Of a stretch of DNA of 64,000 nt, positions 1 through 64,000 are shown one piece after another; the first letter of the stretch is position 1, and the number at the start of each line of letters is the position of its first letter. The stretch covers positions 75,323 through 139,322 of the forward strand of contig JAUSKF010000005.1 in the NCBI GenBank assembly GCA_030646995.1, read 5' to 3'. Under the pieces are notes generated by a model that did not search any database, was not told the DNA's origin, and saw nothing but the letters and a program-made list of their open reading frames with translations. This stretch comes from a bacterium (GTDB lineage: Bacteria > Patescibacteriota > Minisyncoccia > UBA6257 > WO2-44-18). A program made the translations under genes and the position numbers.

Positions 1-1769
1 TGATTTTGTGGCTGGCTCTTGGGCAGACCACCGCCATCGGATTTTTGATTGGAGCGGTAGCTTCTTCGGTGGCCGGTTATATCGGTATGAATGTTTCGGT
101 GCGCTCTAATTCCAAAACAGCAGAGGCAGCTCACAAAGGCTTGGGAGCGGCTTTATCTTTGGCATTCAAAGCCGGTTCGGTAACCGGATATATGGTAGTC
201 GCTCTCGGTCTGCTTTCTGTAGCGGGATTTTATTTCCTGACCGGAGATCCGAAATCTTTGATTGGCTTGGGCTTCGGCGCTAGCTTGATCTCTATTTTCG
301 CCCGCTTGGGTGGTGGAATTTTTACTAAAGCCGCCGACGTTGGTACCGACTTGGTTGGTAAGGTAGAAGCAGGAATTCCCGAAGATGATCCTCGGAATCC
401 CGGAGTAATCGCTGATAACGTGGGCGACAATGTTGGTGACTGCGCCGGTATGGCCGCCGACCTTTTTGAAACCTATGCGGTCACTTTGACCGCCGCGATG
501 TTGATTGGGGCGCTTACTTTGTCCGGTGGCCAGCTGGCCTTCCCGTTGGTGCTGGGCGGATTAGCAATCGTTGCTTCAATTTTAGGCGGATTATTCGCAA
601 AACTCGGAAAGAGTAAATCCATAATGGGGGCTTTGTATAAATCTTTGATTTCCGCCTTAGTTATTTCCGCCGGTCTTTTCTATTGGGCCTCGAGTGTTTA
701 TTTTCCCGAAAACACTTTGAACATTTTCTTCGCGACCGTGGTTGGTTTGGTAGTTACGATTCTGATGGTGGTGGTTACTGATTATTACACCGCTAAGAAT
801 TATCGCCCCGTTAAATCTATCGCCGAAGCTTCCCGCTCCGGTCATGGCACGAATATTATTATGGGTCTTTCGGTCGGGATGGAGTCTACTGCCTTGCCGA
901 TTTTGATTATTGTTGGCGGAATTTTGGCGGCCTTCTCCTTGGCCGGACTTTACGGCATCGCTTTGGCGGCAACCGCCATGTTGTCGGTCGCCGGAATCGT
1001 AGTGGCGATTGATTCCTTTGGTCCGATTACTGATAACGCCGGTGGCATCGCCGAAATGTCTAAAGCTCCGCAGGAAGTTCGTGAAATTACCGATGCTTTG
1101 GACGCGGTGGGCAACACCACGAAAGCGGTGACTAAAGGCTATGCCATTGCTTCGGCCGGATTAGCCGCTTTGGTTTTGTTTGCTGGTTATGTGGAAGAGC
1201 TTTCAGCGGTAGCGAAAGATGTGGTTTTTGAATTGCAGGATCCATTTGTGGTGGTCGGCTTATTCTTGGGCGCCGCCATTCCTTTTTTGTTTGGTTCGAT
1301 TGCGATGCGCGCAGTTGGAGAGGCGGCAGGGGCAGTCGTTGAAGAAATCCGTCGTCAATTCCGGGAAATTCCGGGAATTATGGATGGAACCGGTAAGCCG
1401 GACTATGCCCGTGCCGTGGATATCGTTACAAAAGCTGCTCTTGGAAAAATGATTGTGCCGGCGATTTTGCCGATTGCCGCTGTCTTAATTGTCGGTTTCA
1501 CTTTGGGCCCCGCCGCTTTGGGTGGCCTGTTGATCGGAGCGATTGTATCCGGTTTGTTCGTGGCCTTATCAATGACTTCCGGAGGAGCCGCTTGGGATAA
1601 CGCGAAAAAGTATATTGAATCCGCAGGAGCTAAGGGTACTGAGTGGCACAAGGCCGCTGTTACCGGAGATACCGTGGGCGATCCGTATAAAGACACCGCC
1701 GGTCCGGCAATTAACCCGCTTATTAAAGTCATCAGCATCGTAGCGCTTTTGATTGTTCCGCTTCTTTAA
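1..1769 (+). CDS. hppA: H+/Na+-translocating membrane pyrophosphatase (5'-truncated by window start)
   Basis: Translation contains GDNVGDCAG and [10 protein letters not shown], the hallmark motifs of V-type membrane PPase. The protein is multi-TM. It is too short for a full-length protein (about 670-800 aa), so the N-terminus lies upstream of the window. Confidence 0.88.
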
Positions 1770-1784
1770 AGAAATCCGACTTGT

Positions 1785-1817
1785 CCCTCACATAGCTTGC
1801 TATGTGAGGGATTTCCT
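1785..1817 (+). terminator. intrinsic terminator after hppA
   Basis: Perfect 12-bp inverted repeat CCCTCACATAGC/GCTATGTGAGGG with a 2-nt loop, followed by a T-rich tract. Confidence 0.55.
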
Positions 1818-1828
1818 GCTATAATTCC

Positions 1829-2299
1829 TTGGTTCTTCAGCACTTTAAGGAGTTGTCTATGTCCTTTTGGGGCGGGCTCGGAGTCCTCGCGCTGTTGTTC
1901 TTAGGGGTGAGTTTTGTAATTTGTGTGGCGTTGGGAAAACTCCTGAGAGTAAACCGTTTGCAAATGGAGGACTGCGGAATAGCCGATGCCGTTTGGGCAA
2001 TACGGAAATTCATCGATCAAGAGGTTACCGGAGATGTTCAATTCCACATTCGCCGGCGTGATTATTACGACGAGATTGTTCCGGAAGAAGAAGCCGGAAT
2101 TCCGGAGGCGTGCGTTGTCTGCCGGGCATTTGACCGCAAAGATACAGAAAAGGAAGATGCCCGCCCGCCACTTCTAGTGATTGACGGGCACTACATTCCT
2201 CTCTGCTCTGGGCACAAGGATTTCGTAAAGGAATTCGAAGGTCGTATCAAGGAAGGGATTTCTTCTTCTGACGAGTCGGAAAAAGCCCCTTCTGGATAA
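1829..2299 (+). CDS. hypothetical membrane-anchored protein with a Cys/His cluster
   Basis: ORF with an N-terminal hydrophobic segment and a CVVC...CSGH motif. The start is more likely at MSFWGG. No recognisable family. Confidence 0.4.
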   Translation: MVLQHFKELSMSFWGGLGVLALLFLGVSFVICVALGKLLRVNRLQMEDCGIADAVWAIRKFIDQEVTGDVQFHIRRRDYYDEIVPEEEAGIPEACVVCRAFDRKDTEKEDARPPLLVIDGHYIPLCSGHKDFVKEFEGRIKEGISSSDESEKAPSG

Positions 2300-2353
2300 A
2301 ACCAGAAGGGGACCTTATATAAATTATTAATAATTAACAAATAACTTAATTCA

Positions 2354-3262
2354 ATGAAGTCCAGTTTTAAAAAAGTTACAGGTTCGCAAATAGTGGTGGA
2401 AGTTACCTTAGAGCAGGAGGAATTTTTGCCGTATTATAAAAGCGCTTATGACAAGGCGCTGGCTTCAGTGCAAGTGAAAGGCTTCCGCCCGGGTGCCGCG
2501 CCTAAAGAAATGGCTGATCAAGGAGTGGACAAAGAAGCAGTTTTTAATCAGTCCGCGCAGGCGGCAATCCGTTGGAGTTTAGATGAAATTTCCAAAGACA
2601 AAGAATGGACTTTAATTGATGCCCCGAAGGTGGAGGTAGAAGAGGCGAAGTTGGGGATTAAATATAAAGCTACCCTGACTGTTTTTCCGGAGATTAAACT
2701 CGGCAATTATAAAAAAATCGCCAATAAGGTAGTGAGTGAGAAAAAAGAAGTTTCAGTTGAGGCCGGTGAATTGGAAAAAACTTTGGAGTGGCTTCGCCAG
2801 TCCCGCAAAGAAGGCGAGAAGGTCCCGGAATTGAATGATGAGTTTGCAAAAACAGTCGGGAAATTCCAAACCCTTGAGGAGTTGAAGAAAAACGTGAATG
2901 AAGGAATTTTGATGGAGAAGCAATTCAAGGAGCGGGACAGGCTACGTTTGAAAATGCTGGAAGAAATAATCAAAGCTTCGGAAATTGATTTGCCTTTGAT
3001 TATGGTGGAGAAAACAGAGGCGAGTATGGCCAAGCAGCTTGCCGCGATGCTGAAGGCTTCTGGTAAAACCGACGAGCAGATTCACAAAGAACTACACGAG
3101 CGCGCCGGCCATAACGTGATGAGCAACCTAATAATTTATAAGATTGCCCAAGATGAGAAGTTGGAGCCTACTCCGGAAGAGGTTGGAGAAGAGGGGGATT
3201 ACAACTATAATTATGGTGTGCTTCTGAATGAGAAAGTTTACGCATTCCTAGAGAAACAATAG
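2354..3262 (+). CDS. tig: trigger factor (short form)
   Basis: N-terminal ribosome-binding domain with a GFRPGxAP motif. Canonical tig-clpP adjacency. At 302 aa it is much shorter than E. coli TF. Confidence 0.72.
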   Translation: MKSSFKKVTGSQIVVEVTLEQEEFLPYYKSAYDKALASVQVKGFRPGAAPKEMADQGVDKEAVFNQSAQAAIRWSLDEISKDKEWTLIDAPKVEVEEAKLGIKYKATLTVFPEIKLGNYKKIANKVVSEKKEVSVEAGELEKTLEWLRQSRKEGEKVPELNDEFAKTVGKFQTLEELKKNVNEGILMEKQFKERDRLRLKMLEEIIKASEIDLPLIMVEKTEASMAKQLAAMLKASGKTDEQIHKELHERAGHNVMSNLIIYKIAQDEKLEPTPEEVGEEGDYNYNYGVLLNEKVYAFLEKQ

Positions 3263-3279
3263 GCCAAAACTAACGACAA

Positions 3280-3894
3280 ATGACTAACGACAAAAGAGAA
3301 ATAAGAAACGATTATTTGATACCGACAGTCATTGAGCGCGTCCCGGGAGGCGAGCGAGCTTTTGATATTTACTCCAAGCTATTGAAAGAGCGCATTATTT
3401 TCTTGGGCGGTCAGATTAATGACGGCTTGGCTAATGTAGTCATTGCCCAGCTTTTGCACTTGGAGCATGAAGATCCGAAGAAAGATATTAAGCTTTATAT
3501 CAACAGCCCGGGAGGTTCGGTGACTGCCGGTTTGGCAATCTACGACACTATGCAATACGTGAAGCCCGACGTTTCCACGATTTGTGTTGGTATGGCGGCT
3601 TCCATGGGGGCAGTTTTGCTGGCGGCCGGAAAAAAGGGAAAGCGTATTTCTTTGCCTAATTCGGAAATAATGTTGCATCAGGTGATGGGAGGCGCTGAAG
3701 GCCAAGCCGTGGAGGTAGAGATTGCCGCTAAGCATATTTTGAAGATTAAGGATCGCTTGAATCACATTCTCGCCAAGCATACCGGTCAGACATTGGCGAA
3801 GATTGAAAAAGACACCGACAGAGATTATTTCATGAGTGCGGAAGAAGCGAAGGCTTACGGGGTAGTAGATGAGATAATTAAGAGCAAGAAATAA
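3280..3894 (+). CDS. clpP: ATP-dependent Clp protease proteolytic subunit
   Basis: Strong ClpP signature: [12 protein letters not shown], the catalytic region MAASMGA, and the expected length. Confidence 0.95.
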
Positions 3895-4139
3895 GGTTAA
3901 CTTCTTTAGCTTCCCTCAACCCGGAAATTTTATCCCAGCGAAAAATTTCCTTGTCCTCGCAACGGCGGGGTTTTTATGTCGCGTTCGCTCCAAATTATAT
4001 AAAAACCACCTAGCCCGCCTGCTGTGGGGTTTCGGATAAGCCAAAGAAGCTCCACTCAGTCTAATTTGACATTAGACATTTTGCATTCTATTATCTAGCC
4101 AGCATTGCGATTGAAGTTTACAAGGAAAGAGGAGGTCAG

Positions 4140-4391
4140 ATGTTCGGAATGTCGATTTTTACCGTGGCGTTCGTAGTTTTCCTGATTGGCTACGCGATTC
4201 ATTATATGAAGGGCGAGGAACCGAATGCGACTTGGTGTTTGGTGATGATGGTTTGTGGAGCGGTGATGACGCTTGGCAACGTGCTCGGTCTTTTGATGGG
4301 GAGCCTCATTTCGGGATTGCTGCTTTTTATGACCGTCCCAATGACGGTTCAGTATTATCGGATGTGGCAGATAAAAAAGAGAGGATGGTAA
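4140..4391 (+). CDS. small hydrophobic membrane protein, hypothetical
   Basis: 83-aa ORF with two predicted TM helices, a strong RBS (aaagaggaggtcag) and an upstream TTGACA-N17-TATTAT promoter at about 4068-4096. Confidence 0.45.
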   Translation: MFGMSIFTVAFVVFLIGYAIHYMKGEEPNATWCLVMMVCGAVMTLGNVLGLLMGSLISGLLLFMTVPMTVQYYRMWQIKKRGW

Positions 4392-4446
4392 ATTTTCAGC
4401 CCCCTGCGTTTTGCGGGGGTTTTTCTTTTCAGTTAGAATAAAAGGA

Positions 4447-5586
4447 ATGAATGAAAATCTTTTAACTCGCGGGATAGAGGACGTAATCGTGAAGGAGCAT
4501 CTGGAGGAGGCTTTATCCGCCAGCCGGCGGACCGGTAAAAAGTTACGGATTAAGTTCGGCGCTGATCCGACCGCGCCCGACCTTCATTTGGGCCATGCCG
4601 TAGTTCTGCGAAAGCTGAAAGAGTTCCAAGATGCCGGGCATCAGATCGTTTTGATCATCGGGGATTACACCGCCAAGATTGGCGACCCGTCGGGCCGCTC
4701 CAAAACTCGCCCATCGCTAACCGACAAAGAGATTAAGGTAAATGCCAAGACTTATTTCAAGCAAGTTGGAAAGATTTTGAACTTGCGCAAAACGGAAGTC
4801 CAATACAACAGTAAGTGGTTCAAAAAAATGAGGTTTGCCGACGTGCTGGAGTTAATGGCAAAATTTACCACTCAACGAATTTTGGAGAGAGACGATTTCA
4901 CTAAACGCATCAAAGAGGGGGTAGAGGTCTATTCGCACGAACAAGTTTATCCGATGATGCAGGCCTATGATTCAATCATGGTGAAAGCCGATGTAGAAGT
5001 TGGCGGCACCGATCAGCGGTTTAATATGCTCGCAGGCCGCGATCTCCAGCGTCATATGGGTTTGCCCGAGCAGGATGTGATCACCTTTCCGCTTTTGGTT
5101 GGCACCGATGGAGAAAAGAAAATGTCCAAGTCCCTGGGTAACTATATCGGCATTACTGAAGCGCCGGATATGATGTTTGGCAAAGTGATGTCAATTCCCG
5201 ATAAGTTGCTGGAGCAGTATTACAAGCTTTGCACCAGCCAAGAGCGCACCCTACCCGACCCGCGCGAGGCAAAGCTTCGTTTGGCAAAGCTGATAGTGAC
5301 GCAATATCACAGCGAGAAAGAAGCAGAAAAGGCGGAACAGGAATTTATTCGGGTGGTTTCGCATGGCGAGGCGCCGGCGGATCGGCCTAAGCGCAAGGAC
5401 TTGGCGGGAAAATCAATTCTCGATGCGATTAGTGTAGTCAATATAGTTTCCAGCAGGAGCGAAGCTCGTCGCTTGATAGAGCAGGGAGGCGTGGAGATAA
5501 ATGGCAAAAAAGTCTCCGACCCTAATGGGATAGTCCCATCCGGAGCCACCGTAAAAGCAGGCAAGCGCCACTATTTCGATACTTGA
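4447..5586 (+). CDS. tyrS: tyrosyl-tRNA synthetase
   Basis: Class I HLGH motif (PDLHLGHAV), KMSKS motif and a C-terminal S4 domain. The start is moved to the MNENLL ATG, which has an RBS (aaaggaa). Confidence 0.92.
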   Translation: MNENLLTRGIEDVIVKEHLEEALSASRRTGKKLRIKFGADPTAPDLHLGHAVVLRKLKEFQDAGHQIVLIIGDYTAKIGDPSGRSKTRPSLTDKEIKVNAKTYFKQVGKILNLRKTEVQYNSKWFKKMRFADVLELMAKFTTQRILERDDFTKRIKEGVEVYSHEQVYPMMQAYDSIMVKADVEVGGTDQRFNMLAGRDLQRHMGLPEQDVITFPLLVGTDGEKKMSKSLGNYIGITEAPDMMFGKVMSIPDKLLEQYYKLCTSQERTLPDPREAKLRLAKLIVTQYHSEKEAEKAEQEFIRVVSHGEAPADRPKRKDLAGKSILDAISVVNIVSSRSEARRLIEQGGVEINGKKVSDPNGIVPSGATVKAGKRHYFDT

Positions 5587-5784
5587 GACCTCTTGTGTAA
5601 TTACTTTTCTACTGCAATTTCCATATTTTGGCTACGGCTTTGTAGAAATTTCTTGAAATATAATTTATATATTCCTTCGTAATTTTTACTTTGCCTCGCC
5701 TAAAATCTGGAAGTTTCGTCACGAAAAGAATCACACAAAAGATCTCTGGATAAAAGCGCGAAAATCCTCTATAGTAAGGCCGTT

Positions 5785-8157
5785 ATGAATAAAGGCGGAA
5801 AATTTGCGCGGATAATGAAATTTGGCGGTTCTTCCGTCGGCTCGGCCGAGCGGATAAGGAACGTCGCCAAAATTGTCTTGGACGCCCTTCGGCAGGCTCA
5901 GGGCAAGCCCACAAAAGGCGGGGTTGCCGTGGTGGTTTCCGCTATGCAGGGAGTGACCGACAAGTTGCTGGCTTTGGATTTTGATTTTGTGAAAGAAAAG
6001 CATCTGGCGGCCGCCAAAGAGCTAAAAGTGCCGGCGCCGATGGAATTGCTCAATGAGCTGGAGCTGGTCATCAAGGGTATCAAGCTTTTGGGCGACGCAT
6101 CGCCGATGGCCTTGGATCTTGTCGCCAGTTTTGGCGAGCGCCTCTCTTCGCAGTTGGTCGCCTCTTATTTAAATAAGAAAACTCTTAGTATTGCCGTAGA
6201 TTCCCGTGAATTAGTAAAAACCGATTCCAATTTTCAAAATGCCGCCGTAGATTTCACCGCGACCAATCGCAATATCAAAAAGTTTTTTTCCAAACTCGTC
6301 GTCAGTCGTCAGTCGTCAGTTGTTGTTCCCGTTATCACCGGCTTTATTAGCTCCGATTCTGCGGGCAAGACCACTACGCTGGGCCGAGGCGGCTCCGATT
6401 ATAGCGGGGCAATTTTTGGCGTGGCCTTGGGCGTGGACGTGGTGGAGATCTGGACCGACGCCGATGGAATTATGACGGCCGATCCTAGAATAGTGAAATC
6501 TGCCGCTACTCTTCCCCAGGTCAGCTACGAGGAGGCTTTTGAAATGGCTTATTTCGGGGCTAAGGTGGTTCATCCGGCGACAATGTTGCCCGCTATTAAG
6601 AAAAATATTCCGGTTTTGATTAAAAACACTTTCAATCCGAAGCATCCCGGCACAGTCATCATTGGGTCGGCGGCTAAGGATGGAAAGATTGTAAAGAATG
6701 TTTCGGCAATTGATGGAATGAGTTTAATCAATGTAGGTGGCACAGATTTGGCCGGTGTTCCGGGGACTGCCGAGCGAGTCTTTCGCGCAGTTTCTGAAGC
6801 CAAGGCCAACGTGGTCTTAATCGCCCAAGCATCCTCCGAGCACACTATTTGTTTAGCAGTTAGGAATTTTGAGGCCGATCGGGCGGTGAATGCTATAAAA
6901 AAAGAATTTGAAAACGAGGTGCGGCGCGGGAAGGTGGCAGTCGAGAGGAGAGATAGTCAGAGTATTGTGGCGGTAGTCGGAGATAATATGAGGGGAACGC
7001 CAGGAATAGTGGGTCGTGTTTTCGCCGCGCTTGGCGCGGCGAAGATAAATGTTTCCGCCATCGCGCAGGGCGGCTCAGAGCGGAACATATCTTGTGTGGT
7101 TAATGAAGGCGATAAAACGGCCGCGATCCGGGCGTTGCACCGGGAATTTTTTGAAAACGTCGGAGAGTTGAAGATATTTTTAGTCGGCACAGGAGTGGTC
7201 GGAGGGGAATTACTCAAACAAATCAACTTACAACTTACAACTAACGACTTACAACTGAAGATTTGTGGGATCGCCGATGTTGAGAAGATGTATTTGAGCG
7301 AAAAGGGTATTGATTTAAGGAATTGGAAGAAGTCCGTGAGAGCCGGTGAGAAGACTGACCTTTCGAAATTCATCGCGGAGGCGGCGGTGATGGGGGGTGA
7401 AAAAGTTTTTGTGGATTGCACCGCCAGCGAGAAGATCGCCAAAATGTATCCGCAGTTGGTGAAGTCGGGTTTTCATATAGTCACGCCCAATAAGAAATTC
7501 AATGTCTCTAGCCATAAAGAATACACTAATTTGCGTTCTTTATTGGCGACACATCAAAAATCTTTCCACTATGATGCCAACGTAGGAGCCGGCTTGCCAG
7601 TGATTTCGACAATTAAAAATTTGTTAGCCGCAGGAGACCAAATCAAGAAGATCGAAGGAGTATTCTCCGGCACTTTGAGTTATTTATTCAATAATTTCGA
7701 CGGTAAAAGAAAATTCAGCGATTTAGTGGCCCAAGCTAAGGCTTTGGGTTATACCGAGCCGGATCCGAAAGAGGATCTGAGCGGACAGGATGTAGGAAGG
7801 AAGCTTTTGATCCTTGCCCGAGAAACCGGCTTGCCAGCAGAGCTTGCCGAGGTAAAATTAGAGAACCTAGTGAAGCCCGATAGCTATTTCGCCGGGCGGA
7901 TTAAGAAGGCAAAAGCGAAGAAGTCAGTTTTACGGTATGTGGCGACGGTTCAAAACGGAAGAATGGCGGCATCTTTGAAGGAAGTTCCAATGGGCAACCC
8001 TCTGGCTAGTTTGTCCGGGGCCGACAATGTCTTCGCTATTTACACAAAGTATTATAAAAATCCGCTGGTGATTCGTGGCGCGGGCGCTGGAGCGGAGGTT
8101 ACGGCAGCAGCGGTACTGAACGGAATTCTAAGGATTAAAAATGGAAAAACAAATTAA
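5785..8157 (+). CDS. thrA: bifunctional aspartokinase / homoserine dehydrogenase
   Basis: N-terminal aspartokinase (KFGGSSV), ACT-like middle region, and a C-terminal homoserine dehydrogenase Rossmann fold (LVGTGVVGGEL). Contains two in-frame heptamer repeat insertions (see findings). Confidence 0.9.
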   Translation: MNKGGKFARIMKFGGSSVGSAERIRNVAKIVLDALRQAQGKPTKGGVAVVVSAMQGVTDKLLALDFDFVKEKHLAAAKELKVPAPMELLNELELVIKGIKLLGDASPMALDLVASFGERLSSQLVASYLNKKTLSIAVDSRELVKTDSNFQNAAVDFTATNRNIKKFFSKLVVSRQSSVVVPVITGFISSDSAGKTTTLGRGGSDYSGAIFGVALGVDVVEIWTDADGIMTADPRIVKSAATLPQVSYEEAFEMAYFGAKVVHPATMLPAIKKNIPVLIKNTFNPKHPGTVIIGSAAKDGKIVKNVSAIDGMSLINVGGTDLAGVPGTAERVFRAVSEAKANVVLIAQASSEHTICLAVRNFEADRAVNAIKKEFENEVRRGKVAVERRDSQSIVAVVGDNMRGTPGIVGRVFAALGAAKINVSAIAQGGSERNISCVVNEGDKTAAIRALHREFFENVGELKIFLVGTGVVGGELLKQINLQLTTNDLQLKICGIADVEKMYLSEKGIDLRNWKKSVRAGEKTDLSKFIAEAAVMGGEKVFVDCTASEKIAKMYPQLVKSGFHIVTPNKKFNVSSHKEYTNLRSLLATHQKSFHYDANVGAGLPVISTIKNLLAAGDQIKKIEGVFSGTLSYLFNNFDGKRKFSDLVAQAKALGYTEPDPKEDLSGQDVGRKLLILARETGLPAELAEVKLENLVKPDSYFAGRIKKAKAKKSVLRYVATVQNGRMAASLKEVPMGNPLASLSGADNVFAIYTKYYKNPLVIRGAGAGAEVTAAAVLNGILRIKNGKTN

Positions 8158-9220
8158 GAAATTGAAGGTTGGTATCTTGGGAGCTACCGGTACGGTTGGG
8201 CAGAAGTTTATTGTGCTTTTACAAAATCATCCGTGGTTTGAGGTATCTGCTGTGGCAGCCTCAAAAGAATCAGCCGGGAAAAAATATGAAGAAGCAGTGG
8301 CGGGGAGATGGAAGCAGGAAGTAGATATTCCGGAGTCGGTTCGGGCGATGGTTGTGCAAGATGCCTCCAAGGCGAATTTGAAATGCGATTTTGTGTTTTC
8401 CGGTTTAGACGCGAATGTCGCCGGAGAAATCGAGAAGGCTTTTGCGGTTGCCGGCTATCCGGTGATTTCTAATACGAAAAATTATCGTACCGAGCCGGAT
8501 GTTCCGCTTTTAGTTCCGGAGGTTAATGCTGACCATATTGCCGTAATTCCCGTTCAGCAGGCACGGCGTAAATGGAAGGGTTTTATAGTGACTAATCCTA
8601 ATTGTGTGGCGGTTCCGTTGGCGATGGCGTTGAAGCCGATTCATCAAAAGTTCGGAGTCAGTAAGGTGTTGGTCACTTCCATGCAGGCGATTTCCGGCGC
8701 CGGTTATCCGGGCGTTCCTTCTTTGGATATTTTAGATAATGTAATCCCACAGATCGGCGGCGAAGAGCCGAAAGTGGAATGGGAGCCTTTGAAATTGCTG
8801 GGAGAGTTAAAGAAGTCTGGGTTCAAATTGGCAAATATAAAGATTTCCGCTCATTGCAATCGGGTGCCGACGAAAGATGGGCATTTTTTAACCGTTTCAT
8901 TCAGTACTAGAAAACCGGCGAAGTTAGGAGAGATTAAGCGTTTAATAAAAAATTTCAAAGCCGAGCCGCAGAAATTGAAACTTCCTAGCGCTCCGGAGCA
9001 TCCGCTTTTTTACCACGAAGACAGCTTCCGTCCGCAAACTCGCTTAGACCGAGATCGCGAGGGTGGGATGTCGGTATCAGTCGGCAGACTGCGCGAGGAT
9101 CCAATTTTGGGATTTAAAATGGTAGTACTTGGGCACAATACAATCCGTGGAGCTGCGGGAGTGGCGATTTTAAATGCTGAGCTTTTGTATAAGAAGGGAT
9201 ATTTAAAATCTTGGAAGTAG
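8141..9220 (+). CDS. asd: aspartate-semialdehyde dehydrogenase
   Basis: GILGATGTVGQ NAD-binding N-terminus and an active-site Cys region (HCNRVP). Sits in the thrA-asd-thrC context. Confidence 0.9.
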   Translation: MEKQIKKLKVGILGATGTVGQKFIVLLQNHPWFEVSAVAASKESAGKKYEEAVAGRWKQEVDIPESVRAMVVQDASKANLKCDFVFSGLDANVAGEIEKAFAVAGYPVISNTKNYRTEPDVPLLVPEVNADHIAVIPVQQARRKWKGFIVTNPNCVAVPLAMALKPIHQKFGVSKVLVTSMQAISGAGYPGVPSLDILDNVIPQIGGEEPKVEWEPLKLLGELKKSGFKLANIKISAHCNRVPTKDGHFLTVSFSTRKPAKLGEIKRLIKNFKAEPQKLKLPSAPEHPLFYHEDSFRPQTRLDRDREGGMSVSVGRLREDPILGFKMVVLGHNTIRGAAGVAILNAELLYKKGYLKSWK

Positions 9221-9717
9221 TTCGTGGGATAACTTTGATCGGTATGCCGGGCTCCGGAAAATCGACCATCGGTCGGCTGCTAGCCGAAAAGATTGGTTTT
9301 TCTTTTGTTGACTTAGATAATTTAATCCGAGACCGTGAAGGCAAAACCCACACTCAGATTATTTTGGAAAAAGGAGATAAAGAACTCGTTCGCCTTGAAG
9401 AATTTTATACCGCCACTTTAAATTTAGAAAAAACCGTTTTCGCGCCGGGTGGCAGTATCGTGTATTCGCCGGCGGCAATGGAAAAATTGCGTCAGGAGAC
9501 CGTAGCTATTTATCTTTCAACGCCGATTGACGTGATTCGGAAAAATCTCGGAGATCAAATTGAACAGCGGGGAATAGTTGGCCTGAGAGGAAGGGGGCTC
9601 GAGGGGGTTTTTGCGGAGCGTAGCCCGCTTTACGAAAAATATGCGCATTTTACTGTAGATTGCGGCTCAAAATCTGCCGAAGAGGTATGTGATGCGGTAG
9701 CTGGTCTTATTGTTTAG
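9211..9717 (+). CDS. aroK: shikimate kinase
   Basis: GMPGSGKSTIGRLLA P-loop followed by FVDLD, typical of AroK. Size matches. Confidence 0.8.
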   Translation: MEVVRGITLIGMPGSGKSTIGRLLAEKIGFSFVDLDNLIRDREGKTHTQIILEKGDKELVRLEEFYTATLNLEKTVFAPGGSIVYSPAAMEKLRQETVAIYLSTPIDVIRKNLGDQIEQRGIVGLRGRGLEGVFAERSPLYEKYAHFTVDCGSKSAEEVCDAVAGLIV

Positions 9718-9777
9718 TTTGGCCTATTATATTTCCAGAACTTTGAAGGGCGGACTCTGATAAAAAGAGGAGGCCAA

Positions 9778-11055
9778 ATGCGATATCGTAGCACCGAACG
9801 GCAGGCGCCGCTGGTGGATTTCCAAGAGGCGCTATTGCGCGGATTGGCTCCTGACGGTGGTTTGTATATGCCGGAGGAGATTCCAAGGAGAAAGATTTCT
9901 GATGGAAGTTTTCCGGAGATGGCCGCGGAAGTCCTGCGGGATTTTGTACCAACTGAAGGTCTGGTGGAGATTTGCCAAAGCGCCTTTTCTTTTCCGGTGC
10001 CCTTGCGTCATTTGAAAGATAATTTGTATCTGCTAGATCTCACGATGGGCCCGACGGCTTCCTTCAAAGATTTTGGAGCGCGTTTTATGGCGAGATCAAT
10101 GTCGCAGGCTTTGAAGCCTGGTCAGCTGTTGAATATTGTCGTTGCGACCTCCGGTGATACGGGAGGCGCGGTAGCGGCGGGGTTTGCCGGCGTTGCGGGA
10201 ATCAAGGTTTTTATCTTGTATCCCAGCAAGAGGGTGACTAATCTCCAAGAAAAGCAGATGACAACGCTTGGCGGGAATGTCTGCGCCCTGGAAGTGGACG
10301 GTGATTTCGATGATTGTCATCGAGTGGCAAAAGAAATTCTCAAAGACGAGATATTGCGTAAGGAAATTCCTATTTCTTCAGCGAACTCCATCAATATCGG
10401 TCGGCTTCTTCCTCAGATGACTTACTATTTCTGGGCGGAGGCAATGTTGCGGCTTGGCGGCGTGAAACGGAGGCCGATTTTCGTGGTGCCGAGTGGAAAT
10501 TTCGGCAACCTGACTGCCGGTTTGTTTGCCCGAGCGATGGGCCTGCCATCCGAATTGTTTGTGGCGGCGGTAAATCGTAACTGCGCGGTGCCGGAATATC
10601 TGGTGACCGGAAATATGTCTCCCAAGAAGACGGTACGGACTCTCTCGAATGCGATGGATGTCGGCAGGCCAGACAATTGGGATCGAATTATGGATCTTCA
10701 CGATTACGATCGGGGCCGAGTCGGCGCAGTCATGAGGACGGGCATGGTAGACGACCGGCAGGTAGAAAAGAAAATGGCCGAATTCTGCCAATACGAAAAT
10801 CGGGATATCGATCCGCATACTGCCGTTGGGCTGTGCGTTGCCTATGAGCTTTGCCACAACGAATACAGGAAGACTCCGGTGGTTGTACTTTCCACTGCTG
10901 ACGCCGGAAAATTCAAAGAAGTCTGGGAGAAGGCGACCGGTCGCCGCTTGGAACTCGCCTCAAGGCTGAAAGAAGTGCTTGCGAAAAAGAAAGAAAGCAT
11001 TCTGGTGTCGCCGAATAAAGAAGAAGTAGTGAAAATAATCAGATCCCGCCAATAG
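9778..11055 (+). CDS. thrC: threonine synthase
   Basis: ThrC N-terminal domain (GLAPDGGLYMPEEIP) and the PLP-lysine motif SFKDFG. Confidence 0.9.
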   Translation: MRYRSTERQAPLVDFQEALLRGLAPDGGLYMPEEIPRRKISDGSFPEMAAEVLRDFVPTEGLVEICQSAFSFPVPLRHLKDNLYLLDLTMGPTASFKDFGARFMARSMSQALKPGQLLNIVVATSGDTGGAVAAGFAGVAGIKVFILYPSKRVTNLQEKQMTTLGGNVCALEVDGDFDDCHRVAKEILKDEILRKEIPISSANSINIGRLLPQMTYYFWAEAMLRLGGVKRRPIFVVPSGNFGNLTAGLFARAMGLPSELFVAAVNRNCAVPEYLVTGNMSPKKTVRTLSNAMDVGRPDNWDRIMDLHDYDRGRVGAVMRTGMVDDRQVEKKMAEFCQYENRDIDPHTAVGLCVAYELCHNEYRKTPVVVLSTADAGKFKEVWEKATGRRLELASRLKEVLAKKKESILVSPNKEEVVKIIRSRQ

Positions 11056-11064
11056 GCGGGATTT

Positions 11065-11493
11065 TTATTTTCCAGTTGTGCCGAAGCCGCCGCGGTTCGC
11101 GCCTCCAAGGTCGTCTACCTCCTCCCATTCCACTTTCTCGTATTGTTTAATAATCATCTGGGCAATCCGATCTCCGCGTTCTATTTTTACTGGTTGGTCG
11201 GTGTAGTTATAAATTGGTGCGTGGTATTCATCATTATTGCCGCAGAAGTCTTCATCGCCGATTCCAACTCCGTGCGCCATAAATAAACCTCGCTTCGGGA
11301 GTGAGCTGCGTGCGGCAAGAAAAACATAATGACCGACAGGCAGTTTGATACAGACATTCAATGGCACCATCGCCAATGTTTTTGGCGCGACGATTACCGG
11401 AATGCGCGCGGAACAATCTAAAGCCACTGCTCCGGAAGTTTTGTAGGCGGGTAAATCTAAGGTCTTATCGATTCGTTTAATTTTTACTTTCAT
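11065..11493 (-). CDS. dut: dUTP diphosphatase
   Basis: dUTPase motifs: AVALDCSA, GIGDEDFCGNNDEY (motif 3 variant) and C-terminal RGGFGTTG. Confidence 0.9.
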   Translation of the reverse strand: MKVKIKRIDKTLDLPAYKTSGAVALDCSARIPVIVAPKTLAMVPLNVCIKLPVGHYVFLAARSSLPKRGLFMAHGVGIGDEDFCGNNDEYHAPIYNYTDQPVKIERGDRIAQMIIKQYEKVEWEEVDDLGGANRGGFGTTGK

Positions 11494-11813
11494 TGGGGCT
11501 GCATATGAATATTAGCTCTCGCCGCGTTGTTAGGCAAAATTCTTTAGTTCGCGAAGGAGCATCTTGAGCCATAGACTCTATTGCCAGGATGAGCTGACAA
11601 AGAAATAAAGAATTTTGCCAACAACCCTTCGGGACATCTCAAATTTTACTTGATAGCTTTGTTTCTCGGGCTAGAAGTAGAGTCTACATCTGCGCCCTCA
11701 AAACTTCACTCTCAAAGATAAAATTTGAGTGTCGCGGGGGAGATTAATATTCATATACAGCCCGGATTATATCAGGTACAATCGTACTTAGCTTTTTGAG
11801 GTAAAATAAATCC

Positions 11814-12473
11814 ATGAATCAAAAGAATGGCATTTTTCTAGTTTTCGAAGGCGGCGAAGGGAGCGGCAAGACCACCCAGGCGAAATTGTTGGCTGATGAG
11901 CTACGGAAAATGGGGCACGAAGTTTTGCTTACTAAAGAACCCGGCGGAGATGAGGGGATTTGCCGAGATATCCGAGCCTTGCTTCTGAATCCGGTCTATA
12001 GCGGGAAGATGTCCAACTTGGCCGAACTGCTTTTGTTTGAGGCTGATCGGGCCCAACATCTTGAAAAGGAGGTGCGACCTGCTCTGCAAATGGGAGTAGT
12101 CGTTATCAGCGACCGTTTTGAGGCTGCCACTTTCGCCTACCAGTGCGTCGCCCGTCAAGTTTGTAGCCCTGATGATTTCTGGCTCATTAATAACATAGCG
12201 ACTAATAGGTTAAGGCCCGATATGACATTCTGGATTGACGTGGAGCCTTCGCTTGGATTACAGAGGAACATCAATGCTAAGAAACGTGACCGTTTTGAAA
12301 TGGAAAACGTCGATTTTCATAGAAAGGTTCGGGCAGGATACCGAAAATTCTTTGACTCCTATGTTTTAAGCTTTCAGGGTGAGAAGTTTGACGGCGCTAT
12401 GAGTATTAATGAGTTGCATGTTCAAATTCTTGAGGCGGCGAAGAAGATGATATCTGGGAAATTAGGAAAGTAG
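11814..12473 (+). CDS. tmk: thymidylate kinase
   Basis: FEGGEGSGKTTQ P-loop, LTKEPGG, and the DRF motif of Tmk. Confidence 0.9.
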   Translation: MNQKNGIFLVFEGGEGSGKTTQAKLLADELRKMGHEVLLTKEPGGDEGICRDIRALLLNPVYSGKMSNLAELLLFEADRAQHLEKEVRPALQMGVVVISDRFEAATFAYQCVARQVCSPDDFWLINNIATNRLRPDMTFWIDVEPSLGLQRNINAKKRDRFEMENVDFHRKVRAGYRKFFDSYVLSFQGEKFDGAMSINELHVQILEAAKKMISGKLGK

Positions 12474-12536
12474 GCGGCTTGTATAAGCCGCTTTTTTGTC
12501 TTAATATCCCAGCAGAACTTTAAGGAGCTAGCTCGA

Positions 12537-12989
12537 GTGATTAACTCCAAGCTAATGGTCGGGCTGACCTATTTTGCCAGACTCAATTTAGCCAGAGGGC
12601 ATCCGCCAATTGCCGCTTGCCTGACGGTTGATAATGCAATGATTGCGTTCGGTTGGAATAAGCGTTTTTTGTTGAACGACCCAACTGCGCACGCGGAGAT
12701 GATTTGTTTGCGCAGACCGAAAGTAGGGATGCTGAAGCCTGCTGATTTCCGGCGAGCGGTTCTCTATACCACTCTTTCGCCCTGTTGGATGTGCTCCGGG
12801 ACTATTTTGATGCTGGGTATCAAAATAGTTGTAGTTGGAGAAAATACGACCTTCAAAGGCCCCGAGGATATTTTGAAAAGTAACGGCGTGCAGATTTTTA
12901 ACTTGGAGAGCCTGAAGTGCATCAACTTGATGCGCCGGTTTCAGAAGCGGTATCCGGGTCGCTGGAAAAGAGACATCAGCCAACTATGA
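12537..12989 (+). CDS. cytosine deaminase (yeast Fcy1-like CDA-fold zinc deaminase)
   Basis: HAEM...LYTTLSPCWMCSGTILMLGIKIVVVGEN closely resembles the Fcy1/CodA-type zinc deaminase core (H-A-E and PC-x-MC zinc ligands). Neighbours dut and tmk. Confidence 0.72.
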   Translation: MINSKLMVGLTYFARLNLARGHPPIAACLTVDNAMIAFGWNKRFLLNDPTAHAEMICLRRPKVGMLKPADFRRAVLYTTLSPCWMCSGTILMLGIKIVVVGENTTFKGPEDILKSNGVQIFNLESLKCINLMRRFQKRYPGRWKRDISQL

Positions 12990-13081
12990 ATCGCGAACAG
13001 ATTTTCCGCCGCCTTGCATGGAGCCTCGCCTTACTACTAGGCTCGTTACTTGCCCTCGTAGTACTCTCAAGATTTTTCTAA

Positions 13082-13112
13082 ACAAAAACCTCCGCATTCG
13101 CGGAGGATTTTT
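13082..13112. terminator. bidirectional intrinsic terminator
   Basis: aaaaaCCTCCGCattcGCGGAGGattttt: a 7-bp GC stem with A-runs and T-runs on both sides, between convergent genes. Confidence 0.7.
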
Positions 13113-13114
13113 AA

Positions 13115-13441
13115 TTAAGAGGCCTTTACGGCTTTAGGTTTGCATCTGGACACTTCCATAGTGATACTCGGATCATCTTCTGTGGGATAATAGCCGATCT
13201 CTCCCTTCACCGTTTTCCCGTCGATTGTTTCTCCGGTAAAGTTGAAGTGATGGCGACTGTCATGCGGCTCCAGCGTTTTCAGTCTTACATAAACAGTTGA
13301 GCCGTAAAGTCTCGGAAATGCAACAATAATGTTCCGCTCAACGATTGCCGCCTTCAGCCCTTCTTTAGTTGGACCGTACCACTTGTTGTCATGACTCCAA
13401 TCCATGCATCCCATCTTTGACCTCCTGAAATGTTCCGCCAC
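13115..13441 (-). CDS. hypothetical protein
   Basis: 108-aa ORF with no recognisable motifs. Confidence 0.4.
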   Translation of the reverse strand: MAEHFRRSKMGCMDWSHDNKWYGPTKEGLKAAIVERNIIVAFPRLYGSTVYVRLKTLEPHDSRHHFNFTGETIDGKTVKGEIGYYPTEDDPSITMEVSRCKPKAVKAS

Positions 13442-13483
13442 CTATTATATACAAATTTCCTCGAATGTACAGACCGTCTATTG

Positions 13484-13554
13484 AGCGGGTAACGGGAATC
13501 GAACCCGTGTATTTTGATTGGCAACCAAACGTACTACCATTGTACTATACCCGC
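13484..13554 (-). tRNA. tRNA-Gly (anticodon GCC)
   Basis: Reverse complement folds as a cloverleaf: acceptor GCGGGTA/TACCCGC, D-loop AATGGTA, anticodon loop TTGCCAA, T-loop TTCGATT. Confidence 0.85.
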
Positions 13555-13567
13555 GACAATGAAAATC

Positions 13568-14221
13568 TTATATCGTTTTTGCCAATAAATCAATCCATTT
13601 TAAGACCTTTTCTTTAAGGTAGGCACTATTCACGATTATCATACAGATTCCATTTTCTAGCCGTTTTGTGGGGTGTCGGCCGACTATGTATTGAGTTTTA
13701 TAGAATTGATTTCGCGGCAATCCAGAGGTTTCCGACCAAAATTTTTCAGCCTGTTTTTGAGAAATGTCTTTATATAATATCAATCCGACCCTAATTTTTT
13801 CTTTTGGTACTTTGAGCGCGCGATGTAGGAACTTAGTGTATAGCGCGATCATGTCGGCGCTAGAATTTGTCAGGCGTAGTGGGTTTTTTGTTTTGCTGTC
13901 GCCCTCCCCCCAATAAAGCATCAGCCCGGCAATAAAGAGGGGTTTTGATGCCTGTTGCCGAAATTCTGATTCGGCTTCAAATCGGGCTTGTTGGCGCCAC
14001 TTCAACCATTTTTCTCTGTTCGTGGAAACAAACTTTTTGATTCTCTCAGCCACCCGGGGGCTATTCGCCCTACTAAGTAGTCGTTTGACTCTTTCTGAAT
14101 CCCGGTTATTTTTGAACCATTCTGATAATGTGCTTTTGGCAATTCCCAAAGTTGTGCTAATTTCGTTGTAGCTTTTATTTTGTTGACGTAGGCTGATAGC
14201 CAGGTTCTTTTTGGGATTCAT
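13568..14221 (-). CDS. HTH-containing protein with a possible degenerate LAGLIDADG-like motif
   Basis: N-terminal HTH (SYNEISTTLGIAKSTLSEW). Internal IAGLMLYWGEGD resembles a LAGLIDADG block. The gene stops 14 nt before tRNA-Gly on the same strand. Confidence 0.4.
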   Translation of the reverse strand: MNPKKNLAISLRQQNKSYNEISTTLGIAKSTLSEWFKNNRDSERVKRLLSRANSPRVAERIKKFVSTNREKWLKWRQQARFEAESEFRQQASKPLFIAGLMLYWGEGDSKTKNPLRLTNSSADMIALYTKFLHRALKVPKEKIRVGLILYKDISQKQAEKFWSETSGLPRNQFYKTQYIVGRHPTKRLENGICMIIVNSAYLKEKVLKWIDLLAKTI

Positions 14222-14555
14222 TGCGATATAATACTTGAGTATAACACAAGAGTCCGGTTCTGGGCTACCTATAGTGCCACTTGAACGATGCTGATTATCG
14301 GCTATTACTAACCACTAGTAGCTAGTCGCTATTTTACCGGAGGGGCTTCGGACGGTCCCTTGGTGGACGGTTCACCAGTCGGACCTTCGAAATTACTCGG
14401 GGTTTGCGCAGGTTGGCGAATCGGTATTCCGGCCAAAACGTAACTTCCGACCAAGCCTAGAATTACTAAAACGACGAAGATTATTTTGAGTGTGCTTTTC
14501 ATATTGGTATAATGTAGTATATTAGAACAAATCTTTTAAGCCTGCAATAATCTAT

Positions 14556-16391
14556 ATGAAAAACATCGCTTCGAACATTTTCTGGGCAATTATCACTCTC
14601 TTAGTTATCTCGGTGGCATTTTCTTTTTTTCTAAGTCCCACCGATGAGCCTGCGAGGGTTAGCATTAATGAATTAGTAAATAAAATAAACAAAGGCGAGG
14701 TAGCTAAGATAGTTATTGCCGGCAGTGGCTTGGATATTGAGCTGAAAGACGGAGTGAAGTTAGTCGGGCAAAAAGAAAATGAAGCCGGCCTATCAGAAAC
14801 TTTAAGGAACGTCGGGGTAGATCAGAAAGCTTTGCAGTTGGTGGCCCTAGAAGTGAAGGACGAATCCGGTTTTAAATTCTGGGTCGGCATTTTACTGCCG
14901 GCTCTTTTACCTCTGCTTATCATAGTGGCAATGTTTTGGTTTGTGTTCCGACAGGCGAAATCAGGCGCCTCCCAAGCATTTACTTTTGGTCGCGCCAACA
15001 TCCGGCTTTCTACTCCATTTAAAGATCGTGTCACCTTTAAAGATGTGGCCGGGCTGAAAGAGTCCAAGCAGGAATTGGAAGAGGTGGTGGATTTTTTGAA
15101 GAATCCGAAAAAATATTTGGAAATCGGCGCGCGCATTCCCCGCGGAGTTTTATTGATGGGTCAACCGGGCACGGGCAAAACGTTGCTTGCCCGAGCCGTA
15201 GCCGGTGAGGCCGGTGTGCCATTCTTCCATATTTCCGCTTCTGAATTCGTGGAGATGTTTGTTGGCGTAGGAGCTTCCCGCACTAGGGACGCTTTCGCTA
15301 CCGCCAAGAAGGCTTCCCCGGCAATTTTGTTTATCGACGAAATCGATGCCATCGGACGCGAGCGGGGATCGGGCATTGGCGGAGGCCATGATGAGCGGGA
15401 GCAGACTTTAAACCAGATCTTAGTGGAGATGGATGGCTTTGAGCGGAATACCCGACTGATTGTGCTTGCCGCCACCAACCGGCCGGATGTTCTAGATAAA
15501 GCTTTATTGCGCCCCGGCCGCTTTGATCGGCGCGTCGTGTTGGATATGCCTGATATTAATGACCGGGAAGAAATTTTGAAGATTCATGCACGGGGCAAGG
15601 CCCTAGAAAAAGGAGTGGAGCTCCGCAAAGTAGCCGTCCGTACCCCCGGATTTTCCGGCGCCGATTTGGCTAACTTGTTGAACGAAGCCGCAATTTTTGC
15701 CGCCCGCAAAAATCAACGTCTTATCACCGAGCAGGATATTTTAGGCTCCATCGAAAAAGTGATTCTTGGTCCGGAACGTAAAGGCAGAGCAATAACCGAT
15801 AAAGATAAACAGATTACTGCCTATCATGAGGCTGGCCATGCTTTGGTTGCGGCGAGCTTGAAGGATGCCGACCCCGTGCATAAAGTGACCATCATCAGCC
15901 GAGGTTCCGCCGGCGGCTATACTTTGAAATTGCCGTTAGAAGAAAGTCACCTCACAACCAAAAAGCAATTTATGGCCGACTTGGCGACGATGCTTGGCGG
16001 GCAGGTAGCCGAAAGATTAATATTCGGAGATATCAGCACTGGCGCCTCTAATGATCTCAAGCAGGCCTCGGAGTTAGCGCGTCGCTTGGTCACCAAGTAC
16101 GGAATGAGCGATAAGCTTGGGCCGATGACTTTCGGGAAAACCGAGGAATTAATTTTCTTGGGCCGAGAGATTAGTCATGAAAAGAACTATTCTGAAAAGG
16201 TTGCTTCCGAGATTGATGAAGAAGTCAGCGGTTTTATAAACAAAGCCCACGAGTTGGCTAAAAAGATAATCAGCACCCGCAAGAAAGTTTTGGACGTTAT
16301 TGCAAAAACTTTGGTGGAAAAAGAAATGCTCGAGCAGGAAGAGTTTTATGCGATTTTGAAGCCTTTTAATTTGAAGCCGCTAGCTATCTAG
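14556..16391 (+). CDS. ftsH: ATP-dependent zinc metalloprotease FtsH
   Basis: N-terminal TM segments, AAA+ Walker A (GQPGTGKT) and B (ILFIDEID), SRH, and the HEAGHAL zinc motif. Confidence 0.95.
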
Positions 16392-16447
16392 GCGTTCTAA
16401 ACTAGGCATTGAAAAATGCCCACTTTATGGCTAAAATGAGCTAAATT

Positions 16448-16520
16448 GGGCCAGTAGCTTAGTGGCTAAAGCACCGAGCTTATACCTCGGCGAGCGATGG
16501 TTCGAGTCCATCCTGGCCCA
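16448..16520 (+). tRNA. tRNA-Ile (anticodon UAU)
   Basis: Cloverleaf: acceptor GGGCCAG/CTGGCCC, anticodon stem CCGAG/CTCGG, loop CTTATAC giving anticodon TAT, T-loop TTCGAGT. Confidence 0.78.
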
Positions 16521-16563
16521 CAAACATAAACCACCACTTTCATGTGGTGGTTTATGTTTGTGT
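16521..16563 (+). terminator. long hairpin terminator after tRNA-Ile
   Basis: 17-bp perfect stem CAAACATAAACCACCAC / GTGGTGGTTTATGTTTG with a 6-nt loop. Confidence 0.6.
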
Positions 16564-16687
16564 GTCTTTACAGTTCGGAATGATTTTAAGGATTGTGGTA
16601 ACATTTAGTTATACCAGCCGTTACTAAAAATGTTTGTGGTGATGTAGTCGGTTAAAAGTTTGGTCAGTATATAAAAAAATAGACACA

Positions 16688-17941
16688 ATGGCGAAAAGCG
16701 ATAAGAGTGGCTTTAGGACAACTTTCACGGCCTTTTTTGTCGTTGTCGCAGTCATTGCGGTGGGAGTAATCAGTTATTTGATGTTGCGCAAATTTAGTGC
16801 CGAGGATTCGGCACAGACCCAGCAAGGCCCACAAACACCGGGTGTAGTTCTAGACACTGCGCCGTCATTTGCTCCGTCGGTAGATACTTCGAAAAATATC
16901 CTGAAGACTGATATTTCTACGCAACCAAGCGACAAATATAAAACTTCTGCAGATGTGGCCGTTTCAAATAGCGATACGACTAAGGAATCTACCGATTTTT
17001 CCTTAAAATTTGGCATAGGCGCTTCGGGAAACCGCGTGACCAGTTTACAAAAATTTCTTTCTCAATTTCCCGAAATCTACCCTGAGGGCCTAGTAACTGG
17101 ATACTTTGGCTCGCTTACCGAAAAAGCAGTCAAACGCTTTCAAAACAGAGAGGACATTGAAGAGGCGGGGGTAGTCGGACCAGAAACACTACAGCGGTTG
17201 AGCGAGCTAGGGCTGAACCTTCAAGAAGGGTCCATCAACACCGTTACTACCGAGTCCGCACCAGAGTCAGCGCCAGCCGCTCCACCCGCAGTGGAAGCAT
17301 TCTTAAAAATCAACTCCATAGACCAATCCACGCTTCCAGAGAATGTCGTTGGGGGGTTCGACACTTTATTTGCAAGATTTCGAGCGTCTGGAGGAGACAC
17401 AGCAATTAATCGGATGGTTCTGGTGTCCGATTCCATCGACGCCGACAAAAACATTTTGTTGGTGAAAGCGCATGTTGTGTACGATCTGACAAATTGGGGG
17501 AGGTCGCCTCTATTTGTCACATCCCCCACATTTCCTATGCACGTTCCTCAATCTGGCTCATCTCCTGAATACTGGTGGTGGTCGGTTGACCTGGCACCTC
17601 CCCGCTCCGTGCCCAATATAAGCTATCAAATAAGCTACGTGAACGGTATCGGGACCGTTACCACGACAACCGTGCCAGCCGTACCAAATGTCTGGGTTTC
17701 GCCGAAAATCATCGCAAATGACTCCAGCGCGATAATCAATGTTGAGGCCTACTGCGCTCATCCAGCCCGGTTTAGAGTTGGGATTATGAGCGTGGATGCT
17801 GTTTCTGGTTCATTATTCGGCGAAACCAATATCACTGGCAAGCCCGTTATTAGTGGTTTGTCTCAACCCCTATACGATCGCTACATTGAGTGCATAGTTA
17901 TGCCAGACGGCTCGATACGATCATCTCAATCCGGTACGTAA
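16688..17941 (+). CDS. hypothetical secreted/membrane protein with peptidoglycan-binding domain
   Basis: N-terminal TM or signal sequence. The internal block NRVTSLQKFLSQFP...GYFGSLTEKAVKRFQ resembles PG_binding_1. Confidence 0.5.
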   Translation: MAKSDKSGFRTTFTAFFVVVAVIAVGVISYLMLRKFSAEDSAQTQQGPQTPGVVLDTAPSFAPSVDTSKNILKTDISTQPSDKYKTSADVAVSNSDTTKESTDFSLKFGIGASGNRVTSLQKFLSQFPEIYPEGLVTGYFGSLTEKAVKRFQNREDIEEAGVVGPETLQRLSELGLNLQEGSINTVTTESAPESAPAAPPAVEAFLKINSIDQSTLPENVVGGFDTLFARFRASGGDTAINRMVLVSDSIDADKNILLVKAHVVYDLTNWGRSPLFVTSPTFPMHVPQSGSSPEYWWWSVDLAPPRSVPNISYQISYVNGIGTVTTTTVPAVPNVWVSPKIIANDSSAIINVEAYCAHPARFRVGIMSVDAVSGSLFGETNITGKPVISGLSQPLYDRYIECIVMPDGSIRSSQSGT

Positions 17942-18001
17942 CTTCTTGACTTGCAGAGTTAAATGAACAAGCCCCGGGCTTTAGCCCGGGGATGCGACCT
18001 A

Positions 18002-18031
18002 TTGACAATAATAGGGCAAGTATGCTATATT
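18002..18031 (+). promoter_or_regulatory. sigma70-like promoter module A
   Basis: TTGACA at 18002-18007, an 18-nt spacer, then extended -10 TGcTATATT at 18023-18031. Nearly identical to the module at 18725. Confidence 0.55.
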
Positions 18032-18037
18032 ATTTAA

Positions 18038-18703
18038 ACGTTCATCGATAATTTTCGCGGATCGGATGGCGCCAATATGGCCTCCCCGAGCCCCGCGATA
18101 CTCCAGTGAGGAGATGCGCCCAATGCGACGCTTCATCACCCACACCGCCGTCTAAATTGTCCAGGAGCGCCGGCCTCGTACCCGCAATTGCATAACGCCG
18201 ATAGGGCTGTGTAGTTGCGGCCAGTACAAGACCACGTCCAACGGTTATGCCGCGGCACCGTGCCAGACTAAGTTCGCGGTTGGGCATTCAACCAAACCCA
18301 TGGAGGGTAGAGGGAGAAAATGGGTGGCCAAAGGTGGCCCGCCCGGCCACAGATTGGGTTGTAGCCCGTAAAGGCCTAACAACAAAAGGATCTCGAAAGA
18401 GATCCAGATGTTCGCCGTACCCACAGAGGACGACCAGCGACCCAGCGAAACTGCTAGCCCCGGCCGCATCCCCTCAAGGGACGCGCGGCGGACCACTAGC
18501 CAAACTCTAACCATCGGAGGTGCGACTATGGGTCGTTATCCGTACGGTGCAATAAAGCCCGGTTAGTTAATTGAGAAGCGCGGATTTGGACAGAATTCTT
18601 AACCCCCCGCCTATCGCTAGCCGGGCGAGCGCCCAGCGCAAAAAAGGACGCCCACTCCGAAAGTGGGCAACCGCCCCGAGCTTAGCTCGGGGCGTTCTAT
18701 TTT
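18038..18703 (+). ncRNA. candidate large structured ncRNA of unknown class
   Basis: About 660 nt, visibly GC-rich against a roughly 45% GC background, with only short ORFs on all six frames. Begins just after promoter A. Contains many hairpins, including GGATCTC-GAAA-GAGATCC at 18388-18405 and GTGGCC-cgcc-cGGCCAC at 18337-18354. Ends in tandem hairpins plus a T-tract at 18648-18703. Confidence 0.4.
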
Positions 18704-18724
18704 ACCAACCTATTTTCCCAGCCC

Positions 18725-18754
18725 TTGACAAAGTAGACCCATCTATGCTATCAT
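18725..18754 (+). promoter_or_regulatory. sigma70-like promoter module B
   Basis: TTGACA at 18725-18730, an 18-nt spacer, then TGcTATCAT at 18746-18754. The sequence downstream through AAACG is shared with module A. Confidence 0.55.
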
Positions 18755-18816
18755 TAAACGTAAGATTCGTTGGTAGTCCTTTAATCAAACAACCCCATTT
18801 TCCCAAGGAGAGAACC

Positions 18817-19017
18817 ATGCAGGGCGATCGATTCCGTGACGAGCTCAAGACTCGAAAGATTGCCAGCGCCGAAAGGGCGGCGATCAGCAGGAAGCGTTCT
18901 GGTAAGAGCCCCAACCGGGCTCTGCGGTTCGGCGATCTGGATCGCGAGCAGGTTCGTCAGGTTCGCGAACTGGCGGCTCCACGTGAAAGCTGGCTCGGGA
19001 TGAATCCCGAATACTAG
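18817..19017 (+). CDS. small basic protein (66 aa), hypothetical
   Basis: ATG preceded by the RBS aaggagag. Arg/Lys-rich ORF lying between promoter B and downstream hairpins. Could instead be non-coding. Confidence 0.3.
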   Translation: MQGDRFRDELKTRKIASAERAAISRKRSGKSPNRALRFGDLDREQVRQVRELAAPRESWLGMNPEY

Positions 19018-19211
19018 CCTACCTACGGTAGGCAGGCCGGGTGATCGGCTAACCCCAGCGTGGGCGTCCACAGGACGCCATCTCGAAAAAGGAGGAAAGT
19101 GTGCGCCTCATAACAAACCCCGTCGCTTTTGCCCTGGGGCGGTAGGGGGAACGGACAAAGGGTATTAAATCCAGACGCAAAGCCCCCGATAAAACGGGGG
19201 CTTTCTTATAG

Positions 19212-19239
19212 TTGATTTTTTCCCAGACATGTTATAATA
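19212..19239 (+). promoter_or_regulatory. recG promoter candidate
   Basis: TTGATT-N16-TATAAT about 15 nt upstream of the recG start. Confidence 0.5.
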
Positions 19240-19254
19240 TAGGCAAACTTTACA

Positions 19255-21432
19255 ATGTTGCGCCTAGAAACCGAACTCGCCAAGATTAATGGAATCGGGC
19301 AAAAGTTTATCGATAAGCTGGATAAGCTTAAGATAAAGACCGTCAAGGATCTTTTGTGGCATTTTCCGTTTCGCTATGATGATTTTTCGACCGTAGCTAA
19401 GATTGCTGATCTTAAAGTTAATCAATCTGCAACCGTCCGCGCAGTGGTTAAGAAGGTGTCCACTCGTCGTTCTTGGAAGAAGAAAATGGTAATCGTAGAG
19501 GCTCTAGTGGCCGACGAGACTGGCGGCATCAAAGCCATTTGGTTTAACCAGCCATTTATCGCAAAAGCATTAATGCCCGGCCGGCGGGTTAATTTTGCCG
19601 GTAAAGTTGCGATGTCTAATGATGAGATATTTCTACAAAGTCCGACTTACGAACTTTTCCAAAATACTACCGAGACTATGCATACCGCCGGTCTTATTCC
19701 GGTCTATCCCGAGACTCGGGGACTCACTTCAAAAGGCATCCGATTTTTGACTGGAGCGCTTTTGAAAAATTTGGAATCTATCCCTGATTTTTTGCCGGAA
19801 GAAGTTTTACTGCAGGCGGAAATGCCGAGTGTTGCTTCTGCGTTGAAAAATATCCATTTCCCCAAAAAAATTGAGCAGGCGGAAAAGGCCCGTGAGCGGT
19901 TTGCTTTTGCCGATATCTTTTTGATTCAATTGATGAATTTACGAAACCGGATGCTGCTTGCCAAAGAAAAAGCTCCGCCGCTGAATATAGATAAATCGGC
20001 TATTACTGATTTCATCGCCAGACTTCCTTTCGAGTTGACCGGCGCCCAGCATCGGAGCATAGATGAGATCGTCCATGATCTTGCGAAGCCCAATCCGATG
20101 AACCGTTTACTGCAGGGAGACGTCGGGTCGGGCAAAACCGTAGTCGCCGCAGTGGCCGCTTTGATGTCTGCGCAAAACGGAAAACAAACCGCTTTTATGG
20201 CGCCGACTGAAGTTTTAGCGCGCCAGCATTACAGAACTCTTTGCGCTATTTTTAAAAACTATCCGATTGGAATCGGAATTCTCACCGGCAGTGAGTCGAG
20301 GGCATTTTATGGCGAGGGGATGGAGAGCAAGCTGACTAGGCCGAAATTTCTGGAGGAAATAGCGCAGGACAAGATAAAAATAATTTTGGGAACCCACGCC
20401 CTGATTTCCGAAGTGAAGGGTAAGAAGTCCCTCATCTTTAATGACTTGGCTTTAGCAATCGTGGATGAGCAACACCGCTTCGGAGTGGACCAGCGCGCCT
20501 CTTTGGTGAAAAAAGAATCCGCCAGTCGGCGGACCGCCGGCTGGCGGACCGGCGAAACAACTACCGTCCATTTCCTTTCGATGAGCGCCACGCCGATACC
20601 CCGCACGCTTTCGCTGACATTATTCGGAGATTTGGATTTGTCGATTATTGATGAAATGCCCAAAGGCAGAAAAGAAATTGTTACTAAAGTTATACCGCCA
20701 TTAAACCGGAAGAAGGCTTATGATTTTATTCGCGGAGAGGTTAAAAAAGGCCGGCAGGCTTTTGTGATTTGCCCGAGAATTGAAGAGGCGGAAAAGCCGG
20801 AAGTGGCGAAGGTTGGTGACAAGAAAAAAATAAATCTTTGGGCGGACGTGAAAAATGTGACAGAAGAATATGAGAGATTATCAAAAACTATCTTCCCTGA
20901 CTTGAGAGTAGCGATGTTGCATGGCCGGATGAAGGGGGTAGAAAAGGCAGAAATAATGGCCGACTTCGCGGCCGGCCGCACCCATCTTTTGGTATCCACC
21001 TCCGTTATCGAAGTGGGAGTAGATGTGCCGAATGCTTCCATAATGATGATTGAGGGCGCGGATCGTTTCGGCTTGGCCCAGCTTTACCAATTCCGCGGCC
21101 GTGTCGGCAGGGGAGAGCATCAATCATATTGTTTGCTATTTACTGATTCTGAATCCGCCTCTACTGCGCAAAGGTTAGATGCCTTAATTAAAGCGAAAAA
21201 CGGTTTCGAGCTTGCCGAGCAGGACTTGGCTATTCGTGGCCCAGGAGAATTTATCGGCGATAAACAGACCGGCATTCCTGACTTGGCAATGCGTTCACTA
21301 AACAATATTGCGATAATTAAGCTCGCTCGCGCCTCCGCTGAAGTGTTGATAAAAAAAGACTACACCCTTTCCAATTATCCGCCCTTGAAGGCTGAGCTTG
21401 CCAAGTTTCAAAACAAAATTCACCTAGAATAA
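19255..21432 (+). CDS. recG: ATP-dependent DNA helicase RecG
   Basis: N-terminal wedge/OB region. Helicase motifs I (GDVGSGKT), II (DEQHRFG) and VI (QLYQFRGRVGRG). Carries an in-frame GC palindrome insertion at 20518-20554. Confidence 0.92.
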   Translation: MLRLETELAKINGIGQKFIDKLDKLKIKTVKDLLWHFPFRYDDFSTVAKIADLKVNQSATVRAVVKKVSTRRSWKKKMVIVEALVADETGGIKAIWFNQPFIAKALMPGRRVNFAGKVAMSNDEIFLQSPTYELFQNTTETMHTAGLIPVYPETRGLTSKGIRFLTGALLKNLESIPDFLPEEVLLQAEMPSVASALKNIHFPKKIEQAEKARERFAFADIFLIQLMNLRNRMLLAKEKAPPLNIDKSAITDFIARLPFELTGAQHRSIDEIVHDLAKPNPMNRLLQGDVGSGKTVVAAVAALMSAQNGKQTAFMAPTEVLARQHYRTLCAIFKNYPIGIGILTGSESRAFYGEGMESKLTRPKFLEEIAQDKIKIILGTHALISEVKGKKSLIFNDLALAIVDEQHRFGVDQRASLVKKESASRRTAGWRTGETTTVHFLSMSATPIPRTLSLTLFGDLDLSIIDEMPKGRKEIVTKVIPPLNRKKAYDFIRGEVKKGRQAFVICPRIEEAEKPEVAKVGDKKKINLWADVKNVTEEYERLSKTIFPDLRVAMLHGRMKGVEKAEIMADFAAGRTHLLVSTSVIEVGVDVPNASIMMIEGADRFGLAQLYQFRGRVGRGEHQSYCLLFTDSESASTAQRLDALIKAKNGFELAEQDLAIRGPGEFIGDKQTGIPDLAMRSLNNIAIIKLARASAEVLIKKDYTLSNYPPLKAELAKFQNKIHLE

Positions 21433-21435
21433 GAT

Positions 21436-21840
21436 TTACCAGCCAAAGTAGTTTTGGATGCTGTAGAATCCGGGACCGGCTGTAGCTAGGACCAAAAGCG
21501 AAGCGAGTAAAACCAAATCAAGCTCATATCCGTTGATTAGTTTCATTCCTTGTTTCTTTTTCCAAAGCGCGGCAACCGACATATTGATGGCGAGCAGAAT
21601 TCCGATGATGGGCAAGTAAATTCCTAACAAAACCGCTAATCCGCCAAAAACTTCTACAAAGGCGACTATCGTGCCCCAAAAAGCGCCCGGTTTAAAACCC
21701 ATCATTCCGAAATTGATAGCGTTTTGTTTAAGATCCTTAATCTTCGGCCAGCCGTGAGCCAGAAATATGGCGGCAATTACTATGCGAAGCGCGAGTAAGG
21801 CCCAGTCGGTGAATAATGGAAACAATGAAATAGTGTTCAT
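21436..21840 (-). CDS. DoxX family membrane protein
   Basis: Four TM helices with a DoxX-like N-terminus (LALRIVIAAIFLAHGWPKI). Confidence 0.75.
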   Translation of the reverse strand: MNTISLFPLFTDWALLALRIVIAAIFLAHGWPKIKDLKQNAINFGMMGFKPGAFWGTIVAFVEVFGGLAVLLGIYLPIIGILLAINMSVAALWKKKQGMKLINGYELDLVLLASLLVLATAGPGFYSIQNYFGW

Positions 21841-21919
21841 CCAAATATTGTAGCACTTTATTTACGCGTTATATTATAGTATTATAAGGCGAACAAAGTC
21901 GCCGCATGGCGGCACTTAT

Positions 21920-21957
21920 GGCCTCATCGTCTAATGGCTAGGACAGCCCCCTTTTCC
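21920..21957 (+). pseudogene. tRNA-Glu 5'-half duplicate (pseudo-tRNA fragment)
   Basis: GGCCTCATCGTCTAATGGCTAGGACAGCCCCCTTTTCC matches about 33 of 38 positions of the 5' half of the intact tRNA-Glu at 22236. No T-arm or 3' acceptor follows. Confidence 0.5.
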
Positions 21958-21995
21958 GCCGGAGGCGGATCCTCCTTCGGAGGACACGGCACATA

Positions 21996-22230
21996 TATGT
22001 ATTATCTTTACATTCTGGAAAGTTTAGAATATAAAAGGCATTACATAGGCACGAGCGCCGATGTTAAAAACAGGCTCTCTGAGCATAACAGCGGTGAAGT
22101 GCGGTCAACTAAGGCTTATCGTCCATGGAGGTGCGTATATTCAGAAGAATTCTTGGATAAAACATCGGCGCGCAAGCGAGAGTTGTTCTTGAAAAGAAAC
22201 GCCAAGGCAAGAGAAGATTTGTTCAAGTAA
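21996..22230 (+). CDS. GIY-YIG nuclease family protein (YhbQ/UPF0213-like)
   Basis: YYLYILESLEYKRHYIGTSADVKNRLSEHNSG...PWRCVYSEEF...KRELFLKRN is the GIY-YIG (URI) domain signature. The start is set at the internal ATG because the upstream part of the ORF runs through the tRNA fragment. Confidence 0.78.
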
Positions 22231-22235
22231 AATAT

Positions 22236-22310
22236 GGTCTCGTCGTCTAGTGGCTAGGACATGCCCCTTTCACGGGCAGAACACGGGTTCGATTCCCGTC
22301 GAGACTACCA
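22236..22310 (+). tRNA. tRNA-Glu (anticodon UUC), CCA encoded
   Basis: Cloverleaf: acceptor GGTCTCG/CGAGACT, anticodon loop CTTTCAC, T-loop TTCGATT, 3' ACCA. The tsaD ATG follows immediately. Confidence 0.9.
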
Positions 22311-23432
22311 ATGAAAATTTTAGCGATAGAAACATCTTGTGATGAGACTGCGATGGCCTTGGTGGATTGCAAGGGCAACCCACTATTGAAAAACCGCTCC
22401 GCCGGCTGGCGGATTAAAGTTTTGGAAAATATTGTTTCTTCGCAGATTGCTATTCATCGCCCATTCGGCGGCGTAGTTCCGAATTTGGCAAAGCGCGAGC
22501 ATATAAAAAATCTCCCAAAAATTTACCAGTCGCTAGTCGCTAGTCACAAGTCGCTAAAGTTTGACCTAATCGCAGTTACCGTTGGTCCGGGTCTGGAGCC
22601 GGCTTTGTGGGCGGGAATTGAATTTGCGAAAAGTTTAGCGAAAGAAACCGGCAAGCCGTTGGTTGGCGGAAATCATATGGAGGGACATCTTTTTTCTAAT
22701 TGGCTGCCGCATAGCGTCATTGCGAGTGCGGCGAAGCAATCTAACAAAAATTTAAGTAAGATTGCCACGACCCCTTCGTGGTCTCGCAATGACAAGATTA
22801 AATTCCCGGCAATCGCGCTCGTGGTCAGTGGCGGACACACGATGGTCATCAAAATGGATTCTTTAAAGAAATGGAAAAATCTTGGCGAGACTCGCGATGA
22901 TGCTGCCGGTGAAGCTTTCGATAAAGTTGCGCGCTTGCTTGGCCTTCAGTATCCGGGCGGACCGGAAGTTGAGAGGCTGGCGAAAAATGGAAATCCGAAA
23001 GCGGTAAATTTTCCGAGGCCGATGTTGAATCCGCCAGCTGGCGGAAAAAATTATGAATTTAGCTTTTCCGGATTGAAGACTTCAGTTCTATATTATTTGC
23101 GAGATCATCCATTTGTCGTCAGCCGTCAGTCATTAGTTGCCGATGTCGCTGCAAGCTTCCAGCAAGCCGTTATCGATACACTGGTTGGAAAAACTATGCG
23201 CGCCGCGGAAGAGTTTGGCGCGCAATCAGTTTTGCTTTCCGGCGGGGTGGCGGCGAATAAGAGATTAAGAGAAATTATGAAATTAGAAACTGAGAAATTG
23301 GGGCGGGAATTTTTTGTGCCGGATTTTCAATACAATACCGATAACGCGGTGATGATTGCCGCCGCCGCCTACATTGCCAAATTGCGCGGGAAAAAATATC
23401 CGATGCGCGCCAACTCGAACCTTAGCTTGTAA
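22311..23432 (+). CDS. tsaD: tRNA N6-adenosine threonylcarbamoyltransferase TsaD/Kae1
   Basis: MKILAIETSCDETA N-terminus and the HMEGH metal-binding motif. Carries in-frame repeat insertions. Confidence 0.9.
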   Translation: MKILAIETSCDETAMALVDCKGNPLLKNRSAGWRIKVLENIVSSQIAIHRPFGGVVPNLAKREHIKNLPKIYQSLVASHKSLKFDLIAVTVGPGLEPALWAGIEFAKSLAKETGKPLVGGNHMEGHLFSNWLPHSVIASAAKQSNKNLSKIATTPSWSRNDKIKFPAIALVVSGGHTMVIKMDSLKKWKNLGETRDDAAGEAFDKVARLLGLQYPGGPEVERLAKNGNPKAVNFPRPMLNPPAGGKNYEFSFSGLKTSVLYYLRDHPFVVSRQSLVADVAASFQQAVIDTLVGKTMRAAEEFGAQSVLLSGGVAANKRLREIMKLETEKLGREFFVPDFQYNTDNAVMIAAAAYIAKLRGKKYPMRANSNLSL

Positions 23433-23491
23433 AGATATTTTTCTGTGGTAAAGTATTCGGCAGTTCGTTCTTAAGGAAGAGGCGAGTGATA

Positions 23492-23890
23492 ATGCCAATC
23501 AATCTTCTGAAGAGGTATGAAATTTCTTTCCGTTGCCAAGGAGTGGAGACGGTATCCGAAGGAGAAGGCACGATTCACGGTGAGATGACGGCGAACGCTG
23601 TTCAGTCTTCTTACATAGGAAGCCTCATGTGGGTTTTGAGTGAGCATCGCTTTTTCGTTTATGCATTAAGTTGCGAAGAAGCAATCACCGCTCTTCAACT
23701 GATGTCTCCTTCGTTGGCGGAGATCAAAGAGAATCCGAGGCGGATTCAGTGCGTCGGGTGTGAGCTTGCCGATCGGGAGCTATCTATCGGTCGGGGTGCC
23801 GTTCTTGCCTTTGGCTCTAAAATAATCGATAAAATGCCTTTGGGTGGGGAAAAATTCGCAGAGGAGCGCCTGCTCTACCCGGTCGCTTGA
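23492..23890 (+). CDS. hypothetical protein
   Basis: ORF with the RBS aaggaagagg. No recognisable family. Confidence 0.4.
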   Translation: MPINLLKRYEISFRCQGVETVSEGEGTIHGEMTANAVQSSYIGSLMWVLSEHRFFVYALSCEEAITALQLMSPSLAEIKENPRRIQCVGCELADRELSIGRGAVLAFGSKIIDKMPLGGEKFAEERLLYPVA

Positions 23891-24141
23891 AGTTGACTGT
23901 GCCCAGTGCCACAACGATAGCACGCCACCTAATTAACCTGATTTCCTGATTAAAACTGCTTTATGTCGCGCAATATTTAAGTAGGTTGTGGCACCGGGTG
24001 TGGATAACTCCACTTGCGCGCTTCTGTTAATACTGTAAATTAATAAATAGCTCATCGATAATAAAAATCTAATTGCCGTCGACACAAACGACGGATCACG
24101 TGTAGGCGCTGCTTACACAGACAGTTCATTTCTTTCTACCC

Positions 24142-24175
24142 ATAACCCCGACCTCCTGTCGGGGTTGTTTTTTAT
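24142..24175 (+). terminator. intrinsic terminator / possible valS leader attenuator
   Basis: AACCCCGAC-ctcctgt-CGGGGTT followed by GTTTTTTATTT, about 45 nt upstream of the valS ATG. Confidence 0.6.
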
Positions 24176-24219
24176 TTGCCAATTTTCTCAATTTCTAATT
24201 TCTCAATTTCTAACTTATA

Positions 24220-26355
24220 ATGATTCCAATGTCTGAAGAGCTGCCAAAGGCCTACGACCCGAAAGCCACCGAAGACCGCATTTATAAAATGTGGGAGGAC
24301 GGCGGGTATTTTAAGCCAGCGACTAGCGACTCGCGACTAGCGACTGGGAAAACTTACGCCATCCATTTGCCACCGCCGAACGTGACGGGTTCTTTGCATA
24401 TGGGTCACGCACTCAACGCGACCATCTCCGACATTTTAATTCGCTATCATCGGATGCGTGGCTATGAAACAGTTTGGTTTCCGGGCACCGATCACGCCGG
24501 TATCGCTACGCAAAGCGTGGTTGAAAAGAATTTAAAAAAAGAAGGCATTAGCCGCTGGGATTTGGGTCGCGAAAAGTTTATTGAAAAAGTTTGGGAGTGG
24601 AGAAAACAATATGGAGATATTATTATCAGTCAGTTAAAAAAACTCGGCGCTTCCGCGGACTGGTCGCGGACCCGTTTCACGATGGACCTCGAATATGCCG
24701 GCTGGGTAAAAAAAGTTTTTATTCATTATTTCGAAAAAGATTTAATTTATCGCGGCAAGCGAGTGGTTAGTTGGTGTACCGCTTGTCAGACTTCTTTGTC
24801 GGATTTGGAAATTGAATATAAAGAAGAGAAAACAAAATTGTGGCAAATTAAGTACCCACTGACTGACGACAAAGGACAAACGACTAGCGACTTCATAATC
24901 GTTGCGACGACTCGGCCGGAAACGATGCTGGGCGATTCGGCGGTTGCCGTGAACCCGAAAGATAAGCGTTATGAAAATTTAGTTGGCAAAAAAGTTTTGT
25001 TGCCGATCCAGAATCGCGAGATTCCGATTGTCGCGGACGAAAAAATTGATATGGCTTTCGGGACGGGCGCGGTGAAGATCACGCCGGCGCATGATCTGCT
25101 GGATGCTGAAATAGGGGAGCGACATAAGCTGCCTTTTGTTCCGGTAATCAACGGAATAGGGAAAATGACCGCCGAGGCCGGAAAAGATTTTGAAGGACTG
25201 AAGATCGCTGAGGCGCGCGAGAGGGTGGTGGCGGAGTTGGAAAAACTTGGCCTGATAGCTAAGACCGAGGACTACACTCATAACTTAGCAATTTGTTACC
25301 GGAGCGCCACACCCATTGAACCGCTTTTAAGCGACCAGTGGTTTTTGAAGATGAAAGATCTTGCCGCGACGGCATTGGAAACCGTGCAGTCAGGGAAAAC
25401 CAAAATTATTCCGGAGAATTTTTCTAAGCCTTATATTTCTTGGCTGGAGAATATAAAAGATTGGTGTATCTCCCGGCAAATTTGGTGGGGGCATCAGCTT
25501 CCGGTTTATTTTTGCAAAACTGATCCATTGAAGTTTGTCGTTTCGGAAGAAAAGCCTGCAAAATGCTCGGAATGTGGAAATTGCGAGATGGAGCAATCTC
25601 AAGACGTTTTGGATACCTGGTTTTCTTCCGCGCTTTGGCCATTCGCCGGGCTTTCCGAGGAAGATCAAAAGAAATTTTATCCTTCGAGTGTTTTAATCAC
25701 CGCCCGCGATATTATCAATCTTTGGGTCGGGCGGATGATCTTTTCGGGAATGGAATTTATGGGTGAGACTCCTTTCCCGGATGTTTTGATCCACGGCACA
25801 ATTCTCACCAAAGATGGCAAGCGTATGTCTAAAAGCCTAGGAACCGGCATTGACCCAATCGGTTTGATAGATAAGTACGGCGCCGACGCGACCCGGTTTG
25901 GCATAATTTGGCAGGCGATGGGCAATCAGGACATTCACTGGGACGAAACCGCCCTAGCTGGCGGCAAGAAGTTTGCTAACAAGCTATGGAATATCGCCCG
26001 GTATATTCATGGCGTAGGTATTGTTCCGAGAAATTTAGATGTTCAACGCGTTGAACATGTTGAAGACAAGGAAATTTTGGAAAAACTGGAAATTTTGAAG
26101 AAAGAAGTGGAAAAGGGGACCCAGGAGTATGATTTCGGACAAACTCTGCACAAGATTTACGACTTCGTCTGGCACGATTTAGCTGATAAATACATAGAAA
26201 CCTCAAAAGATCGCACCGATGAAAATGTTAAACTGATATTAAGCGGCCTCCTGATGGACGTTTTGAAGATATTGCACCCGTTTATGCCGTTCATCACCGA
26301 AGAGCTCTATCAAAAGCTCTTTGCTAAGGATTCCGCCCTGATTGCCGCGGAATAA
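24220..26355 (+). CDS. valS: valyl-tRNA synthetase (short form)
   Basis: HMGHALN (HIGH), the CP1 editing domain and KMSKS. Lacks the long C-terminal coiled-coil. Contains an in-frame (TAGCGAC)n insertion. Confidence 0.92.
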   Translation: MIPMSEELPKAYDPKATEDRIYKMWEDGGYFKPATSDSRLATGKTYAIHLPPPNVTGSLHMGHALNATISDILIRYHRMRGYETVWFPGTDHAGIATQSVVEKNLKKEGISRWDLGREKFIEKVWEWRKQYGDIIISQLKKLGASADWSRTRFTMDLEYAGWVKKVFIHYFEKDLIYRGKRVVSWCTACQTSLSDLEIEYKEEKTKLWQIKYPLTDDKGQTTSDFIIVATTRPETMLGDSAVAVNPKDKRYENLVGKKVLLPIQNREIPIVADEKIDMAFGTGAVKITPAHDLLDAEIGERHKLPFVPVINGIGKMTAEAGKDFEGLKIAEARERVVAELEKLGLIAKTEDYTHNLAICYRSATPIEPLLSDQWFLKMKDLAATALETVQSGKTKIIPENFSKPYISWLENIKDWCISRQIWWGHQLPVYFCKTDPLKFVVSEEKPAKCSECGNCEMEQSQDVLDTWFSSALWPFAGLSEEDQKKFYPSSVLITARDIINLWVGRMIFSGMEFMGETPFPDVLIHGTILTKDGKRMSKSLGTGIDPIGLIDKYGADATRFGIIWQAMGNQDIHWDETALAGGKKFANKLWNIARYIHGVGIVPRNLDVQRVEHVEDKEILEKLEILKKEVEKGTQEYDFGQTLHKIYDFVWHDLADKYIETSKDRTDENVKLILSGLLMDVLKILHPFMPFITEELYQKLFAKDSALIAAE

Positions 26356-27044
26356 TGCTCACCACGATACTATTAATCACTCTCGGTACAATTCCGGCTC
26401 TAGCTTGGCTCGCCTTTTATTTAAAGGAGGACTCGCGCCATCCCGAGCCGAAGAAGTTGATACTTTACACTTTTATCGCCGGATCACTGGTTACTGTTTT
26501 TGTATTGCAGTTCCAGATTATTATCAACGACTGGACTACTGGGCAGGGCCTACATACCTATAGCCTGTCCTCTTTCCTTTTATTGGGGGCGGCGGAAGAA
26601 ATTTTTAAATTTTTGGCGGTGTATTTGGTGGTTAGCCAGAGGAAAGAATTTGATGAACCGATTGACGCAATGGTGTATATGGTCGTGGCGGCATTGGGGT
26701 TCGCCACAGTAGAGAATGTTGCCTCTATCTTACAATCAGATGTTCTATCGATTGCATCACCCGGTCCTTTGGAGACCACGGCGCTTAGATTTGTGGGCGC
26801 CACTCTGCTTCATAGTCTAGCTTCGGCTGTCGTCGGCTACTATTGGGGGCGGTCTATCGCTAAAGGCGGGAATCGTTTCGTGGCCATTTCCTTGGGTTTG
26901 GTCATTGCCACTTTGTTGCATGCAGTTTTCAACTCACTTATAATTAAATCGGAGCCCGTAGCGCTGCCGTTAATATTTTTAATGTTTATGGCGCTATTTG
27001 TTCTCAATGATTTTGAAAAACTGAAGAAACCCAAGGATAATTAA
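26355..27044 (+). CDS. CPBP family intramembrane glutamic endopeptidase (CAAX protease/Abi-like)
   Basis: Multi-TM protein with an EE-containing motif (GAAEEIFKF) and conserved His blocks (LLHSLASAVVGYYWG; HAVFN). The start overlaps the valS stop. Confidence 0.72.
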   Translation: MLTTILLITLGTIPALAWLAFYLKEDSRHPEPKKLILYTFIAGSLVTVFVLQFQIIINDWTTGQGLHTYSLSSFLLLGAAEEIFKFLAVYLVVSQRKEFDEPIDAMVYMVVAALGFATVENVASILQSDVLSIASPGPLETTALRFVGATLLHSLASAVVGYYWGRSIAKGGNRFVAISLGLVIATLLHAVFNSLIIKSEPVALPLIFLMFMALFVLNDFEKLKKPKDN

Positions 27045-27070
27045 AAGTTATAAGGTTATAAAGTAAAAAT

Positions 27071-27544
27071 ATGGAAGACGAAGAAATAAACGAAGAAGAA
27101 ACTATAAGCGGGGAATCAATCGCGGCCGATGAGCCGGAGATTGATTTGGTTAAATCGGGCTCCGCCGTGCGGGAGCGTCACGCCGATACTGCCGAAGATC
27201 TCACCGATGAGGACGAAGGCCAACTTACCATCGATCTTTATCAGAGCGCCGATGAGATAATCTTGGAATCCCCAATAGCCGGCGTGAAGCCGGAGGACTT
27301 GGATATCGCGATTACCAGTGAATCCGTAACTATTAAGGGCAAAAGAGAAAAAGATCGTCGGATAAAAGATGAGGATTATTTTTATCAGGAGTGCTATTGG
27401 GGTCGTTTCGCCCGCTCTATTATCTTGCCGCAGGAGGTAGATGCAGAAAAATCCGAAGCCGCGATTAAGAATGGAGTTTTGGTTATTAAATTACCTAAAT
27501 TGAACCGTCAGCGCTCGAAAAAGATTAAAGTTCAGGCGGAATAA
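27071..27544 (+). CDS. Hsp20/alpha-crystallin family small heat shock protein
   Basis: Alpha-crystallin domain (LTIDLYQ...VTIKGKRE...GVLVIKLPK) with an acidic N-terminal extension. Confidence 0.85.
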   Translation: MEDEEINEEETISGESIAADEPEIDLVKSGSAVRERHADTAEDLTDEDEGQLTIDLYQSADEIILESPIAGVKPEDLDIAITSESVTIKGKREKDRRIKDEDYFYQECYWGRFARSIILPQEVDAEKSEAAIKNGVLVIKLPKLNRQRSKKIKVQAE

Positions 27545-27634
27545 TTATCTTGACCTAGCTAGCGCCGCTCTATACCATAGGGGGTAGTTATCTGTTCCTT
27601 AAAAAGGCGGACTTCTTGGAAAGGAGGAGGTAAG

Positions 27635-28594
27635 ATGCCCGAAAAAATCGGATTGGCGATTAGCGGGGGCGGCTTCCGGGGTTCTATTATCGGACCTCAC
27701 AAAGCCCTTTGGAGACGCAATAAAATCCCGGATAAGATTCAGGGAGTTTCTGTCGGCGCTTTGAATGCTGCTAAATTGGCTGAATCCGGTATCGAGGCCT
27801 TGGAAGAAAACTGGCGCATTATTGGGGCTGGCCATCCAAGTGCGATTTTCAACAAGCTGGACATCATTACACGTTTTAATAGCAATGCTCCGTTTAGTGA
27901 CGCCGGATTGAAGAGGTTGATTGGCAAGCTGGATCCAGTGAAGATTATTAATTCTCCTATTGAATTGGAGGTGGTAGTCAATAACGAAACGAAGCGGCGC
28001 ATGCAGGTTTTTTCTAGTCGTGATTTGATCTTTCAGGTTGACAAGGAAAATCCTAAAAATCCGAATCGGGGCCCGCATTTACTGCTTGACGCCATCAAGG
28101 CATCTGCGTCTTTGCCCGGATTCTTCCCACCCGTGAATATTTTGGGTGAATGGTTCTCCGACGGTTACTGTTTTCATTTGGAGCGCTTCGCCGATTTCGA
28201 TACTCTTTTCGTAGTGTTGCACGACGATCCGGAGCCGCGAATTTTTCCCGAAAGCCATTGGTTCCGGAGAATCTTTGCCGGACCGCAAAGAGTGCTGAGT
28301 GATCACGAAGAAGGTAAAATCCATGACTTTTTGAGGGATCACCCCGACAAGTTCACCGAGTTCAAGTTTTCTTCCAAGCTGGGCTTGGTGGACAGAATAC
28401 TCACCTTTTTGTCCAAAGGAGTCGATAAACTTCAGGGGAAGGGGCGATTGGTCCTTTTCAGTCCCGACTTCTCTATCCCGACCTTGGAGTTGGCCAGTTT
28501 TCAAAGGGGCGACATTGAAAAAGCAATCGATATGAGTTTCTTGCAGGCAGAAAAATTGTTGGATGAAATTTATCCGCCTACGCCCACCGTTTAA
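27635..28594 (+). CDS. patatin-like phospholipase
   Basis: GxGxxG oxyanion motif (ISGGGFRG), GxSxG lipase serine (GVSVG) and a downstream DG(Y) dyad. Strong RBS. The stop sits inside a terminator hairpin. Confidence 0.78.
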   Translation: MPEKIGLAISGGGFRGSIIGPHKALWRRNKIPDKIQGVSVGALNAAKLAESGIEALEENWRIIGAGHPSAIFNKLDIITRFNSNAPFSDAGLKRLIGKLDPVKIINSPIELEVVVNNETKRRMQVFSSRDLIFQVDKENPKNPNRGPHLLLDAIKASASLPGFFPPVNILGEWFSDGYCFHLERFADFDTLFVVLHDDPEPRIFPESHWFRRIFAGPQRVLSDHEEGKIHDFLRDHPDKFTEFKFSSKLGLVDRILTFLSKGVDKLQGKGRLVLFSPDFSIPTLELASFQRGDIEKAIDMSFLQAEKLLDEIYPPTPTV

Positions 28595-28622
28595 TGGTGG
28601 GCTTTTTGTTAGAATAATAAAG

Positions 28623-29123
28623 ATGATAGAGCATTACACACGAGCCATCGTTCTCGATAAAGAAGATTACGGGGACTTAGATTCCCGGGTAGTTTTATAT
28701 TCCGCCGATTTGGGTCGCATTACTGCCAGAGTAAAGAGTTCCCGCAAAATCACTTCCAAGCTAGCGGGTCATTTGGAGCCGGGGAAGTTCATCCGGGCTC
28801 GGATTATTGAACTGGGGGGGTTCCAGGTGGTGGATGCCCTCTCGGATGGCTTTCTGCCCATCTCTCCAAAAACGATGGCCGGTCTGCGGATGCTTAAGGA
28901 TATGACCGTAGAGCGTGATCCCGACCCGGAATTATGGGCGTTTATCGAAAGGGGACAATTGGGGGCTGGAGAAATCCTTTCCTTATTGGGATTCGCCCCG
29001 CAATTTGCTTCCTGCCGCACCTGTGAATCCGGTCAGCCGACGCATTTTTTATTGAAAGAGCTTGAGTATTCCTGCCATCCCTGCCTAGTTCAGTCCGGTA
29101 GGCCGCTGCATTTCGCTCTATAA
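28623..29123 (+). CDS. recO: DNA repair protein RecO (compact)
   Basis: N-terminal OB-fold pattern (AIVLDKEDYGDLDSRVVLYSADLGRITARVKSSRK) and a C-terminal C4 zinc finger (CRTC...CHPC). Confidence 0.7.
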   Translation: MIEHYTRAIVLDKEDYGDLDSRVVLYSADLGRITARVKSSRKITSKLAGHLEPGKFIRARIIELGGFQVVDALSDGFLPISPKTMAGLRMLKDMTVERDPDPELWAFIERGQLGAGEILSLLGFAPQFASCRTCESGQPTHFLLKELEYSCHPCLVQSGRPLHFAL

Positions 29124-29152
29124 TTTTTTATCAGAATGCTAACATTATAGTA

Positions 29153-31396
29153 ATGAGTAAAAAAGCCGTTGTAATTTTAAGCATAGCGGTAGTAGTGAGT
29201 TTGATGATTATTGGTTTCTTTATTTATCGCGCGAGTATCGCTCGAGGGATGGAGGTTGAGATAGCGCCTCCGGCCAAGGTGCTTATCGGGGTTCCTTTTG
29301 ATGTGAGGGTGGGAGTTTCGAATAAATCCTCTAATCTTTTTAAAAATGTCCGCCTGTGGTTGAAGTTGCCATCCGGATTGGCGTTTGTTGGCTCTCCAAT
29401 ATCACAAGAATCCGTTTCGCGGGAACTTGGCGCTCTTAGTGGGAATGGTTACAGCCAGCAGACTTTCACTTTAATCGCCCTGAACGGAGAAAACACCTTC
29501 AAAAAAATATCAGCCGATGCTATTTATGATTCCGGTTATTTCGATGCCGAATTCGATAAAAAAATAGACCAAAATCTTACTGTGGGTGGGCACGGAATTG
29601 AGATGGATATTGCCGCTCCGCAAAAAATTCTCAACGGGCAAGCCTTCGAAACTGAGCTATCTTTTAAAAATGTTTCCGGTGTTAATTTAAGCGAATTGAA
29701 AGTCAGAGTTGATTATCCGCCCACCTTTACCTTGTCCGGCGCCACTCTTCCTCCCGATGTCGGCAACAATACTTGGGTTTTGGGCAATATGCTCAAAGGT
29801 TCAGAGGTTAAGTTTAAAATTACCGGCAATGTGATTGGCCCTGATGGAGCGTTTTTTGATTCTTTGGCGACCGTTGAGGCATTACTTGCCGGTGAAATCT
29901 ACCCAATCAACAAGAATGCGGCGACTATTGGTATCGCTCCGGCCCCGATTACGCTGAAGATTAATTTGAATAATGACAATGAATATATCGCCGCCCCCGG
30001 CAGTGATTTACGTTATACCTTGAATTATGTAAACAACACCGACATCGGACTGCGTGATTTGATAGTCCGCGCTAAATTGTCGGGCATAATGTACGACCTT
30101 TCAACTCTTTCCTCCAATGGAACTTTCCGTTCTAGCGATAACTCTGTTACCTGGACCGCTGCTAACTTTCCTTCGCTGGTTTATCTTGCCCCCGGCCAGT
30201 CCGGTTCAGTTAGCTTCAATGTCCGCGCTAAAAGAGACTATCCTATTAAGAAGGCTTCCGATAAGAATTTTCTTTTGAAAGTTTCGGCTACCATTGATTC
30301 CCCGACGGTGCCGTACTTTGTTAACGAGGGTAAGGCGGAAAGTTTCGCCAGCATTGAAAATAAGGTTCAGGGCTTAGTGGACTTGGACGCGCTGGCGTAT
30401 TTCCGGGACGCCGCATCAGGAATTACAAATAAGGGCCCGATGCCTCTTCGTCTTGATCAGCCGACCAATTTTACAATTCACTGGCGAATTACCAATTACG
30501 CTACCGACGTCAAAGATATTGAGGTAAGGGCTTTTTTGGGTGGCAACGTGAGGGCCACCGGCGTGATGAAAAGCAACGCCGCTACCATTCCTTTTTATAA
30601 TGAGCGCACTCAAGAAATGATCTGGCAGTTGCCGAAAATAGATGCCACCACGGGCGTTATCGGCAAGCCGATTGAGGCTATTTTCCAAGTCGAGGCCGTT
30701 CCTTCTACTAACGATTTAAACAGGGACATGTTGCTGATTCAGGATTCTTCGCTCACTGCAACTGATGACTTTACTGGCGTTGCGTTGTCTAGCCAAGATG
30801 ACGAGATAACCACCGGCTCGCTTGATGACCAGACTGTTAGCGGGCAAGGGACGGTGTTGCAGCAGCCACAAGTATTGCAGCTCCAGCAGACGCATCTGGA
30901 TGAAAGGCAGAAGCTTCTTTTGTTGCTGGCGCAGCAAAAAGCGTCTCGTGCGGAGCAGGATGCGCAATTGGCGGAATTACAGGCTCGGCAGTCTAGCGCG
31001 CAGACAGCGCTGGAGCGGCAGTTACAGAAATTACGCGACGCATATAAACCGCCCGTAATTCTGCCGCCGGTGATTGCAGGTGGCGAAGGCGGTGGCGTGG
31101 TGGTTGACGAGGAATGCGCGAACCAAGCCGCCAGCAATCGGGACGCTGAGTTCGCTGCCGTGGATGACAATCACGATGATGATTTGAATGCTGCTTTGGA
31201 AAAGCGTCGGAATTTGCTGATTGCCGCCGCCCTAGTCGGCGACCCTCATCTCCGGCATATTCTCATTGTGGCGGCTCTGGTTGGTTATGAAAAAGATGAG
31301 AAGGAAATTGAAGAGGATTGGAACGAAGGACGCGCAGCGGCGCAACGCAAATATCAGCAGGACATGGCGGCCTGCAACGGTGGAGCCGGTCTTTAA
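29153..31396 (+). CDS. large TM-anchored surface protein, paralog A (beta-rich repeats plus C-terminal coiled-coil)
   Basis: N-terminal TM segment and repeated beta-sandwich-like blocks (NTWVLGNMLKGSEVKFKITGNVIGPDG). The C-terminus has a Q/L-rich coiled-coil and an acidic tail. Confidence 0.55.
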   Translation: MSKKAVVILSIAVVVSLMIIGFFIYRASIARGMEVEIAPPAKVLIGVPFDVRVGVSNKSSNLFKNVRLWLKLPSGLAFVGSPISQESVSRELGALSGNGYSQQTFTLIALNGENTFKKISADAIYDSGYFDAEFDKKIDQNLTVGGHGIEMDIAAPQKILNGQAFETELSFKNVSGVNLSELKVRVDYPPTFTLSGATLPPDVGNNTWVLGNMLKGSEVKFKITGNVIGPDGAFFDSLATVEALLAGEIYPINKNAATIGIAPAPITLKINLNNDNEYIAAPGSDLRYTLNYVNNTDIGLRDLIVRAKLSGIMYDLSTLSSNGTFRSSDNSVTWTAANFPSLVYLAPGQSGSVSFNVRAKRDYPIKKASDKNFLLKVSATIDSPTVPYFVNEGKAESFASIENKVQGLVDLDALAYFRDAASGITNKGPMPLRLDQPTNFTIHWRITNYATDVKDIEVRAFLGGNVRATGVMKSNAATIPFYNERTQEMIWQLPKIDATTGVIGKPIEAIFQVEAVPSTNDLNRDMLLIQDSSLTATDDFTGVALSSQDDEITTGSLDDQTVSGQGTVLQQPQVLQLQQTHLDERQKLLLLLAQQKASRAEQDAQLAELQARQSSAQTALERQLQKLRDAYKPPVILPPVIAGGEGGGVVVDEECANQAASNRDAEFAAVDDNHDDDLNAALEKRRNLLIAAALVGDPHLRHILIVAALVGYEKDEKEIEEDWNEGRAAAQRKYQQDMAACNGGAGL

Positions 31397-31427
31397 AGCT
31401 CCTTAATTTTGACTTATAATTCAAGGA

Positions 31428-33140
31428 ATGAATCGTAGGGCCATTTTCATTGTAGGTGGGGTAATTCTTCTGAGCCTGACGGCAATCGGGTTTTTGACCT
31501 ATCGCGCCAGATTTTCGCGGGGTTTGGAAATTGAAGTTTTTGCCCCGGAAGAGGTATCTATCGGCATTCCTTTTGATCTTCGCGTCGGTATCTCCAATAG
31601 CTCGGCCAATATTTTGGAAAATGTCCGATTGGCATTCACTTTGCCCGAGGGTCTAGCTTTCGTGGGCTCACCGGTCGGAAAGAACCTGGATTTCCGTGAT
31701 TTGAATAATCTTGGTTCCGGCAGCTTGAGTCAGCAGACTTTCAAGTTGGTAGCTTTGAGCGGCGAAAATACTTTCAAGCGGATTACCGTCGGAGCTAATT
31801 ATATTTCCGGCTCCTTGAGTTCCCGTTTTGAAAAAGAAGTTACTAAAGATATTGCCGTGGGAAGCTACGGTTTAACTCTCGATATTGCTGCGCCGCAAAA
31901 AGTTTTCAATGGGGAGTCTTTCGACGCTGAGATTTCTTTCAAAAATAATTCCGATATTGATCTTGATAATTTGAAATTAAAAATAGATTACCCGCTCACC
32001 TTTATCCTCGCCAAGTCTACTTTGCCCCCCGATATCGGCAATAACACTTGGGTTTTGGGCGGATTACGGAAAGGCTCGGATATGAAATTTAAGGTCTCCG
32101 GTAATCTTATCGGCCCCGAAGATGCTTTGTTTGATCTCAGGGCGACCATTGAATCGGTCTTTAGCGGGCAATCATATCCGATTAGTTCCAACGTCGCTGC
32201 TATCGCAATCGCCGCCTCGCCAATTTCATTGAAGATTACTTTAAATGGGAATACTGATTCGCTGGTTAAAATTGGCGAAGACCTGACCTACAAACTTAGC
32301 TATGTGAATAATACCGATGTCGGCTTGCGCGATGTGATTGTTAAGGCGCAGCTGTCGGGTGTGATGTTTGATCTTGGGACCCTTAGCACCAATGGCTCCT
32401 TCCGTTCTTCCGATAGCACCTTGTCTTGGAACGCCTCCAATGTTTCTGAGTTGCAGACGCTCGCTCCAGCGGAATCCGGCTCCGTAGAGTTCCGGATCCG
32501 TTCTAAGAGCGCTTATCCAATTAAGCGTTTAAGTGATAAGAATTTCACCTTGAAGGTCGTGGGCACGATTGAATCGCCCACAGTTCCGCATTTCGTTTCC
32601 GAGGGTAAAGCCGTCAGCTTTGCGAGTATTGAAAATAAAGTACAGGGGCGGGTGGAATTAGCCGCGTCGGCCTTTTTCCGCGACGCCATCTCCGGGATTT
32701 TGAATAAGGGTCCGATGCCGCCGAAAGTTAATCAGCCGACTAATTTCACCATTCATTGGGCGATTACTAATTATTCGACCGATCTTAAAGACGTGGAGGT
32801 AAGGGCATTTCTTGGCGGAAATGTGAAATGCACGGGAATAGCGAAGAGTAGCGTTTCTACTATTCCGATTTGCAACGACCGCACTCAAGAAGTCATCTGG
32901 CAGGTTCCCAAGGTAGTGGCCACCTCCGGGATTACCGGGAAGCCGGTTGAGGCGATTTTCCAAGTTGAGGCCGTTCCTTCATCTGCCGACTTGAATCGCA
33001 CGATGGTGATTATTCAAGATACCAGCCTAAAAGCGGTTGATGAATTTACCGGTATGGAGTTAACTAATAAAGATTCTGCTATCACCACTCAATTGCCCGA
33101 TGATCCGACTGTGAACGGACAGGGAGTGGTGACACAATAA
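31428..33140 (+). CDS. large TM-anchored surface protein, paralog B
   Basis: Collinear with paralog A over about 560 aa at roughly 40-50% identity (e.g. NNTWVLGGLRKGSDMKFKVSGNLIGPED). Lacks the coiled-coil tail. Confidence 0.55.
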   Translation: MNRRAIFIVGGVILLSLTAIGFLTYRARFSRGLEIEVFAPEEVSIGIPFDLRVGISNSSANILENVRLAFTLPEGLAFVGSPVGKNLDFRDLNNLGSGSLSQQTFKLVALSGENTFKRITVGANYISGSLSSRFEKEVTKDIAVGSYGLTLDIAAPQKVFNGESFDAEISFKNNSDIDLDNLKLKIDYPLTFILAKSTLPPDIGNNTWVLGGLRKGSDMKFKVSGNLIGPEDALFDLRATIESVFSGQSYPISSNVAAIAIAASPISLKITLNGNTDSLVKIGEDLTYKLSYVNNTDVGLRDVIVKAQLSGVMFDLGTLSTNGSFRSSDSTLSWNASNVSELQTLAPAESGSVEFRIRSKSAYPIKRLSDKNFTLKVVGTIESPTVPHFVSEGKAVSFASIENKVQGRVELAASAFFRDAISGILNKGPMPPKVNQPTNFTIHWAITNYSTDLKDVEVRAFLGGNVKCTGIAKSSVSTIPICNDRTQEVIWQVPKVVATSGITGKPVEAIFQVEAVPSSADLNRTMVIIQDTSLKAVDEFTGMELTNKDSAITTQLPDDPTVNGQGVVTQ

Positions 33141-33170
33141 ACAAACGACTAACGACTTACGATAAAGAAT

Positions 33171-34685
33171 ATGCCGACACCAAAAGCAAAAACAGGAAAT
33201 GATCTGATGGATAAGCTTCTTAGCTTGTGCAAAAGGAGAGGTTTTATTTTTCCGGGCTCGGAAATTTACGGCGGCTTAGCTAACTCTTGGGACTACGGCC
33301 CGCTTGGCGCTGAATTAAAAAAGAATATTAAAGACGAATGGTGGAATCGCTTTGTCCGCCAGCGTACCGATGTAGTTGGAATTGATGCCGCTTTGATGAT
33401 GAACCCGAAGGTTTGGGAGGCGAGTGGCCACGTGGCCGGTTTTTCCGATCCGTTGGTGGAGTGCAAAAAATGCCATGAGCGTTTCCGCGCTGACGCTCTC
33501 GAAATTTCGAAATCCGATGTCAAAATGTCGAAATCTCCTGTCGAAATGTCGAAATCTGATGTCAAAATGTCGAAATCTCCTGTCGAAATCTCGAAATCTC
33601 GAAATGTCATTCCCTGCCCGTCTTGTGGTGGTGAGCTGATGGAGGCCAAGCAATTTAACCTTATGTTCAAAACGAACATCGGCCCGACCGAAGAAAAGGG
33701 AAGTGCGGTTTATCTCCGCCCGGAAACGGCGCAGGCGATGTTTGTGGATTTTAAAAATGTATTAGACACCACGCGTAAGCGTCTGCCGTTCGGTATCGCC
33801 CAGATGGGCAAGGCTTTCCGAAATGAAATTACTCCCGGCAATTTTATTTTTCGCACCCGTGAATTTGAGCAGATGGAAATTGAATATTTCGTAAAAGAAT
33901 CCGAATGGGAAAAGCATTTTGAGAATTGGTTAGGCGAAATGAAGGCCTGGCTGGAACACTTGGGAGTTTCCGAAAAAAATCTGCACTATGCCGAGATTCC
34001 CGACGGGGAGCGCGCTCATTATTCCAAGCGCACCGTGGATATTGAATATGAATATCCTTTTGGTCGCAAAGAGCTTTACGGTTTGGCTTACCGCGGGAAC
34101 TTTGATCTTACCCAGCATGAGAAATTCAGCGGACAGGATTTGCGCTACACCGACCCGAATCCGCCGGCTGGCGGACCGAAGGAGAAGTTCTTGCCGCACG
34201 TCATTGAGCCGACCTGGGGCGTGGATCGTTCGGTTTTGGTGGCGATGCTAGAGGCGTACCATGAAGAAAAAGTAGAAAGTTCCGCCAAAGGCGGATCCGC
34301 CTCCGGCGGAAAAAGTGAAAAGTTAAAAGTGAAAAGTGAGGGAGAGGAAGGGGAGGACATTCGGGTAGTGATGCGTTTTCCGAAGTGGCTGGCTCCGGTG
34401 AAAGTAGCGATTTTGCCGCTTTCCAAAAAAGAAGAATTGGCGAAAGTTGCCAAACCCCTCTATGAAGAATTAGCCAAAAAGTTTGTCTGCGAATACGACG
34501 AAACCCAGAGCATCGGCAAGCGTTATCGCCGCCAAGACGAGATCGGCACGCCTTATTGCGTGACGGTGGATTTTGATTCGCTCGAGGACAAAGCCGTTAC
34601 TGTCCGCGACCGCGACACGATGGAGCAGGACAGGATCAAAATTTCCGAGCTTGTGGATTACTTAGGAAAAAGTTTAGAGAAATAA
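33171..34685 (+). CDS. glyQS: glycyl-tRNA synthetase (dimeric, class II)
   Basis: RRGFIFPGSEIYGGLANSWDYGPLGAELKKNIKDEWW is the GlyRS N-terminal signature. Has class II motifs and a C-terminal anticodon-binding domain. Contains a 2x14-aa tandem repeat insertion. Confidence 0.88.
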   Translation: MPTPKAKTGNDLMDKLLSLCKRRGFIFPGSEIYGGLANSWDYGPLGAELKKNIKDEWWNRFVRQRTDVVGIDAALMMNPKVWEASGHVAGFSDPLVECKKCHERFRADALEISKSDVKMSKSPVEMSKSDVKMSKSPVEISKSRNVIPCPSCGGELMEAKQFNLMFKTNIGPTEEKGSAVYLRPETAQAMFVDFKNVLDTTRKRLPFGIAQMGKAFRNEITPGNFIFRTREFEQMEIEYFVKESEWEKHFENWLGEMKAWLEHLGVSEKNLHYAEIPDGERAHYSKRTVDIEYEYPFGRKELYGLAYRGNFDLTQHEKFSGQDLRYTDPNPPAGGPKEKFLPHVIEPTWGVDRSVLVAMLEAYHEEKVESSAKGGSASGGKSEKLKVKSEGEEGEDIRVVMRFPKWLAPVKVAILPLSKKEELAKVAKPLYEELAKKFVCEYDETQSIGKRYRRQDEIGTPYCVTVDFDSLEDKAVTVRDRDTMEQDRIKISELVDYLGKSLEK

Positions 34686-34688
34686 AAC

Positions 34689-34712
34689 CGGCCCTTATGG
34701 GGCCGGTGGGGT
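34689..34712 (+). terminator. terminator after glyQS
   Basis: CCGGCCC-ttat-GGGGCCGG hairpin. Confidence 0.5.
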
Positions 34713-35017
34713 CGGATCTTTTCGGCGTGTTTTGTGTTCTGCCCAAATGCTGACCAGAAGTAGCATCGCGCCGGCAGTAATTAAAACCGTTTGCTCTACG
34801 ATTCCTTCGGATGAGATGATGCCTAGCATAAGCAAAAAGCCAGTAGTAAAACCAGAAAGAGCGTTCGGGCAGTACGGATCTTTCCAGAAACCTTTCATTT
34901 TTGACTCCTTTCCCTGGGGTTTTGAAGGAACTTCACGAACGACGCCATTATGGCATATCTAAATCTATTTTGCAATACCCGTGAGAGAATGGGCAAAATC
35001 TGATAGAATTTACCCAT

Positions 35018-36292
35018 ATGTCTAAACCCTTTATCAGAAAAGTTTTAAAGAACGGCTTGCGGGTGGTTTTGATTCCGGAAAAGGAAAATCCGGCGACGAC
35101 GGTGTTGGTTTTAGTAGAGGCTGGCTCAAAATACGAAGCCAAGGCCATCAACGGCATCTCTCATTTTTTGGAGCATCTTTGCTTCAAAGGCACGAAGAAG
35201 CGCCCCAGCGCTTTGATGATTGCCGGAGAGCTGGATAGAATTGGCTCGGAGTACAACGCCTTCACATCGCAGGAGTGGACTGGCTATTACGCTAAGGCCG
35301 CCGCCAAACACACCGACCTTATTTTAGAAACCGTCAGTGACCTTTATCTGAATCCTATTTTTGACGAGAAGGAATTAGAGAAAGAAAAAGGAGTAGTGAT
35401 TGAGGAATTGAATATGTATGAAGATATGCCGCAACGCAAAGTGCAGGATTTGTTTCTGGAGTTAATGTATGGAGATCAACCCGCGGGTTGGGATGTGGGC
35501 GGAAAGAAAGAAATCATTCAGAAGATTACCCGAAAGAACGTGCTGGATTATCGGGGGGAGCATTATGTGGCGAGCGCTACGGCGGTGATCGTGTCCGGAA
35601 GTTTTGACCCGAAAACTATTTTGCCGAAGATCGAAAAGCACTTCGCTAATATTCACGACGGAAAGAAATCCGGCAAACTCAAAACAATTGATAAGCAGGC
35701 TAAGCCGGAAATCTTTATCAAATTCAAAGAATCCGACCAGACCCATTTGGTGCTGGGCGTCCGGGCATACAATTTGTTTGATAAGCGGAAATACGCGTTG
35801 GAAATCCTAGGTGATATTTTGGGCGGGGGAATGAGCTCGCGCTTATTCCAAAAAGTGCGAGAAGAATTGGGCGCCGCTTATTATGTGAAAGCCGGTTCTG
35901 ACGCTTTAACCGACCATGGAATGTTTGCCGTCTCGGCGGGCATTGAACACAGCAAGATTGATATTGTGATCAAGGCGATTTTGGGCGAATTGACCCGAAT
36001 TGCTAAGGGAGATATCACCGAAAAGAATTTGGCGGATGCGAAAGAGCATTTGTCGGGCCGGTTGTTGTTGGGATTAGAAACTTCCGACGCAGTGGCGATG
36101 TTTTACGGCGGTCAGGAGATCTTAGAGAAAGAATCCAAGACTCCGGCGGAAGTCGCAAAAGGAATTGCCAAGGTTACAAAAGCGGAAGTGGTGGCGGTGG
36201 CGAAAGACATTTTCAAAAATGATAAGTTGAATCTGGCGATGATTGGACCCTATAAAGACAAGGAGCAGTTTGCAAAGATTTTGAAGTTTTAA
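35018..36292 (+). CDS. M16 family zinc peptidase (insulinase-like)
   Basis: Inverted zinc motif HFLEHLCFKGT (HxxEH) and two M16 domains. Confidence 0.85.
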   Translation: MSKPFIRKVLKNGLRVVLIPEKENPATTVLVLVEAGSKYEAKAINGISHFLEHLCFKGTKKRPSALMIAGELDRIGSEYNAFTSQEWTGYYAKAAAKHTDLILETVSDLYLNPIFDEKELEKEKGVVIEELNMYEDMPQRKVQDLFLELMYGDQPAGWDVGGKKEIIQKITRKNVLDYRGEHYVASATAVIVSGSFDPKTILPKIEKHFANIHDGKKSGKLKTIDKQAKPEIFIKFKESDQTHLVLGVRAYNLFDKRKYALEILGDILGGGMSSRLFQKVREELGAAYYVKAGSDALTDHGMFAVSAGIEHSKIDIVIKAILGELTRIAKGDITEKNLADAKEHLSGRLLLGLETSDAVAMFYGGQEILEKESKTPAEVAKGIAKVTKAEVVAVAKDIFKNDKLNLAMIGPYKDKEQFAKILKF

Positions 36293-36688
36293 CCTCGCTT
36301 TTAGTACCCTCGGGCAATTACTTCTCGGAAACGGCATAATTTGCTTCCAGCGAGCAAATTTGCCTCTCCCTCGCTCCGCCACTCTGAAGAGACCAAGCTG
36401 GCGGAGCTCCGGCATGTTCCTTAAAGTAATTTGCCCTACGACCAAAAGCGACACTACGATCTTTTCTCCGAAACCCGAGCGAGCTTAATCGGCTAGGAGG
36501 TTTTTGTATAATATATCTTTAACAAAAACCCGATTAGCGCGAGTGCCAAGTGGAGTTCGCCGCAGGAGCGAACGAAGCGGGTTGAGGGAAGAGATTGGGG
36601 TGGAGTCCTTTGCCAAAACTTGGAAAGTTTAGTATTATATTGCATAATATAAATGTGCTTCGTTACGTTATAAATTACGTAGCGCAGA

Positions 36689-37717
36689 TTGTTAAAAATG
36701 GATCAGAAAGCAGTCTCAATCAGTTGGGGTAGCTTGTGGAAGGTCGTTATGATGCTTTTGCTTGTTGTCACCCTGTATGTCGCTCGCGATATTTTAATCG
36801 CGTTGTTTTTGGCTATCATAATTTCTTCCGCCTTAGACCCGATAGTTACTTGGATGGAAAAACGCCGCATTCCTCGCTTGTTGGGCACCCTCGCTATTTA
36901 TATCGTATTAATTTTTATGATCGCTCTTTTGGCGTATGCCGTTGTTCCGATAGCCCTTTCCGAGTTGAATGTGCTTTTGGGTAGCTTAAGCCAGTATTCC
37001 GGCACGCTATTTGATTTCATTGATACCTCCGGATTTATTGACTCTGTTAACCAGGCGCTTGGTAAAATTACCAATTTGTTGCTGAGTGGCAGTACTTCGG
37101 TGTTGGAAATCGGCACCAAGTTCTTGGGTGGCCTGACCGCTACTGTTTCAGTCTTCGTGCTCTCTTTCTATCTTACTGTCGGCAAGGACGGCGCAGAGAA
37201 GTTTTTGCTGACCATCCTGCCTTCGGTGTATGAAAGTAAAACCGTGCTTTTGTATCGCCGGATTAAGAAAAAAATCGGCAATTGGCTGGCTGGGCAGGTG
37301 GTTTTGAGCTTGGCTGTAGGTTTACTGGTATTTCTAGGACTCTGGATTCTAGGGGTCAAATATAGCCTCATTTTGGGCATTTTAGCCGGTATCTTCGAGC
37401 TTATTCCTTATGTCGGCCCTATCTTTAGCGGAAGCTTGGCAGTCCTGGTGGCTCTCACAGATTCCGCTCCGCTTGGATTTTATGTGTTGATTCTATTTAT
37501 TATTATTCAGCAGTTAGAAAACAACGTGCTTGTCCCTGCTGTCACCAACTTAACTACGGCGCTTCAGCCGGTAGTGATTTTGATTGCTCTATTGATTGGG
37601 GCGAAAGTTTTTGGTTTCCTTGGCCTTGTCTTGGCTGTCCCGTCGGCGGTGTTGCTGCAGGAGTTCTTGGATGACTGGTCGGAATCAAAGGCTAGGCGAA
37701 GAGGGTTGGGCCTTTAG
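36689..37717 (+). CDS. AI-2E family transporter (PerM/UPF0118)
   Basis: Eight TM helices and the conserved ELIPYVGP region. Confidence 0.78.
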   Translation: MLKMDQKAVSISWGSLWKVVMMLLLVVTLYVARDILIALFLAIIISSALDPIVTWMEKRRIPRLLGTLAIYIVLIFMIALLAYAVVPIALSELNVLLGSLSQYSGTLFDFIDTSGFIDSVNQALGKITNLLLSGSTSVLEIGTKFLGGLTATVSVFVLSFYLTVGKDGAEKFLLTILPSVYESKTVLLYRRIKKKIGNWLAGQVVLSLAVGLLVFLGLWILGVKYSLILGILAGIFELIPYVGPIFSGSLAVLVALTDSAPLGFYVLILFIIIQQLENNVLVPAVTNLTTALQPVVILIALLIGAKVFGFLGLVLAVPSAVLLQEFLDDWSESKARRRGLGL

Positions 37718-37721
37718 GCGA

Positions 37722-37811
37722 GTAGTCGCTAATAATGCGAATTTTGGCCAATAATGCTAATATTTATTCGCATTATTAATTCTTCCATTTGCATTATTCG
37801 CGATTACTTCA
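37722..37811. repeat. MITE-like AATAATGCGAAT element (copy 1)
   Basis: AGTAGTCGCTAATAATGCGAAT ... ATTCGCATTATT ... GCATTATTCGCGATTACT: terminal inverted repeats of the same family as 46839-46950 and 63668-63720. Confidence 0.55.
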
Positions 37812-39275
37812 ATGAATAAGTTTTACGTCACAACTTCCATACCCTATGTAAACGGCGCTCCCCACATCGGCAATGTGCTTGATTCGGTTTATGCCGATGT
37901 TTTGGCGCGCTATCATCGCCAACTCGGTGATGATGTCCGATTTTTGACCGGCACCGATGAGCATGGCTCTAAGATAGTGCGCAGCGCGAAGGCGGCCGGG
38001 TTAACTCCGCAGGAATTTGTGGACAAGAACTCTTTTCAGTTTAAAAAGTTGAAAGATGTTTTGAATCTTTCTTGGGATGATTTTATTCGAACCTCTGACC
38101 AGAGCCGTCATTGGTCCGGAGCGCAGAAATTATGGGGCAAGTTGGAAAAAGCGGGGGATCTCTACAAAAAAGCTTATAAAGGCCTTTATTGCATCGGCCA
38201 CGAGGCTTTTATTACCGACAAAGACTTGGTTAACGGTATTTGCCAAGACCATCAAAAGGCGCCGGAGGTGATTGAGGAAGAAAATTATTTTTTCAAACTT
38301 TCTAAATACACCAAAGAAATTGAAAAGCAAATAAATTTGGGAACGTTCAAGGTTGTCCCGGAATCGCGAAGGAATGAGATTTTGTCGTTGTTGTCTCAAG
38401 GTTTGGAGGATGTGAGCTTTTCTCGCCCTGCTAAGGATTTATCTTGGGGCGTGCCGGTTCCCGGAGATTCTACCCAAACTATGTACGTTTGGGCTGACGC
38501 TTTAGTGAATTACATTTCCGCTCTTGGATATGGGAGCTCCGACGAGAAAATCTTCGAGAAATATTGGCCGGCAGATGTGCAGGTCATCGGGAAGGACAAT
38601 CTTCGCTTTCACGCCGCTATCTGGCCGGGAATGTTGCTTTCCGCGGGCTTGCCTCTGCCACAAACAATTTTTGTGCATGGATTTTTGAATGTAAACGGAC
38701 AAAAAATTTCTAAGACCGTGGGCAATGTAATTGATCCGGCGGAGTTGGTGGCGAAATATGGCACTGATCCTGTGCGTTTCTATCTTTTGCGGGAAGTCGC
38801 TCCATTTGATGATGGAGATTTTAGCTATGAAAAATTTGAAGAAGTTTATAACGCCAACTTAGCCAACGGATTGGGTAATTTTTCCGCCCGGGTACTGGCT
38901 CTTGGAGAAAAAGCGGGTGAGTTGGCTGGGGACGTGAATGATCCGAAAGTTAAAGAGATATTAGCGAAATCTGCAGAAGTGCGCGCGGCTGTAGCCGGGA
39001 AAGTTTCGGATTTTAAGTTTCACGAAGCGTTGGCGGCGATCTGGGGGTTTATCAGTTACGGCGATGTTTATGTAAACAATGAAAAGCCCTGGGAGGCCGG
39101 AAAAGAAAAAGTAATCACTCACGCCCTACTTATATTGGAGCAGGTCGCTGATCTTTTGAAACCATTTCTTCCGGAGACCGCTAAAAAAATATTGGATTGC
39201 ATAGAGGTTACCGGTATCGGCACCCTTAAAGCCAAAAAGTGTCCGCCCCTGTTCCCACGAATTGAGCATGCCTAA
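37812..39275 (+). CDS. metG: methionyl-tRNA synthetase (short form)
   Basis: PYVNGAPHIGN (HIGH), KISKT (KMSKS) and an anticodon-binding domain. Confidence 0.92.
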   Translation: MNKFYVTTSIPYVNGAPHIGNVLDSVYADVLARYHRQLGDDVRFLTGTDEHGSKIVRSAKAAGLTPQEFVDKNSFQFKKLKDVLNLSWDDFIRTSDQSRHWSGAQKLWGKLEKAGDLYKKAYKGLYCIGHEAFITDKDLVNGICQDHQKAPEVIEEENYFFKLSKYTKEIEKQINLGTFKVVPESRRNEILSLLSQGLEDVSFSRPAKDLSWGVPVPGDSTQTMYVWADALVNYISALGYGSSDEKIFEKYWPADVQVIGKDNLRFHAAIWPGMLLSAGLPLPQTIFVHGFLNVNGQKISKTVGNVIDPAELVAKYGTDPVRFYLLREVAPFDDGDFSYEKFEEVYNANLANGLGNFSARVLALGEKAGELAGDVNDPKVKEILAKSAEVRAAVAGKVSDFKFHEALAAIWGFISYGDVYVNNEKPWEAGKEKVITHALLILEQVADLLKPFLPETAKKILDCIEVTGIGTLKAKKCPPLFPRIEHA

Positions 39276-40113
39276 GTTATTTGATAGCCATACTCATATA
39301 CACTTTCCTATTTATGATCATGATCGGGAGGAGGTAATTAAGCGTGCCAGAGAAGCGGGAGTGAAGATGCTTTGTGTTGGCACGCAGGCCGCTTCGTCGC
39401 AGGCGGGCGTGGATTTGGCAAAAAAATATCCCGGCGAAATTTGGGCCGCGGCGGGTTTTCATCCGAATCATTTTGCCAGCGCTTGGTATCACGACAAGAA
39501 AGAGCAGGCAGAATCCGAAAGAGAGAAGTTTGACGCGTCAAACTTATTAAAAATCGCCCAGCAGCCAGAGGTGGTGGCAATCGGGGAGTGTGGGTTGGAT
39601 TACTACAGATTACCGAACGACAAACAAGAAACAACTAACGACAAAAATACTCAACGCGACGCGTTTATCGCGCAGATTAAGATAGCCGAGCAGGTTGGGA
39701 AGCCGCTGATGATGCACATTCGTCCCTCACGAGGAACCGATGACGCCTATTTAGATGCTTTGGATATTTTGAAATCCGAAAAGTTTTCCGGTGGGAAGAT
39801 TAGTCATTTTTTCGTGGGCTCGTTGGAGGCCGCAAAGAAAATGGCAGAGGCAGGATTCAGTTTTACTTTCGGCGGAGTGATCACTTTTGCCCGAAATTAT
39901 GATGAAGTAATAAAATATTTGCCGATAGAGAATATCTTACTGGAAACTGACGCGCCGTATGTTGCTCCAATGCCGTACCGCGGAAAAAGAAACGAACCAG
40001 CATATATTTCGGCGACTGCGGCGAAAATCGCCGAGCTAAAAGGACTTTCAGTGGAGGAGGTAGCCGAGAAAACTTTCGCCAACGCATTGCGTATTTTCAA
40101 AATTACTTTATAA
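39262..40113 (+). CDS. tatD: TatD family metal-dependent hydrolase/DNase
   Basis: DSHTHIHF N-terminus and conserved His/Glu/Asp blocks. Classic metG-tatD adjacency. Confidence 0.88.
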   Translation: MSMPKLFDSHTHIHFPIYDHDREEVIKRAREAGVKMLCVGTQAASSQAGVDLAKKYPGEIWAAAGFHPNHFASAWYHDKKEQAESEREKFDASNLLKIAQQPEVVAIGECGLDYYRLPNDKQETTNDKNTQRDAFIAQIKIAEQVGKPLMMHIRPSRGTDDAYLDALDILKSEKFSGGKISHFFVGSLEAAKKMAEAGFSFTFGGVITFARNYDEVIKYLPIENILLETDAPYVAPMPYRGKRNEPAYISATAAKIAELKGLSVEEVAEKTFANALRIFKITL

Positions 40114-40150
40114 TTTCTCCTTAGTTGTTCATAAGAATGGAGGCGCTCTG

Positions 40151-40489
40151 ATGGTGAATTTTCCGAACACGAAGAAAGTTTTGAAATGTCTGTCAAATCT
40201 CACTGAGCGCGAAGAGATTATCTGGTCTCGTGACAAGTCGGGAGAATGTTGCAGCGTGGCATACCTACGTTGGAAATTCGAACTGATTTGGTCCCGCGGT
40301 CAGTTAGAATTTCTGATGGATGGAGTAAAGATGGAAAACTGTGTTGCGGAAGTGAAATCTCTCCAGGAGGGCATTGAGGAGCAGGAACAGAGGCGCAAGC
40401 CGGATATCTCTCACAAGCAGGAAAGTACTGCCGCCTCTTTCCTGCGAGACCTCTCTCGTCACAACAAGCCAGTACAGGCAAAAAAGTAA
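40151..40489 (+). CDS. hypothetical protein
   Basis: 112-aa ORF with no recognisable motifs. Confidence 0.35.
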   Translation: MVNFPNTKKVLKCLSNLTEREEIIWSRDKSGECCSVAYLRWKFELIWSRGQLEFLMDGVKMENCVAEVKSLQEGIEEQEQRRKPDISHKQESTAASFLRDLSRHNKPVQAKK

Positions 40490-40571
40490 GCTGCGTTTAT
40501 CGCGGCTTTTTTATTGGACAATTCAGTCAAAATTTGGTTAAATTTGCCTAGTTTTTTGAAAGGGAAGAAAC

Positions 40572-42218
40572 GTGGCGATAACTCTGAACGACCTCTGGCG
40601 TGAAACGGTGGATCGTTTCCCCGACCATGACTATTTGAGTCTTTTTGGTCGAACGGTTACTTACACTAAGGTGGATAGGGAAAGTAGAAAGTTTGCCAAT
40701 TTTCTCCGTTGTCAGGGTTTGAGGCCTGGCGACCGAGTAATGTTGTTGATGCCGAATTGCCCGCAAATGGCGATTGCTTGCTGGGGAATTTGGAGGGCGG
40801 GTTGTGTAATGACGGCTCTGAATCCTTTGCTTACTTCGTCTGAGTTGGTGGAGATGGCTAGATTGGTCGAACCGAGTCTTTTTGTGACGCTGAAGGATCT
40901 GGACGCGCACAACCGGGCACTTGTACCCAATTTGCCTTCCGACTGCGCAACGATGATGGTAGGCCTTGAGGCTTATTTGCCGCCCATAATGTCTGTGCTT
41001 TACAGGCTAAAAACTTTAGTTACGAAGCGTAATCCATCGTATCAATTCACTTGGAGTTCTATCCGGGATTCGGAATGCTCGAGCTATACCTTTGAAGACC
41101 TGCCCAAGCCGGATGATCTGGCAGTCCTGCAGTTCACCGGCGGCACTACCGGAAGCGTGAAGGCGGCTATGCTGACTCATGCCAATCTGGTGGCCAATAC
41201 CGAGCAGGCGATGGATCTGGTCGGAAAAGTTATCGACGAGAATTCCGTCATTTTCAGCGCCATCCCATGTTTCCATGTCTACGGACTATCCGTTTGCTTA
41301 GTACTGGCCGCTTCTCGGGGGGCTAAAGTGGTGATGGTCCCGAAGTTCATGGATAGGAATAAAGTTATGAAAGATGGAAAAGAAGTTACTATCGCCACGA
41401 TCAACAAAGAAGTCTTTCGGATCTTTAAGGAGGACTGCATCACTTTGCTTCCCGGAATTCCGAATATTTTTGCGGCTTTGATTGACGATAAAAGATTTCG
41501 GGATTTGGATATCGAGCACATGCGCCTTTGTGTGTCTGGGTCTGGCGCTTTGAATCAGGAAGTTAAGAGGAATTTTCAGGCCTGGGCCGGGTGCGAAATC
41601 ATCGAAGGCTACGGACTTTCCGAAACTTCTCCGATTGTTTCTATCAATCCCCCCGGCCGCGCATTGCCGGGCAGTTTGGGAATTCCGGTTCGTGATACCG
41701 AGATTCGAATTGTTCCCGAGCCGGATGCCAAACTAGAAGACGGCGGCGAACTCTGGGTACGCGGTCCGCAGGTGATGAAGGGGTATTGGGAAAATGAAGA
41801 GGCGACCAAGGACGTGCTTACTCCCGACGGTTGGCTCAAAACCGGAGATATGGTGATTCAAGTTGGTGAACATCTTGTGATGACCGACCGGAAGAAAGAC
41901 ATGATTAAGGTTAGCGGTGAGAATGTTTATCCCAGCGAGATTGAAAAAATTTTGCTGGAGAAGTTGGGAGTTGCCGAGGCTTATGTGGTGGGCGTTCCTG
42001 ACGACAAAAGCGGTGAGCGAGTGGTTGCCTGTCTTGTTCCGCAAGACGGCACTCGCAATTTTTCTCTCGAAGAGGTCCGAGCGGCCTGCGGCGGTCTAAG
42101 TAAAATAAAAATCCCCAAGGAAGTGTGGAATTTTTCTAAGGACCAAATTCCGCGAACTTATTTGGGCAAGGTTCAGAAGAAAGAATTAAGGAAGATGCTG
42201 ACAAAAACCCCATCGTAA
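40572..42218 (+). CDS. AMP-dependent synthetase/ligase (acyl-CoA synthetase-like)
   Basis: AMP-binding motif LQFTGGTTGSVKAAMLTHANL, a GYGLSET motif and a C-terminal lid domain. GTG start. Confidence 0.8.
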   Translation: MAITLNDLWRETVDRFPDHDYLSLFGRTVTYTKVDRESRKFANFLRCQGLRPGDRVMLLMPNCPQMAIACWGIWRAGCVMTALNPLLTSSELVEMARLVEPSLFVTLKDLDAHNRALVPNLPSDCATMMVGLEAYLPPIMSVLYRLKTLVTKRNPSYQFTWSSIRDSECSSYTFEDLPKPDDLAVLQFTGGTTGSVKAAMLTHANLVANTEQAMDLVGKVIDENSVIFSAIPCFHVYGLSVCLVLAASRGAKVVMVPKFMDRNKVMKDGKEVTIATINKEVFRIFKEDCITLLPGIPNIFAALIDDKRFRDLDIEHMRLCVSGSGALNQEVKRNFQAWAGCEIIEGYGLSETSPIVSINPPGRALPGSLGIPVRDTEIRIVPEPDAKLEDGGELWVRGPQVMKGYWENEEATKDVLTPDGWLKTGDMVIQVGEHLVMTDRKKDMIKVSGENVYPSEIEKILLEKLGVAEAYVVGVPDDKSGERVVACLVPQDGTRNFSLEEVRAACGGLSKIKIPKEVWNFSKDQIPRTYLGKVQKKELRKMLTKTPS

Positions 42219-42261
42219 GATGGGGTTTTTTTATTGCTCGGAAAAAGTTAAAATTATCTCG

Positions 42262-44580
42262 ATGAAGTACGACTTCAAGAAAATAGAAAAGAAGTGGCAA
42301 AAGGAATGGGCCAAGGGAAAATATAAAGTTTGGCATTCTGAAGATAAGTCCAAAAAACCGAAAGCTTATGTTTTGGATATGTTTCCTTATCCATCAGGAG
42401 AGGGCCTGCACGTCGGCCACGTGGAAGGCTACACCGCTTCCGATATCTATAGCCGATTTTTGCGGATGAGCGGCTATAACGTTCTCCACCCGATGGGCTG
42501 GGACGCTTTTGGTTTACCGGCGGAAAATTATGCTATAAAAAAGAAAATTCATCCGAGTATTGTGGTGAAAAATAACGTAAAGAATTTTACTCGCCAGTTG
42601 AATAGCTTAGGCTTCAGCTATGATTGGCAACGTGAAATTAATACTACCGACCCCGATTATTATAAATGGACGCAGTGGATTTTTCTTCAGCTTTTCAAAA
42701 AAGGACTGGCCTACGAGGCGGAGATTCCGGTTAATTGGTGTCCGAATGATAAAACCGTTCTGGCCAATGAAGAGGTGATTGATGGCGGCTGCGAGCGCTG
42801 CGGAGCGAATGTGGAGCGCAAGAAGCTGAAGCAGTGGGTTTTGAAGATTACTGCCTACGCCGACCGCCTGCTTGCCGACTTAGATGGGCTAGACTGGCCC
42901 GGGCGAGTAAAAGAGATGCAAAGAAATTGGATTGGCCGCTCGGAGGGGGCGCTGATTAAGTTTCCGGTGGTTTGTAACCGGCCTTATTCCGGCGCGCTGG
43001 AAATTTTCACTACTCGGCCCGACACCATTGCCGGAGTGGCTTATATGGTGGTTGCTCCGGAGCATCCGTTAATCTCGGAATTAGGTGAGCACATCGAAAA
43101 TCTAACCGAAGTTAAAAAGTATATTGAGAAGGCGAAGAATAAAAGCGACAGAGAGCGTCAGGAAAATAAAGAGAAGACGGGTGTTGCATTGAAGGGGGTG
43201 CGGGCAGTCAACCCCTGGAGCAAAAAAGAAGTACCGATTTGGGTTTCAGACTATGTGCTGATGAATTACGGCACAGGAGCGATTATGGCCGTTCCTCAAC
43301 ACGACGAGCGTGATCGTGAATTTGCCGTAAAATTCCAACTGCCGATTTTTGATGAGCCTCTAATTTCTAAAGATGAAGTAGTTGCCAAGGTTGGAGGTCA
43401 GAAAAAAATTAACTATAAGCTTCGTGATTGGATATTTTCCCGCCAGCGTTATTGGGGTGAGCCTATCCCGATAATCAAGTGCGCGACTTGCGGCAACGTC
43501 GCAGTGCCGGAAGATGAGTTGCCGGTAGTTTTGCCTAAGGTGAAAAATTACGAGCCAACAGGTGAGGCCGAATCTCCTTTGGCGGGCATTGAAAAGTGGG
43601 TCAAGGTAAAATGCCCACAATGCGAAGGGCCGGCGAAGAGAGAGACGAATACAATGCCCCAATGGGCCGGCTCCTGCTGGTACTACATCGGCTATTTAAT
43701 AGCCGAAAATCTCAAATCCCAAACTCTAATTTCTAAACAAATTCAAAATTCTAAATTTCAAAATGAGATCAAACATTGGCTTCCAGTGGATTTGTATCTT
43801 GGCGGAGTAGAGCATGCCGTACTCCATCTCTTGTATGCTCGTTTTTGGCACAAAGTTTTGTTTGATATCGGCGCGGTCTCTACTAAAGAGCCATTTATGA
43901 AGCTGGTCAATCAGGGTTTGATCTTGGGTCCGGATGGTTTAAAGATGTCTAAATCTAAGGGGAATGTGGTTAATCCCGATGAAATAGTGGCAGGTTTCGG
44001 GGCTGATTCGTTGCGCTTATATGAAATGTTTATGGGCCCATTGGAAGATGCCAAGCCTTGGGACCCGCGAGGGATTGTTGGTCTGCACCGCTTCTTACAG
44101 AGAGTGAATTCTTTGCCAATTATCAAGGGAGCTAGCAGCGCTGAATTAGAGCGATTACTCCATCAGACAACTAAAAAAGTGTCCGAAGACATTAAGGTCT
44201 TTCACTTCAACACCGCCATCAGCGCTCTGATGGTCTTGAGTAATAAAATGGAATCACTGCTTCCGGAATTTGTGAAATTACTGGCCCCATTTGCGCCACA
44301 TCTTGCGCAGGAGCTTTGGCAGAGACTGGGAAATAAAACTTTACTTGATAATGAAACTTGGCCGAAGTGGGACTCGAAATTAATTCAGGAAGATAATTTT
44401 GAATTGATTGTTCAGGTAAATGGCAAGATGCGCGATAAATTTTCTACAGCTAAGGGTATTTCTCAATCGGAAGCCGAGGGTTTAGCTTTAGCCCGTGATG
44501 GCGTGAAGAAGTGGATAGCTGGAGGTCAGCCGAAGAAAGTTATTTTCGTGAAAGATCGCTTGATAAATTTTCTCGTTTAA
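42262..44580 (+). CDS. leuS: leucyl-tRNA synthetase
   Basis: PYPSGEGLHVGHVEGY (HIGH region), KMSKS and a CP1 editing domain. Contains a low-complexity heptamer-like insert at 43707-43765. Confidence 0.92.
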   Translation: MKYDFKKIEKKWQKEWAKGKYKVWHSEDKSKKPKAYVLDMFPYPSGEGLHVGHVEGYTASDIYSRFLRMSGYNVLHPMGWDAFGLPAENYAIKKKIHPSIVVKNNVKNFTRQLNSLGFSYDWQREINTTDPDYYKWTQWIFLQLFKKGLAYEAEIPVNWCPNDKTVLANEEVIDGGCERCGANVERKKLKQWVLKITAYADRLLADLDGLDWPGRVKEMQRNWIGRSEGALIKFPVVCNRPYSGALEIFTTRPDTIAGVAYMVVAPEHPLISELGEHIENLTEVKKYIEKAKNKSDRERQENKEKTGVALKGVRAVNPWSKKEVPIWVSDYVLMNYGTGAIMAVPQHDERDREFAVKFQLPIFDEPLISKDEVVAKVGGQKKINYKLRDWIFSRQRYWGEPIPIIKCATCGNVAVPEDELPVVLPKVKNYEPTGEAESPLAGIEKWVKVKCPQCEGPAKRETNTMPQWAGSCWYYIGYLIAENLKSQTLISKQIQNSKFQNEIKHWLPVDLYLGGVEHAVLHLLYARFWHKVLFDIGAVSTKEPFMKLVNQGLILGPDGLKMSKSKGNVVNPDEIVAGFGADSLRLYEMFMGPLEDAKPWDPRGIVGLHRFLQRVNSLPIIKGASSAELERLLHQTTKKVSEDIKVFHFNTAISALMVLSNKMESLLPEFVKLLAPFAPHLAQELWQRLGNKTLLDNETWPKWDSKLIQEDNFELIVQVNGKMRDKFSTAKGISQSEAEGLALARDGVKKWIAGGQPKKVIFVKDRLINFLV

Positions 44581-44668
44581 GTTATATTATCGGCAGTTCG
44601 TTGTGGGCTTGATTAATCCATTGCGGGTTAATCGCCCGTCAGAATAGTCTTTTCCAGGAGAAGTGTTC

Positions 44669-44947
44669 ATGCATAGAAGTGAAATTGCCAAGAGAGAAGA
44701 GGAGATGAAGGCTTTTGAACCCGATGCAAAGGATGACGTCCTGCGTTATTTGAGAATGCACCCAGAAGATGTGTTTATGATCTCGGATTTGAGAGCAGCT
44801 CTTTATCCCGACTGGGCAGAGCTGGAAGCAGATAACCGCGAGCCCAAATTCATGGCGCTGCTTAATGTTCTTGACGATCTCGTGAATGCCGGCATCGTGG
44901 AGAGGATTCGTGACTGCGCATACAACACTTACTACGGCCTCCATTAA
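44669..44947 (+). CDS. hypothetical small protein
   Basis: ORF with the RBS AGGAGAAG 8 nt upstream of the ATG. Confidence 0.4.
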   Translation: MHRSEIAKREEEMKAFEPDAKDDVLRYLRMHPEDVFMISDLRAALYPDWAELEADNREPKFMALLNVLDDLVNAGIVERIRDCAYNTYYGLH

Positions 44948-45014
44948 AAATTATTCAGGCGCCTAAATGGCGCCTTTTTCTTTAGTCTCTAAGGCGGTAA
45001 GATTAATAGACATT

Positions 45015-46838
45015 ATGTGCGGAATAGCGGGCTACATAGGGAAAAAGGAGGGACTGCCGATTGTTTTCGGCAATCTCAAAAAAATGGAGTATCGGGGCTA
45101 CGACTCTGCGGGCGTAGCCTTTTTCGTTAATCGTAAAGGAAATTTTGATATTGAAGTAATTAAGCGTCCCGGAAAGATAAATATTTTAGAAAAGGATTTG
45201 CTAGGCGAGCGATCTTTGCCGGCAACTGCCGCTATCGCGCATAGCCGTTGGGCGACGCACGGTGTTCCTAATGAAGCGAATGCTCATCCTCACTCCGACT
45301 GCAAAAAAGAAATATTTTTAATTCACAACGGTATTATTGAAAACTATTCCGAATTGAAGGCGGTACTTATGAAAAAGGGGCATCACTTTCATTCCCAGAC
45401 TGACACTGAAGTATTCCCGCATTTGATTGAAGAAGAATTGAAGTTGGAGAAAAGTTTTGAGGCAGCTTTTGAAAAAAGCTTGAAAAAAATTGTGGGCGCT
45501 TACGCATTTGCTGCAATTTATAAAAACGAGCCTTCTAAGTTGTTCATTGCCCGACTGGGCAGCCCATTGGTGGTGGGGGTGGGAAAGGGAGAGTATTTTG
45601 TGGCTTCTGATCCGACCGCGCTAGCGGGGTTAGTAAAAAAAGTTATTTATCTGAAAGACGGTCAGCGTGGAGTACTCTCGCTTGCCGGAATCAAGATCGG
45701 GCCGGCTCGGCCGAAGATAGAGAGATTGGAGATGAATATTGAACAAGCCCAGAAAGGCAGCTTCCCGCATTTTATGATGAAGGAAATATTCGAAGGCCCG
45801 GAAGTATTGCAATCGGCATTGCGTGGCCGGCTGTCGGCGAGTCGGGGGCTTGTGAAGTTGGGTGGTCTAGGGAGTGTCGCTAAAAAATTAAAGAAAATTA
45901 AAAAAATAGATATTATTTCCTGCGGCACCTCCTATTATTCGGGAATGGTGGGAGAGTATCTTTTTGAAGAACTGGCAGATTTGTCGGCGGAAGTTTTACT
46001 GGCTTCCGAATATCGCTATCGCAAACACCCGATTAATAAAAGCTCCGCCGCTCTGTTTATTTCTCAATCAGGAGAAACGGCAGATACTTTGGCCGCCTTA
46101 AAGAAGGCCAATGGCCACAACTTAATGACCCTGGGAATCGTGAATGTGGTGGGCTCCAGCATTGCCCGTGATACGGTAGCCGGAGTTTATAATCACGCTG
46201 GGCCGGAGATTGGAGTGGCCTCCACCAAGGCCTTTTTATCTCAACTAGGCGTACTGACTCTGATGGCACTCTATTTATCGGGGAAGCGAAGTGGTTTGAA
46301 TAAAGAAGTAATGAAGGAGCTTTCGGTTTTAGCCGGGAAGATGAAGGAAGTTTTGAAGCAAAGTGAAAAAATAAAAGAATTGGCGAAAAAATATCTTAAA
46401 TACAATAATTTTCTTTATTTGGGTCGCGGACACAACTATCCGGCGGCTTTGGAAGGAGCCCTGAAGATTAAAGAGATTGCTTATGTCCACGCCGAGGGTT
46501 ACGCCGGCGGAGAGATGAAGCACGGACCGATTGCTTTGATCGATAAAAACTTTCCGACCATCGCTCTAGTGACCGAGAATCGGGTTTACGAAAAAATGAT
46601 TTCTAACCTGCAGGAAATAAAAGCCCGTTCCGGACCGATTCTTGCCATAGCAACCGTGGGTGATAAAAAGATTGGCAAAATAGCTGATGACGTAATTTAT
46701 GTTCCACGCACTGCGGAGCAGCTGGAGCCAATGCTAAATATCGTTCCGCTCCAGCTTTTTGCCTATCATTTTGGTGTATTGCGGGGGCATGACGTGGATA
46801 AACCTAGGAATCTTGCGAAAAGCGTGACTGTTGAGTAA
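45015..46838 (+). CDS. glmS: glutamine--fructose-6-phosphate aminotransferase
   Basis: MCGIAGYIG N-terminal nucleophile Cys, a GATase-2 domain and two SIS domains. Confidence 0.93.
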   Translation: MCGIAGYIGKKEGLPIVFGNLKKMEYRGYDSAGVAFFVNRKGNFDIEVIKRPGKINILEKDLLGERSLPATAAIAHSRWATHGVPNEANAHPHSDCKKEIFLIHNGIIENYSELKAVLMKKGHHFHSQTDTEVFPHLIEEELKLEKSFEAAFEKSLKKIVGAYAFAAIYKNEPSKLFIARLGSPLVVGVGKGEYFVASDPTALAGLVKKVIYLKDGQRGVLSLAGIKIGPARPKIERLEMNIEQAQKGSFPHFMMKEIFEGPEVLQSALRGRLSASRGLVKLGGLGSVAKKLKKIKKIDIISCGTSYYSGMVGEYLFEELADLSAEVLLASEYRYRKHPINKSSAALFISQSGETADTLAALKKANGHNLMTLGIVNVVGSSIARDTVAGVYNHAGPEIGVASTKAFLSQLGVLTLMALYLSGKRSGLNKEVMKELSVLAGKMKEVLKQSEKIKELAKKYLKYNNFLYLGRGHNYPAALEGALKIKEIAYVHAEGYAGGEMKHGPIALIDKNFPTIALVTENRVYEKMISNLQEIKARSGPILAIATVGDKKIGKIADDVIYVPRTAEQLEPMLNIVPLQLFAYHFGVLRGHDVDKPRNLAKSVTVE

Positions 46839-46950
46839 TCGCGAATAATGCCAATTTTAAACTTTAATATTGCGAATAAAAACGTGGAGCAGATGTAGGC
46901 GGACAAATTTGCATTATTTGCCAAAATTCGTATTATTAGCGAACACTTTA
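46839..46950. repeat. MITE-like AATAATGCGAAT element (copy 2)
   Basis: Begins AGTAATCGCGAATAATGCCAATTTT. Ends AATTCGTATTATTAGCGAAC, an inverted copy of the first terminus. Confidence 0.55.
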
Positions 46951-47097
46951 TGAAGTACCTATTTCCTATAATTTTCCTTACCTCGGCGGTATTTTTTGCT
47001 TTCGCAGCCGTAAAATACGGTCCATCTGCGGTAGAAACAACCACCAGAGTGAGCGCCAAAGCGGTTACCTCTAAGCCGGTAGCCAGCTTTATAAATT

Positions 47098-48138
47098 TTA
47101 TTTTCTCTCGGTAAGCTTCACCGCTACAGCAAAGGATTTTTTGCCCCGTAACACTTTTAGATTCATCACTCCGCCCACCTCCTTCTCTTCGAGGATGTCT
47201 TGAATGGTGCGGTCTGTAGTAATTTTTATTCCGTCGCATTCGAGTACGATATCTTTTTCTTTCAAGCCAGCCTTGTGAGCTGGGCTACCCGGTATAATCG
47301 CTTGTGTGTGTGGCTCTTGGCCAACTACCATTGCTCCGTAGTCAACGGCCAACTTCATTCGGGATTTCATATTTTCGTCTACGTTTATATAACGTAAACC
47401 AAGCAGCGGGCGCTTGATGTGGCCGAATTTTTTCAAATCAGCCAAATCCCGCTCCGCGTATTTTATCGGTATGGCGAAGCCGAGGCTTTGGGCTCCAAAC
47501 ACAATCGCGGAATTGATGCCGATAGCTTCTCCGCTCATATTCACCAGCGGCCCGCCGGAATTGCCTGGATTGATGGCGGCATCGGTTTGGATAAGTCCTC
47601 GAAGCTCTTGTGGGGCGACCATGGGGGCGGTGGCGGCGCGAATCGAGCGAGCAAGGCCGGAAATAATCCCGCTAGAGACTGTATTTTTAAACATTCCCAA
47701 AGCGTTGCCGATAGCGAGTACGCTTTCACCCAAGTCCAAATTTGAAGAATTGCCGAGTTTTACTATTGGTAAGTTTTTGGCACTGATTTTCAGAATTGCT
47801 ATATCATCCACCGGATCGCGGGAGAGTACCTCGGCCTTATATTTTTTGTTATCGTCGGCGATTATTGTGTATTCCGCCTTCGGGTCAGCTACCACGTGTT
47901 TATTGGTTAGGATTATTCCTTCCGGGCTGACAATAAAACCGGATCCACCACCTATTTTCACCATTCCACGGGAATCTATCTCTTCAGGCGGAATGTTTAA
48001 GTGAGGATGACCATACGGCATAAACGGAAGTACTTCCGGAGGAATTTCTTTCTCCAAATCCTCCAAACTTTTGGAAATTACAATTGATACGACCGCGGGC
48101 ATTACTTTTTTAATCGTTTCTACAATTTGAGATTTCAT
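47098..48138 (-). CDS. htrA: HtrA/DegP-family serine protease with PDZ domain
   Basis: Trypsin-like catalytic domain (GNSGGPL) and a C-terminal PDZ domain. Confidence 0.9.
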   Translation of the reverse strand: MKSQIVETIKKVMPAVVSIVISKSLEDLEKEIPPEVLPFMPYGHPHLNIPPEEIDSRGMVKIGGGSGFIVSPEGIILTNKHVVADPKAEYTIIADDNKKYKAEVLSRDPVDDIAILKISAKNLPIVKLGNSSNLDLGESVLAIGNALGMFKNTVSSGIISGLARSIRAATAPMVAPQELRGLIQTDAAINPGNSGGPLVNMSGEAIGINSAIVFGAQSLGFAIPIKYAERDLADLKKFGHIKRPLLGLRYINVDENMKSRMKLAVDYGAMVVGQEPHTQAIIPGSPAHKAGLKEKDIVLECDGIKITTDRTIQDILEEKEVGGVMNLKVLRGKKSFAVAVKLTERK

Positions 48139-48148
48139 TGGTTAATTA

Positions 48149-48222
48149 TACCATTCCATTTAATTTCTATAAGTCTGGTACGTGTACCATTCTATTTTAT
48201 TTATATAAGTCTGGTACTCGTA
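48149..48222. promoter_or_regulatory. tandem 36-bp repeat in htrA upstream region
   Basis: Two copies of TACCATTC(C/T)ATTT..ATTT(C/A)TATAAGTCTGGTAC. Each has GTACCA...TGGTAC inverted ends. Confidence 0.5.
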
Positions 48223-48229
48223 ACAAAAA

Positions 48230-48901
48230 TTACGGAATAATGGTTGGCTTGCGTCGGTGCTTAATAAATTCAAGCACAGTCGGCACTAATGACACTATGA
48301 TTATCCCTATGATTACTAGGCCGAAATTTTCTTTAATAATCGGAATGTTTCCGAAGAAGTAGCCGGCGAGCGAAAAAGCCATGACCCATAAAATTCCTCC
48401 GGCCACATTGTAGGCAAGAAATTTCAGATAATTCATATGACCGATTCCGGCCACAAAAGGAGCAAAGGTGCGGATAATCGGGATAAAGCGGGCAATGACG
48501 ATGGTCTTTGCCCCATGAATTTCATAGAAATCATAGGCGCGGCGCAAATAATCTTTATTAAAAAATAAACTTTTTTCTTTAGAGAAAACCAGTGGCCCCG
48601 CTTTCCGGCCAATCCAATAATTTACGGTGTCGCCCAAAATAGCGGCGGTAGCAAGGAGGAGGATTAGGAGGCCGATATCAATACTTCCCAGCGCGGCAAT
48701 CGCTCCGGCAGCGAAAAGCAGAGAGTCTCCGGGCAGAAAAGGGGTGGCGACTATACCGGTTTCGAGAAAGATCACCAAGGTTAAGATACCGTAAGTCCAA
48801 ATACCGTAATTTTGGACGACGGTATTTAGATGCTCGTCGAGGTTCAAGAATAAATCGATTAATTGGCTTAGGATATCCATTGAGGGAATTTTAACATGCA
48901 T
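48230..48901 (-). CDS. DedA family membrane protein
   Basis: DedA/VTT-domain signature LETGIVATPFLPGDSLLFAAG in a multi-TM protein. Confidence 0.8.
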   Translation of the reverse strand: MHVKIPSMDILSQLIDLFLNLDEHLNTVVQNYGIWTYGILTLVIFLETGIVATPFLPGDSLLFAAGAIAALGSIDIGLLILLLATAAILGDTVNYWIGRKAGPLVFSKEKSLFFNKDYLRRAYDFYEIHGAKTIVIARFIPIIRTFAPFVAGIGHMNYLKFLAYNVAGGILWVMAFSLAGYFFGNIPIIKENFGLVIIGIIIVSLVPTVLEFIKHRRKPTIIP

Positions 48902-48940
48902 ACCAGACTTTATATAATGTAATAGAATGGTACAAATGAT
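48901..48940. promoter_or_regulatory. third (inverted) copy of the 36-bp repeat, in the dedA upstream region
   Basis: ATACCAGACTTTATATAATGTAATAGAATGGTAC is the reverse complement of the htrA-upstream unit. Overlaps a TATATA -10-like box. Confidence 0.5.
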
Positions 48941-48951
48941 AAACTTATTTT

Positions 48952-49773
48952 ATGTTTGGGTTTTGGAAAAAATCAGCAATTGTGGCAGCGGCCCTGGCTT
49001 TGGTTCCGTTGGCGGCCAATGCGGCGATTTTACGTAATTTGAAGCAGGGCGATCGGGGAGAAGACGTGCGGGAATTGCAGACAATTTTGAACAAGAGCCC
49101 CGACACTCGGGTCGCCTTGATTGGCCCCGGTTCCTCCGGAAACGAAACCGCCTATTTTGGCATCCTGACAAAAGTAGCAGTGATCAAATTCCAGGAAAAG
49201 TATGCCGCTGATATTTTGACTCCGGTGGGATTGAAGAGCGGCACCGGGTTTGTTGGCGGGCAGACGAGGATTCTTTTGCTACAACTGGCGGCTGGAAAGA
49301 CGGCTCCACTGGCGTCTCCTTCGACGAGCCCAGGGCAAGCGACACCCCAGGCCGTAAAGACCCCGCCACCGAAAATTGTTTCTATTTCCCCCGGCGTCGT
49401 GACCGCCAGCACCCGCGAGCTTACGATAACTGGCGAAAATTTTACGCCGACCGGTAACGCCGTAGTTGTTTCGAGCGAGCTGCCCGGCGCGTTCATTGAT
49501 CTTCCGTCCGCTGACGGCAAGGTAATAAAATTTAATTTTCACTTCGCGGCGGCCGATGCTTTGAAAAAGCAATTAGCCCCGATGATCGCTTCCGGTAGAT
49601 ACGCGGCCATTTCGGCATCCTTTACTAAAAATATCCAGGATCGGACCAGCCAGACCGGCAACGCCCAGATACCGGTTCAAGTTGAAGTCCGAAACTCCAA
49701 CGGGGCGAGCGCGCAATTTCAGATATTAGTTGATCTCACCGAGATTCTTAAAGAAATCGGCCCGCAATATTGA
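48952..49773 (+). CDS. hypothetical secreted protein (PG-binding-like plus Ig/IPT-like)
   Basis: Signal peptide, a peptidoglycan-binding-like block (DVRELQTILNKSPD...FGILTKVAVIKFQ) and an IPT-like segment (PKIVSISPGVV...ITGENF). Confidence 0.5.
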   Translation: MFGFWKKSAIVAAALALVPLAANAAILRNLKQGDRGEDVRELQTILNKSPDTRVALIGPGSSGNETAYFGILTKVAVIKFQEKYAADILTPVGLKSGTGFVGGQTRILLLQLAAGKTAPLASPSTSPGQATPQAVKTPPPKIVSISPGVVTASTRELTITGENFTPTGNAVVVSSELPGAFIDLPSADGKVIKFNFHFAAADALKKQLAPMIASGRYAAISASFTKNIQDRTSQTGNAQIPVQVEVRNSNGASAQFQILVDLTEILKEIGPQY

Positions 49774-50180
49774 TTATGATAAAGATTTTCCAAGCTACAT
49801 CGATAGTCGGTCTCGGAGTGGCGCTCGCCATGGCGATGGTCTTTTTGCCTATGCATGATTTTTCCCGCGCCCTAGCTCAAACAGCGAGCAGTGAAACTCC
49901 CTATGGTGGCCAGAGAGTCTATACGCTTACCTGTGATTGCAGCGGCAATGCATTGCTGTATATTATGGATTATCGAACCAACACTATCTTGACCCTTCTC
50001 TATCAAGAGGGGGCTTCTATTCTTTATAGTTATTACAATGTCTACACCAGCACTTACTTGCTGGGCACTTATTCATCCACCGGTAACAGCTGCAAGATAT
50101 ATGTCGGAGAGGATTGCGTGGATATATCTAACGAAGGCCAATTGGGTAGCCAGCCAGGCACCGGAACTTCGCAAAACTAA
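49770..50180 (+). CDS. hypothetical small secreted Cys-containing protein
   Basis: ORF overlapping the upstream stop (ATGA), with an N-terminal hydrophobic segment. Confidence 0.4.
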   Translation: MIMIKIFQATSIVGLGVALAMAMVFLPMHDFSRALAQTASSETPYGGQRVYTLTCDCSGNALLYIMDYRTNTILTLLYQEGASILYSYYNVYTSTYLLGTYSSTGNSCKIYVGEDCVDISNEGQLGSQPGTGTSQN

Positions 50181-50193
50181 AACCCGCCAATTG

Positions 50194-50276
50194 TGCTCGG
50201 GACAGGAGTTGAACCTGCACGCCCTTGCGGGCACAAGCACCTCAAGCTTGCGTGTCTGCCGTTTCACCACCCGAGC
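50194..50276 (-). tRNA. tRNA-Leu (anticodon GAG)
   Basis: Type II tRNA: acceptor GCTCGGG/CCCGAGC, anticodon loop TTGAGGT, long variable arm (TGCCCGCAAGGGCG), T-loop TTCAACT. Confidence 0.85.
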
Positions 50277-50280
50277 TTAT

Positions 50281-50943
50281 TTAAATGATATTCTTCTTGC
50301 CTATTATAGCGAGTACGGCCCTAATTTTCAAATATTTTCTTCTAAGACTCGTGGCGTGGTTTTTATAATATATCTTTGGCAACAATTTTAAAGATTCCGC
50401 TTTCGCATATTTTAGCTGATAGCACACACCCTTTTGGCCACGTCCGGTTACGTGGCCTTTGATATTCAATAATTCGTAAATTCGCTCACGCAGCCAGTTA
50501 ATGTGTTTTTTGCTTGCCGATACAAACTCGGTATAAAACATAAAACTGGACCTCCATCGGGGATCCCAGTAGGAATAGAATGTTCCGTCGCCATCAAAAT
50601 GTCCGCGTAAAAAATCAAAAAAGTATTGATTTGGTATTTCTAATGCGCTCATTACCTTCGACTTGTTCGCCATTAGTCCAATTTTTAATAAAAATCTATA
50701 GAAATTCACGTCACCAAACTGGATACGAAATGCCTTTTTACCAGTTTGCCCGGACGTTTTTTGTCCGATTTTATTTTTAATTCCTAGGCACCCCTTAAAA
50801 TTCTCTAGTTGTTCCTTGTCCTTGGAAGTTAGATCAAAGTGCCGGCTATCGGATGATAAATTGCCATCGGTGGTTAAAAGCCCGATTGCGTAGGCAAAGT
50901 TGGGCGACCATTCAAGTTTTATTTTGTTTTTCGGTAAGGCCAT
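50281..50943 (-). CDS. LAGLIDADG-family homing endonuclease (double-motif)
   Basis: Two LAGLIDADG blocks, AYAIGLLTTDGNLS and FLRGHFDGDGTF, at the typical spacing. Free-standing, with its stop 4 nt from tRNA-Leu(GAG). Confidence 0.82.
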   Translation of the reverse strand: MALPKNKIKLEWSPNFAYAIGLLTTDGNLSSDSRHFDLTSKDKEQLENFKGCLGIKNKIGQKTSGQTGKKAFRIQFGDVNFYRFLLKIGLMANKSKVMSALEIPNQYFFDFLRGHFDGDGTFYSYWDPRWRSSFMFYTEFVSASKKHINWLRERIYELLNIKGHVTGRGQKGVCYQLKYAKAESLKLLPKIYYKNHATSLRRKYLKIRAVLAIIGKKNII

Positions 50944-50993
50944 TTCTTACTATTATACCTCAAGGTAATAGCGTATGCCAATGAGGGGGTAAT

Positions 50994-51022
50994 CAAAAAG
51001 ACCCCTTTCGGGGTCTTTTTGA
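50994..51022. terminator. bidirectional terminator
   Basis: AAAAAGACCCC-tttc-GGGGTCTTTTT perfect hairpin between the homing endonuclease and rplS. Confidence 0.7.
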
Positions 51023-51412
51023 TTAGGATTTAGTTTCGACGGTTTCTTTCTTGGATTTCGCCGCGGTTTTAGTAGCGGCTTCTTTTTCTCCGCCGGTTCC
51101 TAATTTCTGACGAGTCTGACGCTTGGAAAGATCTCGGACATAGTAAATCTTGGAGCGGCTTACTTTTTTAGAGAAGCTGATTATATCCACCTTATCAATA
51201 CGAGGGGAGTAGATTGGAAAGATTTTTTCTACGCCTATTCCGGCAACAGTCGAGCGGACGGTAAAGGTGGCGCCCGGTTCAGAGCCATGTTTACGAGCCA
51301 AGACTAAGCCTTCAAAGCGGCTAACGCGGTCTTTGTCGCCTTCTTTTACCTTTTCCCAAACCCGGACAGTTGAGCCGGCTTTTATTTTACTTAATGTTTC
51401 TTTGGAAATCAT
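51023..51412 (-). CDS. rplS: 50S ribosomal protein L19 (with C-terminal basic extension)
   Basis: L19 core (GSTVRVWEKVKEGDKDRVSRFEGLVLARK...) with a lysine-rich tail. Confidence 0.88.
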   Translation of the reverse strand: MISKETLSKIKAGSTVRVWEKVKEGDKDRVSRFEGLVLARKHGSEPGATFTVRSTVAGIGVEKIFPIYSPRIDKVDIISFSKKVSRSKIYYVRDLSKRQTRQKLGTGGEKEAATKTAAKSKKETVETKS

Positions 51413-51444
51413 ATCCCGTCTATTATAGACTAATTGAAGATAAG

Positions 51445-52554
51445 ATGCAAATACTGGTGGATGCGCGGCTATTGTCGCGAGGTGGAAATTCGGGAGTGGA
51501 GGAATATACTCGCGGTTTATTGAGCGAGCTTTTTCAGCAGGGCCAAAGCGACACTTTCACTCTATTTTATAACGGACTAAATAAGGTTGCGCTGGAATCC
51601 CAGCTTCCGATAGCCGGTCGCAGTAATGTGCGGGTTCTAGATTTGAAGATTCCTAATAAGATATTTGATTTTTCTTCTCGGTTTTTGAATCGCCCTTTTA
51701 TTAATCGACTTTCTAAGGCCGACTTAATTTTCAGCCCGCATTTCAATAATTTGGCTTGGCAGGGAGTGCCACGCATAGTTACGATTCCCGATCTTTCTTT
51801 TATTCACCACCCGCAATTTTTTTCCTGGCGGCATCGTTTCTGGAATTGGCTGCAGAATGTTAAACGTCAGGCGCAATTATCGGATAAAATCGTCACTGTT
51901 TCCGAATTTACAAAGAGCGATATCGTGGATTTGTTAGGAGTTGCCCCGGAAAAGGTAAGTGTAATTTATCCGGGAATTTCCAAGATTTTCCGGCCAATGA
52001 CGGAGAGTAGGCCCGGCCGGCCATATATTTTGTATTTGGGAACCATCGAACCGCGCAAAAATATTGCTTTGCTGATCAGGGCTTTCAATGTTTTGAAGCA
52101 GGAGCCCCACTTTAAGGATTGGCAGTTGATAATCGCCGGCAGGTTGGGTTGGCTTTATGATCAAGTGTTACGGGAGGCAAAGAATTCTCCGTTCTCCGAG
52201 GATATAATTTTTCGCGGAGCCGTCGAAAGCCAAGAGCGGGTTTCGTTGTATAATTTAGCTAGGGTGTTCGTTTACCCTTCTTTTTTTGAGGGCTTCGGAT
52301 TTCCACCGTTGGAGGCGCAGGCTGTCGGGTGTCCGGTGATTGTTTCTGATAGAACTTCTCTGCCGGAGGTTCTGGGCGCGACCGCGCTGTATGTTAATCC
52401 TTGGAAAGTGATGGATTTAGTTGATTCAATCAAACGACTAGATCAGGACGATAGCCTGCGATCCAAAATGATTACGGGGGGCATCGAAAATTCAGGGAAA
52501 TTTGATTGGAAAAATTCTGCCGAGCAAACACTCAAGCTATTCCATGCCCGGTAG
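51445..52554 (+). CDS. GT4-family glycosyltransferase
   Basis: GT-B fold with the E-x7-E region and YILYLGTIEPRKN / FVYPSFFEGFGFPPLEA motifs. Confidence 0.85.
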   Translation: MQILVDARLLSRGGNSGVEEYTRGLLSELFQQGQSDTFTLFYNGLNKVALESQLPIAGRSNVRVLDLKIPNKIFDFSSRFLNRPFINRLSKADLIFSPHFNNLAWQGVPRIVTIPDLSFIHHPQFFSWRHRFWNWLQNVKRQAQLSDKIVTVSEFTKSDIVDLLGVAPEKVSVIYPGISKIFRPMTESRPGRPYILYLGTIEPRKNIALLIRAFNVLKQEPHFKDWQLIIAGRLGWLYDQVLREAKNSPFSEDIIFRGAVESQERVSLYNLARVFVYPSFFEGFGFPPLEAQAVGCPVIVSDRTSLPEVLGATALYVNPWKVMDLVDSIKRLDQDDSLRSKMITGGIENSGKFDWKNSAEQTLKLFHAR

Positions 52555-52634
52555 CCACAACTGCGACTGCGCTTCGCGCGTCTGTTAAAAATTATGACTA
52601 TGAATTATTTTCAAAAATTGAATAAAATCTCCAG

Positions 52635-54632
52635 TTGTCGGATTGGAGAATGGTTATGGTCGCAGTTGTGGCACCGGGCATGAAATACATTGATATTCGC
52701 CCGCCAAAGCCTCGTCGGCGCCGGCCTACGGTTTATAAAGTGCCGGTTGATTTGCCGTATATACCAATCGCCAGAAGAGAACCTTCTGAAGAGCGACGGC
52801 CAAATTTAAAAGTTCCCCTTATCGGTACTTTAGCCGTGTTCTTGTCGGTGATAGTTTTTTTTGGGTTCAATCTGATGAAATTCAAAGAGCAGGCAGAGCA
52901 AACCGGCCCGGTAGTTTACAACAATTTCAAAGCCGGTGCGGCGGCGCTTTTCAATTTTGATCTTGGTTTAGCGAAAGAATCTTTTCAAAAAGCATCCGAT
53001 GATCTGGCAATGTTGAATGAGAAGACGCCGTTGAATACCGCGCCGGCGGTTTTGAATACTTTTTTGAAGATTAGCCAGACTTCGGTTGCTCTCAGCGCCG
53101 ACCTCGAGGATCTGAAGAAAAACGGCTTGGCTTTCATCATCAATAAACAGGGAGCCTTTTTGATAAAGAAATTGCATCATATTCAGGAATTGGTCGGGGA
53201 GATCGGAAAATTAGGCGACAAGCTGAAAAGCCAAGCGGCTAATCTTGGCTATAAGAGCGATGAAGAGTTCGCCGGACTGAATACTAAATTGGGCGAGGCT
53301 GATCAATTCTTGTCGGCATTTTTGAAATGGTTGGAGGCGCCGAAGAAGCAGCGTCTGGTGGTGTTGTTTCAGAATCCTTCGGAGATCCGCCCATCGGGGG
53401 GGTTTATCGGTAGTTACGCCATCGCCACCTTATTTCAGGGAAATCTTTTGGAACTAGAGACCCGCGACATCTATGATCCTGATGGCCAGTTGGATTTGAA
53501 GATTATTCCGCCGAAGGCATTACAGGGGGTAACGGATAAGTGGGGGGCGAGAGATTCCAATTGGTTTTTTGATTTCCCGATGTCGGCCAGAAAGGTGTTG
53601 GAATTTTTGGAAGCTTCAAAGATTTATAGCGAGCAGGGGATTCGTTTCAGTGGGGCGGTGGCGATTAATGTGGATGTGATGCAAGACTTAATTACCATTG
53701 TTGGGCCGTTTGAGTTGCCGGAATATGGCTTAACCATAAGCGACGATAATTTTTTAAAGGAGGTACAGCGGGAAGTAGAGTCTGGTAAAGATAAAGAAAA
53801 GGGCGAGCCGAAAAAAATTATCAAAACTTTGGCGCCGATGATTTTTATGGAAATTGCGAAATTAAGCGAAGCGCAAAAAGAGGATTTACTGAAAAAAATG
53901 GCGACGCGGCTGAAAAATAAAGATTTGATGGTGTATTTCAAAGACCCCGCGATTCAGCGGTACACTAAAGAACTGGGAATCGGTGGAGAAGTCATGGCTT
54001 TGCCGGAAGAGTTTACAGGAGAATACTTGGCGGTAGTGAACGCGAATATTGCGGGGGGTAAGAGCGATGCCTTAATCGAACAAGTGATTAAGTTTTCAAG
54101 CATTATTGATGAAGACGGCGACGCAAAGAATAATTTAACAGTGACTAGAAAGCACAATGGCGCCAATGAGAAAGATTGGTGGTACAAGGCCACTAATAAG
54201 AATTATCTACAGGCCTATGTTACTTCCGGGTCTATTTTAAAAAAGACTACCGGCGCTACTCCGCGGACCGTTGTGCCGGCCGTTGATTATGTAAAACAAG
54301 GATACGCCAAAGACCAGGACTTGGTGGCGTTAGAGAGTGGCGACTCTTTGGGCAGGGAAGTGTTGGCTAGTTGGTTGAATGTGAAGGCTGGAGATTCGGG
54401 TAAATTGTCTTTTGATTATCAGCGTTTGGGAGTGGTGGATTTGTCTAAAACTTCCCTCTATCAATTTATTTTTGAAAAGCAATCCGGAGTCGGTGGAAGA
54501 TTAGAAGTTAATTTACGAGCGCCGGAGGGTTTTCAGTGGCGGGAGAGTGGCGCTCGGGATTTTCAATATTCTAGCGACGATCTACCGGCGAGAATTGTTT
54601 TAGATCTAAATCTGGAGGCCGCTTTGCGCTAA
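52635..54632 (+). CDS. large hypothetical membrane-anchored protein
   Basis: 665-aa ORF with an N-terminal TM segment. No catalytic motif recognised. The start is uncertain. Confidence 0.45.
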   Translation: MSDWRMVMVAVVAPGMKYIDIRPPKPRRRRPTVYKVPVDLPYIPIARREPSEERRPNLKVPLIGTLAVFLSVIVFFGFNLMKFKEQAEQTGPVVYNNFKAGAAALFNFDLGLAKESFQKASDDLAMLNEKTPLNTAPAVLNTFLKISQTSVALSADLEDLKKNGLAFIINKQGAFLIKKLHHIQELVGEIGKLGDKLKSQAANLGYKSDEEFAGLNTKLGEADQFLSAFLKWLEAPKKQRLVVLFQNPSEIRPSGGFIGSYAIATLFQGNLLELETRDIYDPDGQLDLKIIPPKALQGVTDKWGARDSNWFFDFPMSARKVLEFLEASKIYSEQGIRFSGAVAINVDVMQDLITIVGPFELPEYGLTISDDNFLKEVQREVESGKDKEKGEPKKIIKTLAPMIFMEIAKLSEAQKEDLLKKMATRLKNKDLMVYFKDPAIQRYTKELGIGGEVMALPEEFTGEYLAVVNANIAGGKSDALIEQVIKFSSIIDEDGDAKNNLTVTRKHNGANEKDWWYKATNKNYLQAYVTSGSILKKTTGATPRTVVPAVDYVKQGYAKDQDLVALESGDSLGREVLASWLNVKAGDSGKLSFDYQRLGVVDLSKTSLYQFIFEKQSGVGGRLEVNLRAPEGFQWRESGARDFQYSSDDLPARIVLDLNLEAALR

Positions 54633-55293
54633 AGTGCATCTTTTTTCCGTTTGGCATGGTGAGCTCCAGCGATTCTGCATGTAAAAATTGTCGCTTAATA
54701 AATTTCGGCGCTTTTCTTGTGGTGTATACGGCATCGCCCACAATTGGGTGACCGATAGACGCGAGGTGAACTCTGATTTGGTGAGTTCGGCCGGTTTTTG
54801 GCTCTGCTTCAACAAGAGTAAACAGCTCGTGCTCTCCGGGAAGGGAATAAACTCCGAGTACCCGATAGATGGTAATGGCGTCTTTAATCATTGCCGTTCC
54901 TTTTGTGCGGGTGGTGCGTTTTAACGTGCCGGATTTTAATCCGAGTGGGCGGTCAATGATCCCTGATGGTTTTTTAATTTCGCCCCAAACCATTGCTTGG
55001 TACACCTTTTTGATTTCGTGGTTCTGGAAGAGTTTTTTCAGATATTCAAAGGTTTTTTGGTTACGGGCAACCACCATCACTCCGGATGTGTCTTGGTCCA
55101 GTCGGTGCACGATTCCCGGCCGATTTTCCGGATCATCGCCAACTTTTTTAACTTCCGGATATTTTTTCACCAGCCATTTAACCAGCGAATTTTCGTCGGC
55201 GAATTTTTTAATCGGATGCACCAAAAGACCGGCGGGCTTATTGAGCACCACCAGATTCTTGTCCTTGTAGATAATTTTTGGTTGGCGGGTCAT
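54571..55293 (-). CDS. RluA-family pseudouridine synthase
   Basis: HRLDQDTSGVMVVARN catalytic-Asp motif. Confidence 0.85.
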   Translation of the reverse strand: MTRQPKIIYKDKNLVVLNKPAGLLVHPIKKFADENSLVKWLVKKYPEVKKVGDDPENRPGIVHRLDQDTSGVMVVARNQKTFEYLKKLFQNHEIKKVYQAMVWGEIKKPSGIIDRPLGLKSGTLKRTTRTKGTAMIKDAITIYRVLGVYSLPGEHELFTLVEAEPKTGRTHQIRVHLASIGHPIVGDAVYTTRKAPKFIKRQFLHAESLELTMPNGKKMHFSAKRPPDLDLKQFSPVDRR

Positions 55294-55312
55294 TAGGAGA
55301 TTTTATTATCTG

Positions 55313-55384
55313 TGCGCCCTGGAGGGATCGAACCTCCGACCTTTTCAATGTCAATGAAACGCTCTACCACTGAGCTAAGGGCGC
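55313..55384 (-). tRNA. tRNA-Val (anticodon GAC)
   Basis: Acceptor GCGCCCT/AGGGCGC, anticodon loop TTGACAT, T-loop TTCGATC. Confidence 0.85.
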
Positions 55385-55403
55385 AATAATTTTCGGAGGA
55401 CTG

Positions 55404-55475
55404 TGCGTGTGGAAGGAATCGAACCTTCGACCTCTGTCTTATCAGGACAGCGTTCTACCACTGAACTACACACGC
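55404..55475 (-). tRNA. tRNA-Ile (anticodon GAU)
   Basis: Acceptor GCGTGTG/CACACGC, anticodon loop CTGATAA, T-loop TTCGATT. Confidence 0.85.
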
Positions 55476-55530
55476 ATAATGTAGCGCGTATTCGATACTT
55501 TATCAGATGATTTGCCGATTTTCAAATCGA

Positions 55531-55773
55531 TTATTGGGCCTTTTGGATTTTCTGGAATCCCTCCAAGTCGAAGGTGGCAATCTCGGGAGTCTTGCGAATG
55601 TCGGCTCCGGAAATGGCTGAGAGATTTTGCAACAGGAAGTTCAGGAGATAAATCACATAAATCATCAGCGCCAAAGCGATTGTGATACCCGCAACATATA
55701 ATATAGCCGCGTTCTTTTTCATTTTATTGGAAAAATACCTGACCTTCGGCAATAATGTTGAAATTATCGCCAC
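55531..55773 (-). CDS. small membrane protein, hypothetical
   Basis: 80-aa ORF with one TM helix. Confidence 0.3.
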   Translation of the reverse strand: MAIISTLLPKVRYFSNKMKKNAAILYVAGITIALALMIYVIYLLNFLLQNLSAISGADIRKTPEIATFDLEGFQKIQKAQ

Positions 55774-56266
55774 CCGACTGGCGAGTCATATCAACGGAAT
55801 TAAATTTAATGTATAACTGGCCTTTTTCTACATCCTTGAGGAATTTGGACCAATTTGCGTAAGTGGCGAGTCCCGTCAGAGAGAATTTAATAAATCCGGG
55901 AGTGTCGGCGGTGCTGGAAGTTTCGCCTCCGAAATCAAAACTTAATTCGGCGCCATTTTTTTGGGCCAAGTCGGTCATTTCCCGGCCGAAGTTGATTAGC
56001 TTGTCCTTGGAGGGGAGGACGACGTCCAGTTTTTTGGTGAGTGGGGCGGCCTTATCGGCGTCGTTTTTCAAGGTTGCCAGCGATTCGGTGGCTCGAGTAC
56101 GCAGCGCCAGTTCATTGCGTAATTCAGTGATATTGGTTGAATTTTTTCCCACATGCCAGGCTAAAAATTGCACCACTCCCACCGCGAGAATTGTTAATCC
56201 CAAGCTTATGCCCAGTTGAATCCAGAGTTGCTTTTTAAAAAGGTCCATACAATAGTAGTATAACAC
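55724..56266 (-). CDS. hypothetical membrane-anchored protein (PilO/PilN-like topology)
   Basis: N-terminal TM segment followed by a coiled-coil and an alpha/beta periplasmic domain. Family assignment is weak. Confidence 0.35.
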   Translation of the reverse strand: MLYYYCMDLFKKQLWIQLGISLGLTILAVGVVQFLAWHVGKNSTNITELRNELALRTRATESLATLKNDADKAAPLTKKLDVVLPSKDKLINFGREMTDLAQKNGAELSFDFGGETSSTADTPGFIKFSLTGLATYANWSKFLKDVEKGQLYIKFNSVDMTRQSGGDNFNIIAEGQVFFQ

Positions 56267-56269
56267 TCT

Positions 56270-57322
56270 ATGGATTCAGCCGATTTGTTATCCGAAAAGA
56301 AGTTTTATAACGCGCTTTGTGTCGCCAATCACGGAGACATTTTTGATATGAAAAAAATCCGAACCGCCTTTTCTTCTTGGGCCGAGGCCTGGGCTAAAGG
56401 AGGGAGCGGGCGGAATATTGATCCGGAAGCCGAATGGGAAAAACTTTCAGAACTGGGTATCAGTCTGTCTCTTCGCGGCGATAAGGATTTTCCGGTTCTT
56501 TTGAGTGAGGCAACTGACGCCCCATTCGCCATTTATTATAAAGGCATTATTCCGAAGGACGGGCGAAGCGTTTCAATCGTCGGCACTCGCAGGGCAACTA
56601 TGATCGCCAAAAGCGCCGCTAAAGACTTTGCGAGCCAGCTGGTCAAATCCGGCGTGGCAGTGATTAGCGGTTTAGCGATGGGCATTGATACTGCCGCTCA
56701 CGAAGGGGCGCTCGCCGCAGGTGGGAAAGCAATTGCTGTCTTGGCCAATTCTTTGGACTCGGTATATCCACGGCAGAATGAAAACTTAGCAAGACGAATT
56801 TTAGAAACCGGAGGCGCGCTGATTAGTGAGTATCCTTTAGGATCGGAAACTTTTCCGGTTAGATTTTTAGAGCGTAATCGGATTGTCAGTGGATTGTCTC
56901 CGGCGACTCTTGTGATTGAGGCTCCGGAAGATTCCGGTTCTCTGGTGACGGCGAATTTAGCCTTAGAGCAGAACCGGGAAGTTTTTGTGGTGCCGGGGCC
57001 GGTGAGCCATGAAAATTATCAAGGCTCGCATAAGTTAATTCGCGCGGGAGCGCGATTGGTAACCTCGGCTGCCGAGATTTTGGAGGATTTAGGTTGGCAG
57101 GATGAGGCGTCTCAAACCGCTTCGCTCTTGGAGCTTCCCATAGCTAAATTGGCTGCCGGGGAGAAAGTAGTCTTTAACGCCCTACGGAGCGCCGGCGAGG
57201 CTCTTCAAGTTGACAGAATACAAGAAATAACCAGAATGAGTGTTCTGGAAGTCAGCCGTAATCTGACTTTTTTGCAGATAAAAGGTTTAATTAAAGAAGA
57301 TGCTGGGCGTTACACAGTTTAA
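56270..57322 (+). CDS. dprA: DNA processing protein DprA/Smf
   Basis: Rossmann-like DprA core (VSIVGTRRAT...VISGLAMGIDTAAHEGAL). Confidence 0.9.
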   Translation: MDSADLLSEKKFYNALCVANHGDIFDMKKIRTAFSSWAEAWAKGGSGRNIDPEAEWEKLSELGISLSLRGDKDFPVLLSEATDAPFAIYYKGIIPKDGRSVSIVGTRRATMIAKSAAKDFASQLVKSGVAVISGLAMGIDTAAHEGALAAGGKAIAVLANSLDSVYPRQNENLARRILETGGALISEYPLGSETFPVRFLERNRIVSGLSPATLVIEAPEDSGSLVTANLALEQNREVFVVPGPVSHENYQGSHKLIRAGARLVTSAAEILEDLGWQDEASQTASLLELPIAKLAAGEKVVFNALRSAGEALQVDRIQEITRMSVLEVSRNLTFLQIKGLIKEDAGRYTV

Positions 57323-57326
57323 TTTT

Positions 57327-59399
57327 ATGCAACTTGTAATTGTAGAATCACCAACAAAAGCCAAAACAATTTCCAAATTTTTGGGAAAGAAGTATAAAGT
57401 CGAGTCATCCTACGGCCACATTCGCGACCTTCCAAGGAGTACGCTTGGTATTGATGTAGAGAATAATTTTGAACCGAAATATATTGTTCCGGTGAAGGCG
57501 AAGAAGGTGGTAAAGCAGCTGAAGTTGGACGTAAAGAAGTGTGACGAAGTAATTCTGGCAACTGATCAAGACCGTGAAGGGGAGGCAATCGCTTGGCATT
57601 TAGCGCAGGCTTTGGGTTTGGAGAAATTTAAGAGAATCGTTTTTCATGAAATCACTAAGACCGCAATTGAGCACGCGCTGACCGAATCGCGCGAGTTGGA
57701 TATGAATATGGTGGACGCCCAACAGGCGCGTCGTATTTTGGATCGCTTAGTTGGCTACAAGCTTTCGCCGTTTTTGTGGAAAAAGGTGACTCGCGGGCTT
57801 TCTGCGGGCCGCGTGCAGTCGGTAGCGGTGCGACTGATTGTGGAGAGAGAAAATGAGATTCGGGCTTTTAAGCCGGAAGAATATTGGACGATTGTCGCGG
57901 AACTCCTTAAGGGATCCGACATGATTGAGTTCTCGCTGAATAAGATAAATGGGGAGGGCGTGGATAAGTTGGGCATTAAGGGAAAAGAGGCGGCTGATGA
58001 AATCGTCGCTAATCTTCAAAAATCCGAATTCGTTGTTTCTTCCGTAGAGAAAAAAGAGGCAAATAAAAATCCACTCCCGCCATTTACTACCAGTACGTTG
58101 CAGCAGACCGCTGCAACTCGTTTGGGTTTTTCATCTAAGAAAACCATGGTAATCGCCCAGCATTTATATGAAAACGGCCACATTACTTATATGCGTACCG
58201 ATTCGGTAAATTTATCAAAAGAGTCCGTAGGCGCGGCTAAAGATTGGCTCACTAGGGAACTGGGGGAGAATTATTCTTTGCCTGAACCGAGAACCTTTAA
58301 AGCGTCTTCCAAGCTCGCGCAGGAGGCTCATGAGGCCGTTCGCCCGACCAATATTTCTGCCACGCCCGATTTAATTGAGCTGGCCGACGAAGGAGAAAAG
58401 AAGCTTTATCGGTTGATTTGGCAGCGGTTTGTAGCCTGCCAAATGCCACAGGCAAGAGTAGCTTTAACGACGATTGATGTAGAGGCGGGCGCATATTCAT
58501 TGAGAACTAACGGGCAGATGATTGTTTTTGATGGATTTTTGAAAATCTGGCCGCAGAAATTTTCCGAAAAAGATTTACCGGAACTGACGAAGGGCGACAA
58601 GTTGAATCTTCAGGCGATTAAGCCCGACCAACACTTTACTGAGCCACCTGCGCGCTTTACTGAAGCATCGTTGATTAAAATTTTGGAAGAATATGGCATT
58701 GGCCGGCCGTCTACTTATGCGCCTACGATTTCCGTGATTCAGGTGCGTAACTATGTCAGAAAAGAAACTGGAAAGTTTTTTCCGACCGAGACGGGTGAAT
58801 TAGTGAATAAAGTTTTGACGGAGCACTTCCCTCAAATTGTAGACATTAGTTTTACCGCGAAAATGGAAGAACAACTCGACCAAATTGCTGATGGAAAAGA
58901 AAAATGGCAGCAGGTTATCGGTGATTTTTATGGGCCTTTTGAAAAAAATCTGGAAGCGAAGTACAACGAGGTGAATAAAAAAGATCTTGTGCAGGAGGAA
59001 ATGACTGAAGAGAAGTGTGAAAAATGTGGAAAGTTGATGATGATTAAATACGGCCGGTTCGGAAAGTTTATGGCTTGCTCCGGTTTTCCGGATTGTAAAA
59101 CCACCAAAGCTCTCCCGAAAGATGCTCCTAAAATGATTGGAATGAAATGCCCGAAGTGTTTGGAGGGAGATGTAGTCGTAAAAAAGGTAAATAAGGGGCG
59201 AGCCCGCGGAAAGATTTTTTGGGGCTGCAATAAATATCCAAAGTGTGACTTTGCCAGCTGGACTGACCCGCTCAATCCTCCGGTAGAAGGGGAGCAACCG
59301 GCAGCTGCCGCTCCAGCCGAAGCTTCGGCTAAGGAAGGCAAAGAGCAGGACGAAGATGACGCTCCTCAAGAAGACGAAGAAAAAAGCCCCGAATCTTAA
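57327..59399 (+). CDS. topA: DNA topoisomerase I
   Basis: TOPRIM N-terminus (LVIVESPTKAKTI; GHIRDLP), the active-site Tyr region and C-terminal C4 zinc ribbons. dprA-topA adjacency. Confidence 0.93.
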   Translation: MQLVIVESPTKAKTISKFLGKKYKVESSYGHIRDLPRSTLGIDVENNFEPKYIVPVKAKKVVKQLKLDVKKCDEVILATDQDREGEAIAWHLAQALGLEKFKRIVFHEITKTAIEHALTESRELDMNMVDAQQARRILDRLVGYKLSPFLWKKVTRGLSAGRVQSVAVRLIVERENEIRAFKPEEYWTIVAELLKGSDMIEFSLNKINGEGVDKLGIKGKEAADEIVANLQKSEFVVSSVEKKEANKNPLPPFTTSTLQQTAATRLGFSSKKTMVIAQHLYENGHITYMRTDSVNLSKESVGAAKDWLTRELGENYSLPEPRTFKASSKLAQEAHEAVRPTNISATPDLIELADEGEKKLYRLIWQRFVACQMPQARVALTTIDVEAGAYSLRTNGQMIVFDGFLKIWPQKFSEKDLPELTKGDKLNLQAIKPDQHFTEPPARFTEASLIKILEEYGIGRPSTYAPTISVIQVRNYVRKETGKFFPTETGELVNKVLTEHFPQIVDISFTAKMEEQLDQIADGKEKWQQVIGDFYGPFEKNLEAKYNEVNKKDLVQEEMTEEKCEKCGKLMMIKYGRFGKFMACSGFPDCKTTKALPKDAPKMIGMKCPKCLEGDVVVKKVNKGRARGKIFWGCNKYPKCDFASWTDPLNPPVEGEQPAAAAPAEASAKEGKEQDEDDAPQEDEEKSPES

Positions 59400-59409
59400 G
59401 ATTCGGGGC

Positions 59410-59943
59410 TTATGGGTTTAGGGTTTTGGCCCAAGCAAAGCCTTTTTTCAGAATTTCTTTTGAATCACTGAACATTGCGATAATTGCCCGGTTCAACACG
59501 CCGGAGTCTCTTTTGTAGTTAGCTTTCAGGTCTTGGATAAGGGGAAGTTGTTTCTCTGTGACTTTAATCGGTCCTCCGGTGGCGGCGTTGAGGCGTAGAG
59601 TTTTTAGGCTATCTACTGGGAAGTGAACTGCCCAGGCAGACGTATTGCCTCCCGTCACGCTCGGATTTTCTAGATGAATAATTCTTTTACCTTCATTGCG
59701 GGCTATAAAGAAATCCGCCAGCCAGACCCATCCAGCCTCTTCGCCGATTTCCCGACGCAGGGCTTCTTCATAAGTCTCCTCATCTTTCACGCCACCCCAA
59801 ACTGTCAGTTGAGAGCCGCCTGGATAAGATTCGGGTATCAGGTTTTCATCATTGATTTCACCGCGTTTTTGCAGAATTGCCACCAGACCGTCCGGCGGAA
59901 GGTGCATAAACACGATTAGTCCGACCGAGCGTTTTTCGGGCAT
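59410..59943 (-). CDS. NUDIX hydrolase
   Basis: Nudix box GGVKDEETYEEALRREIGEEAG. Confidence 0.78.
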   Translation of the reverse strand: MPEKRSVGLIVFMHLPPDGLVAILQKRGEINDENLIPESYPGGSQLTVWGGVKDEETYEEALRREIGEEAGWVWLADFFIARNEGKRIIHLENPSVTGGNTSAWAVHFPVDSLKTLRLNAATGGPIKVTEKQLPLIQDLKANYKRDSGVLNRAIIAMFSDSKEILKKGFAWAKTLNP

Positions 59944-60020
59944 GAGGTTCTCCCTCTTGTGAGCGTTATCAAAAAACCGCAATTATTTTCGCACGGAAAT
60001 AAAAAAACCGCCATAGGCGG

Positions 60021-61094
60021 TTAGTAATCAGTCGTCCTACAAAGATGAGCGGGAGTTTTTAAGTTGCGGCCCATCTGCCAGAGGGCGTTATCTAGGGCGA
60101 GCATCGAAACGGGTTTTTTGCCGCAGCCGATCAGATGTGTATTCAGGAAAGCGAGAAGATTTTTTACTGCCGAAATGGTCGCCATCCTGATCTCCCGGAC
60201 CTCTTCACTTTTGGCGGGTAATTCTTCCTGCCGGTCGATCCTCGCGGCCAGCTTTTGAGAGTAGATGATCGCTCCGCGAGACCGTAGCGCGTTGGGAATC
60301 GCCGAATCGGCGATTGGTCCCAGCAGGTTTCCATCTACGAGGGACTTCAGATCTTGCGGAGCCGACAATGCCCTTCCTTGATAAATCATCAGCCAGAGCT
60401 GTGCGCGTTTGGCAAAACGTAACGGGTATCTTCCTAGTTCGTCTTCGTGATAAGAGCAATCTAGCCCGAAGCTTTTGGGAAAGTTTAGTTCGATGAGATC
60501 CACAATCCCTATGCGTGATTCATTTCCAAAAGCGCGATAACCCCCTTCTTGGAAAAGGCTTTGCCATTCGGAATTAAATACTCTTTCCAGCGCTTCCGCT
60601 GTTTCCAGCAGATAAATTCCCCGATAGCCGATTAGCGGCATTGGGCAGTGTCCTTGGAAAAATCGATTGATGCCGTTTTTTGATCGGATGATGTTCATCA
60701 TCGCTTCGGTTTCGATGGGTCGTTCGCCGAAATGCCGATAGAAGCACCGGCACATTGCTTGCGAGCCGTAGTAGACTCCGGTTTCATCAACAACTTTGAA
60801 ACGCAAATGCGGCGCGTGCGGATCGGTAAAGGTAAAATTGACTGCGCAGATGTAAGGAAGATAGGAGGCAAGTGCCAAGCTATCTTTCGGTAATACTCCG
60901 GGCATCTGCCAGTCAGGAATCGCTAGCCGAAGTTCGCTAATGGACAACGCCAATATCTTGAGTTGATTTTCATCGATTCTGACGTGTTTGCCATGGCAAA
61001 CTTGGAAAAACTCATTTTCCCACAACTCGGTAATTGCTCTGGTTCTGGGATTGAGTTTCGGAGCAATCTCCTGATTTGACTGTTCAGGACTCAT
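60021..61094 (-). CDS. hypothetical protein
   Basis: 357-aa ORF. The start is moved to MSPEQ, which has the RBS AAAGGAGG. Its 5' end overlaps relA divergently. A terminator hairpin (AACCGCC-ata-GGCGGTT plus a T-run) lies at its 3' end. Confidence 0.5.
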   Translation of the reverse strand: MSPEQSNQEIAPKLNPRTRAITELWENEFFQVCHGKHVRIDENQLKILALSISELRLAIPDWQMPGVLPKDSLALASYLPYICAVNFTFTDPHAPHLRFKVVDETGVYYGSQAMCRCFYRHFGERPIETEAMMNIIRSKNGINRFFQGHCPMPLIGYRGIYLLETAEALERVFNSEWQSLFQEGGYRAFGNESRIGIVDLIELNFPKSFGLDCSYHEDELGRYPLRFAKRAQLWLMIYQGRALSAPQDLKSLVDGNLLGPIADSAIPNALRSRGAIIYSQKLAARIDRQEELPAKSEEVREIRMATISAVKNLLAFLNTHLIGCGKKPVSMLALDNALWQMGRNLKTPAHLCRTTDY

Positions 61095-61149
61095 CTGGCC
61101 TCCTTTGTTACTCATTGAAAAACAGCTTGCTAGATAATACTCTGAAAGC

Positions 61150-62829
61150 GTGCCAAGTGTCAAAGATTTTATAAATAAGGATAGATATGGCCTAGTTAGC
61201 CGAGCTTATGGGTTTTCTAAGTTTGCCCATTCGGGCCAGAAAAGAAAAAATGGCGAACCGTATTTTTCTCACTGTCTGGCGGCCGCGGAGTCTATCGCCG
61301 AGTGGGGATTGGATGAGGCGACGGTTGCCGCTGCTTTGTTGCACGACGTAGTGGAAGACACCAATCATTCTCTGGATGAACTTAAGGAAAAATTTGGAGA
61401 AGAGGTGGCGTTTTTGGTGGACGGCGTCACGAAGATAGGCAAAGTGCGGTATCGGGGCATTGAGGCGAAGGTGGAAAATTTGCGGAAATTTATTTTATAT
61501 TTAAGCCAAGACATACGCGTGATTTTGGTGAAGTTGGCGGACCGACTGCATAATATGAAAACTTTGTACGCCGTTCACGCTTTGAAGCAGAAACGGATTG
61601 CGCTCGAAACAATGGAGATTTACGCCCCACTCGCATACCGGCTGGGAATGCAGAGATTAAGCGGCGAGTTGGAAGATTTGGCTTTTCCTTATCTCTATCC
61701 GCAGGAATATAAATGGCTCATAGAAAATGTGAAAGAGCGCTTCGAAGAGCGGGAGCGTTATTCGCAACGCGTAAAGCCGGTTATTGAATCGGAGCTGAAG
61801 AAAAATAATGTCGGTACGATTTTAGTGGATTCGCGGGCGAAGCGATATACGAGTTTGTATAAAAAACTTCTTCGCTACGATATGAACGTGGAAAGCATCT
61901 ATGACTTGGTGGCGATGCGTATCATCGTAAAAAGTTTGGAGGATTGCTACGCGGCGCTCGGAGTAGTTCATAAGATGTGGCCACCAGTCCCGCATCGATT
62001 TAAGGACTACATTGCCCTTCCGAAAGGTAATGGTTATCGTAGTTTACACACCACAGTTTTCGGACCGGAAAATAAAATCACCGAGATTCAAATAAAAACC
62101 GAACAGATGCACGCTGAGGCCGAGAACGGTATCGCGGCGCACTTTGCATACCAGCAAACAAAGAGCACTAAGGCTTACTTGGAAAGAAATGCTTCCGTGG
62201 CCGATAAAAAAGAGCTTTCTTGGATTAAGCAGTTGCGTAGCTGGCAGCAGGACTTCACCAATCCGGAGGAGTTCGTGCAGTCTTTGAAAATTGATTTTTT
62301 CCAAGACAGAATTTTAACTCTCACTCCGAAAGGGGAGGTGATTGATTTACCGGTAGGCGCCACTCCGATTGATTTTGCTTACCAAATTCACACGGAAGTC
62401 GGCAATCATTGCGCCGGCGCGAAAGTGAATGGGAAGATTGCCGTTTTGGATCACAAATTAAAATCAGGCGATATCGTGGAAATTATTATTCAAAAAAATA
62501 AGCGCCCATCGGAATCTTGGTTAGAGTTCGCGCACACCGGCTCAGCGCGTAATCATATCCGGGCCGGTTTGCGGCACAATGTCGGCAATCTGGATAAAAA
62601 AGAACCGCAGGCCACCGAATTAAAATTGACCGTTAAAGACCGGGAGGGTTTACTTGGCGACATTTCTGAAATGATTACCCGTTCGCATGTCCGCATTCAG
62701 TCGGTCAATGCAAAAATGCCGGTCGTGAAAATAAGCTGTGAGGTAATGACGAAAGATAAAGCCGAGAAATTGTTGGAGAAGATTAAAAAACTGAAGGAGG
62801 TGAAGGCGGCAGACTTTCGTCTAATTTAG
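61150..62829 (+). CDS. bifunctional (p)ppGpp synthetase/hydrolase RelA/SpoT homolog (compact)
   Basis: HD hydrolase domain (HDVVEDT), a synthetase domain and TGS and ACT domains. GTG start. Confidence 0.88.
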   Translation: MPSVKDFINKDRYGLVSRAYGFSKFAHSGQKRKNGEPYFSHCLAAAESIAEWGLDEATVAAALLHDVVEDTNHSLDELKEKFGEEVAFLVDGVTKIGKVRYRGIEAKVENLRKFILYLSQDIRVILVKLADRLHNMKTLYAVHALKQKRIALETMEIYAPLAYRLGMQRLSGELEDLAFPYLYPQEYKWLIENVKERFEERERYSQRVKPVIESELKKNNVGTILVDSRAKRYTSLYKKLLRYDMNVESIYDLVAMRIIVKSLEDCYAALGVVHKMWPPVPHRFKDYIALPKGNGYRSLHTTVFGPENKITEIQIKTEQMHAEAENGIAAHFAYQQTKSTKAYLERNASVADKKELSWIKQLRSWQQDFTNPEEFVQSLKIDFFQDRILTLTPKGEVIDLPVGATPIDFAYQIHTEVGNHCAGAKVNGKIAVLDHKLKSGDIVEIIIQKNKRPSESWLEFAHTGSARNHIRAGLRHNVGNLDKKEPQATELKLTVKDREGLLGDISEMITRSHVRIQSVNAKMPVVKISCEVMTKDKAEKLLEKIKKLKEVKAADFRLI

Positions 62830-63667
62830 GAGCGTTGGTTAGCCGAGCCACAATTCCGTGCAGTTCCTCGGGTGAGTAAAAAGTAATAATTAATTTTCCG
62901 GTTTCTCCGGAGCGATCAACTTTTACAGGGGTGCCTAGTGCGGACTCCAATTCTCTTTGTAGTGTTTCAGTTTCGGGATCTATAGAAAGGGGAGCGGGAA
63001 GTATCCCGTCCATCGTCGGTGATTCCACGCGCTTGATTCTTTGAATGCGAGATTTTAATTCGCGTACACTCAAATTACTGCGCAATAAATCTTCCATCAG
63101 CATTTGTTGTTGCCCTGGATCATCTACGGTCAGCAATAATCTGCCCTGGCTTTCGCTTATCTGATTTCTGGAAATAGCATCTTGAACTGCAGTCGGCAGG
63201 CCGAGTAGGCGCATAGTGTTAGCAATTACTTCTCGGCTTTTTCCAATGCGGGCGGCGATTTCACGCTGGGTCATCGCGAACTCATCTTGCAATCGGGAAT
63301 AGGCGCGGGCAGATTCAATCGGATTTAAATCGGCGCGTTGCACGTTTTCCAAAACCGCCAGCTCTAAGCGTTCCTTCTCTAGGGTGACGCTGCGGATGAT
63401 GGCGGGGATTCTTTCCAAACCGAGCATGCGTGAGGCTTGCCATCTTCGCTCGCCGGCGATGAGTTGATAGGCTACCTCCGTGCCGAGCTCGCTCTCCGTT
63501 TCAACTTTCGTGACGGTAATCGGCTGGAGAATGCCGAACTCGCGAATGGAATTTGCGAGGTTTTTTAATTCTTCAGGATCAAAATTTCTCCGCGGCTGCT
63601 GCGGGTTAGGGGAGATTTTGTCTACCTCTATAAGAAAGACCGGTCCTTGAATCGGGGGATTGTCCAT
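62783..63667 (-). CDS. parB: chromosome partitioning protein ParB/Spo0J
   Basis: ParB box (GERRWQASRMLG) and a downstream HTH region. Confidence 0.9.
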   Translation of the reverse strand: MDNPPIQGPVFLIEVDKISPNPQQPRRNFDPEELKNLANSIREFGILQPITVTKVETESELGTEVAYQLIAGERRWQASRMLGLERIPAIIRSVTLEKERLELAVLENVQRADLNPIESARAYSRLQDEFAMTQREIAARIGKSREVIANTMRLLGLPTAVQDAISRNQISESQGRLLLTVDDPGQQQMLMEDLLRSNLSVRELKSRIQRIKRVESPTMDGILPAPLSIDPETETLQRELESALGTPVKVDRSGETGKLIITFYSPEELHGIVARLTNAPKLDESLPPSPPSVF

Positions 63668-63720
63668 GGAGTAATCGCTAATATACGAATTTAAAATTAA
63701 ATAATGCGAATGTTCGACAA
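63668..63720. repeat. MITE-like AATAATGCGAAT element (copy 3, partial)
   Basis: AGTAATCGCTAATATACGAATTT...AAATAATGCGAATG immediately upstream of parB. Confidence 0.45.
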
Positions 63721-63737
63721 TTTAATCTTAACACAAA

Positions 63738-63755
63738 GTGCTCGGGGAGAGACTT
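63738..63755. repeat. 17-nt direct duplicate of the tRNA-Leu(CAA) 3' end
   Basis: GTGCTCGGGGAGAGACT is identical to 63926-63942. The two copies flank about 170 bp containing an 11-bp inverted repeat (GTAGCACCCCG / CGGGGTGCTAC). Confidence 0.5.
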
Positions 63756-63926
63756 TCGCTTCGTTTTTAGGCTGCCGCCTAAAACTCGCCGAACTACTTT
63801 CGTAGCACCCCGACCCCCGCTTAAGAAACCAAAGGTTTCTTACCCTTCGGATCTTCCTGGACGGGGTGCTACTCGTTCGAGTCTCAGGCACAAAATAAAT
63901 CAGCCCGTTTGGGCTGTTTCATTTTG

Positions 63927-64000
63927 TGCTCGGGGAGAGACTCGAACTCTCATGATGTTGCCATCGGTGGATTTTGAGTCCACTGCGTCTGCCATTCCGC
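63927..64000 (-). tRNA. tRNA-Leu (anticodon CAA), 5' end beyond the window
   Basis: Reverse complement shows a D-arm, anticodon stem GTGGA/TCCAC with loop CTCAAAA, a long variable arm (GATG-GCAA-CATC), T-loop TTCGAGT and 3' CCCGAGC-A. A hairpin terminator lies at 63885-63925. Confidence 0.75.

What the first reader, a model, noticed from the sequence alone, without database searches (positions are those of the whole stretch)
6298..6320. Heptanucleotide tandem-repeat family (GTCGTCA / TAGCGAC / ACTAACG) embedded in frame in thrA, tsaD, valS, tatD and at gene boundaries
Arrays of 3 to 5 degenerate 7-nt units recur in the window. In thrA they are (GTCGTCA)x3.3 at 6298-6320, giving VVSRQSSVVV, and (CAACTTA)x5 at 7224-7258. 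In tsaD they are (TAGTCGC)x4 at 22527-22559 and GTCGTCA-GCCGTCA-GTCATTA at 23115-23139. In valS they are (TAGCGAC)x4 at 24317-24348, the reverse complement of the tsaD unit, and 24859-24915. In tatD they are at 39615-39665. Intergenic or start-overlapping copies are at 3267-3297 (spanning the clpP start codon), 33143-33167 (upstream of glyQS) and 14315-14332. A 7-nt unit repeated three times gives 21 nt, which explains frame preservation in coding copies. Both orientations occur. This looks like a mobile or slippage-prone simple-sequence family colonising essential genes, possibly a contingency or hypervariability mechanism.
Basis: seen in the sequence. Interest (0 to 1): 0.65.

Follow-up and report, generated by a model that had tools for sequence, protein, structure and literature searches.

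The report
Seven-base repeats inside essential genes
This ultra-small (Patescibacteria) bacterium carries many short runs of 7-base tandem repeats, mostly inside housekeeping genes, where they encode flexible protein loops; they are real and unusually frequent, but they are a known class of simple-sequence repeat, not a demonstrated mobile element or genetic switch.

Summary
Period-7 tandem arrays are about 25-fold more frequent than in shuffles (9 vs 0.37), while periods 4-12 sit at chance. Eight loci share an (AGTCGNN)n unit in both orientations (23 matches vs 0.95 expected).

The window is a Patescibacteria MAG contig. Its relatives show the same excess: 10-17 arrays per 100 kb, against 3.3 in other bacteria. 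Across the clade, 32 of 39 arrays lie wholly inside genes.

The arrays sit in variable, low-confidence loops or short spacers. Only some are net insertions. The tsaD 22527 array matches the length of solved T. maritima TsaD. The thrA 6298 array is exactly 21 nt longer than in the two closest relatives.

Orthologous arrays evolve in concert. The window has (GTCGTCA)3 where a 79%-identical ThrA has (GTCGCCA)4. More than half of the units contain a stop codon, and half of all array imperfections fall exactly where a stop would be in frame. The repeat is therefore made at DNA level and edited by selection.

Three near-identical assembly pairs show no length variation, so contingency switching has no support. 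I found no conserved flanks, so mobility has no support either.

Best reading: heptanucleotide simple-sequence repeats kept uniform by local replication misalignment. This is a new member of a known kind.

The parts
6298..6320 (+). (GTCGTCA)x3.3 inside thrA, followed by the degenerate unit GTTGTTG. It encodes VVSRQSSVVV.
   Evidence: TRF reports 100% matches. The relative L082 has (GTCGCCA)x3.9 at the same site and length, while L085 and L088 are exactly 21 nt shorter. In the AlphaFold model the array lies in a loop between helix 157-173 and strand 181-185, where block pLDDT is 60.
7224..7258 (-). (CAACTTA)x5 inside thrA, which reads as AGTTGTA/AGTCGTT on the minus strand. It encodes NLQLTTNDLQLK.
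   Evidence: TRF reports 4.7 copies and the family pattern matches. L085 and L088 have homologous arrays. L086 has (AGTTYAA)x5 at the same site. L082 and L083 are 6 codons shorter. Block pLDDT is 76, against 91 and 92 in the flanks.
22527..22559 (+). AGTCGCT AGTCGCT AGTCACA AGTCGCT inside tsaD, encoding QSLVASHKSLK. The third unit deviates exactly where CGC-TAG would be in frame.
   Evidence: There is no length change against T. maritima TsaD 6N9A. L001 (AGTCGTT), L004 (AGTTAAT) and L003 (AAAACTT) carry arrays at the same site.
23115..23139 (+). Degenerate array GTCGTCA GCCGTCA GTCATTA GTTG inside tsaD, encoding VVSRQSLVA.
   Evidence: The family pattern matches with 3 mismatches. The array lies in a 5-aa insertion relative to 6N9A. 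L004 has (AGTTAAA)x6 at the same site.
24317..24348 (-). CAGCGAC TAGCGAC TCGCGAC TAGCGAC inside valS, which reads as (AGTCGCK)x4 on the minus strand. It encodes PATSDSRLATG. The third unit is TCG where TAG would be in frame.
   Evidence: TRF reports 4.0 copies. The family pattern matches exactly. L001 has GTCGTTG GTCGTAA GTCGTTA at the same site, and L003 and L013 have other heptamers there. The region is a variable, indel-rich loop.
24862..24892 (-). Degenerate array ACTGACG ACAAAGG ACAAACG ACTAGCG ACT inside valS.
   Evidence: TRF reports 24866-24884. It belongs to repeat families D2 and D8 and matches the family pattern. It lies in the variable insertion region at columns 220-250 of the ValS alignment.
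3267..3297 (-). AAACTAACGACAAATGACTAACGACAAAAGA, which is two 14-nt (2 x 7) units. It fills the tig-clpP spacer and the first six clpP codons; the ATG is at 3280.
   Evidence: It is the reference copy of repeat family D2 and matches the family pattern.
33143..33167 (-). AAACGAC TAACGAC TTACGAT, filling the 30-nt spacer before the glyQS start at 33171.
   Evidence: TRF reports 33144-33162.
39615..39646 (-). Degenerate array GAACGAC AAACAAG AAACAAC TAACGAC inside tatD.
   Evidence: It is not reported by TRF. It is 81% identical to the clpP array in repeat family D2. The loop is 7 aa longer than in PDB 6L25.
34311..34339 (+). (AAAAGTG/AAAAGTT)x4.1 inside glyQS, encoding KSEKLKVKSE. This is a second unit family (AGTGAAA/AGTTAAA) that is shared with L001 and L004.
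   Evidence: It lies inside a 19-aa insertion relative to PDB 8U2Q and relative to L002.
33496..33608 (+). A 21-nt (3 x 7) and 42-nt tandem repeat of about 5 copies inside glyQS. It is built from TCGAAAT/GTCGAAA units and encodes (MSKS[DP]V[KE])n between two CxxC pairs.
   Evidence: TRF reports periods 21 and 42. It is repeat family D1. The loop is +18 aa against 8U2Q and +21 aa against L005 and L007.
43739..43764 (+). Weak array (AAATTCW)x3.6 inside leuS, with an unrelated unit.
   Evidence: TRF score 36. It also appears in my scan.
24184..24221 (+). TTTCTCAATTTCTAA x2 (period 15, or 7/8) ending at the valS start codon.
   Evidence: TRF rows for periods 7, 8 and 15.

Best explanation
These are heptanucleotide simple-sequence repeats, the 5-11 nt 'long SSR' class already described in prokaryotes. 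They are unusually dense in this Patescibacteria lineage.

**Proposed mechanism**
1. A DNA-level process with a 7-nt register creates short arrays of 3-5 units and keeps them uniform. The most likely process is transient misalignment of the nascent strand during replication or repair. It would copy a neighbouring unit, or add or remove blocks of units.
2. Selection then removes every outcome that frameshifts or truncates a protein.
3. In a genome that is 90% coding, the surviving arrays therefore sit in short intergenic spacers and in structurally permissive loops of housekeeping proteins. There they are translated in all three phases of the unit.
4. Their net length changes are multiples of 3 nt, sometimes exactly 21 nt. 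Units that would place a stop codon in frame carry a single 'repair' substitution.

**Consequence:** the arrays are a source of loop sequence turnover and of small insertions in these proteins.

**Shown:** the excess of period-7 arrays, their location, concerted evolution at orthologous sites, the stop-avoiding interruptions, and the absence of length differences between near-identical assemblies.

**Inferred:** the misalignment mechanism and the reason for the 7-nt register.
For: - **Period-7 excess in the window:** 9 arrays against 0.37 in shuffles, with other periods at chance. TRF agrees.
- **Same excess in relatives:** 17.1 arrays per 100 kb in close relatives and 10.6 in other Patescibacteria loci, against 3.3 in 1.08 Mb of other bacteria, where periods 6, 9 and 12 dominate.
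- **No avoidance of genes:** 32 of 39 clade arrays are fully inside ORFs in DNA that is 90% coding.
- **Arrays map to variable places:** indel-rich alignment columns, gaps or unconserved segments against solved structures, and lower-confidence loops of a ThrA model.
- **Concerted evolution at ThrA site 1:** the window has GTCGTCA x3 plus GTTGTTG, L082 has GTCGCCA x3.9, and L083 has GTCGCCA x2, GTCGCTA and GTTCCTA. All three have the same length and register.
- **Concerted evolution at TsaD site A:** AGTCGCT in the window against AGTCGTT in L001.
- **Concerted evolution at ValS site C:** AGTTRAA in L001 against AGTTTAA in L004.
- **Different units at the same sites:** more distant relatives carry other heptamers at these sites.
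- **DNA-level origin:** 18 of 32 in-gene arrays have a consensus unit containing a stop codon, against 31% of random genomic 7-mers. 19 of the 38 mismatches to consensus lie on the would-be in-frame stops, and the rest of those arrays are 96% perfect.
- **Precedent in the literature:** heptanucleotide repeats are reported as the most abundant class of 5-11 nt SSRs in most genomes. A 7-nt DNA polymerase contact was proposed to favour slippage (Mrazek et al. 2007, as summarised in PMC4679880).
- **Arrays are widespread:** four-unit heptamer arrays of several cores are common in metagenomic and viral contigs.
Against: - Simple unit-by-unit slippage (+/-7 nt) would frameshift essential genes. The model therefore needs either templated conversion without length change, or changes of three units at a time. 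Neither was observed directly.
- Eight window loci share the AGTCG core. Purely local seeding from random sequence would not predict this.
- No copy-number polymorphism was seen. That is expected for short interrupted arrays, but it also means ongoing slippage is not demonstrated.
- The reason for a 7-nt register is a literature conjecture, not a tested fact.
- The bumps at 7 and 14 aa in the indel-length histogram are small and come from non-independent pairs.
Confidence: 0.6

Rival explanations
1. The arrays are functional cis-elements. They would be tandem heptamer binding sites on DNA or mRNA for a regulator or RNA-binding protein, as proposed for TAACTGA repeats in Beggiatoaceae and for the four-heptamer elements of Geobacter.
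For: - The units are non-random. AGTCG occurs at 8 loci, and ACT/AGT and CGAC are enriched in units across the clade (the printed counts are doubled by a counting slip, so the real figures are about 22 of 39 and 11 of 39).
- Copy number is stereotyped at 3-5 units.
- Three intergenic arrays abut start codons of clpP, glyQS and valS.
- Stop-containing units are kept inside genes despite their cost.
- Similar proposals exist in the literature (PMC4679880, PMC2700814).
Against: - Orthologous arrays have different units in different lineages, so the sequence is not conserved.
- Both orientations occur relative to transcription.
- Most arrays lie deep inside genes of unrelated function.
- Intergenic spacers here are only about 30 nt long, so any intergenic array must abut a start codon.
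- Units are not more alike within a genome than between genomes (permutation p = 0.47).
Confidence: 0.12
2. The arrays belong to a mobile or copy-spreading mini-insertion family. Preformed heptamer arrays would be inserted at new loci by ectopic conversion or by an unknown insertion activity.
For: - Eight loci share one unit family in both orientations.
- The (AGTCGNN)3 form is limited to the window and its closest relatives among the loci held.
- valS site A carries the family in opposite orientation in the window and in L001.
- Other in-frame mini-inserts coexist in the same loops.
Against: - No conserved flanks, terminal repeats or target duplications were seen around the arrays.
- The arrays occupy orthologous positions in lineages with 60-80% protein identity.
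- Some arrays cause no length change.
- No transposase or reverse transcriptase was found among the window ORFs scanned against Pfam.
Confidence: 0.12
3. The arrays are contingency (phase-variation) loci. Copy-number changes of the 7-nt unit would switch genes on and off, as in the NeuO heptanucleotide repeat.
For: A 7-nt unit shifts the reading frame with each copy change. In-frame heptanucleotide VNTRs are known (PMC13001214).
Against: - The host genes are single-copy housekeeping genes (valS, tsaD, glyQS, thrA, tatD).
- The arrays are short and interrupted.
- There are no indels between L086 and L087 (19.4 kb, 4 arrays), between L083 and L084, or between L081 and the window.
- Orthologues keep the frame across all arrays.
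Confidence: 0.04
4. The arrays are chance events or a by-product of codon usage or low complexity.
For: Some listed arrays are weak (14315, 2318, 43739). A-rich units such as AAAAGTT could reflect Lys-rich loops.
Against: - Shuffles and the internal control of other periods both reject chance.
- Coding sequence should favour periods 3, 6 and 9, as it does in the non-Patescibacteria loci.
- AGTCGCT-type units are neither low-complexity nor codon-friendly.
Confidence: 0.02

Closest known systems
Long simple sequence repeats with 5-11 nt units, heptanucleotide class (Mrazek, Guo and Shah 2007, as summarised in PMC4679880)
   Same: Both are tandem 7-nt units found more often than chance allows. 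Period 7 is preferred over neighbouring periods. Slippage with a 7-nt polymerase contact is the proposed cause.
   Different: From my own recollection of that paper, which I could not read here, that class was found mostly in large genomes, and units that are not multiples of 3 were thought to avoid coding regions. Here the genome is reduced and 82% of the arrays are inside genes, including essential ones.
Four-heptamer elements of Geobacter metallireducens (GGGACCG x4 at 49 sites; MTYCTGA x5) (PMC2700814)
   Same: [quoted passage not shown]
   Different: The unit sequence and the phylum differ. The Geobacter elements were interpreted as regulatory RNA or binding sites. No evolutionary analysis of orthologous sites was reported in the passages I read.
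TAACTGA direct repeats of marine Beggiatoaceae, cyanobacteria and some Bacteroidetes (PMC4679880); cyanobacterial STRR heptamers (from my own knowledge)
   Same: Both are heptamer direct repeats of 2-6 copies. Some lie directly upstream of start codons and a few are inside ORFs at tolerant positions. The mechanism is unknown in both cases.
   Different: The TAACTGA repeats use one fixed unit, are mostly intergenic, and carry stops in all frames in the forward orientation. The window has no TAACTGA tandem (0 TAACTGA and 6 single TCAGTTA), and its units vary between loci and lineages.
NeuO poly-psi heptanucleotide VNTR of E. coli K1 (PMC13001214)
   Same: A 7-nt unit is translated in frame, so that three units encode seven residues.
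   Different: NeuO is a phase-variable, phage-borne surface-modification gene with long perfect arrays and documented copy-number switching. Neither feature is seen here.

Membership tests
Heptanucleotide simple-sequence repeats (long SSR, 5-11 nt units) | Head-to-tail iterations of one 7-nt unit | tested here: met
   TRF rows with period 7. Sequences read directly.
Heptanucleotide simple-sequence repeats (long SSR, 5-11 nt units) | Arrays longer or more numerous than expected from composition | tested here: met
   9 arrays against 0.37 in shuffles. 23 pattern matches against 0.95 expected. 8 matches against 0.11 expected.
Heptanucleotide simple-sequence repeats (long SSR, 5-11 nt units) | Length variation through slipped-strand events | tested here: inconclusive
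   Between species, lengths differ by 18-24 nt at array sites. Between near-identical assemblies there are no indels. No read-level data were available.
Contingency / phase-variable repeat loci (e.g. NeuO) | Copy-number polymorphism within a population that switches the reading frame | tested here: not met
   Three near-identical assembly pairs have 0 indels. All orthologues are in frame. The sample is limited, because protein clusters are singletons.
Contingency / phase-variable repeat loci (e.g. NeuO) | Host genes are surface, virulence or restriction-modification genes | tested here: not met
   The host genes are thrA, tsaD, valS, glyQS, tatD and leuS.
TAACTGA / STRR-type heptamer repeats | The family's own unit sequence (TAACTGA; CCCCAGT, TTGGTCA, CAACAGT) | tested here: not met
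   TAACTGA occurs 0 times and TCAGTTA 6 times, as single copies only. None of the arrays found has a unit from these sets.
TAACTGA / STRR-type heptamer repeats | Predominantly intergenic, just upstream of start codons | tested here: not met
   32 of 39 clade arrays lie fully inside ORFs. Only 3 window arrays abut start codons.
Miniature mobile elements (MITE/REP-like) | Conserved ends or inverted repeats, target-site duplication, and presence/absence at non-orthologous sites | tested here: not met
   Similarity between copies is confined to the heptamer array itself. The arrays lie at orthologous sites in relatives.
Geobacter-type four-heptamer elements | About four tandem heptamers recurring at many intergenic and intragenic sites of one genome | tested here: met
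   Eight AGTCG-type loci of 3-5 units in 64 kb, six in genes and two in spacers. The unit sequence differs, so this is a resemblance in form and not shared ancestry.

The most novel reading that the evidence does not exclude
A dedicated or at least strongly biased DNA-level process with a 7-nt register operates in Patescibacteria. It would continually rewrite permissive loops of essential proteins, through templated homogenisation and 21-nt steps, with a preference for AGTC/AGTT-type units. It would then be a main source of the lineage-specific protein insertions typical of these reduced genomes. The sequence preference would point to a specific enzyme (a primase, polymerase or repair factor) or to a binding factor that could be identified.
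Probability: 0.2. Interest if true: 0.7.

Novelty: new member of a known kind. Interest (0 to 1): 0.45.

Why it matters
Patescibacteria proteins are known for lineage-specific insertions, and how those insertions arise is unclear. In this clade, many variable loops of housekeeping enzymes are written in 7-base tandem repeats. These repeats evolve in concert and are trimmed only where they would create a stop codon. That points to a simple mutational source for loop turnover and small insertions in very small genomes.

The result also extends the unexplained bacterial preference for 7-nt repeat units to a new phylum, and to a setting (essential genes) where such units were thought to be excluded.

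There are practical consequences. These arrays can mislead alignments, indel-based phylogenetic markers and frameshift or pseudogene calls in metagenome-assembled genomes.

Tried and rejected
1. **Genome-specific unit idea.** It looked as if each genome had its own heptamer at several loci. A permutation test showed no greater unit similarity within genomes than between them (4.26 vs 4.25, p = 0.47), so I dropped it.
Control cores in viral contigs were also abundant: AGCTG reached 120 or more and ATGCG gave 54. No specificity can be claimed.
3. **Dispersed single-unit excess.** None was found.
4. **Strain-level polymorphism of the window organism.** Its proteins form singleton clusters, and the only >=90% relative of ThrA is a C-terminal fragment that misses the arrays. 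The best full-length ThrA relative is 84% identical. The test was therefore impossible. Three other near-identical assembly pairs showed no indels.
5. **Indel lengths quantised in 7 aa.** There are small bumps at 7 and 14 aa, but the pair counts are not independent. I treat this as suggestive only.
6. **TsaD structure prediction.** I modelled ThrA instead.
7. **Mrazek 2007.** The paper is not held, so I cite it through PMC4679880.
8. **CtsR operator.** This is a heptad direct repeat upstream of clpP in Firmicutes (from my own knowledge). I considered it for the clpP array and set it aside, because it has two units with a 3-nt spacer (period 10), a different sequence, and cannot explain the in-gene arrays.
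9. The printed unit k-mer counts are doubled. Enrichment remains strong after halving, but the printed p-values should not be used.
Full report
**What the window is.** The genes found are thrA, tsaD, valS, tatD, clpP, a class-II GlyRS, leuS and tig. The rest of the window is ordinary housekeeping. The proteins are in NCBI as a MAG labelled 'bacterium' (MDO8467077-105) on a contig of 153,844 nt. The closest ValS and ThrA relatives are Patescibacteria, including Candidatus Harrisonbacteria and Parcubacteria-group MAGs. Proteins are short (ValS 711 aa; trigger factor 302 aa with no PPIase match) and nearly all genes lie on one strand, which suits a reduced genome of this group.

**Check of the observation.** Tandem Repeats Finder reports period-7 arrays at 6298, 7224, 22528, 24318, 24866 and 33144.

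A self-shift scan finds 9 period-7 arrays, against 0.37 on average in shuffles, and no shuffle exceeds 1. Periods 4-6 and 8-12 give 0-2 arrays each. Other periods in the same coding sequence act as an internal control against codon effects.

The 'family' claim also holds. (AGTCGNN)3 with up to 3 mismatches gives 23 matches, 20 of them at 8 loci, on both strands, against 0.95 expected. Four AGT triplets at 7-nt spacing give 8 matches against 0.11 expected. The repeat finder independently groups the clpP, thrA, valS, glyQS-upstream and tatD arrays (family D2). The array at 14315 is not supported. There is no excess of single dispersed units.

**Where the arrays lie.**
- *ThrA.* The 6298 array encodes VVSRQSSVVV in a variable segment. 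In an AlphaFold model (mean pLDDT 82) it falls in the loop between helix 157-173 and strand 181-185, where block pLDDT is 60. The 7224 array lies at the end of helix 471-487, where block pLDDT is 76 against 91-92 in the flanks.
- *TsaD.* Against T. maritima TsaD (PDB 6N9A), the 22527 array occupies an unconserved segment of unchanged length. The 23115 array lies in a 5-aa insertion.
- *TatD.* The loop is 7 aa longer than in PDB 6L25.
- *GlyRS.* A 21/42-nt repeat at 33496-33608 adds 18 aa between two CxxC pairs. The AAAAGTG array at 34311 lies in a 19-aa insertion.
- *ValS.* The arrays fall in the three most indel-rich stretches of the alignment.
- *Spacers.* Two arrays fill short intergenic spacers before clpP and glyQS, and a 15-nt x2 repeat ends at the valS start.

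'Insertion' is therefore only partly right. The arrays mark permissive loop or spacer sequence and do not always add length.

**Relatives show the same phenomenon.** Period-7 arrays occur at the following rates per 100 kb:

| Sequence set | Period-7 arrays per 100 kb |
|---|---|
| Window | 14.1 |
| Nine close relatives | 17.1 |
| Ten other Patescibacteria loci | 10.6 |
| 1.08 Mb of other bacteria | 3.3 |

In the other bacteria, periods 6, 9 and 12 dominate, as expected for coding DNA. In 212 kb of clade DNA (90% coding), 32 of 39 arrays lie fully inside ORFs.

The arrays recur at the same protein sites in different lineages, often with different units:

| Site | Lineage: unit |
|---|---|
| TsaD residues ~72-83 | window AGTCGCT; L001 AGTCGTT; L004 AGTTAAT; L003 AAAACTT (all in the same 33-codon frame, except L001, which carries an extra 42-nt insert) |
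| ValS residue ~33 | window TAGCGAC; L001 GTCGTTR; L003 AAAACTT; L013 TAAAACC |
| ThrA site 2 | window, L085 and L088 AACTTAC-type; L086 AGTTYAA; L082 and L083 six codons shorter |

**Concerted evolution.** At ThrA site 1 the window reads GTCGTCA GTCGTCA GTCGTCA GTTGTTG. L082 (79% protein identity) reads GTCGCCA GTCGCCA GTCGCCA GTCGCCG. L083 reads GTCGCCA GTCGCCA GTCGCTA GTTCCTA. Length and register are the same in all three, and the C/T difference at unit position 5 is present in every unit.

L085 and L088, the relatives with the highest overall identity, lack the array and are exactly 21 nt shorter. L086 has CTAAAYC units there. Similar all-unit differences separate the window and L001 at TsaD site A, and L001 and L004 at ValS site C. 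Independent point mutation does not produce this pattern. Some homogenising process must act within each array.

**The repeat is a DNA-level feature edited by selection.** A tandem 7-mer is read in all seven codon phases. Eighteen of the 32 in-gene arrays have a consensus unit that contains a stop codon when read cyclically on the coding strand, against 31% of random genomic 7-mers.

In those arrays, 19 of the 38 departures from the consensus lie exactly on the would-be in-frame stops. The remaining positions are 96% identical to the consensus. Window examples are TCGCGAC in place of TAGCGAC in valS, and AGTCACA in place of AGTCGCT in tsaD.

An open reading frame forces at least one change per would-be stop, so the informative points are two. 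Such costly units are common inside genes, and the arrays are otherwise nearly perfect. The same units occur in spacers. Protein-level selection for a peptide repeat cannot explain this.

- *Mobility.* Copies resemble each other only within the array. I saw no shared flanks or duplications, positions are orthologous across lineages, and no transposase or reverse transcriptase was found among the window ORFs scanned.
- *Contingency switching.* The genes are housekeeping genes and every orthologue stays in frame. Near-identical assemblies show no indels: L086 vs L087 (19.4 kb, 5 mismatches, 4 arrays), L083 vs L084, and L081 vs the window.
- *Limit of the data.* The window organism has no strain variants in the databases, so read-level variation remains untested.

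**Most likely mechanism.** The arrays behave as heptanucleotide simple-sequence repeats. The literature held here reports that heptanucleotide repeats are the most abundant class among 5-11 nt SSRs in most genomes. It also reports a proposal that a 7-nt contact with DNA polymerase favours slippage (Mrazek et al. 2007, as summarised in PMC4679880).

Changes of +/-7 nt would be lethal in these genes. I therefore infer one of two routes:
- transient misalignment that copies a few bases from the neighbouring unit and then realigns, which homogenises without changing length; or
- changes of three units at once, as in the 21-nt presence/absence at ThrA site 1.

Selection then removes frameshifts and stops. 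This accounts for the location, the concerted evolution, the constant length at several sites and the single stop-avoiding substitutions. It does not explain why 8 window loci share the AGTCG core.

I tested two ideas about that core and neither held. Units are not more alike within genomes than between them. Abundance of (AGTCGNN)4 in metagenomes is matched by control cores in viral contigs. A cis-acting function or copy-spread between loci therefore remains a minority possibility.

**Comparison with known systems.**
- *TAACTGA repeats.* The arrays resemble these repeats of Beggiatoaceae, cyanobacteria and Bacteroidetes in size and in their occasional position before start codons. Those repeats use one fixed unit and are mostly intergenic (PMC4679880), and the window has no TAACTGA tandem.
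- *NeuO.* The NeuO heptanucleotide repeat is also translated in frame, but it is a true phase-variable locus (PMC13001214).
- *Patescibacteria.* None of the papers listed by a combined full-text search held both 'heptanucleotide' and a Patescibacteria term.

**Verdict.** This is a new member of a known kind, heptanucleotide SSRs. It is notable for its density in a reduced genome, its residence in essential genes, and clear evidence of concerted evolution under purifying selection. Interest is moderate.

Noticed in passing
window 4517-4534, 20519-20551, 22399-22416, 23031-23048, 34161-34178: An 18-nt GC-rich palindromic element, CCGCCRGCYGGCGGACCG, occurs six times, always inside genes (tyrS, recG twice in tandem, tsaD twice, glyQS). 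It encodes PPAGG- or SAGW-type loop insertions. The PPAGG peptide also appears in TsaD of L003 and in a ThrA relative (P0009). It looks like a second, separate kind of in-frame mini-insert.
   Followed up: partly
window 5887-5909: A 21-nt in-frame insertion in thrA encodes LRQAQGKPT and is absent from the five closest relatives. Similar peptides occur in P0006 and P0007 ThrA and in L003 TsaD (LRQAQGSK). It is single-copy in the window.
   Followed up: partly
L001 1335-1376: In the TsaD gene of L001, a 42-nt GC-rich insert with a hairpin-capable core (GCCGAC CCCGGGC GTCGGC) splits the heptamer array that is intact in the window.
   Followed up: no
window 16448-16521: ARAGORN calls a tRNA-Ile with anticodon UAU. 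From my own knowledge this is uncommon in bacteria, which usually read AUA with a lysidine-modified CAU tRNA.
   Followed up: no
window 50281-50943 (- strand): A free-standing ORF with a weak LAGLIDADG-like match (E = 1.2e-5) lies between tRNA-Leu and rplS.
   Followed up: no
window 48149-48217: A 36-nt direct repeat (1.9 copies, 90% identical) lies in the divergent spacer between the HtrA-like protease gene and a VTT-domain gene. Each copy contains TACCA...TGGTA, which looks like an operator.
   Followed up: no
L013 1446-1481: (CCCTAAA)x5 lies inside an ORF of a Patescibacteria relative. This is the plant-type telomere unit and is probably a coincidence, but it is a perfect example of a stop-containing heptamer kept in frame by single changes.
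   Followed up: no
L089-L168 (metagenome contigs): (AGTCGNN)n arrays of 4-20 copies occur in at least 120 metagenome contigs. In the 80 contigs analysed, GC ranged from 29% to 73% and many arrays lay inside long ORFs. Control cores are also common in viral contigs, so heptamer arrays in general are widespread.
   Followed up: partly
window 24220-26355 and 2354-3262: ValS is only 711 aa and ends after the anticodon-binding domain. Trigger factor is 302 aa and matches only Trigger_N and Trigger_C, with no PPIase domain match.
   Followed up: no

Follow-up and report, generated by a model that had tools for sequence, protein, structure and literature searches.

The 1313-nt gap (positions 17942-19254) that separates the PG_binding_1 protein gene (16688-17941) from recG (19255-21432) in the window, meaning the whole 64,000-nt stretch of DNA that was analysed, holds two strongly promoted small transcription units and not one giant non-coding RNA, and both units are restricted to a narrow group of Patescibacteria. 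On comparison of the loci, the best-conserved piece of the upstream unit (unit A) is a very short ORF preceded by an SD motif, mini-ORF2, which is very likely translated. The downstream unit (unit B, about 18760-19204) is the predicted mRNA of a basic helical protein of 66-82 aa, with another mini-ORF in its 3' UTR. A near-consensus sigma-70 promoter of the extended -10 type precedes each unit and an intrinsic terminator ends it (Table 1), and it is from these elements and from the coding signatures described below that we infer transcription and translation. Our preferred reading is that the island is fast-evolving and lineage-specific and carries two autonomous transcription units, that unit A is a hairpin-rich, leader-like RNA and that the region works by ribosome-dependent transcription attenuation; we put this joint reading forward tentatively, as a possibility that falls short of being probable.

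As already stated in a preliminary description of this DNA, the gap contains no long ORF, and its ORFs other than that of 66 aa have no Pfam match or are not kept in relatives. As had been claimed, its GC content exceeds the window average, measured here at 0.47: the sliding profile gives 0.52-0.61 over 18000-19200 compared with 0.38-0.48 in the flanks, and unit A stands at 0.582 compared with 0.468 in the rest of the window. Since the 66-aa coding region is the most GC-rich part of the island (0.615), high GC is no marker of non-coding RNA here, and a GC-rich, ORF-poor, hairpin-dense island in this genome should not by itself be taken for a giant ncRNA. That this coding region holds the GC maximum had previously been overlooked.

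The two promoter-to-terminator units that had been proposed were borne out by the predicted promoters and terminators. Promoters A and B each match 11 of 12 consensus positions and have a TG extended -10; the pattern TTGACA-N15-TGCTAT occurs exactly twice in the 64 kb, at these two sites (0 expected in shuffles), and no minus-strand promoter was predicted within the units (18000-19250). The two promoters had been described as a shared, possibly duplicated module. Their similarity is real, but it reflects a promoter class rather than a private duplication, because a TTGACA-N14/15-TGCTAnnAT promoter stands in front of almost all small units with a 5' end on the contig, among them units of unrelated cargo in L004, L072-L074, L076 and L077 (L numbers designate the loci of relatives). 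In L002 and L057 a promoter of the A type heads unit A or the ORF immediately before it; at the contig start in L060 a -10 remnant of this type survives, and the nearest one in L076 lies upstream of the preceding small ORF. The double hairpin with T-tract reported ahead of promoter B was found again as T1 and T2, whose counterparts in L059, L060 and L076 keep the structure with different stem sequences. The final terminator also exists, slightly to the right of the 19160-19200 first given for it; its ortholog directly follows mini-ORF2 in L057, and one more hairpin intervenes in L002.

Table 1. Predicted features of the gap between the PG_binding_1 protein gene and recG (window positions).
Feature	Position	Strand	Remark
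GC-rich, terminator-like hairpin 3' of the PG-binding protein gene	17969-17993	.	scored on - strand
Promoter A: TTGACA, 15 nt, extended -10 TGCTATATT	18002-18031	+	
Unit A, predicted ~660-nt transcript, promoter A to T2	18038-18704	+	ends predicted
5' compound hairpin CGCGG...CCGCG	18056-18097	+	common to L060, L076
Anti-SD/SD hairpin CUCC-AGUGA-GGAG	18101-18113	+	predicted to sequester the mini-ORF1 ribosome-binding site
Mini-ORF1, 10 codons, MRRFITHTAV*	18123-18155	+	
Long hairpin	18183-18219	+	only in window and L076, with compensatory changes between the two
Conserved ~140-nt core	18240-18379	+	
Core hairpins	18241-18253; 18257-18280	+	
Core P1	18322-18325 with 18374-18377	+	
Core P2	18334-18339 with 18345-18350	+	
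Core invariant strands GCCAC-RG-...-AGGCC		+	
GAAA-capped perfect hairpin	18388-18405	+	not kept in homologues
SD GGAGG (18516-18520) and mini-ORF2 (18528-18566), MGRYPYGAIKPG*	18516-18566	+	
Domain closed by 11-bp long-range helix (18557-18567 with 18616-18626)	18557-18626	+	
Tandem hairpins T1 (18649-18669) and intrinsic terminator T2 (18672-18694) with T-tract	18649-18704	+	
Promoter B: TTGACA, 15 nt, TGCTATCAT	18725-18754	+	counterparts L059 486, L076 1098, L077 39
RBS and gene of 66-aa basic, helical protein (ORF 18817-19017)	18804-19017	+	
Two 3'-UTR hairpins 3' of the 66-aa ORF	19018-19081	+	conserved in L077
SD AAGGAGG and mini-ORF3 (GTG start, 19101-19145), MRLITNPVAFALGR*	19089-19145	+	L077 has MFLITNPAAFALAR
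Hairpin overlapping mini-ORF3	19118-19150	+	sequence reading
Final intrinsic terminator	19179-19204	+	orthologous to terminator 3' of mini-ORF2 in L057, L002
recG's own promoter, extended -10 TGTTATAAT	19213-19240	+	conserved in distant relatives

Homologues of unit A were found at 6 species-level loci besides the window (L076, L060, L059, L002, L057 and L070), all in relatives with a RecG identity of at least 75%, and the expectation that related Patescibacteria would share it, along with some compatible hairpins, thus holds for 7 species-level loci. Nucleotide identities of 50-61%, compared with 69-79% for the neighbouring recG, show that unit A evolves faster, and it is rich in indels. Relatives with a RecG identity of 74% or less lack unit A, of which mini-ORF2 is the sole part still recognisable at 74% (L072 and L074). 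Unit A was likewise absent from metagenome and viral scans: the metagenome pattern GTGGC-N7-GCCACAGA-N8-17-AAAGGCCT gave 5 chance matches without nhmmer similarity to unit A, three patterns gave 0 matches in the viral scans, and blastn against phage and plasmid collections matched nothing.

Three SD-preceded mini-ORFs (18123-18155, 18528-18566 and 19101-19145) had been overlooked in the preliminary description. The family consensus of mini-ORF2 is the heptapeptide MGRCP[Y/F]G, in which residue 4 may be C, Y or I (M-G-R-[C/Y/I]-P-[Y/F]-G; in pattern form, GGAGG-N4-7-ATGGGNCGNTGYCCNTWYGGN-stop), and it is present at 9 species-level loci, 8 of which have the SD GGAGG 4-7 nt upstream and one of which (L076) has GGGAG. 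All six third codon positions vary compared with 3 of the 12 first and second positions (P = 0.0045), and the stop is fixed at codon 8 in 7 of the 9 loci, with TGA, TAA and TAG all in use. Because all six third positions vary and three stop codons are used, mini-ORF2 is very likely translated. In two copies, one of them that of the window, the Cys and the stop are both gone and the ORF is 12 codons long. Past the stop, every one of the nine loci has a stable hairpin or terminator that begins at +1 to +10 nt, and in L057, L072 and L074 this hairpin is an intrinsic terminator ahead of the recG promoter. The 5' arm of the 11-bp helix, which is recognisable in L059 and L060, holds the final codons and the stop codon of mini-ORF2, and a small helix across its start codon covaries (CGAC/GUCG compared with CGGC/GCCG).

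Mini-ORF1 is kept in 5 loci, with the counterparts MRFIASK (L002), MRFIGK (L057), MRILAFAANI (L060) and MRRFITHPVHIC (L076), and its Arg-Arg pair is written with different codons (CGA CGC or CGC AGA); its anti-SD/SD hairpin is kept with altered pairs in L002, L057 and L076. As for mini-ORF3, 5 loci keep its SD and start codon, L059, L060 and L076 among them, with ORF lengths from 4 to 37 codons, and the hairpin that overlaps it has a G-rich 3' arm for which the C-rich 5' arm of the final terminator may be an alternative partner (GGGGG/CCCCC). Since the most conserved elements of unit A are translated-looking, SD-led mini-ORFs, its RNA is not simply non-coding.

Under the attenuation reading, the selected features of unit A would be two very short translated ORFs and the ~140-nt core, with mini-ORF1 lying behind its anti-SD hairpin and mini-ORF2 behind a strong SD. 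Ribosomes translating these mini-ORFs, and possibly pausing on them, would sit on or melt the hairpins found 1-10 nt past the stops; terminator formation would be modulated, and with it the extent to which transcription of unit A reads through into unit B or, in relatives without unit B, into recG. It is from the recurrent geometry of stops and hairpins that we infer stalling and an effect on termination, and MGRCPYG may be a termination-arrest peptide. Terminators a few bp past a stop codon are repressed by the translating ribosome (PMC4824070), a Rho-independent terminator is blocked when the 6-aa leader peptide MsrDL stalls ahead of release (PMC10314930), and for PepNL the arrest is at a UGA stop codon (PMC11890864). 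Short ORFs with a ribosome-binding site in the leader, as leader-peptide attenuators have them, are represented here by the three SD-led mini-ORFs, and the conserved peptide in a very short ORF that marks arrest leaders is represented by mini-ORF2. Attenuated genes depend on the leader promoter, however, and unit B and recG each have a good consensus-like promoter of their own, so that read-through control may matter little. In the window about 80 nt separate the stop codon of mini-ORF2 from T1/T2 downstream, no convincing or conserved antiterminator/terminator alternative could be defined, and MGRCPYG, MRRFITHTAV and MRLITNPVAFALGR contain no runs of regulatory codons. We regard as doubtful the more specific proposal that MGRCP[Y/F]G is an arrest or sensor leader whose translation is gated by the P1-P2 core of the seven loci; the two together would be a new peptide-plus-RNA attenuator class of this Patescibacteria lineage and would govern how far transcription reads through to the small-protein gene and recG.

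Several known systems resemble parts of this arrangement. MsrDL (mefA/msrD), TnaC and PepNL share with mini-ORF2 a very short SD-led ORF (6-14 codons) for a conserved peptide and a stop a few nt ahead of a hairpin or terminator, so that a ribosome stalled there would mask the structure. Their peptides have no sequence similarity to those of the mini-ORFs, their ORFs stand first in a short leader whereas mini-ORF2 follows about 450 nt of conserved, hairpin-rich RNA, and, unlike theirs, the downstream genes here have their own promoters. The trp, his, thr and phe attenuators are alike in placing in series a short ORF, a hairpin that overlaps it and an intrinsic terminator, but, unlike the present locus, they have cognate codon runs, biosynthetic downstream genes and a clear 2:3 antiterminator; the weak Rfam matches to their leader families (RF00513, RF00506 and RF01859) sit on terminators and score 19-21 bits compared with gathering thresholds of 41-55. 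The Salmonella mgtA and mgtCBR leaders (mgtL, mgtM, mgtP) are long structured 5' RNAs with more than one short regulatory ORF, and unit A would, in our model, similarly combine RNA structure with translation sensing. These leaders are of an unrelated family and from unrelated organisms, no Pro- or ATP-sensing logic is visible here, and unit A, unlike them, is bounded by its own terminator with another promoter next. Finally, RNAIII/hld, SgrS/SgrT and SR1/SR1P are dual-function small RNAs, both structured and peptide-encoding, and like unit A they are autonomous promoter-to-terminator RNAs of a few hundred nt with a tiny peptide; the peptides of unit A are much shorter (7-12 aa) and have no homology to theirs. 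Patescibacteria (CPR) are largely uncultured and, to our knowledge, few of their regulatory RNAs or leader peptides have been described; a literature search surfaced none. The locus offers a conserved 7-codon ORF a few nt ahead of terminators that can be tested for ribosome arrest.

A quite different explanation would assign unit A to a new class of structured ncRNA that acts in trans or senses a ligand, with the P1-P2 core central and the mini-ORFs incidental or merely overlapping RNA structure. The earlier statement that unit A matches no Rfam family was confirmed: only tRNAs pass the gathering threshold in the window, and a search at E <= 10 over 17800-19400 plus L076 and L077 returned only terminator-like partial matches (12-31 bits compared with thresholds of 37-196), so that no Rfam 15 family, whether tmRNA, RNase P, 6S, OLE, GOLLD, ROOL, HEARO, raiA or riboswitches, reached its threshold in the gap; ARAGORN found no tmRNA either. 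The fold z-score against shuffles (-5.5 on the plus strand, -3.2 on the minus strand) argues for structure, as do a core covariance model that finds exactly 7 loci with one copy each at 103-130 bits (and no further copy in 523 kb), core cells that are 94% paired compared with 27-38% with slid partners, nucleotides conserved in junction strands as in aptamers, and the covarying helix across the mini-ORF2 start codon. Compensatory changes occur in the inner stem of the 5' compound hairpin (G-C to A-U among the window, L060 and L076) and in three core pairs (23-37, AU/GC; 98-162, AU/GC/GU; 124-130, CG/UA/UG), the only ones with double changes among the 7 sequences. Core covariation in these sequences is nevertheless not above that of shuffled controls (0.182, where shuffles average 0.172 and 170 of 500 score at least as high), independent folding of the homologues brings back only two local helices, and neither RNAalifold nor per-sequence base-pair probabilities gave a consistent long-range fold of the full unit. 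Covariation at homologous loci was to be the check on the idea of a single large ncRNA class with an intricate structure, and that idea was not supported: only short local hairpins recur. Of the two GAAA-capped helices described, that at 18388-18405 has a true tetraloop, whereas the GAAA at 18649-18669 lies inside a larger loop. With OLE, GOLLD, ROOL, HEARO and raiA, unit A shares a length of ~500-660 nt, GC enrichment over the genome and many hairpins, but it differs from them in its very narrow range, rapid divergence and conserved SD-led mini-ORFs, besides the missing Rfam match and the non-significant covariation. The fast, indel-rich divergence relative to recG and the absence at RecG identities of 74% or less and in the scans also weigh against an ncRNA class, and RNA pairing does not explain the codon-position pattern and stop interchange of mini-ORF2; altogether, we consider such a class unlikely. 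The function of the ~140-nt core is left unexplained by the attenuation model.

Unit A could instead be a small mRNA whose micropeptides (MGRCPYG, MRRFI...) act in trans as signals, cofactor-like molecules or ribosome-acting agents, within an island of highly expressed small proteins of an episymbiotic bacterium. Conservation that extends beyond ORF presence to the amino-acid sequence itself fits this idea, and so do the promoter and terminator that unit A has for itself and the neighbouring modules of relatives, which are all small proteins behind the same strong promoter (an FPGV family, a signal-peptide ORF and the 66-aa family). A function in trans is rare, however, for directly translated peptides of 6-12 residues, no gene for a modifying enzyme, exporter or receptor is linked, and 2 of 9 copies lack the Cys; the stops constantly placed directly ahead of hairpins suggest a role in cis, and we find a trans role rather unlikely. 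The peptides are also unlike those of type I toxin-antitoxin systems, being 7-14 aa long or basic and helical, without transmembrane character. Decay of foreign DNA, with the island a functionless remnant of insertions beside tRNA-Ile(UAU) and its GC and hairpins mere leftovers, would agree with an insertion hotspot, where nearly every relative has a different content from ftsH/tRNA-Ile to recG: an IS30-like transposase separates units A and B in L060, a GIY-YIG gene lies ahead of recG in L072 and L073, and tRNA 3'-end fragments are duplicated in L004, L073 and L074; a GC above the genome average would fit as well. Against it, promoters, SDs, the frames of the mini-ORFs and the 66-aa ORF have been kept between species, where dS often exceeds 1, the small ORFs have no PHROG or PADLOC match, and the window contains no integrase, att repeat or phage or plasmid DNA match, nor a second copy of the tRNA-Ile 3' end (up to 3 mismatches) such as tRNA-targeting integrative elements leave, which makes decay improbable. 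It is highly improbable that unit A hides a normal-sized protein behind an alternative code, frameshifts or pseudogenisation. ORFs of 81-89 aa do exist on both of its strands, but they lack Pfam matches, reading TGA or TAG as sense yields no ORF spanning the unit, TAA is the main stop of the genome (22 of 31 long ORFs), and homologue indels are not multiples of three, with frames broken in L060, L070 and L002. An alternative-code protein, named beforehand as something that would overturn the ncRNA reading, was thus not found, and neither code 11 nor the alternative codes give unit A a long ORF that is conserved.

The 66-aa ORF of unit B, proposed from the outset, is a real conserved gene, with homologues in L060, L059, L076 and L077, a further homologue in protein P0125, and dN/dS values of 0.13-0.59 that indicate purifying selection. 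A word-index protein search returned only the protein itself, and the relatives came from an exhaustive search of representatives, in which two of the five matches (P0124 and P0126) were repeat-protein artefacts. The AF2 model is mostly helix (pLDDT 78). The ORF has no Pfam, PHROG, PADLOC or fold match: Foldseek against PDB gave nothing at E <= 0.001, and similarity to Pfam RskA_N (anti-sigma-K N-terminal; 18.2 bits, E = 0.003) stayed below the 27-bit threshold and did not recur in the homologues of L060 and L059. Searches with several of the small proteins against Pfam, PHROG, PADLOC and NCBIfam were similarly without usable result. A small ORF of L007 was rejected as a relative (profile comparison over 14 columns, 6% probability), and the GC-rich 251-aa ORF that occupies the same site behind the same promoter type in L004 has no tblastn similarity to the window. 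What the locus offers with unit B is a small family of strongly promoted orphan proteins beside a hotspot of gene turnover.

The island between the PG_binding_1 protein gene and recG is GC-rich (0.52-0.61 over 18000-19200 in 200-nt windows versus 0.38-0.48 on both flanks), and its two promoter-like sites, each scoring 11/12 and carrying a TG extension, are the only occurrences of TTGACA-N15-TGCTAT in 64 kb, where the expected number is 0. The + strand of 18036-18705 folds with an energy of -268.8 kcal/mol (z = -5.5; z = -3.2 for the - strand). Rfam searches returned only tRNAs at the gathering threshold and, at E <= 10, nothing beyond terminator-like fragments. The preliminary description of a GC-rich, ORF-poor stretch with two promoters and terminators was accurate. 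The region belongs to no Rfam or Pfam family. Since the part coding for the 66-aa protein is the most GC-rich of all (0.615), high GC characterises the island as a whole and is not an ncRNA signature. A TTGACA-N14/15-TGCTAnnAT promoter precedes almost all small units with their 5' end on the contig, and in relatives it also heads unrelated cargo, indicating that the likeness of promoters A and B, at first read as a sign of co-regulation or duplication, reflects a common strong-promoter class and not a private duplication.

The source organism is a Patescibacteria MAG, and its nearest relatives by RecG are MAGs that carry the labels Harrisonbacteria, Paceibacteria or 'Saccharibacteria'. We compared contigs of these RecG relatives and of relatives of the 66-aa protein: the backbone ftsH - tRNA-Ile(UAU) - recG is conserved, and the portion between the tRNA and recG differs in almost all of them. 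Homologues of unit A (query 18036-18705) were found in six relatives' loci, L002 (RecG 89% identical), L057 (86%), L059 and L060 (84%), L070 (75%) and L076, and those of unit B in L059, L060, L076 and L077. In L002 and L057, unit A occurs without unit B and is followed by a terminator orthologous to 19179-19204 and then recG; in L060, an IS30-like transposase gene lies between the two units, showing that they are separable.

Features of the island and of equivalent sites in relatives (L numbers, relatives' loci)
Feature	Locus	Position	Sequence or remark
PG_binding_1 protein gene	window	16688-17941	417 aa, between tRNA-Ile and unit A
Island	window	17942-19254	between PG_binding_1 protein gene and recG
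Promoter A; promoter B	window	18002-18031; 18725-18754
Intrinsic terminators	window	18672-18694; 19179-19204	+ strand
66-aa ORF	window	18817-19017
recG promoter and 5' UTR	window	19213-19254	TGTTATAATATAGGCAAACTT
recG	window	19255-21432
Mini-ORF1	window	18123-18155	MRRFITHTAV
Mini-ORF1	L076		MRRFITHPVHIC; different codons for Arg-Arg
Mini-ORF1	L002; L057; L060		MRFIASK; MRFIGK; MRILAFAANI
Mini-ORF2	window	18528-18566	MGRYPYGAIKPG
Mini-ORF2	L059		MGRIPFGTTEPG
Mini-ORF2	L002, L057, L060, L070, L076		MGRCPYG
Mini-ORF2	L072, L074		MGRCPFG
Mini-ORF3, SD-led, in unit B 3' UTR	window	19101-19145	MRLITNPVAFALGR
Mini-ORF3	L077		MFLITNPAAFALAR
TTGACA-N14/15-TGCTAnnAT promoter	L002, L057		heads unit A or small ORF directly upstream
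Same promoter type	L059, L076, L077		heads unit B
Same promoter type	L004		heads unrelated 251-aa GC-rich ORF
Same promoter type	L072-L074, L076		heads FPGV-family and signal-peptide ORFs
IS30-like transposase (HTH_38 + rve)	L060	688-1671	- strand, exactly between units A and B
GIY-YIG (T5orf172-like) ORF, 97 aa	L072; L073	1210-1503; 1999-2292	between island's last terminator and recG
~150-nt element	L004; L074; L073	2522-2690; 5027-5195; 245-440	adjoins tRNA-Ile(UAU)
Conserved ~93-aa ORF	L072; L074	596-880; 5434-5715	..SKI[R/S]DD..REEW..SLEK[M/I]GL..
Small-ORF family upstream of unit A	L076; L073	178-428; 638-890
Same family, C-terminal ends	L070; L072	1-122; 1-103
FPGV family, 74-108 aa	L059; L060; L072	572-802; 1799-2023; 280-606	..[E/D/S]FPGV..
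251-aa ORF	L004	2702-3533	GC 0.57, equivalent site and promoter type
HicB/HicA toxin-antitoxin pair	L069	1867-2288	directly downstream of recG, one relative

Unit A diverges more quickly than the adjacent recG (50-61% identity in aligned columns, with 146-345 gap columns, against 69-79% nucleotide identity), and only two helices recurred in at least four of seven separately folded homologues. For a 140-nt core (18240-18379) we derived by hand a structure of five helices, in which 94% of cells were paired versus 27-38% with slid partners; its stems are mostly invariant, with changes on both sides in just three pairs, and 170 of 500 shuffles reached the observed covariation score. Compensatory changes appeared in some lineage-specific hairpins, among them the terminator stems, 18183-18219 when compared with L076, and 18056-18097 in its inner stem; several others, including the GAAA-capped 18388-18405, were not conserved among homologues. 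A covariance model of the core found exactly one copy in each of seven loci and no further copy within 523 kb; a metagenome scan with the conserved-core pattern gave chance matches only, and three viral scans and blastn against phage and plasmid collections gave none. What stands of the ~660-nt structured ncRNA first proposed is thus a locally structured RNA that has a conserved core; the case for an ornate, globally folded class is weak, and by covariation the island does not qualify as a structured ncRNA class; we consider a novel structured ncRNA or aptamer unlikely. That unit A hides a protein gene is scarcely credible: no long ORF is conserved, the 81-89-aa frames are interrupted in L060, L070 and L002, either by a stop codon or by a 1-nt indel, and alternative genetic codes uncover no hidden ORF.

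The best-conserved element is mini-ORF2, a GGAGG followed after 4-7 nt by ATG GGN CGN TGY CCN TWY GGN and a stop. Its third codon positions vary in 6 of 6 cases, its first and second positions in 3 of 12 (P = 0.0045), and codon 8 is a stop in seven loci, with TGA, TAA or TAG used. Around the start codon a small helix covaries as well (CGAC/GUCG with GGT, CGGC/GCCG with GGC), but it cannot account for the other third-position changes. On this evidence mini-ORF2 is very probably translated, with its peptide sequence under selection. In L072 and L074 (RecG 74%), where unit A similarity is otherwise missing, mini-ORF2 has upstream of it a conserved ~93-aa ORF and a different conserved GC-rich non-coding stretch, indicating that the layout of RNA plus MGRCPFG plus terminator is kept while the RNA upstream differs. 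Mini-ORF1 follows an anti-SD hairpin (CUCC-N5-GGAG, 18101-18113) whose 3' arm contains its SD; L057 and L076 retain this hairpin with changed base pairs. Mini-ORF3 keeps its SD and start codon in L059, L060 and L076, where its length ranges from 4 to 37 codons.

A stable hairpin starts 1 to 10 nt past the mini-ORF2 stop codon in all nine loci, being in L057, L072 and L074 an intrinsic terminator before the recG promoter; the window's own stop codon is part of the 5' strand of a long-range helix of 11 bp that pairs 18557-18567 with 18616-18626. The sequences show two predicted promoter-to-terminator units, mini-ORFs under selection that have ribosome-binding sites, hairpins that sequester SDs, and stop codons placed next to hairpins or terminators. 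Ribosomes on the mini-ORFs may impede or reshape the post-stop hairpins and so tune termination, with unit A reading through into unit B (window, L059, L076) or towards recG (L002, L057, L070, L072, L074). Precedents exist: a translating ribosome represses terminators a few bp beyond the stop codon (PMC4824070), the 6-aa MsrDL leader, stalled prior to release, blocks a Rho-independent terminator (PMC10314930), and PepNL arrest occurs at a UGA stop codon (PMC11890864). The region resembles such arrest-peptide attenuators in geometry and peptide conservation, stalling here being putative; unlike trp/his-type attenuators, it lacks their defining codon runs, and its genes do not depend on the leader's promoter.

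We prefer this ribosome-dependent tuning as a tentative reading. It has weaknesses: unit B and recG each have their own promoter, the window's tandem terminator hairpins lie ~80 nt past the mini-ORF2 stop codon, no antiterminator was identifiable, and the model gives no role to the conserved core. That unit A is instead the mRNA of a trans-acting micropeptide would fit the selection on mini-ORF2 and leaves the post-stop hairpins aside; it seems rather unlikely. A decaying insert would suit the variable site and sits poorly with the constraint on mini-ORF2, making it quite improbable. We describe the region as a lineage-restricted leader-like RNA with putative regulatory mini-ORFs and an orphan small-protein gene, whose significance would be greater if MGRCPYG were a new arrest peptide or the core an aptamer.

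The 66-aa ORF, noted at first as part of a possible ncRNA-small protein module, is a real gene. A word-index search with it gave only a self-match; tblastn on the compared loci found one homologue in L060 (61% identity, E = 1e-21) and another in L059, and an exhaustive search added three proteins (P0122, P0123, P0125), with pairwise dN/dS of 0.13-0.59 and dS often >1. The window copy begins ~10 codons later than its homologues. Pfam gave a single sub-threshold match to RskA_N (18 bits), missing from the L060 and L059 homologues, NCBIfam one negligible match (flavo_cyto_c at 11.7 bits, where the cut-off is 285), and PHROG and PADLOC none; the AlphaFold model (pLDDT 78, pTM 0.38), with a long helix at the N terminus and short helices besides, had no match in a fold search of the PDB.

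Other ORFs occupy the site in relatives. The FPGV family of small orphan proteins, absent from the window, lies upstream of the counterpart of the 66-aa gene in L059 and L060, and in L072 it heads a unit of its own. The L004 251-aa ORF matches nothing in Pfam, PHROG, PADLOC or NCBIfam and shows no resemblance to the window. Members of the small-ORF family upstream of unit A start signal-peptide-like (MKTLIVVLAVLAFAAPCFS / MKTILAVLVLVSICSLNCFS) and have an in-frame TGA at the identical place in two species, followed in frame by a Pro/Gln/Glu-rich tail (PPP[N/Q]TPGYEGM...), which could be recoding, read-through or a split gene; TGA terminates just 2 of 31 long ORFs of the window. The ~150-nt element ends in a second tRNA 3'-end copy, of which the window has none, and looks like an integration scar or miniature element. 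The PG_binding_1 gene is missing from L002 and every other relative whose contig spans the interval, which suggests that it was inserted in this genome; phage-family matches of its product are limited to endolysin PG-binding domains. The recG promoter and 5' UTR, compared at orthologous sites in L002, L004, L006, L007, L057, L059, L060, L071, L072, L074 and L077, are largely conserved in nucleotide sequence down to ~63% RecG identity, the most distant loci carrying substitutions, and far better conserved than the upstream island; the 3' end of the GIY-YIG ORF overlaps the recG start codon in L072 and L073.

Follow-up and report, generated by a model that had tools for sequence, protein, structure and literature searches.

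Why does the same short GC-rich palindrome recur within the coding sequences of several essential genes of this member of the Parcubacteria (candidate phyla radiation, CPR), and is it the DNA or the encoded peptide that is being kept? We addressed this question in a 64 kb stretch of a 153.8 kb contig (hereafter the window). The hairpin copies, the partial and intact tRNA-Glu and the GIY-YIG gene described below lie on its forward (+) strand. Overall, hairpins of the form TCCGCC-N3-4-GGCGGA are present as eight exact copies in the window versus 0.01 in shuffled sequence, with one further unit that starts with ACCGCC. A window search found CCGCCRGCYGGCGG to be exact at 4517, 20534, 22399, 23031 and 34161 (0.00 in shuffles), with the unit at 20519 having one mismatch. 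The single form of the hairpin is a 16-nt TCCGCC-RGCY-GGCGGA, mostly with AA just 5' of it, and the doublet form is 30-31 nt long and contains two hairpins of the TCCGCC/GGCGGA type. Stems are conserved and loops are variable among family copies, and comparison of 123 copies revealed no sequence conservation outside of the palindrome. In the window, tyrS carries one copy, recG a 31-nt doublet, tsaD copies at two sites and glyS both a single copy and a doublet; another doublet lies in the leader of a small GIY-YIG gene, and eight of the nine TCCGCC-type hairpin units are coding.

A first-pass annotation had described this repeat from the sequence, and its coordinates, sequences, peptides and reading frames all match the letters of the window. 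The symmetric 22-bp gaa...ttc palindrome that it proposed has zero copies; the conserved unit is the 16-nt core, usually after AA. It also listed a partial copy in valS (25949-25964), but this region has the same length in an orthologue (L123) and is thus native sequence with no insertion. Its copy at 36.3 kb reads CTCCGCC-19 nt-GGCGGAG, which is a weak resemblance. The copy in tyrS, the doublet in glyS and the doublet upstream of the GIY-YIG gene are additional to those that it reported. Every copy in the window falls within the first 34 kb, and a rough estimate in which doublets are counted as single events suggests that the clustering of copies in few genes is not significant.

The tyrS gene (ORF 4411-5586), whose product matches Pfam tRNA-synt_1b, contains a single 16-nt palindrome (TCCGCCagccGGCGGA, 4516-4531, followed by CCG) that is read as SASRRT and that appears as a +4 aa gap relative to distant solved TyrRS structures. 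In recG (19255-21432) there is a 31-nt doublet at 20518-20548 (TCCGCCagtcGGCGG-A-CCGCCggctGGCGGA, followed by CCGGC), which encodes SASRRTAGWRT between helicase motifs II (DEQH) and III (SAT) and which folds as a single 14-bp hairpin (-18.2 kcal/mol, z -5). This insert is missing from the closest RecG (L140, 89% amino acid identity), where the empty allele reads GAA AAA AAG TCC GGA GAG, for a net gain of +24 nt. A second recG site is filled in another relative (L142) and empty in both the window and L140. The tsaD gene (22311-23432) carries copies at two sites. Its first site (22398-22413) holds the single palindrome TCCGCCggctGGCGGA, followed by TT and read as SAGWRI within NPLLKNRSAGWRI, at a position where most orthologues have GGLK.P.F; the net gain relative to L121 is +18 nt, and in an AlphaFold model of TsaD the insert lies in the turn between strands E12-21 and E34-44. 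The second site (23030-23045) holds the perfect 16-nt palindrome TCCGCCAGCTGGCGGA, preceded by AA and read as NPPAGG, for a net gain of +12 nt; once CCAGCTGGCGGA is removed, the empty allele of L172 is only 2 bases different. Finally, glyS (33171-34685) contains a single 16-nt palindrome at 34160-34175 (TCCGCCggctGGCGGA, AA before and CCG after, peptide NPPAGGP), for which the empty alleles read GAA AAT CCG AAG (L224) and GAA AAT CCC AAA (L223) with a net gain of +12 nt, as well as a 30-nt doublet at 34281-34310 (TCCGCCaaaGGCGGA followed by TCCGCCtccGGCGGA, peptide SAKGGSASGG, fold of -13 kcal/mol, z -4.4). Doublets of this latter type are also found at other sites in TsaD orthologues. All coding copies occupy alignment gaps relative to solved structures (RecG, TsaD twice, GlyRS and TyrRS), and the TsaD inserts are outside of the helices and strands predicted in the AlphaFold model, in agreement with the loop placement suggested by the first-pass annotation.

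When compared with orthologues, every coding copy shows presence/absence differences. The tsaD inserts are missing in the closest TsaD relatives among those listed by BLASTP (P0002, P0005 and P0006, 74-75% identity). Of the two closest GlyRS relatives, one (P0122, 88% identical) has the single-copy insert and lacks the doublet, and the other (P0123, 82%) is without the insert. The nearest orthologues thus lack the inserted peptide everywhere except at the glyS site, and the first outcome that the first-pass annotation had named as refuting, a peptide shared by ancestry, did not occur. Specifically, carriers of an insert at tsaD site 2 make up 6 of 120 orthologues and require 6 Fitch steps on a distance tree, and among 85 TsaD genes the family occupies 10 alignment positions, each in 1-4 genes, with all three reading frames represented. 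Decayed copies (HQPAGG, NPPVGG, SGNWRI) are found as well. An assembly or sequencing artefact has a negligible probability, as the same inserts at the same codons are present in independent NCBI, ENA, JGI and Logan assemblies, where these copies have diverged flanks and intact reading frames.

The first-pass annotation had stated that the copies are multiples of 3. This does not hold for the 16-nt core, whereas it does hold for the net gains relative to empty orthologues, which are always multiples of 3 and range from 9 to 24 nt. Such gains from a 16-nt core are expected if the copies are translated and those that break the frame are lost. All of the empty/filled pairs have at most 89% protein identity, with no very recent event in otherwise identical flanks observed, which leaves the junctions open to more than one placement and the net gains spread from +9 to +24. 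A fixed insertion length was considered and set aside, given the ambiguous junctions obtained by best-fit deletions and the net gains of 9-24 nt.

Several results indicate that what is conserved is DNA. Third codon positions are identical in 16 of 18 comparisons within the element versus 287 of 612 in the remainder of tsaD, and all three frames are in use across genes and genomes, yielding NPPAGG, SA(S/G)(W/R)R and IRQLAD, with SAKGGSASGG from doublets. The use of three frames together with conserved third positions shows that the DNA, and not the peptide, is the unit; this is a DNA-level repeat that is translated. The opposite view, that Gly/Pro-rich loops are original parts of these proteins or were favoured by selection on the protein, with the palindrome as a by-product of codon choice, draws on the xPPAGG frame being the commonest (33 of 54 coding copies) and on the plausibility of Gly/Pro loops as linkers. 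However, the other two frames give the unrelated peptides SASWRI and IRQLAD, the same palindrome DNA also occurs in non-coding DNA and in tRNA fragments, and the codons of the element are fixed while synonymous sites elsewhere show 47% identity. Together with the empty state of the closest orthologues, this makes convergent or ancestral peptides highly improbable. No sign of a use to the host protein was found for the inserts.

We also explored how widely the family is distributed. In 277 kb of Parcubacteria DNA that was fetched by TsaD homology, without use of the motif, there are 35 copies (~0.13 per kb) versus 0.015 expected from composition, and 20 extra copies are present in 804 kb around seed hits. 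Copy number is therefore far above the chance level both in the window and in unrelated Parcubacteria samples. The other refuting outcome named in the first-pass annotation, a chance-level count, thus did not occur either, in support of the repeat family that it envisaged. Among named Patescibacteria loci, 41 of 65 copies (63%) are in ORFs of at least 150 aa. The 16-18-mer is conserved across very distant lineages of Patescibacteria and is also present in other phyla, such as in Bacteroidota where the motif occurs in tRNA-like arrays. A search of viral contigs returned only 16 matches, so the motif is apparently not enriched in phage DNA.

The sites themselves have common features. AA is found 5' of the hairpin on the coding strand 40 times versus 12, the insertion point reads AATC in four of four empty alleles, and no target duplication was observed at any junction examined. 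TCCGGA was discarded as a general target, being present in the recG empty allele and absent from those of tsaD and glyS. The family thus exists, is highly over-represented and varies in presence among orthologues, and we consider it probable that it is a very short GC-rich palindromic DNA repeat family that has multiplied in Patescibacteria genomes. We infer that the copies are neutral or selfish passengers. Copies would be added to many sites, protein-coding genes included, by a process that may act on single-stranded hairpins or be guided by short homology, that would prefer sites already reading AATC(C/A)G and that would leave no target duplication. Within essential genes, the only survivors would be copies that keep the frame in surface loops, where they would be translated as 4-10 extra residues. 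Several points weigh against this reading, including the lack of very recent events noted above and the structural constraint described below. No transposase or other mobilising enzyme, and no PF01797-type (RAYT) match, is present among the 59 ORFs of the window. Moreover, inserts that recur at exactly the same codon in lineages scattered over the tree could be due to recombination or to multiple losses instead of repeated gain.

A different setting of the hairpin is seen just upstream of tsaD. A partial copy of tRNA-Glu (positions about 1-43) extends from 21916 to 21996 and carries in its anticodon loop, between positions 35 and 36, a 30-nt doublet (TCCGCCggaGGCGGA followed by TCCTCCttcGGAGGA, 21955-21984). 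It is followed by a small gene for a UPF0213/YhbQ-like GIY-YIG nuclease (21997-22230, 77 aa, Pfam PF01541, E 2.8e-15), which among solved structures is closest to 1zg2 and 1ywl, both UPF0213 proteins, and the cassette ends with an intact tRNA-Glu(TTC) at 22236-22310. The only Rfam matches in the window at the gathering threshold are tRNAs. The same layout is observed in L143, L148, L155, L173 and L191, and with other tRNAs in L118 and L058; L155 and L173 have more tRNA-Glu fragments downstream, with a doublet or a single copy. Insertions into partial tRNAs, where there is no frame constraint, are exactly 30 nt or 20 nt long, without duplication or loss. The 3' arm of the doublet, GGAGGA, lies 12 nt before the GIY-YIG ATG (11-14 nt in relatives), and among eight copies three stem pairs have changed on both sides with 100% pairing, a score that is reached by 0 of 500 shuffles. 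This covariation in the tRNA/GIY-YIG context indicates that at least some copies are structurally constrained, so "purely selfish" may be too simple a description. A group I intron in tRNA-Glu was rejected, as the acceptor strand of the upstream fragment shows no pairing with the 3' end of the downstream tRNA, which is itself complete. For a hairpin doublet placed in this way, within the anticodon loop of an incomplete tRNA, we know of no described counterpart.

In all fetched DNA, eight of nine GIY-YIG ORFs are directly preceded by a partial tRNA whose anticodon loop holds a GC-rich doublet or palindrome. This association raises an unlikely alternative, in which the hairpins are part of, or arise as side products from, GIY-YIG (UPF0213) cassettes in tRNA genes. 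The nuclease would break DNA in anticodon loops, or off target in A-rich coding loops, and repair would copy a hairpin from an existing copy via short homology, so that a lone hairpin in a gene would be either a scar of such repair or a miniature version of a cassette end. It is congruent with the TCCGCC/GGCGGA stem that the cassette hairpins share with the gene copies, with the further tRNA-Glu fragments carrying doublets or single copies downstream in L155 and L173, with variable small target losses and AATC microhomology at the gene copies in place of a clean cut-and-paste, and with the kinship of UPF0213 proteins to the structure-specific nuclease Slx1. On the other hand, a GIY-YIG gene is present within the fetched 8 kb at only 2 of 120 motif-seeded loci, which indicates no local linkage, and none was detected in the Bacteroidota locus L030 that has motif arrays. 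The activity and specificity of this nuclease are also putative, and the cassette hairpin may instead serve translational control given its Shine-Dalgarno-like GGAGGA arm and covarying stems. A bolder version, which we regard as rather unlikely, treats the 16-30-nt hairpins as non-autonomous partners of an undescribed mobile system with UPF0213 GIY-YIG nucleases in tRNA genes. The nucleases would then cut at or near hairpin or anticodon-loop structures, with repair copying the hairpin to new sites. Across Patescibacteria, the hairpin would in this way reach tRNA fragments as well as essential genes, where it would lengthen protein loops in frame. If true, this would be a new route of spreading, and the mobile unit would be much smaller than that of the transposable elements known to date.

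It is also quite unlikely, in our view, that the hairpin is a functional DNA or RNA signal kept by selection (a DNA-uptake tag in these competent, DNA-scavenging bacteria, a site related to chromosome organisation, methylation or restriction, or a hairpin that acts in mRNA) for which coding loops simply offer room where non-coding DNA is scarce. Conservation of the 16-18-mer over such distant lineages and phyla, conserved stems with varying loops, stem covariation in the tRNA context, confinement to the first 34 kb, and the presence in the window of DprA together with a weak, below-threshold PilO-like match would all suit such a signal. Yet a given site can be filled in one close relative and empty in another, decayed copies are retained, we identified no protein that is a candidate to bind the motif, and the density of ~0.13 per kb falls short of known uptake sequences (DUS/USS), which are nearer one copy per kb with one motif per lineage and cause DNA that carries them to be taken up preferentially. 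Moreover, likeness of palindrome arms does not require function, as template-switch correction can keep them alike. A parS identity was rejected; the motif is unlike the parS consensus, though ParB is encoded at 62783-63667.

The preferred reading, a multiplied repeat family, can be placed among known systems. The first-pass annotation had likened it to the Rickettsia palindromic elements (RPEs), and in behaviour this comparison is supported, although the family is not a member of the RPEs. Like RPEs, it is palindromic, inserted in frame in essential genes, translated, located at surface positions, found in a reduced genome and variable among orthologues, with in-frame insertions that orthologues lack. 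RPEs measure about 100-150 bp and have consensus sequences particular to each family, neither of which is seen here, and to our knowledge they are restricted to Rickettsia and unrelated in sequence to this unit. By contrast, the unit described here is 16 nt (doublets 30-31 nt), roughly ten times shorter, occurs across Patescibacteria and has a core that is not a multiple of 3. No smaller palindromic repeat within genes is known to us, and the lower bound on the size of intragenic repeat families drops accordingly. Yeast mitochondrial genomes have GC clusters and 'byp' elements, which are likewise short GC-rich palindromes that multiply in an AT-richer genome, some in coding regions. They are regarded as mobile (PMC4478555). 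Unlike GC clusters, the present family has no observed target duplication, and its net gains in multiples of 3 speak for translation, unlike byps. These mitochondrial elements are about 30-60 nt long, GC clusters being reported with short target duplications and byps being skipped by the ribosome.

REP/REPIN sequences, which act via single-stranded hairpins with strand bias and are mobilised by RAYT (IS200/IS605-like, Y1 HUH) transposases whose genes they typically flank, resemble this family as imperfect palindromes of 20-40 bp, often doublets, of high copy number and without target duplication. The orientation bias and the fixed 5' neighbour AATC are also reminiscent of REP/REPIN-RAYT. REPs are extragenic and have a GTAG or CGTC head (PMC3733652). 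In contrast, the copies described here have neither head, starting with (AA)TCCGCC and ending with GGCGGA, and are mostly within ORFs in named Patescibacteria loci. No RAYT gene is present among the ORFs of the window. A MITE was rejected on account of the lack of target duplication, the clean 30-nt and 20-nt pieces in partial tRNAs and the shortness of the unit, MITEs having terminal inverted repeats, a target-site duplication and a length over about 50 bp. The cyanobacterial HIP1 is also a short GC-rich palindrome that abounds within coding regions and is conserved as DNA. HIP1, however, is 8 bp long and arises by substitution with protein length unchanged, whereas each coding copy here adds 9-24 nt relative to empty orthologues. 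As for the cassette, its gene beside tRNAs and its partial tRNA duplication are like those of free-standing GIY-YIG homing endonucleases such as phage T4 SegB, which is described as acting on tRNA loci (PMC13096335). It differs from the SegB type in that its protein is a UPF0213-type domain of 77 aa that lacks a DNA-binding extension.

In the open-access literature we found neither this sequence nor its peptides described, and no account of REP/RAYT for Patescibacteria; an earlier report may exist. The family would mean that proteins of the ultra-small CPR bacteria such as tRNA synthetases, RecG and TsaD have been repeatedly lengthened by a DNA-level process and not by protein selection. This matters for the interpretation of the many insertions in CPR proteins that lack an explanation, as well as for alignments, phylogenies and structure predictions across a large section of the tree of life. 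NPPAGG, SASWRI, IRQLAD and SAKGGSASGG can be used to flag or mask such inserts, and the anticodon-loop hairpin beside a GIY-YIG gene provides a concrete lead to mechanism. Finally, in regards to intrinsic terminators, this identity was rejected for family copies, which are internal to ORFs and have no T-runs. Note that the window also has CCGCC hairpins at 11046 and 60008 that are terminator-like and unrelated to the family, and these were left out.

A scan of the window for all GC-rich hairpins returned TCCGCC/GGCGGA as the sole recurrent stem, and exact TCCGCC-N3-4-GGCGGA hairpins occur eight times against 0.01 in dinucleotide shuffles. The palindrome that the first-pass annotation had picked out at 20518-20554 (gaaTCCGCCAGTCGGCGGACCGCCGGCTGGCGGACCGGC), and its recurrence in the window, are both borne out. 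A window search with the pattern CCGCCRGCYGGCGG, which has 0.00 matches in shuffles, gave exact matches at 4517, 20534, 22399, 23031 and 34161 and one match with a single mismatch at 20519. The hairpin scan places copies in tyrS (4516-4531), recG (a doublet, 20518-20533 with 20534-20548), tsaD (site 1, 22398-22413; site 2, 23030-23045) and glyS (34160-34175, and 34281-34295 with 34296-34310), and a further copy at 21955-21969 is followed by TCCTCCttcGGAGGA. Copies are either a single 16-nt form with a 4-nt loop (AGCT or GGCT/AGCC) or a 30-31 nt doublet of two 15-nt units; an alternative fold of the recG doublet is a single hairpin of 14 bp (-18.2 kcal/mol, z -5).

By Pfam and by searches of solved structures, the host genes are TyrRS, RecG, TsaD and GlyRS, on what is an ordinary Parcubacteria chromosome segment. 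Its TsaD, GlyRS and RecG have 100% identical counterparts on an NCBI MAG contig, and the relatives are Parcubacteria/Patescibacteria. The translated copies read SASRRT in tyrS, SASRRTAGWRT in recG, SAGWRI and NPPAGG in tsaD, and NPPAGGP and SAKGGSASGG in glyS. Each corresponds to a gap in solved homologues, and the AlphaFold model made for TsaD (mean pLDDT 84) puts the inserts of both sites outside its predicted helices and strands.

Sequence comparison indicates that the coding copies are insertions relative to close orthologues, as the first-pass annotation had proposed for essential genes. For example, recG of the closest relative (locus L140, 89% protein identity) has the empty allele GAA AAA AAG TCC GGA GAG, where the window has GAA, 30 nt of palindrome and ACCGGC and is thereby 24 nt longer in net terms. 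In a second relative (L142, 83%) recG has the doublet too, its loop altered and its stems intact, and at a second site carries an extra AAT CCG CCA GCT GGC GGA where ATA AAT CTT stands in the window and in L140. At tsaD site 2, ML(R/K)DKNY in the closest relatives corresponds to MLNPPAGGKNY in the window (+12 nt); at site 1 most orthologues read GGLK.P.F. In glyS most relatives read DPENPKE (GAA AAT CCG AAG in locus L224) against DPNPPAGGPKE in the window (+12 nt), and tyrS has four additional residues relative to distant solved structures only. The partial copy previously listed in valS is rejected as an insertion: this look-alike does not differ in length from its orthologue and is native sequence.

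At the junctions, 123 copies show no conserved sequence beyond the 16-mer. AA lies directly 5' (or TT 3') in 15 of 17 Parcubacteria copies not selected by seed, by manual count, and within ORFs 40 copies are oriented with the AA 5' relative to the coding strand, as against 12. The insertion point of empty alleles contained AATC in all four cases (tsaD site 2, AAT CAG; glyS and tsaD site 1, AAT CCG; recG site 2, AAT CTT). Removal of CCAGCTGGCGGA from tsaD site 2 leaves the window two bases off the empty allele of locus L172, and no target duplication is seen. The exact inserted bases are ambiguous because no pair exceeds 89% protein identity. Net gains were +9, +12, +12, +12, +18 and +24 nt, all multiples of three despite the 16-nt core, which fits with copies being translated and frame-breaking events being lost.

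The conserved unit is the DNA and not the peptide. Among 54 coding copies, 33 are read as xPPAGG, 11 as SAxxR and 10 as xRQLAD. Third codon positions within the NPPAGG of tsaD site 2 are alike in 16 of 18 pairwise comparisons, as compared with 287 of 612 at identical amino acids in the rest of tsaD. The six carriers of the site-2 insert among 120 orthologues are scattered (6 Fitch steps), and decayed copies such as HQPAGG, NPPVGG and SGNWRI are present. Taken together, frame use, third-position identity, scattered carriers and decayed copies mean that the element has been added repeatedly, or has kept being homogenised as nucleotide sequence, and has later decayed; the inserted peptide is not ancestral.

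A one-per-species genome scan with AATCCGCCRGCYGGCGGA gave at least 120 loci. Among the matches listed, 65 are from named Patescibacteria of many classes and 26 from Bacteroidota or Balneolaceae, with 20 further hairpins within these seeded loci; 41 of 65 copies in the named Patescibacteria, and only 2 of 27 in Bacteroidota, lie inside ORFs of at least 150 aa. Viral contigs have only 16 motif copies. A motif-independent sample (277 kb of Parcubacteria DNA in 80 loci, fetched through TsaD homology alone) contains 35 hairpins in 19 loci where base composition predicts 0.015, a copy number well above chance. Across 85 TsaD genes, family copies stand at 10 alignment positions, with one to four genes per position and all three frames in use (SASWRI, NPPAGG, IRQPAD) and doublets translated as SAKGGSASGGK or SPPKADPPPEE.

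The analysis establishes a repeat family that is added in frame within proteins, and the earlier likening to Rickettsia palindromic elements (RPEs) holds for its behavior, although it lacks the defining features of RPEs. It also behaves like mitochondrial GC clusters; defining features of REP/RAYT, MITE and HIP elements are absent. No description of the hairpin sequence or its peptides was found in the searchable open-access literature. We infer that the copies are neutral, and likewise infer the mode of spread.

Gene layout links the family to tRNA-gene-associated nuclease cassettes. In the window's cassette (21916-22310), a partial tRNA-Glu (21916-21996, positions about 1-43) carries the 30-nt doublet in its anticodon loop between positions 35 and 36, and is directly followed by a 77-aa GIY-YIG ORF (PF01541, UPF0213-like) and then an intact tRNA-Glu. 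The layout is kept in several Parcubacteria: five other loci (L143, L148, L155, L173, L191) share it with tRNA-Glu, L118 has it with tRNA-Ser and again a 30-nt doublet, and in L058 the tRNA is tRNA-Leu and the palindrome another one, of 20 nt (CCTGCCTGCCGGCAGGCAGG); a partial tRNA with a palindrome accompanies 8 of the 9 GIY-YIG ORFs found. In eight tRNA-Glu copies both stems are fully paired despite two-sided changes (three such pairs), a covariation score reached by 0 of 500 shuffles. In the second stem, the 3' arm (GGAGGA or GAAGGA) is 11-14 nt 5' of the GIY-YIG ATG and may mask the ribosome-binding site of that gene. Positions 1-35 of the partial copy are identical to those of the resident tRNA in both L143 and L155. 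More tRNA-Glu fragments lie 3' of the intact gene (L155, 736-900; L173, 786-900), being 3' parts with the same doublet at position 35/36, and in L155 a single copy (TCCGCCAACCGGCGGA) also interrupts a T-arm fragment. In Bacteroidota (L030, 1425-1735, and L036, 3640-3746; Longitalea luteola and a Bacteroidales MAG), tandem tRNA-like units upstream of the true tRNA have a tRNA-like 5' part, AATCCGCCAGCCGGCGGATT in place of the anticodon arm and a truncated T-arm; those of L030 are about 122 bp and precede tRNA-Gly(GCC). ARAGORN did not call the units. The link stops short of nuclease-driven spread of the hairpin: a GIY-YIG gene is nearby in only 2 of the 120 listed seeded loci (at least 120 in all).

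Other inserts share these genes. A second and longer in-frame palindromic insert in tsaD (22716-22793; 78 nt, 26 codons; VIASAAKQSNKNLSKIATTPSWSRND) ends in inverted repeats of 11 bp (GTCATTGCGAG/CTCGCAATGAC), with hairpins inside (fold -20 kcal/mol, z -3.9). The loop at residues 136-159 has pLDDT <50, and in other orthologues it contains related or different inserts. Further GC-rich palindrome families lie in frame in Parcubacteria TsaD, RecG and GlyRS (proteins P0026, P0043-P0060, P0003, P0009; loci L146, L150, L202-L204), among them the 20-nt palindrome of L058 (peptide LPAGRQG), one translated TLRQAQG(R/S)xLRF, GGACGTCnGACGTCC (RTSDV) and TGGGCCtcgGGCCCA. Several of them use the tsaD site 1 loop. 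A tandem repeat in glyS (33499-33608; period 42, 2.4 copies, 94% matches) codes for SKSDVKMSKSPVEM repeats in a variable insertion region, where an 88%-identical GlyRS (P0122) has a single SKSPVEISKS unit.

The long intergenic region 3' of an M16 peptidase gene (36293-36688) has no RNA family match; read from sequence, a long-range inverted repeat (GGGCAATTACTT ... AAGTAATTTGCCC) surrounds its previously noted CTCCGCC-19 nt-GGCGGAG pair. Strong GC-rich hairpins with stems up to 11 bp are unusually dense at 17969-19204 (G+C raised, 0.51), where Rfam gave nothing at the gathering threshold and ORFs 18042-18287, 18245-18514 and 18571-19017 no Pfam match. A 220-aa minus-strand ORF (50193-50943) between rplS and tRNA-Leu(GAG) matches LAGLIDADG_3 weakly (E 1.2e-5) and has the look of a free-standing, homing-endonuclease-like gene beside a tRNA; upstream of it there is neither a partial tRNA copy nor a hairpin of the family. 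Finally, the ARAGORN call at 16448-16521 is a tRNA-Ile whose anticodon is TAT, which is unusual, AUA being decoded by a modified CAT tRNA in most bacteria.
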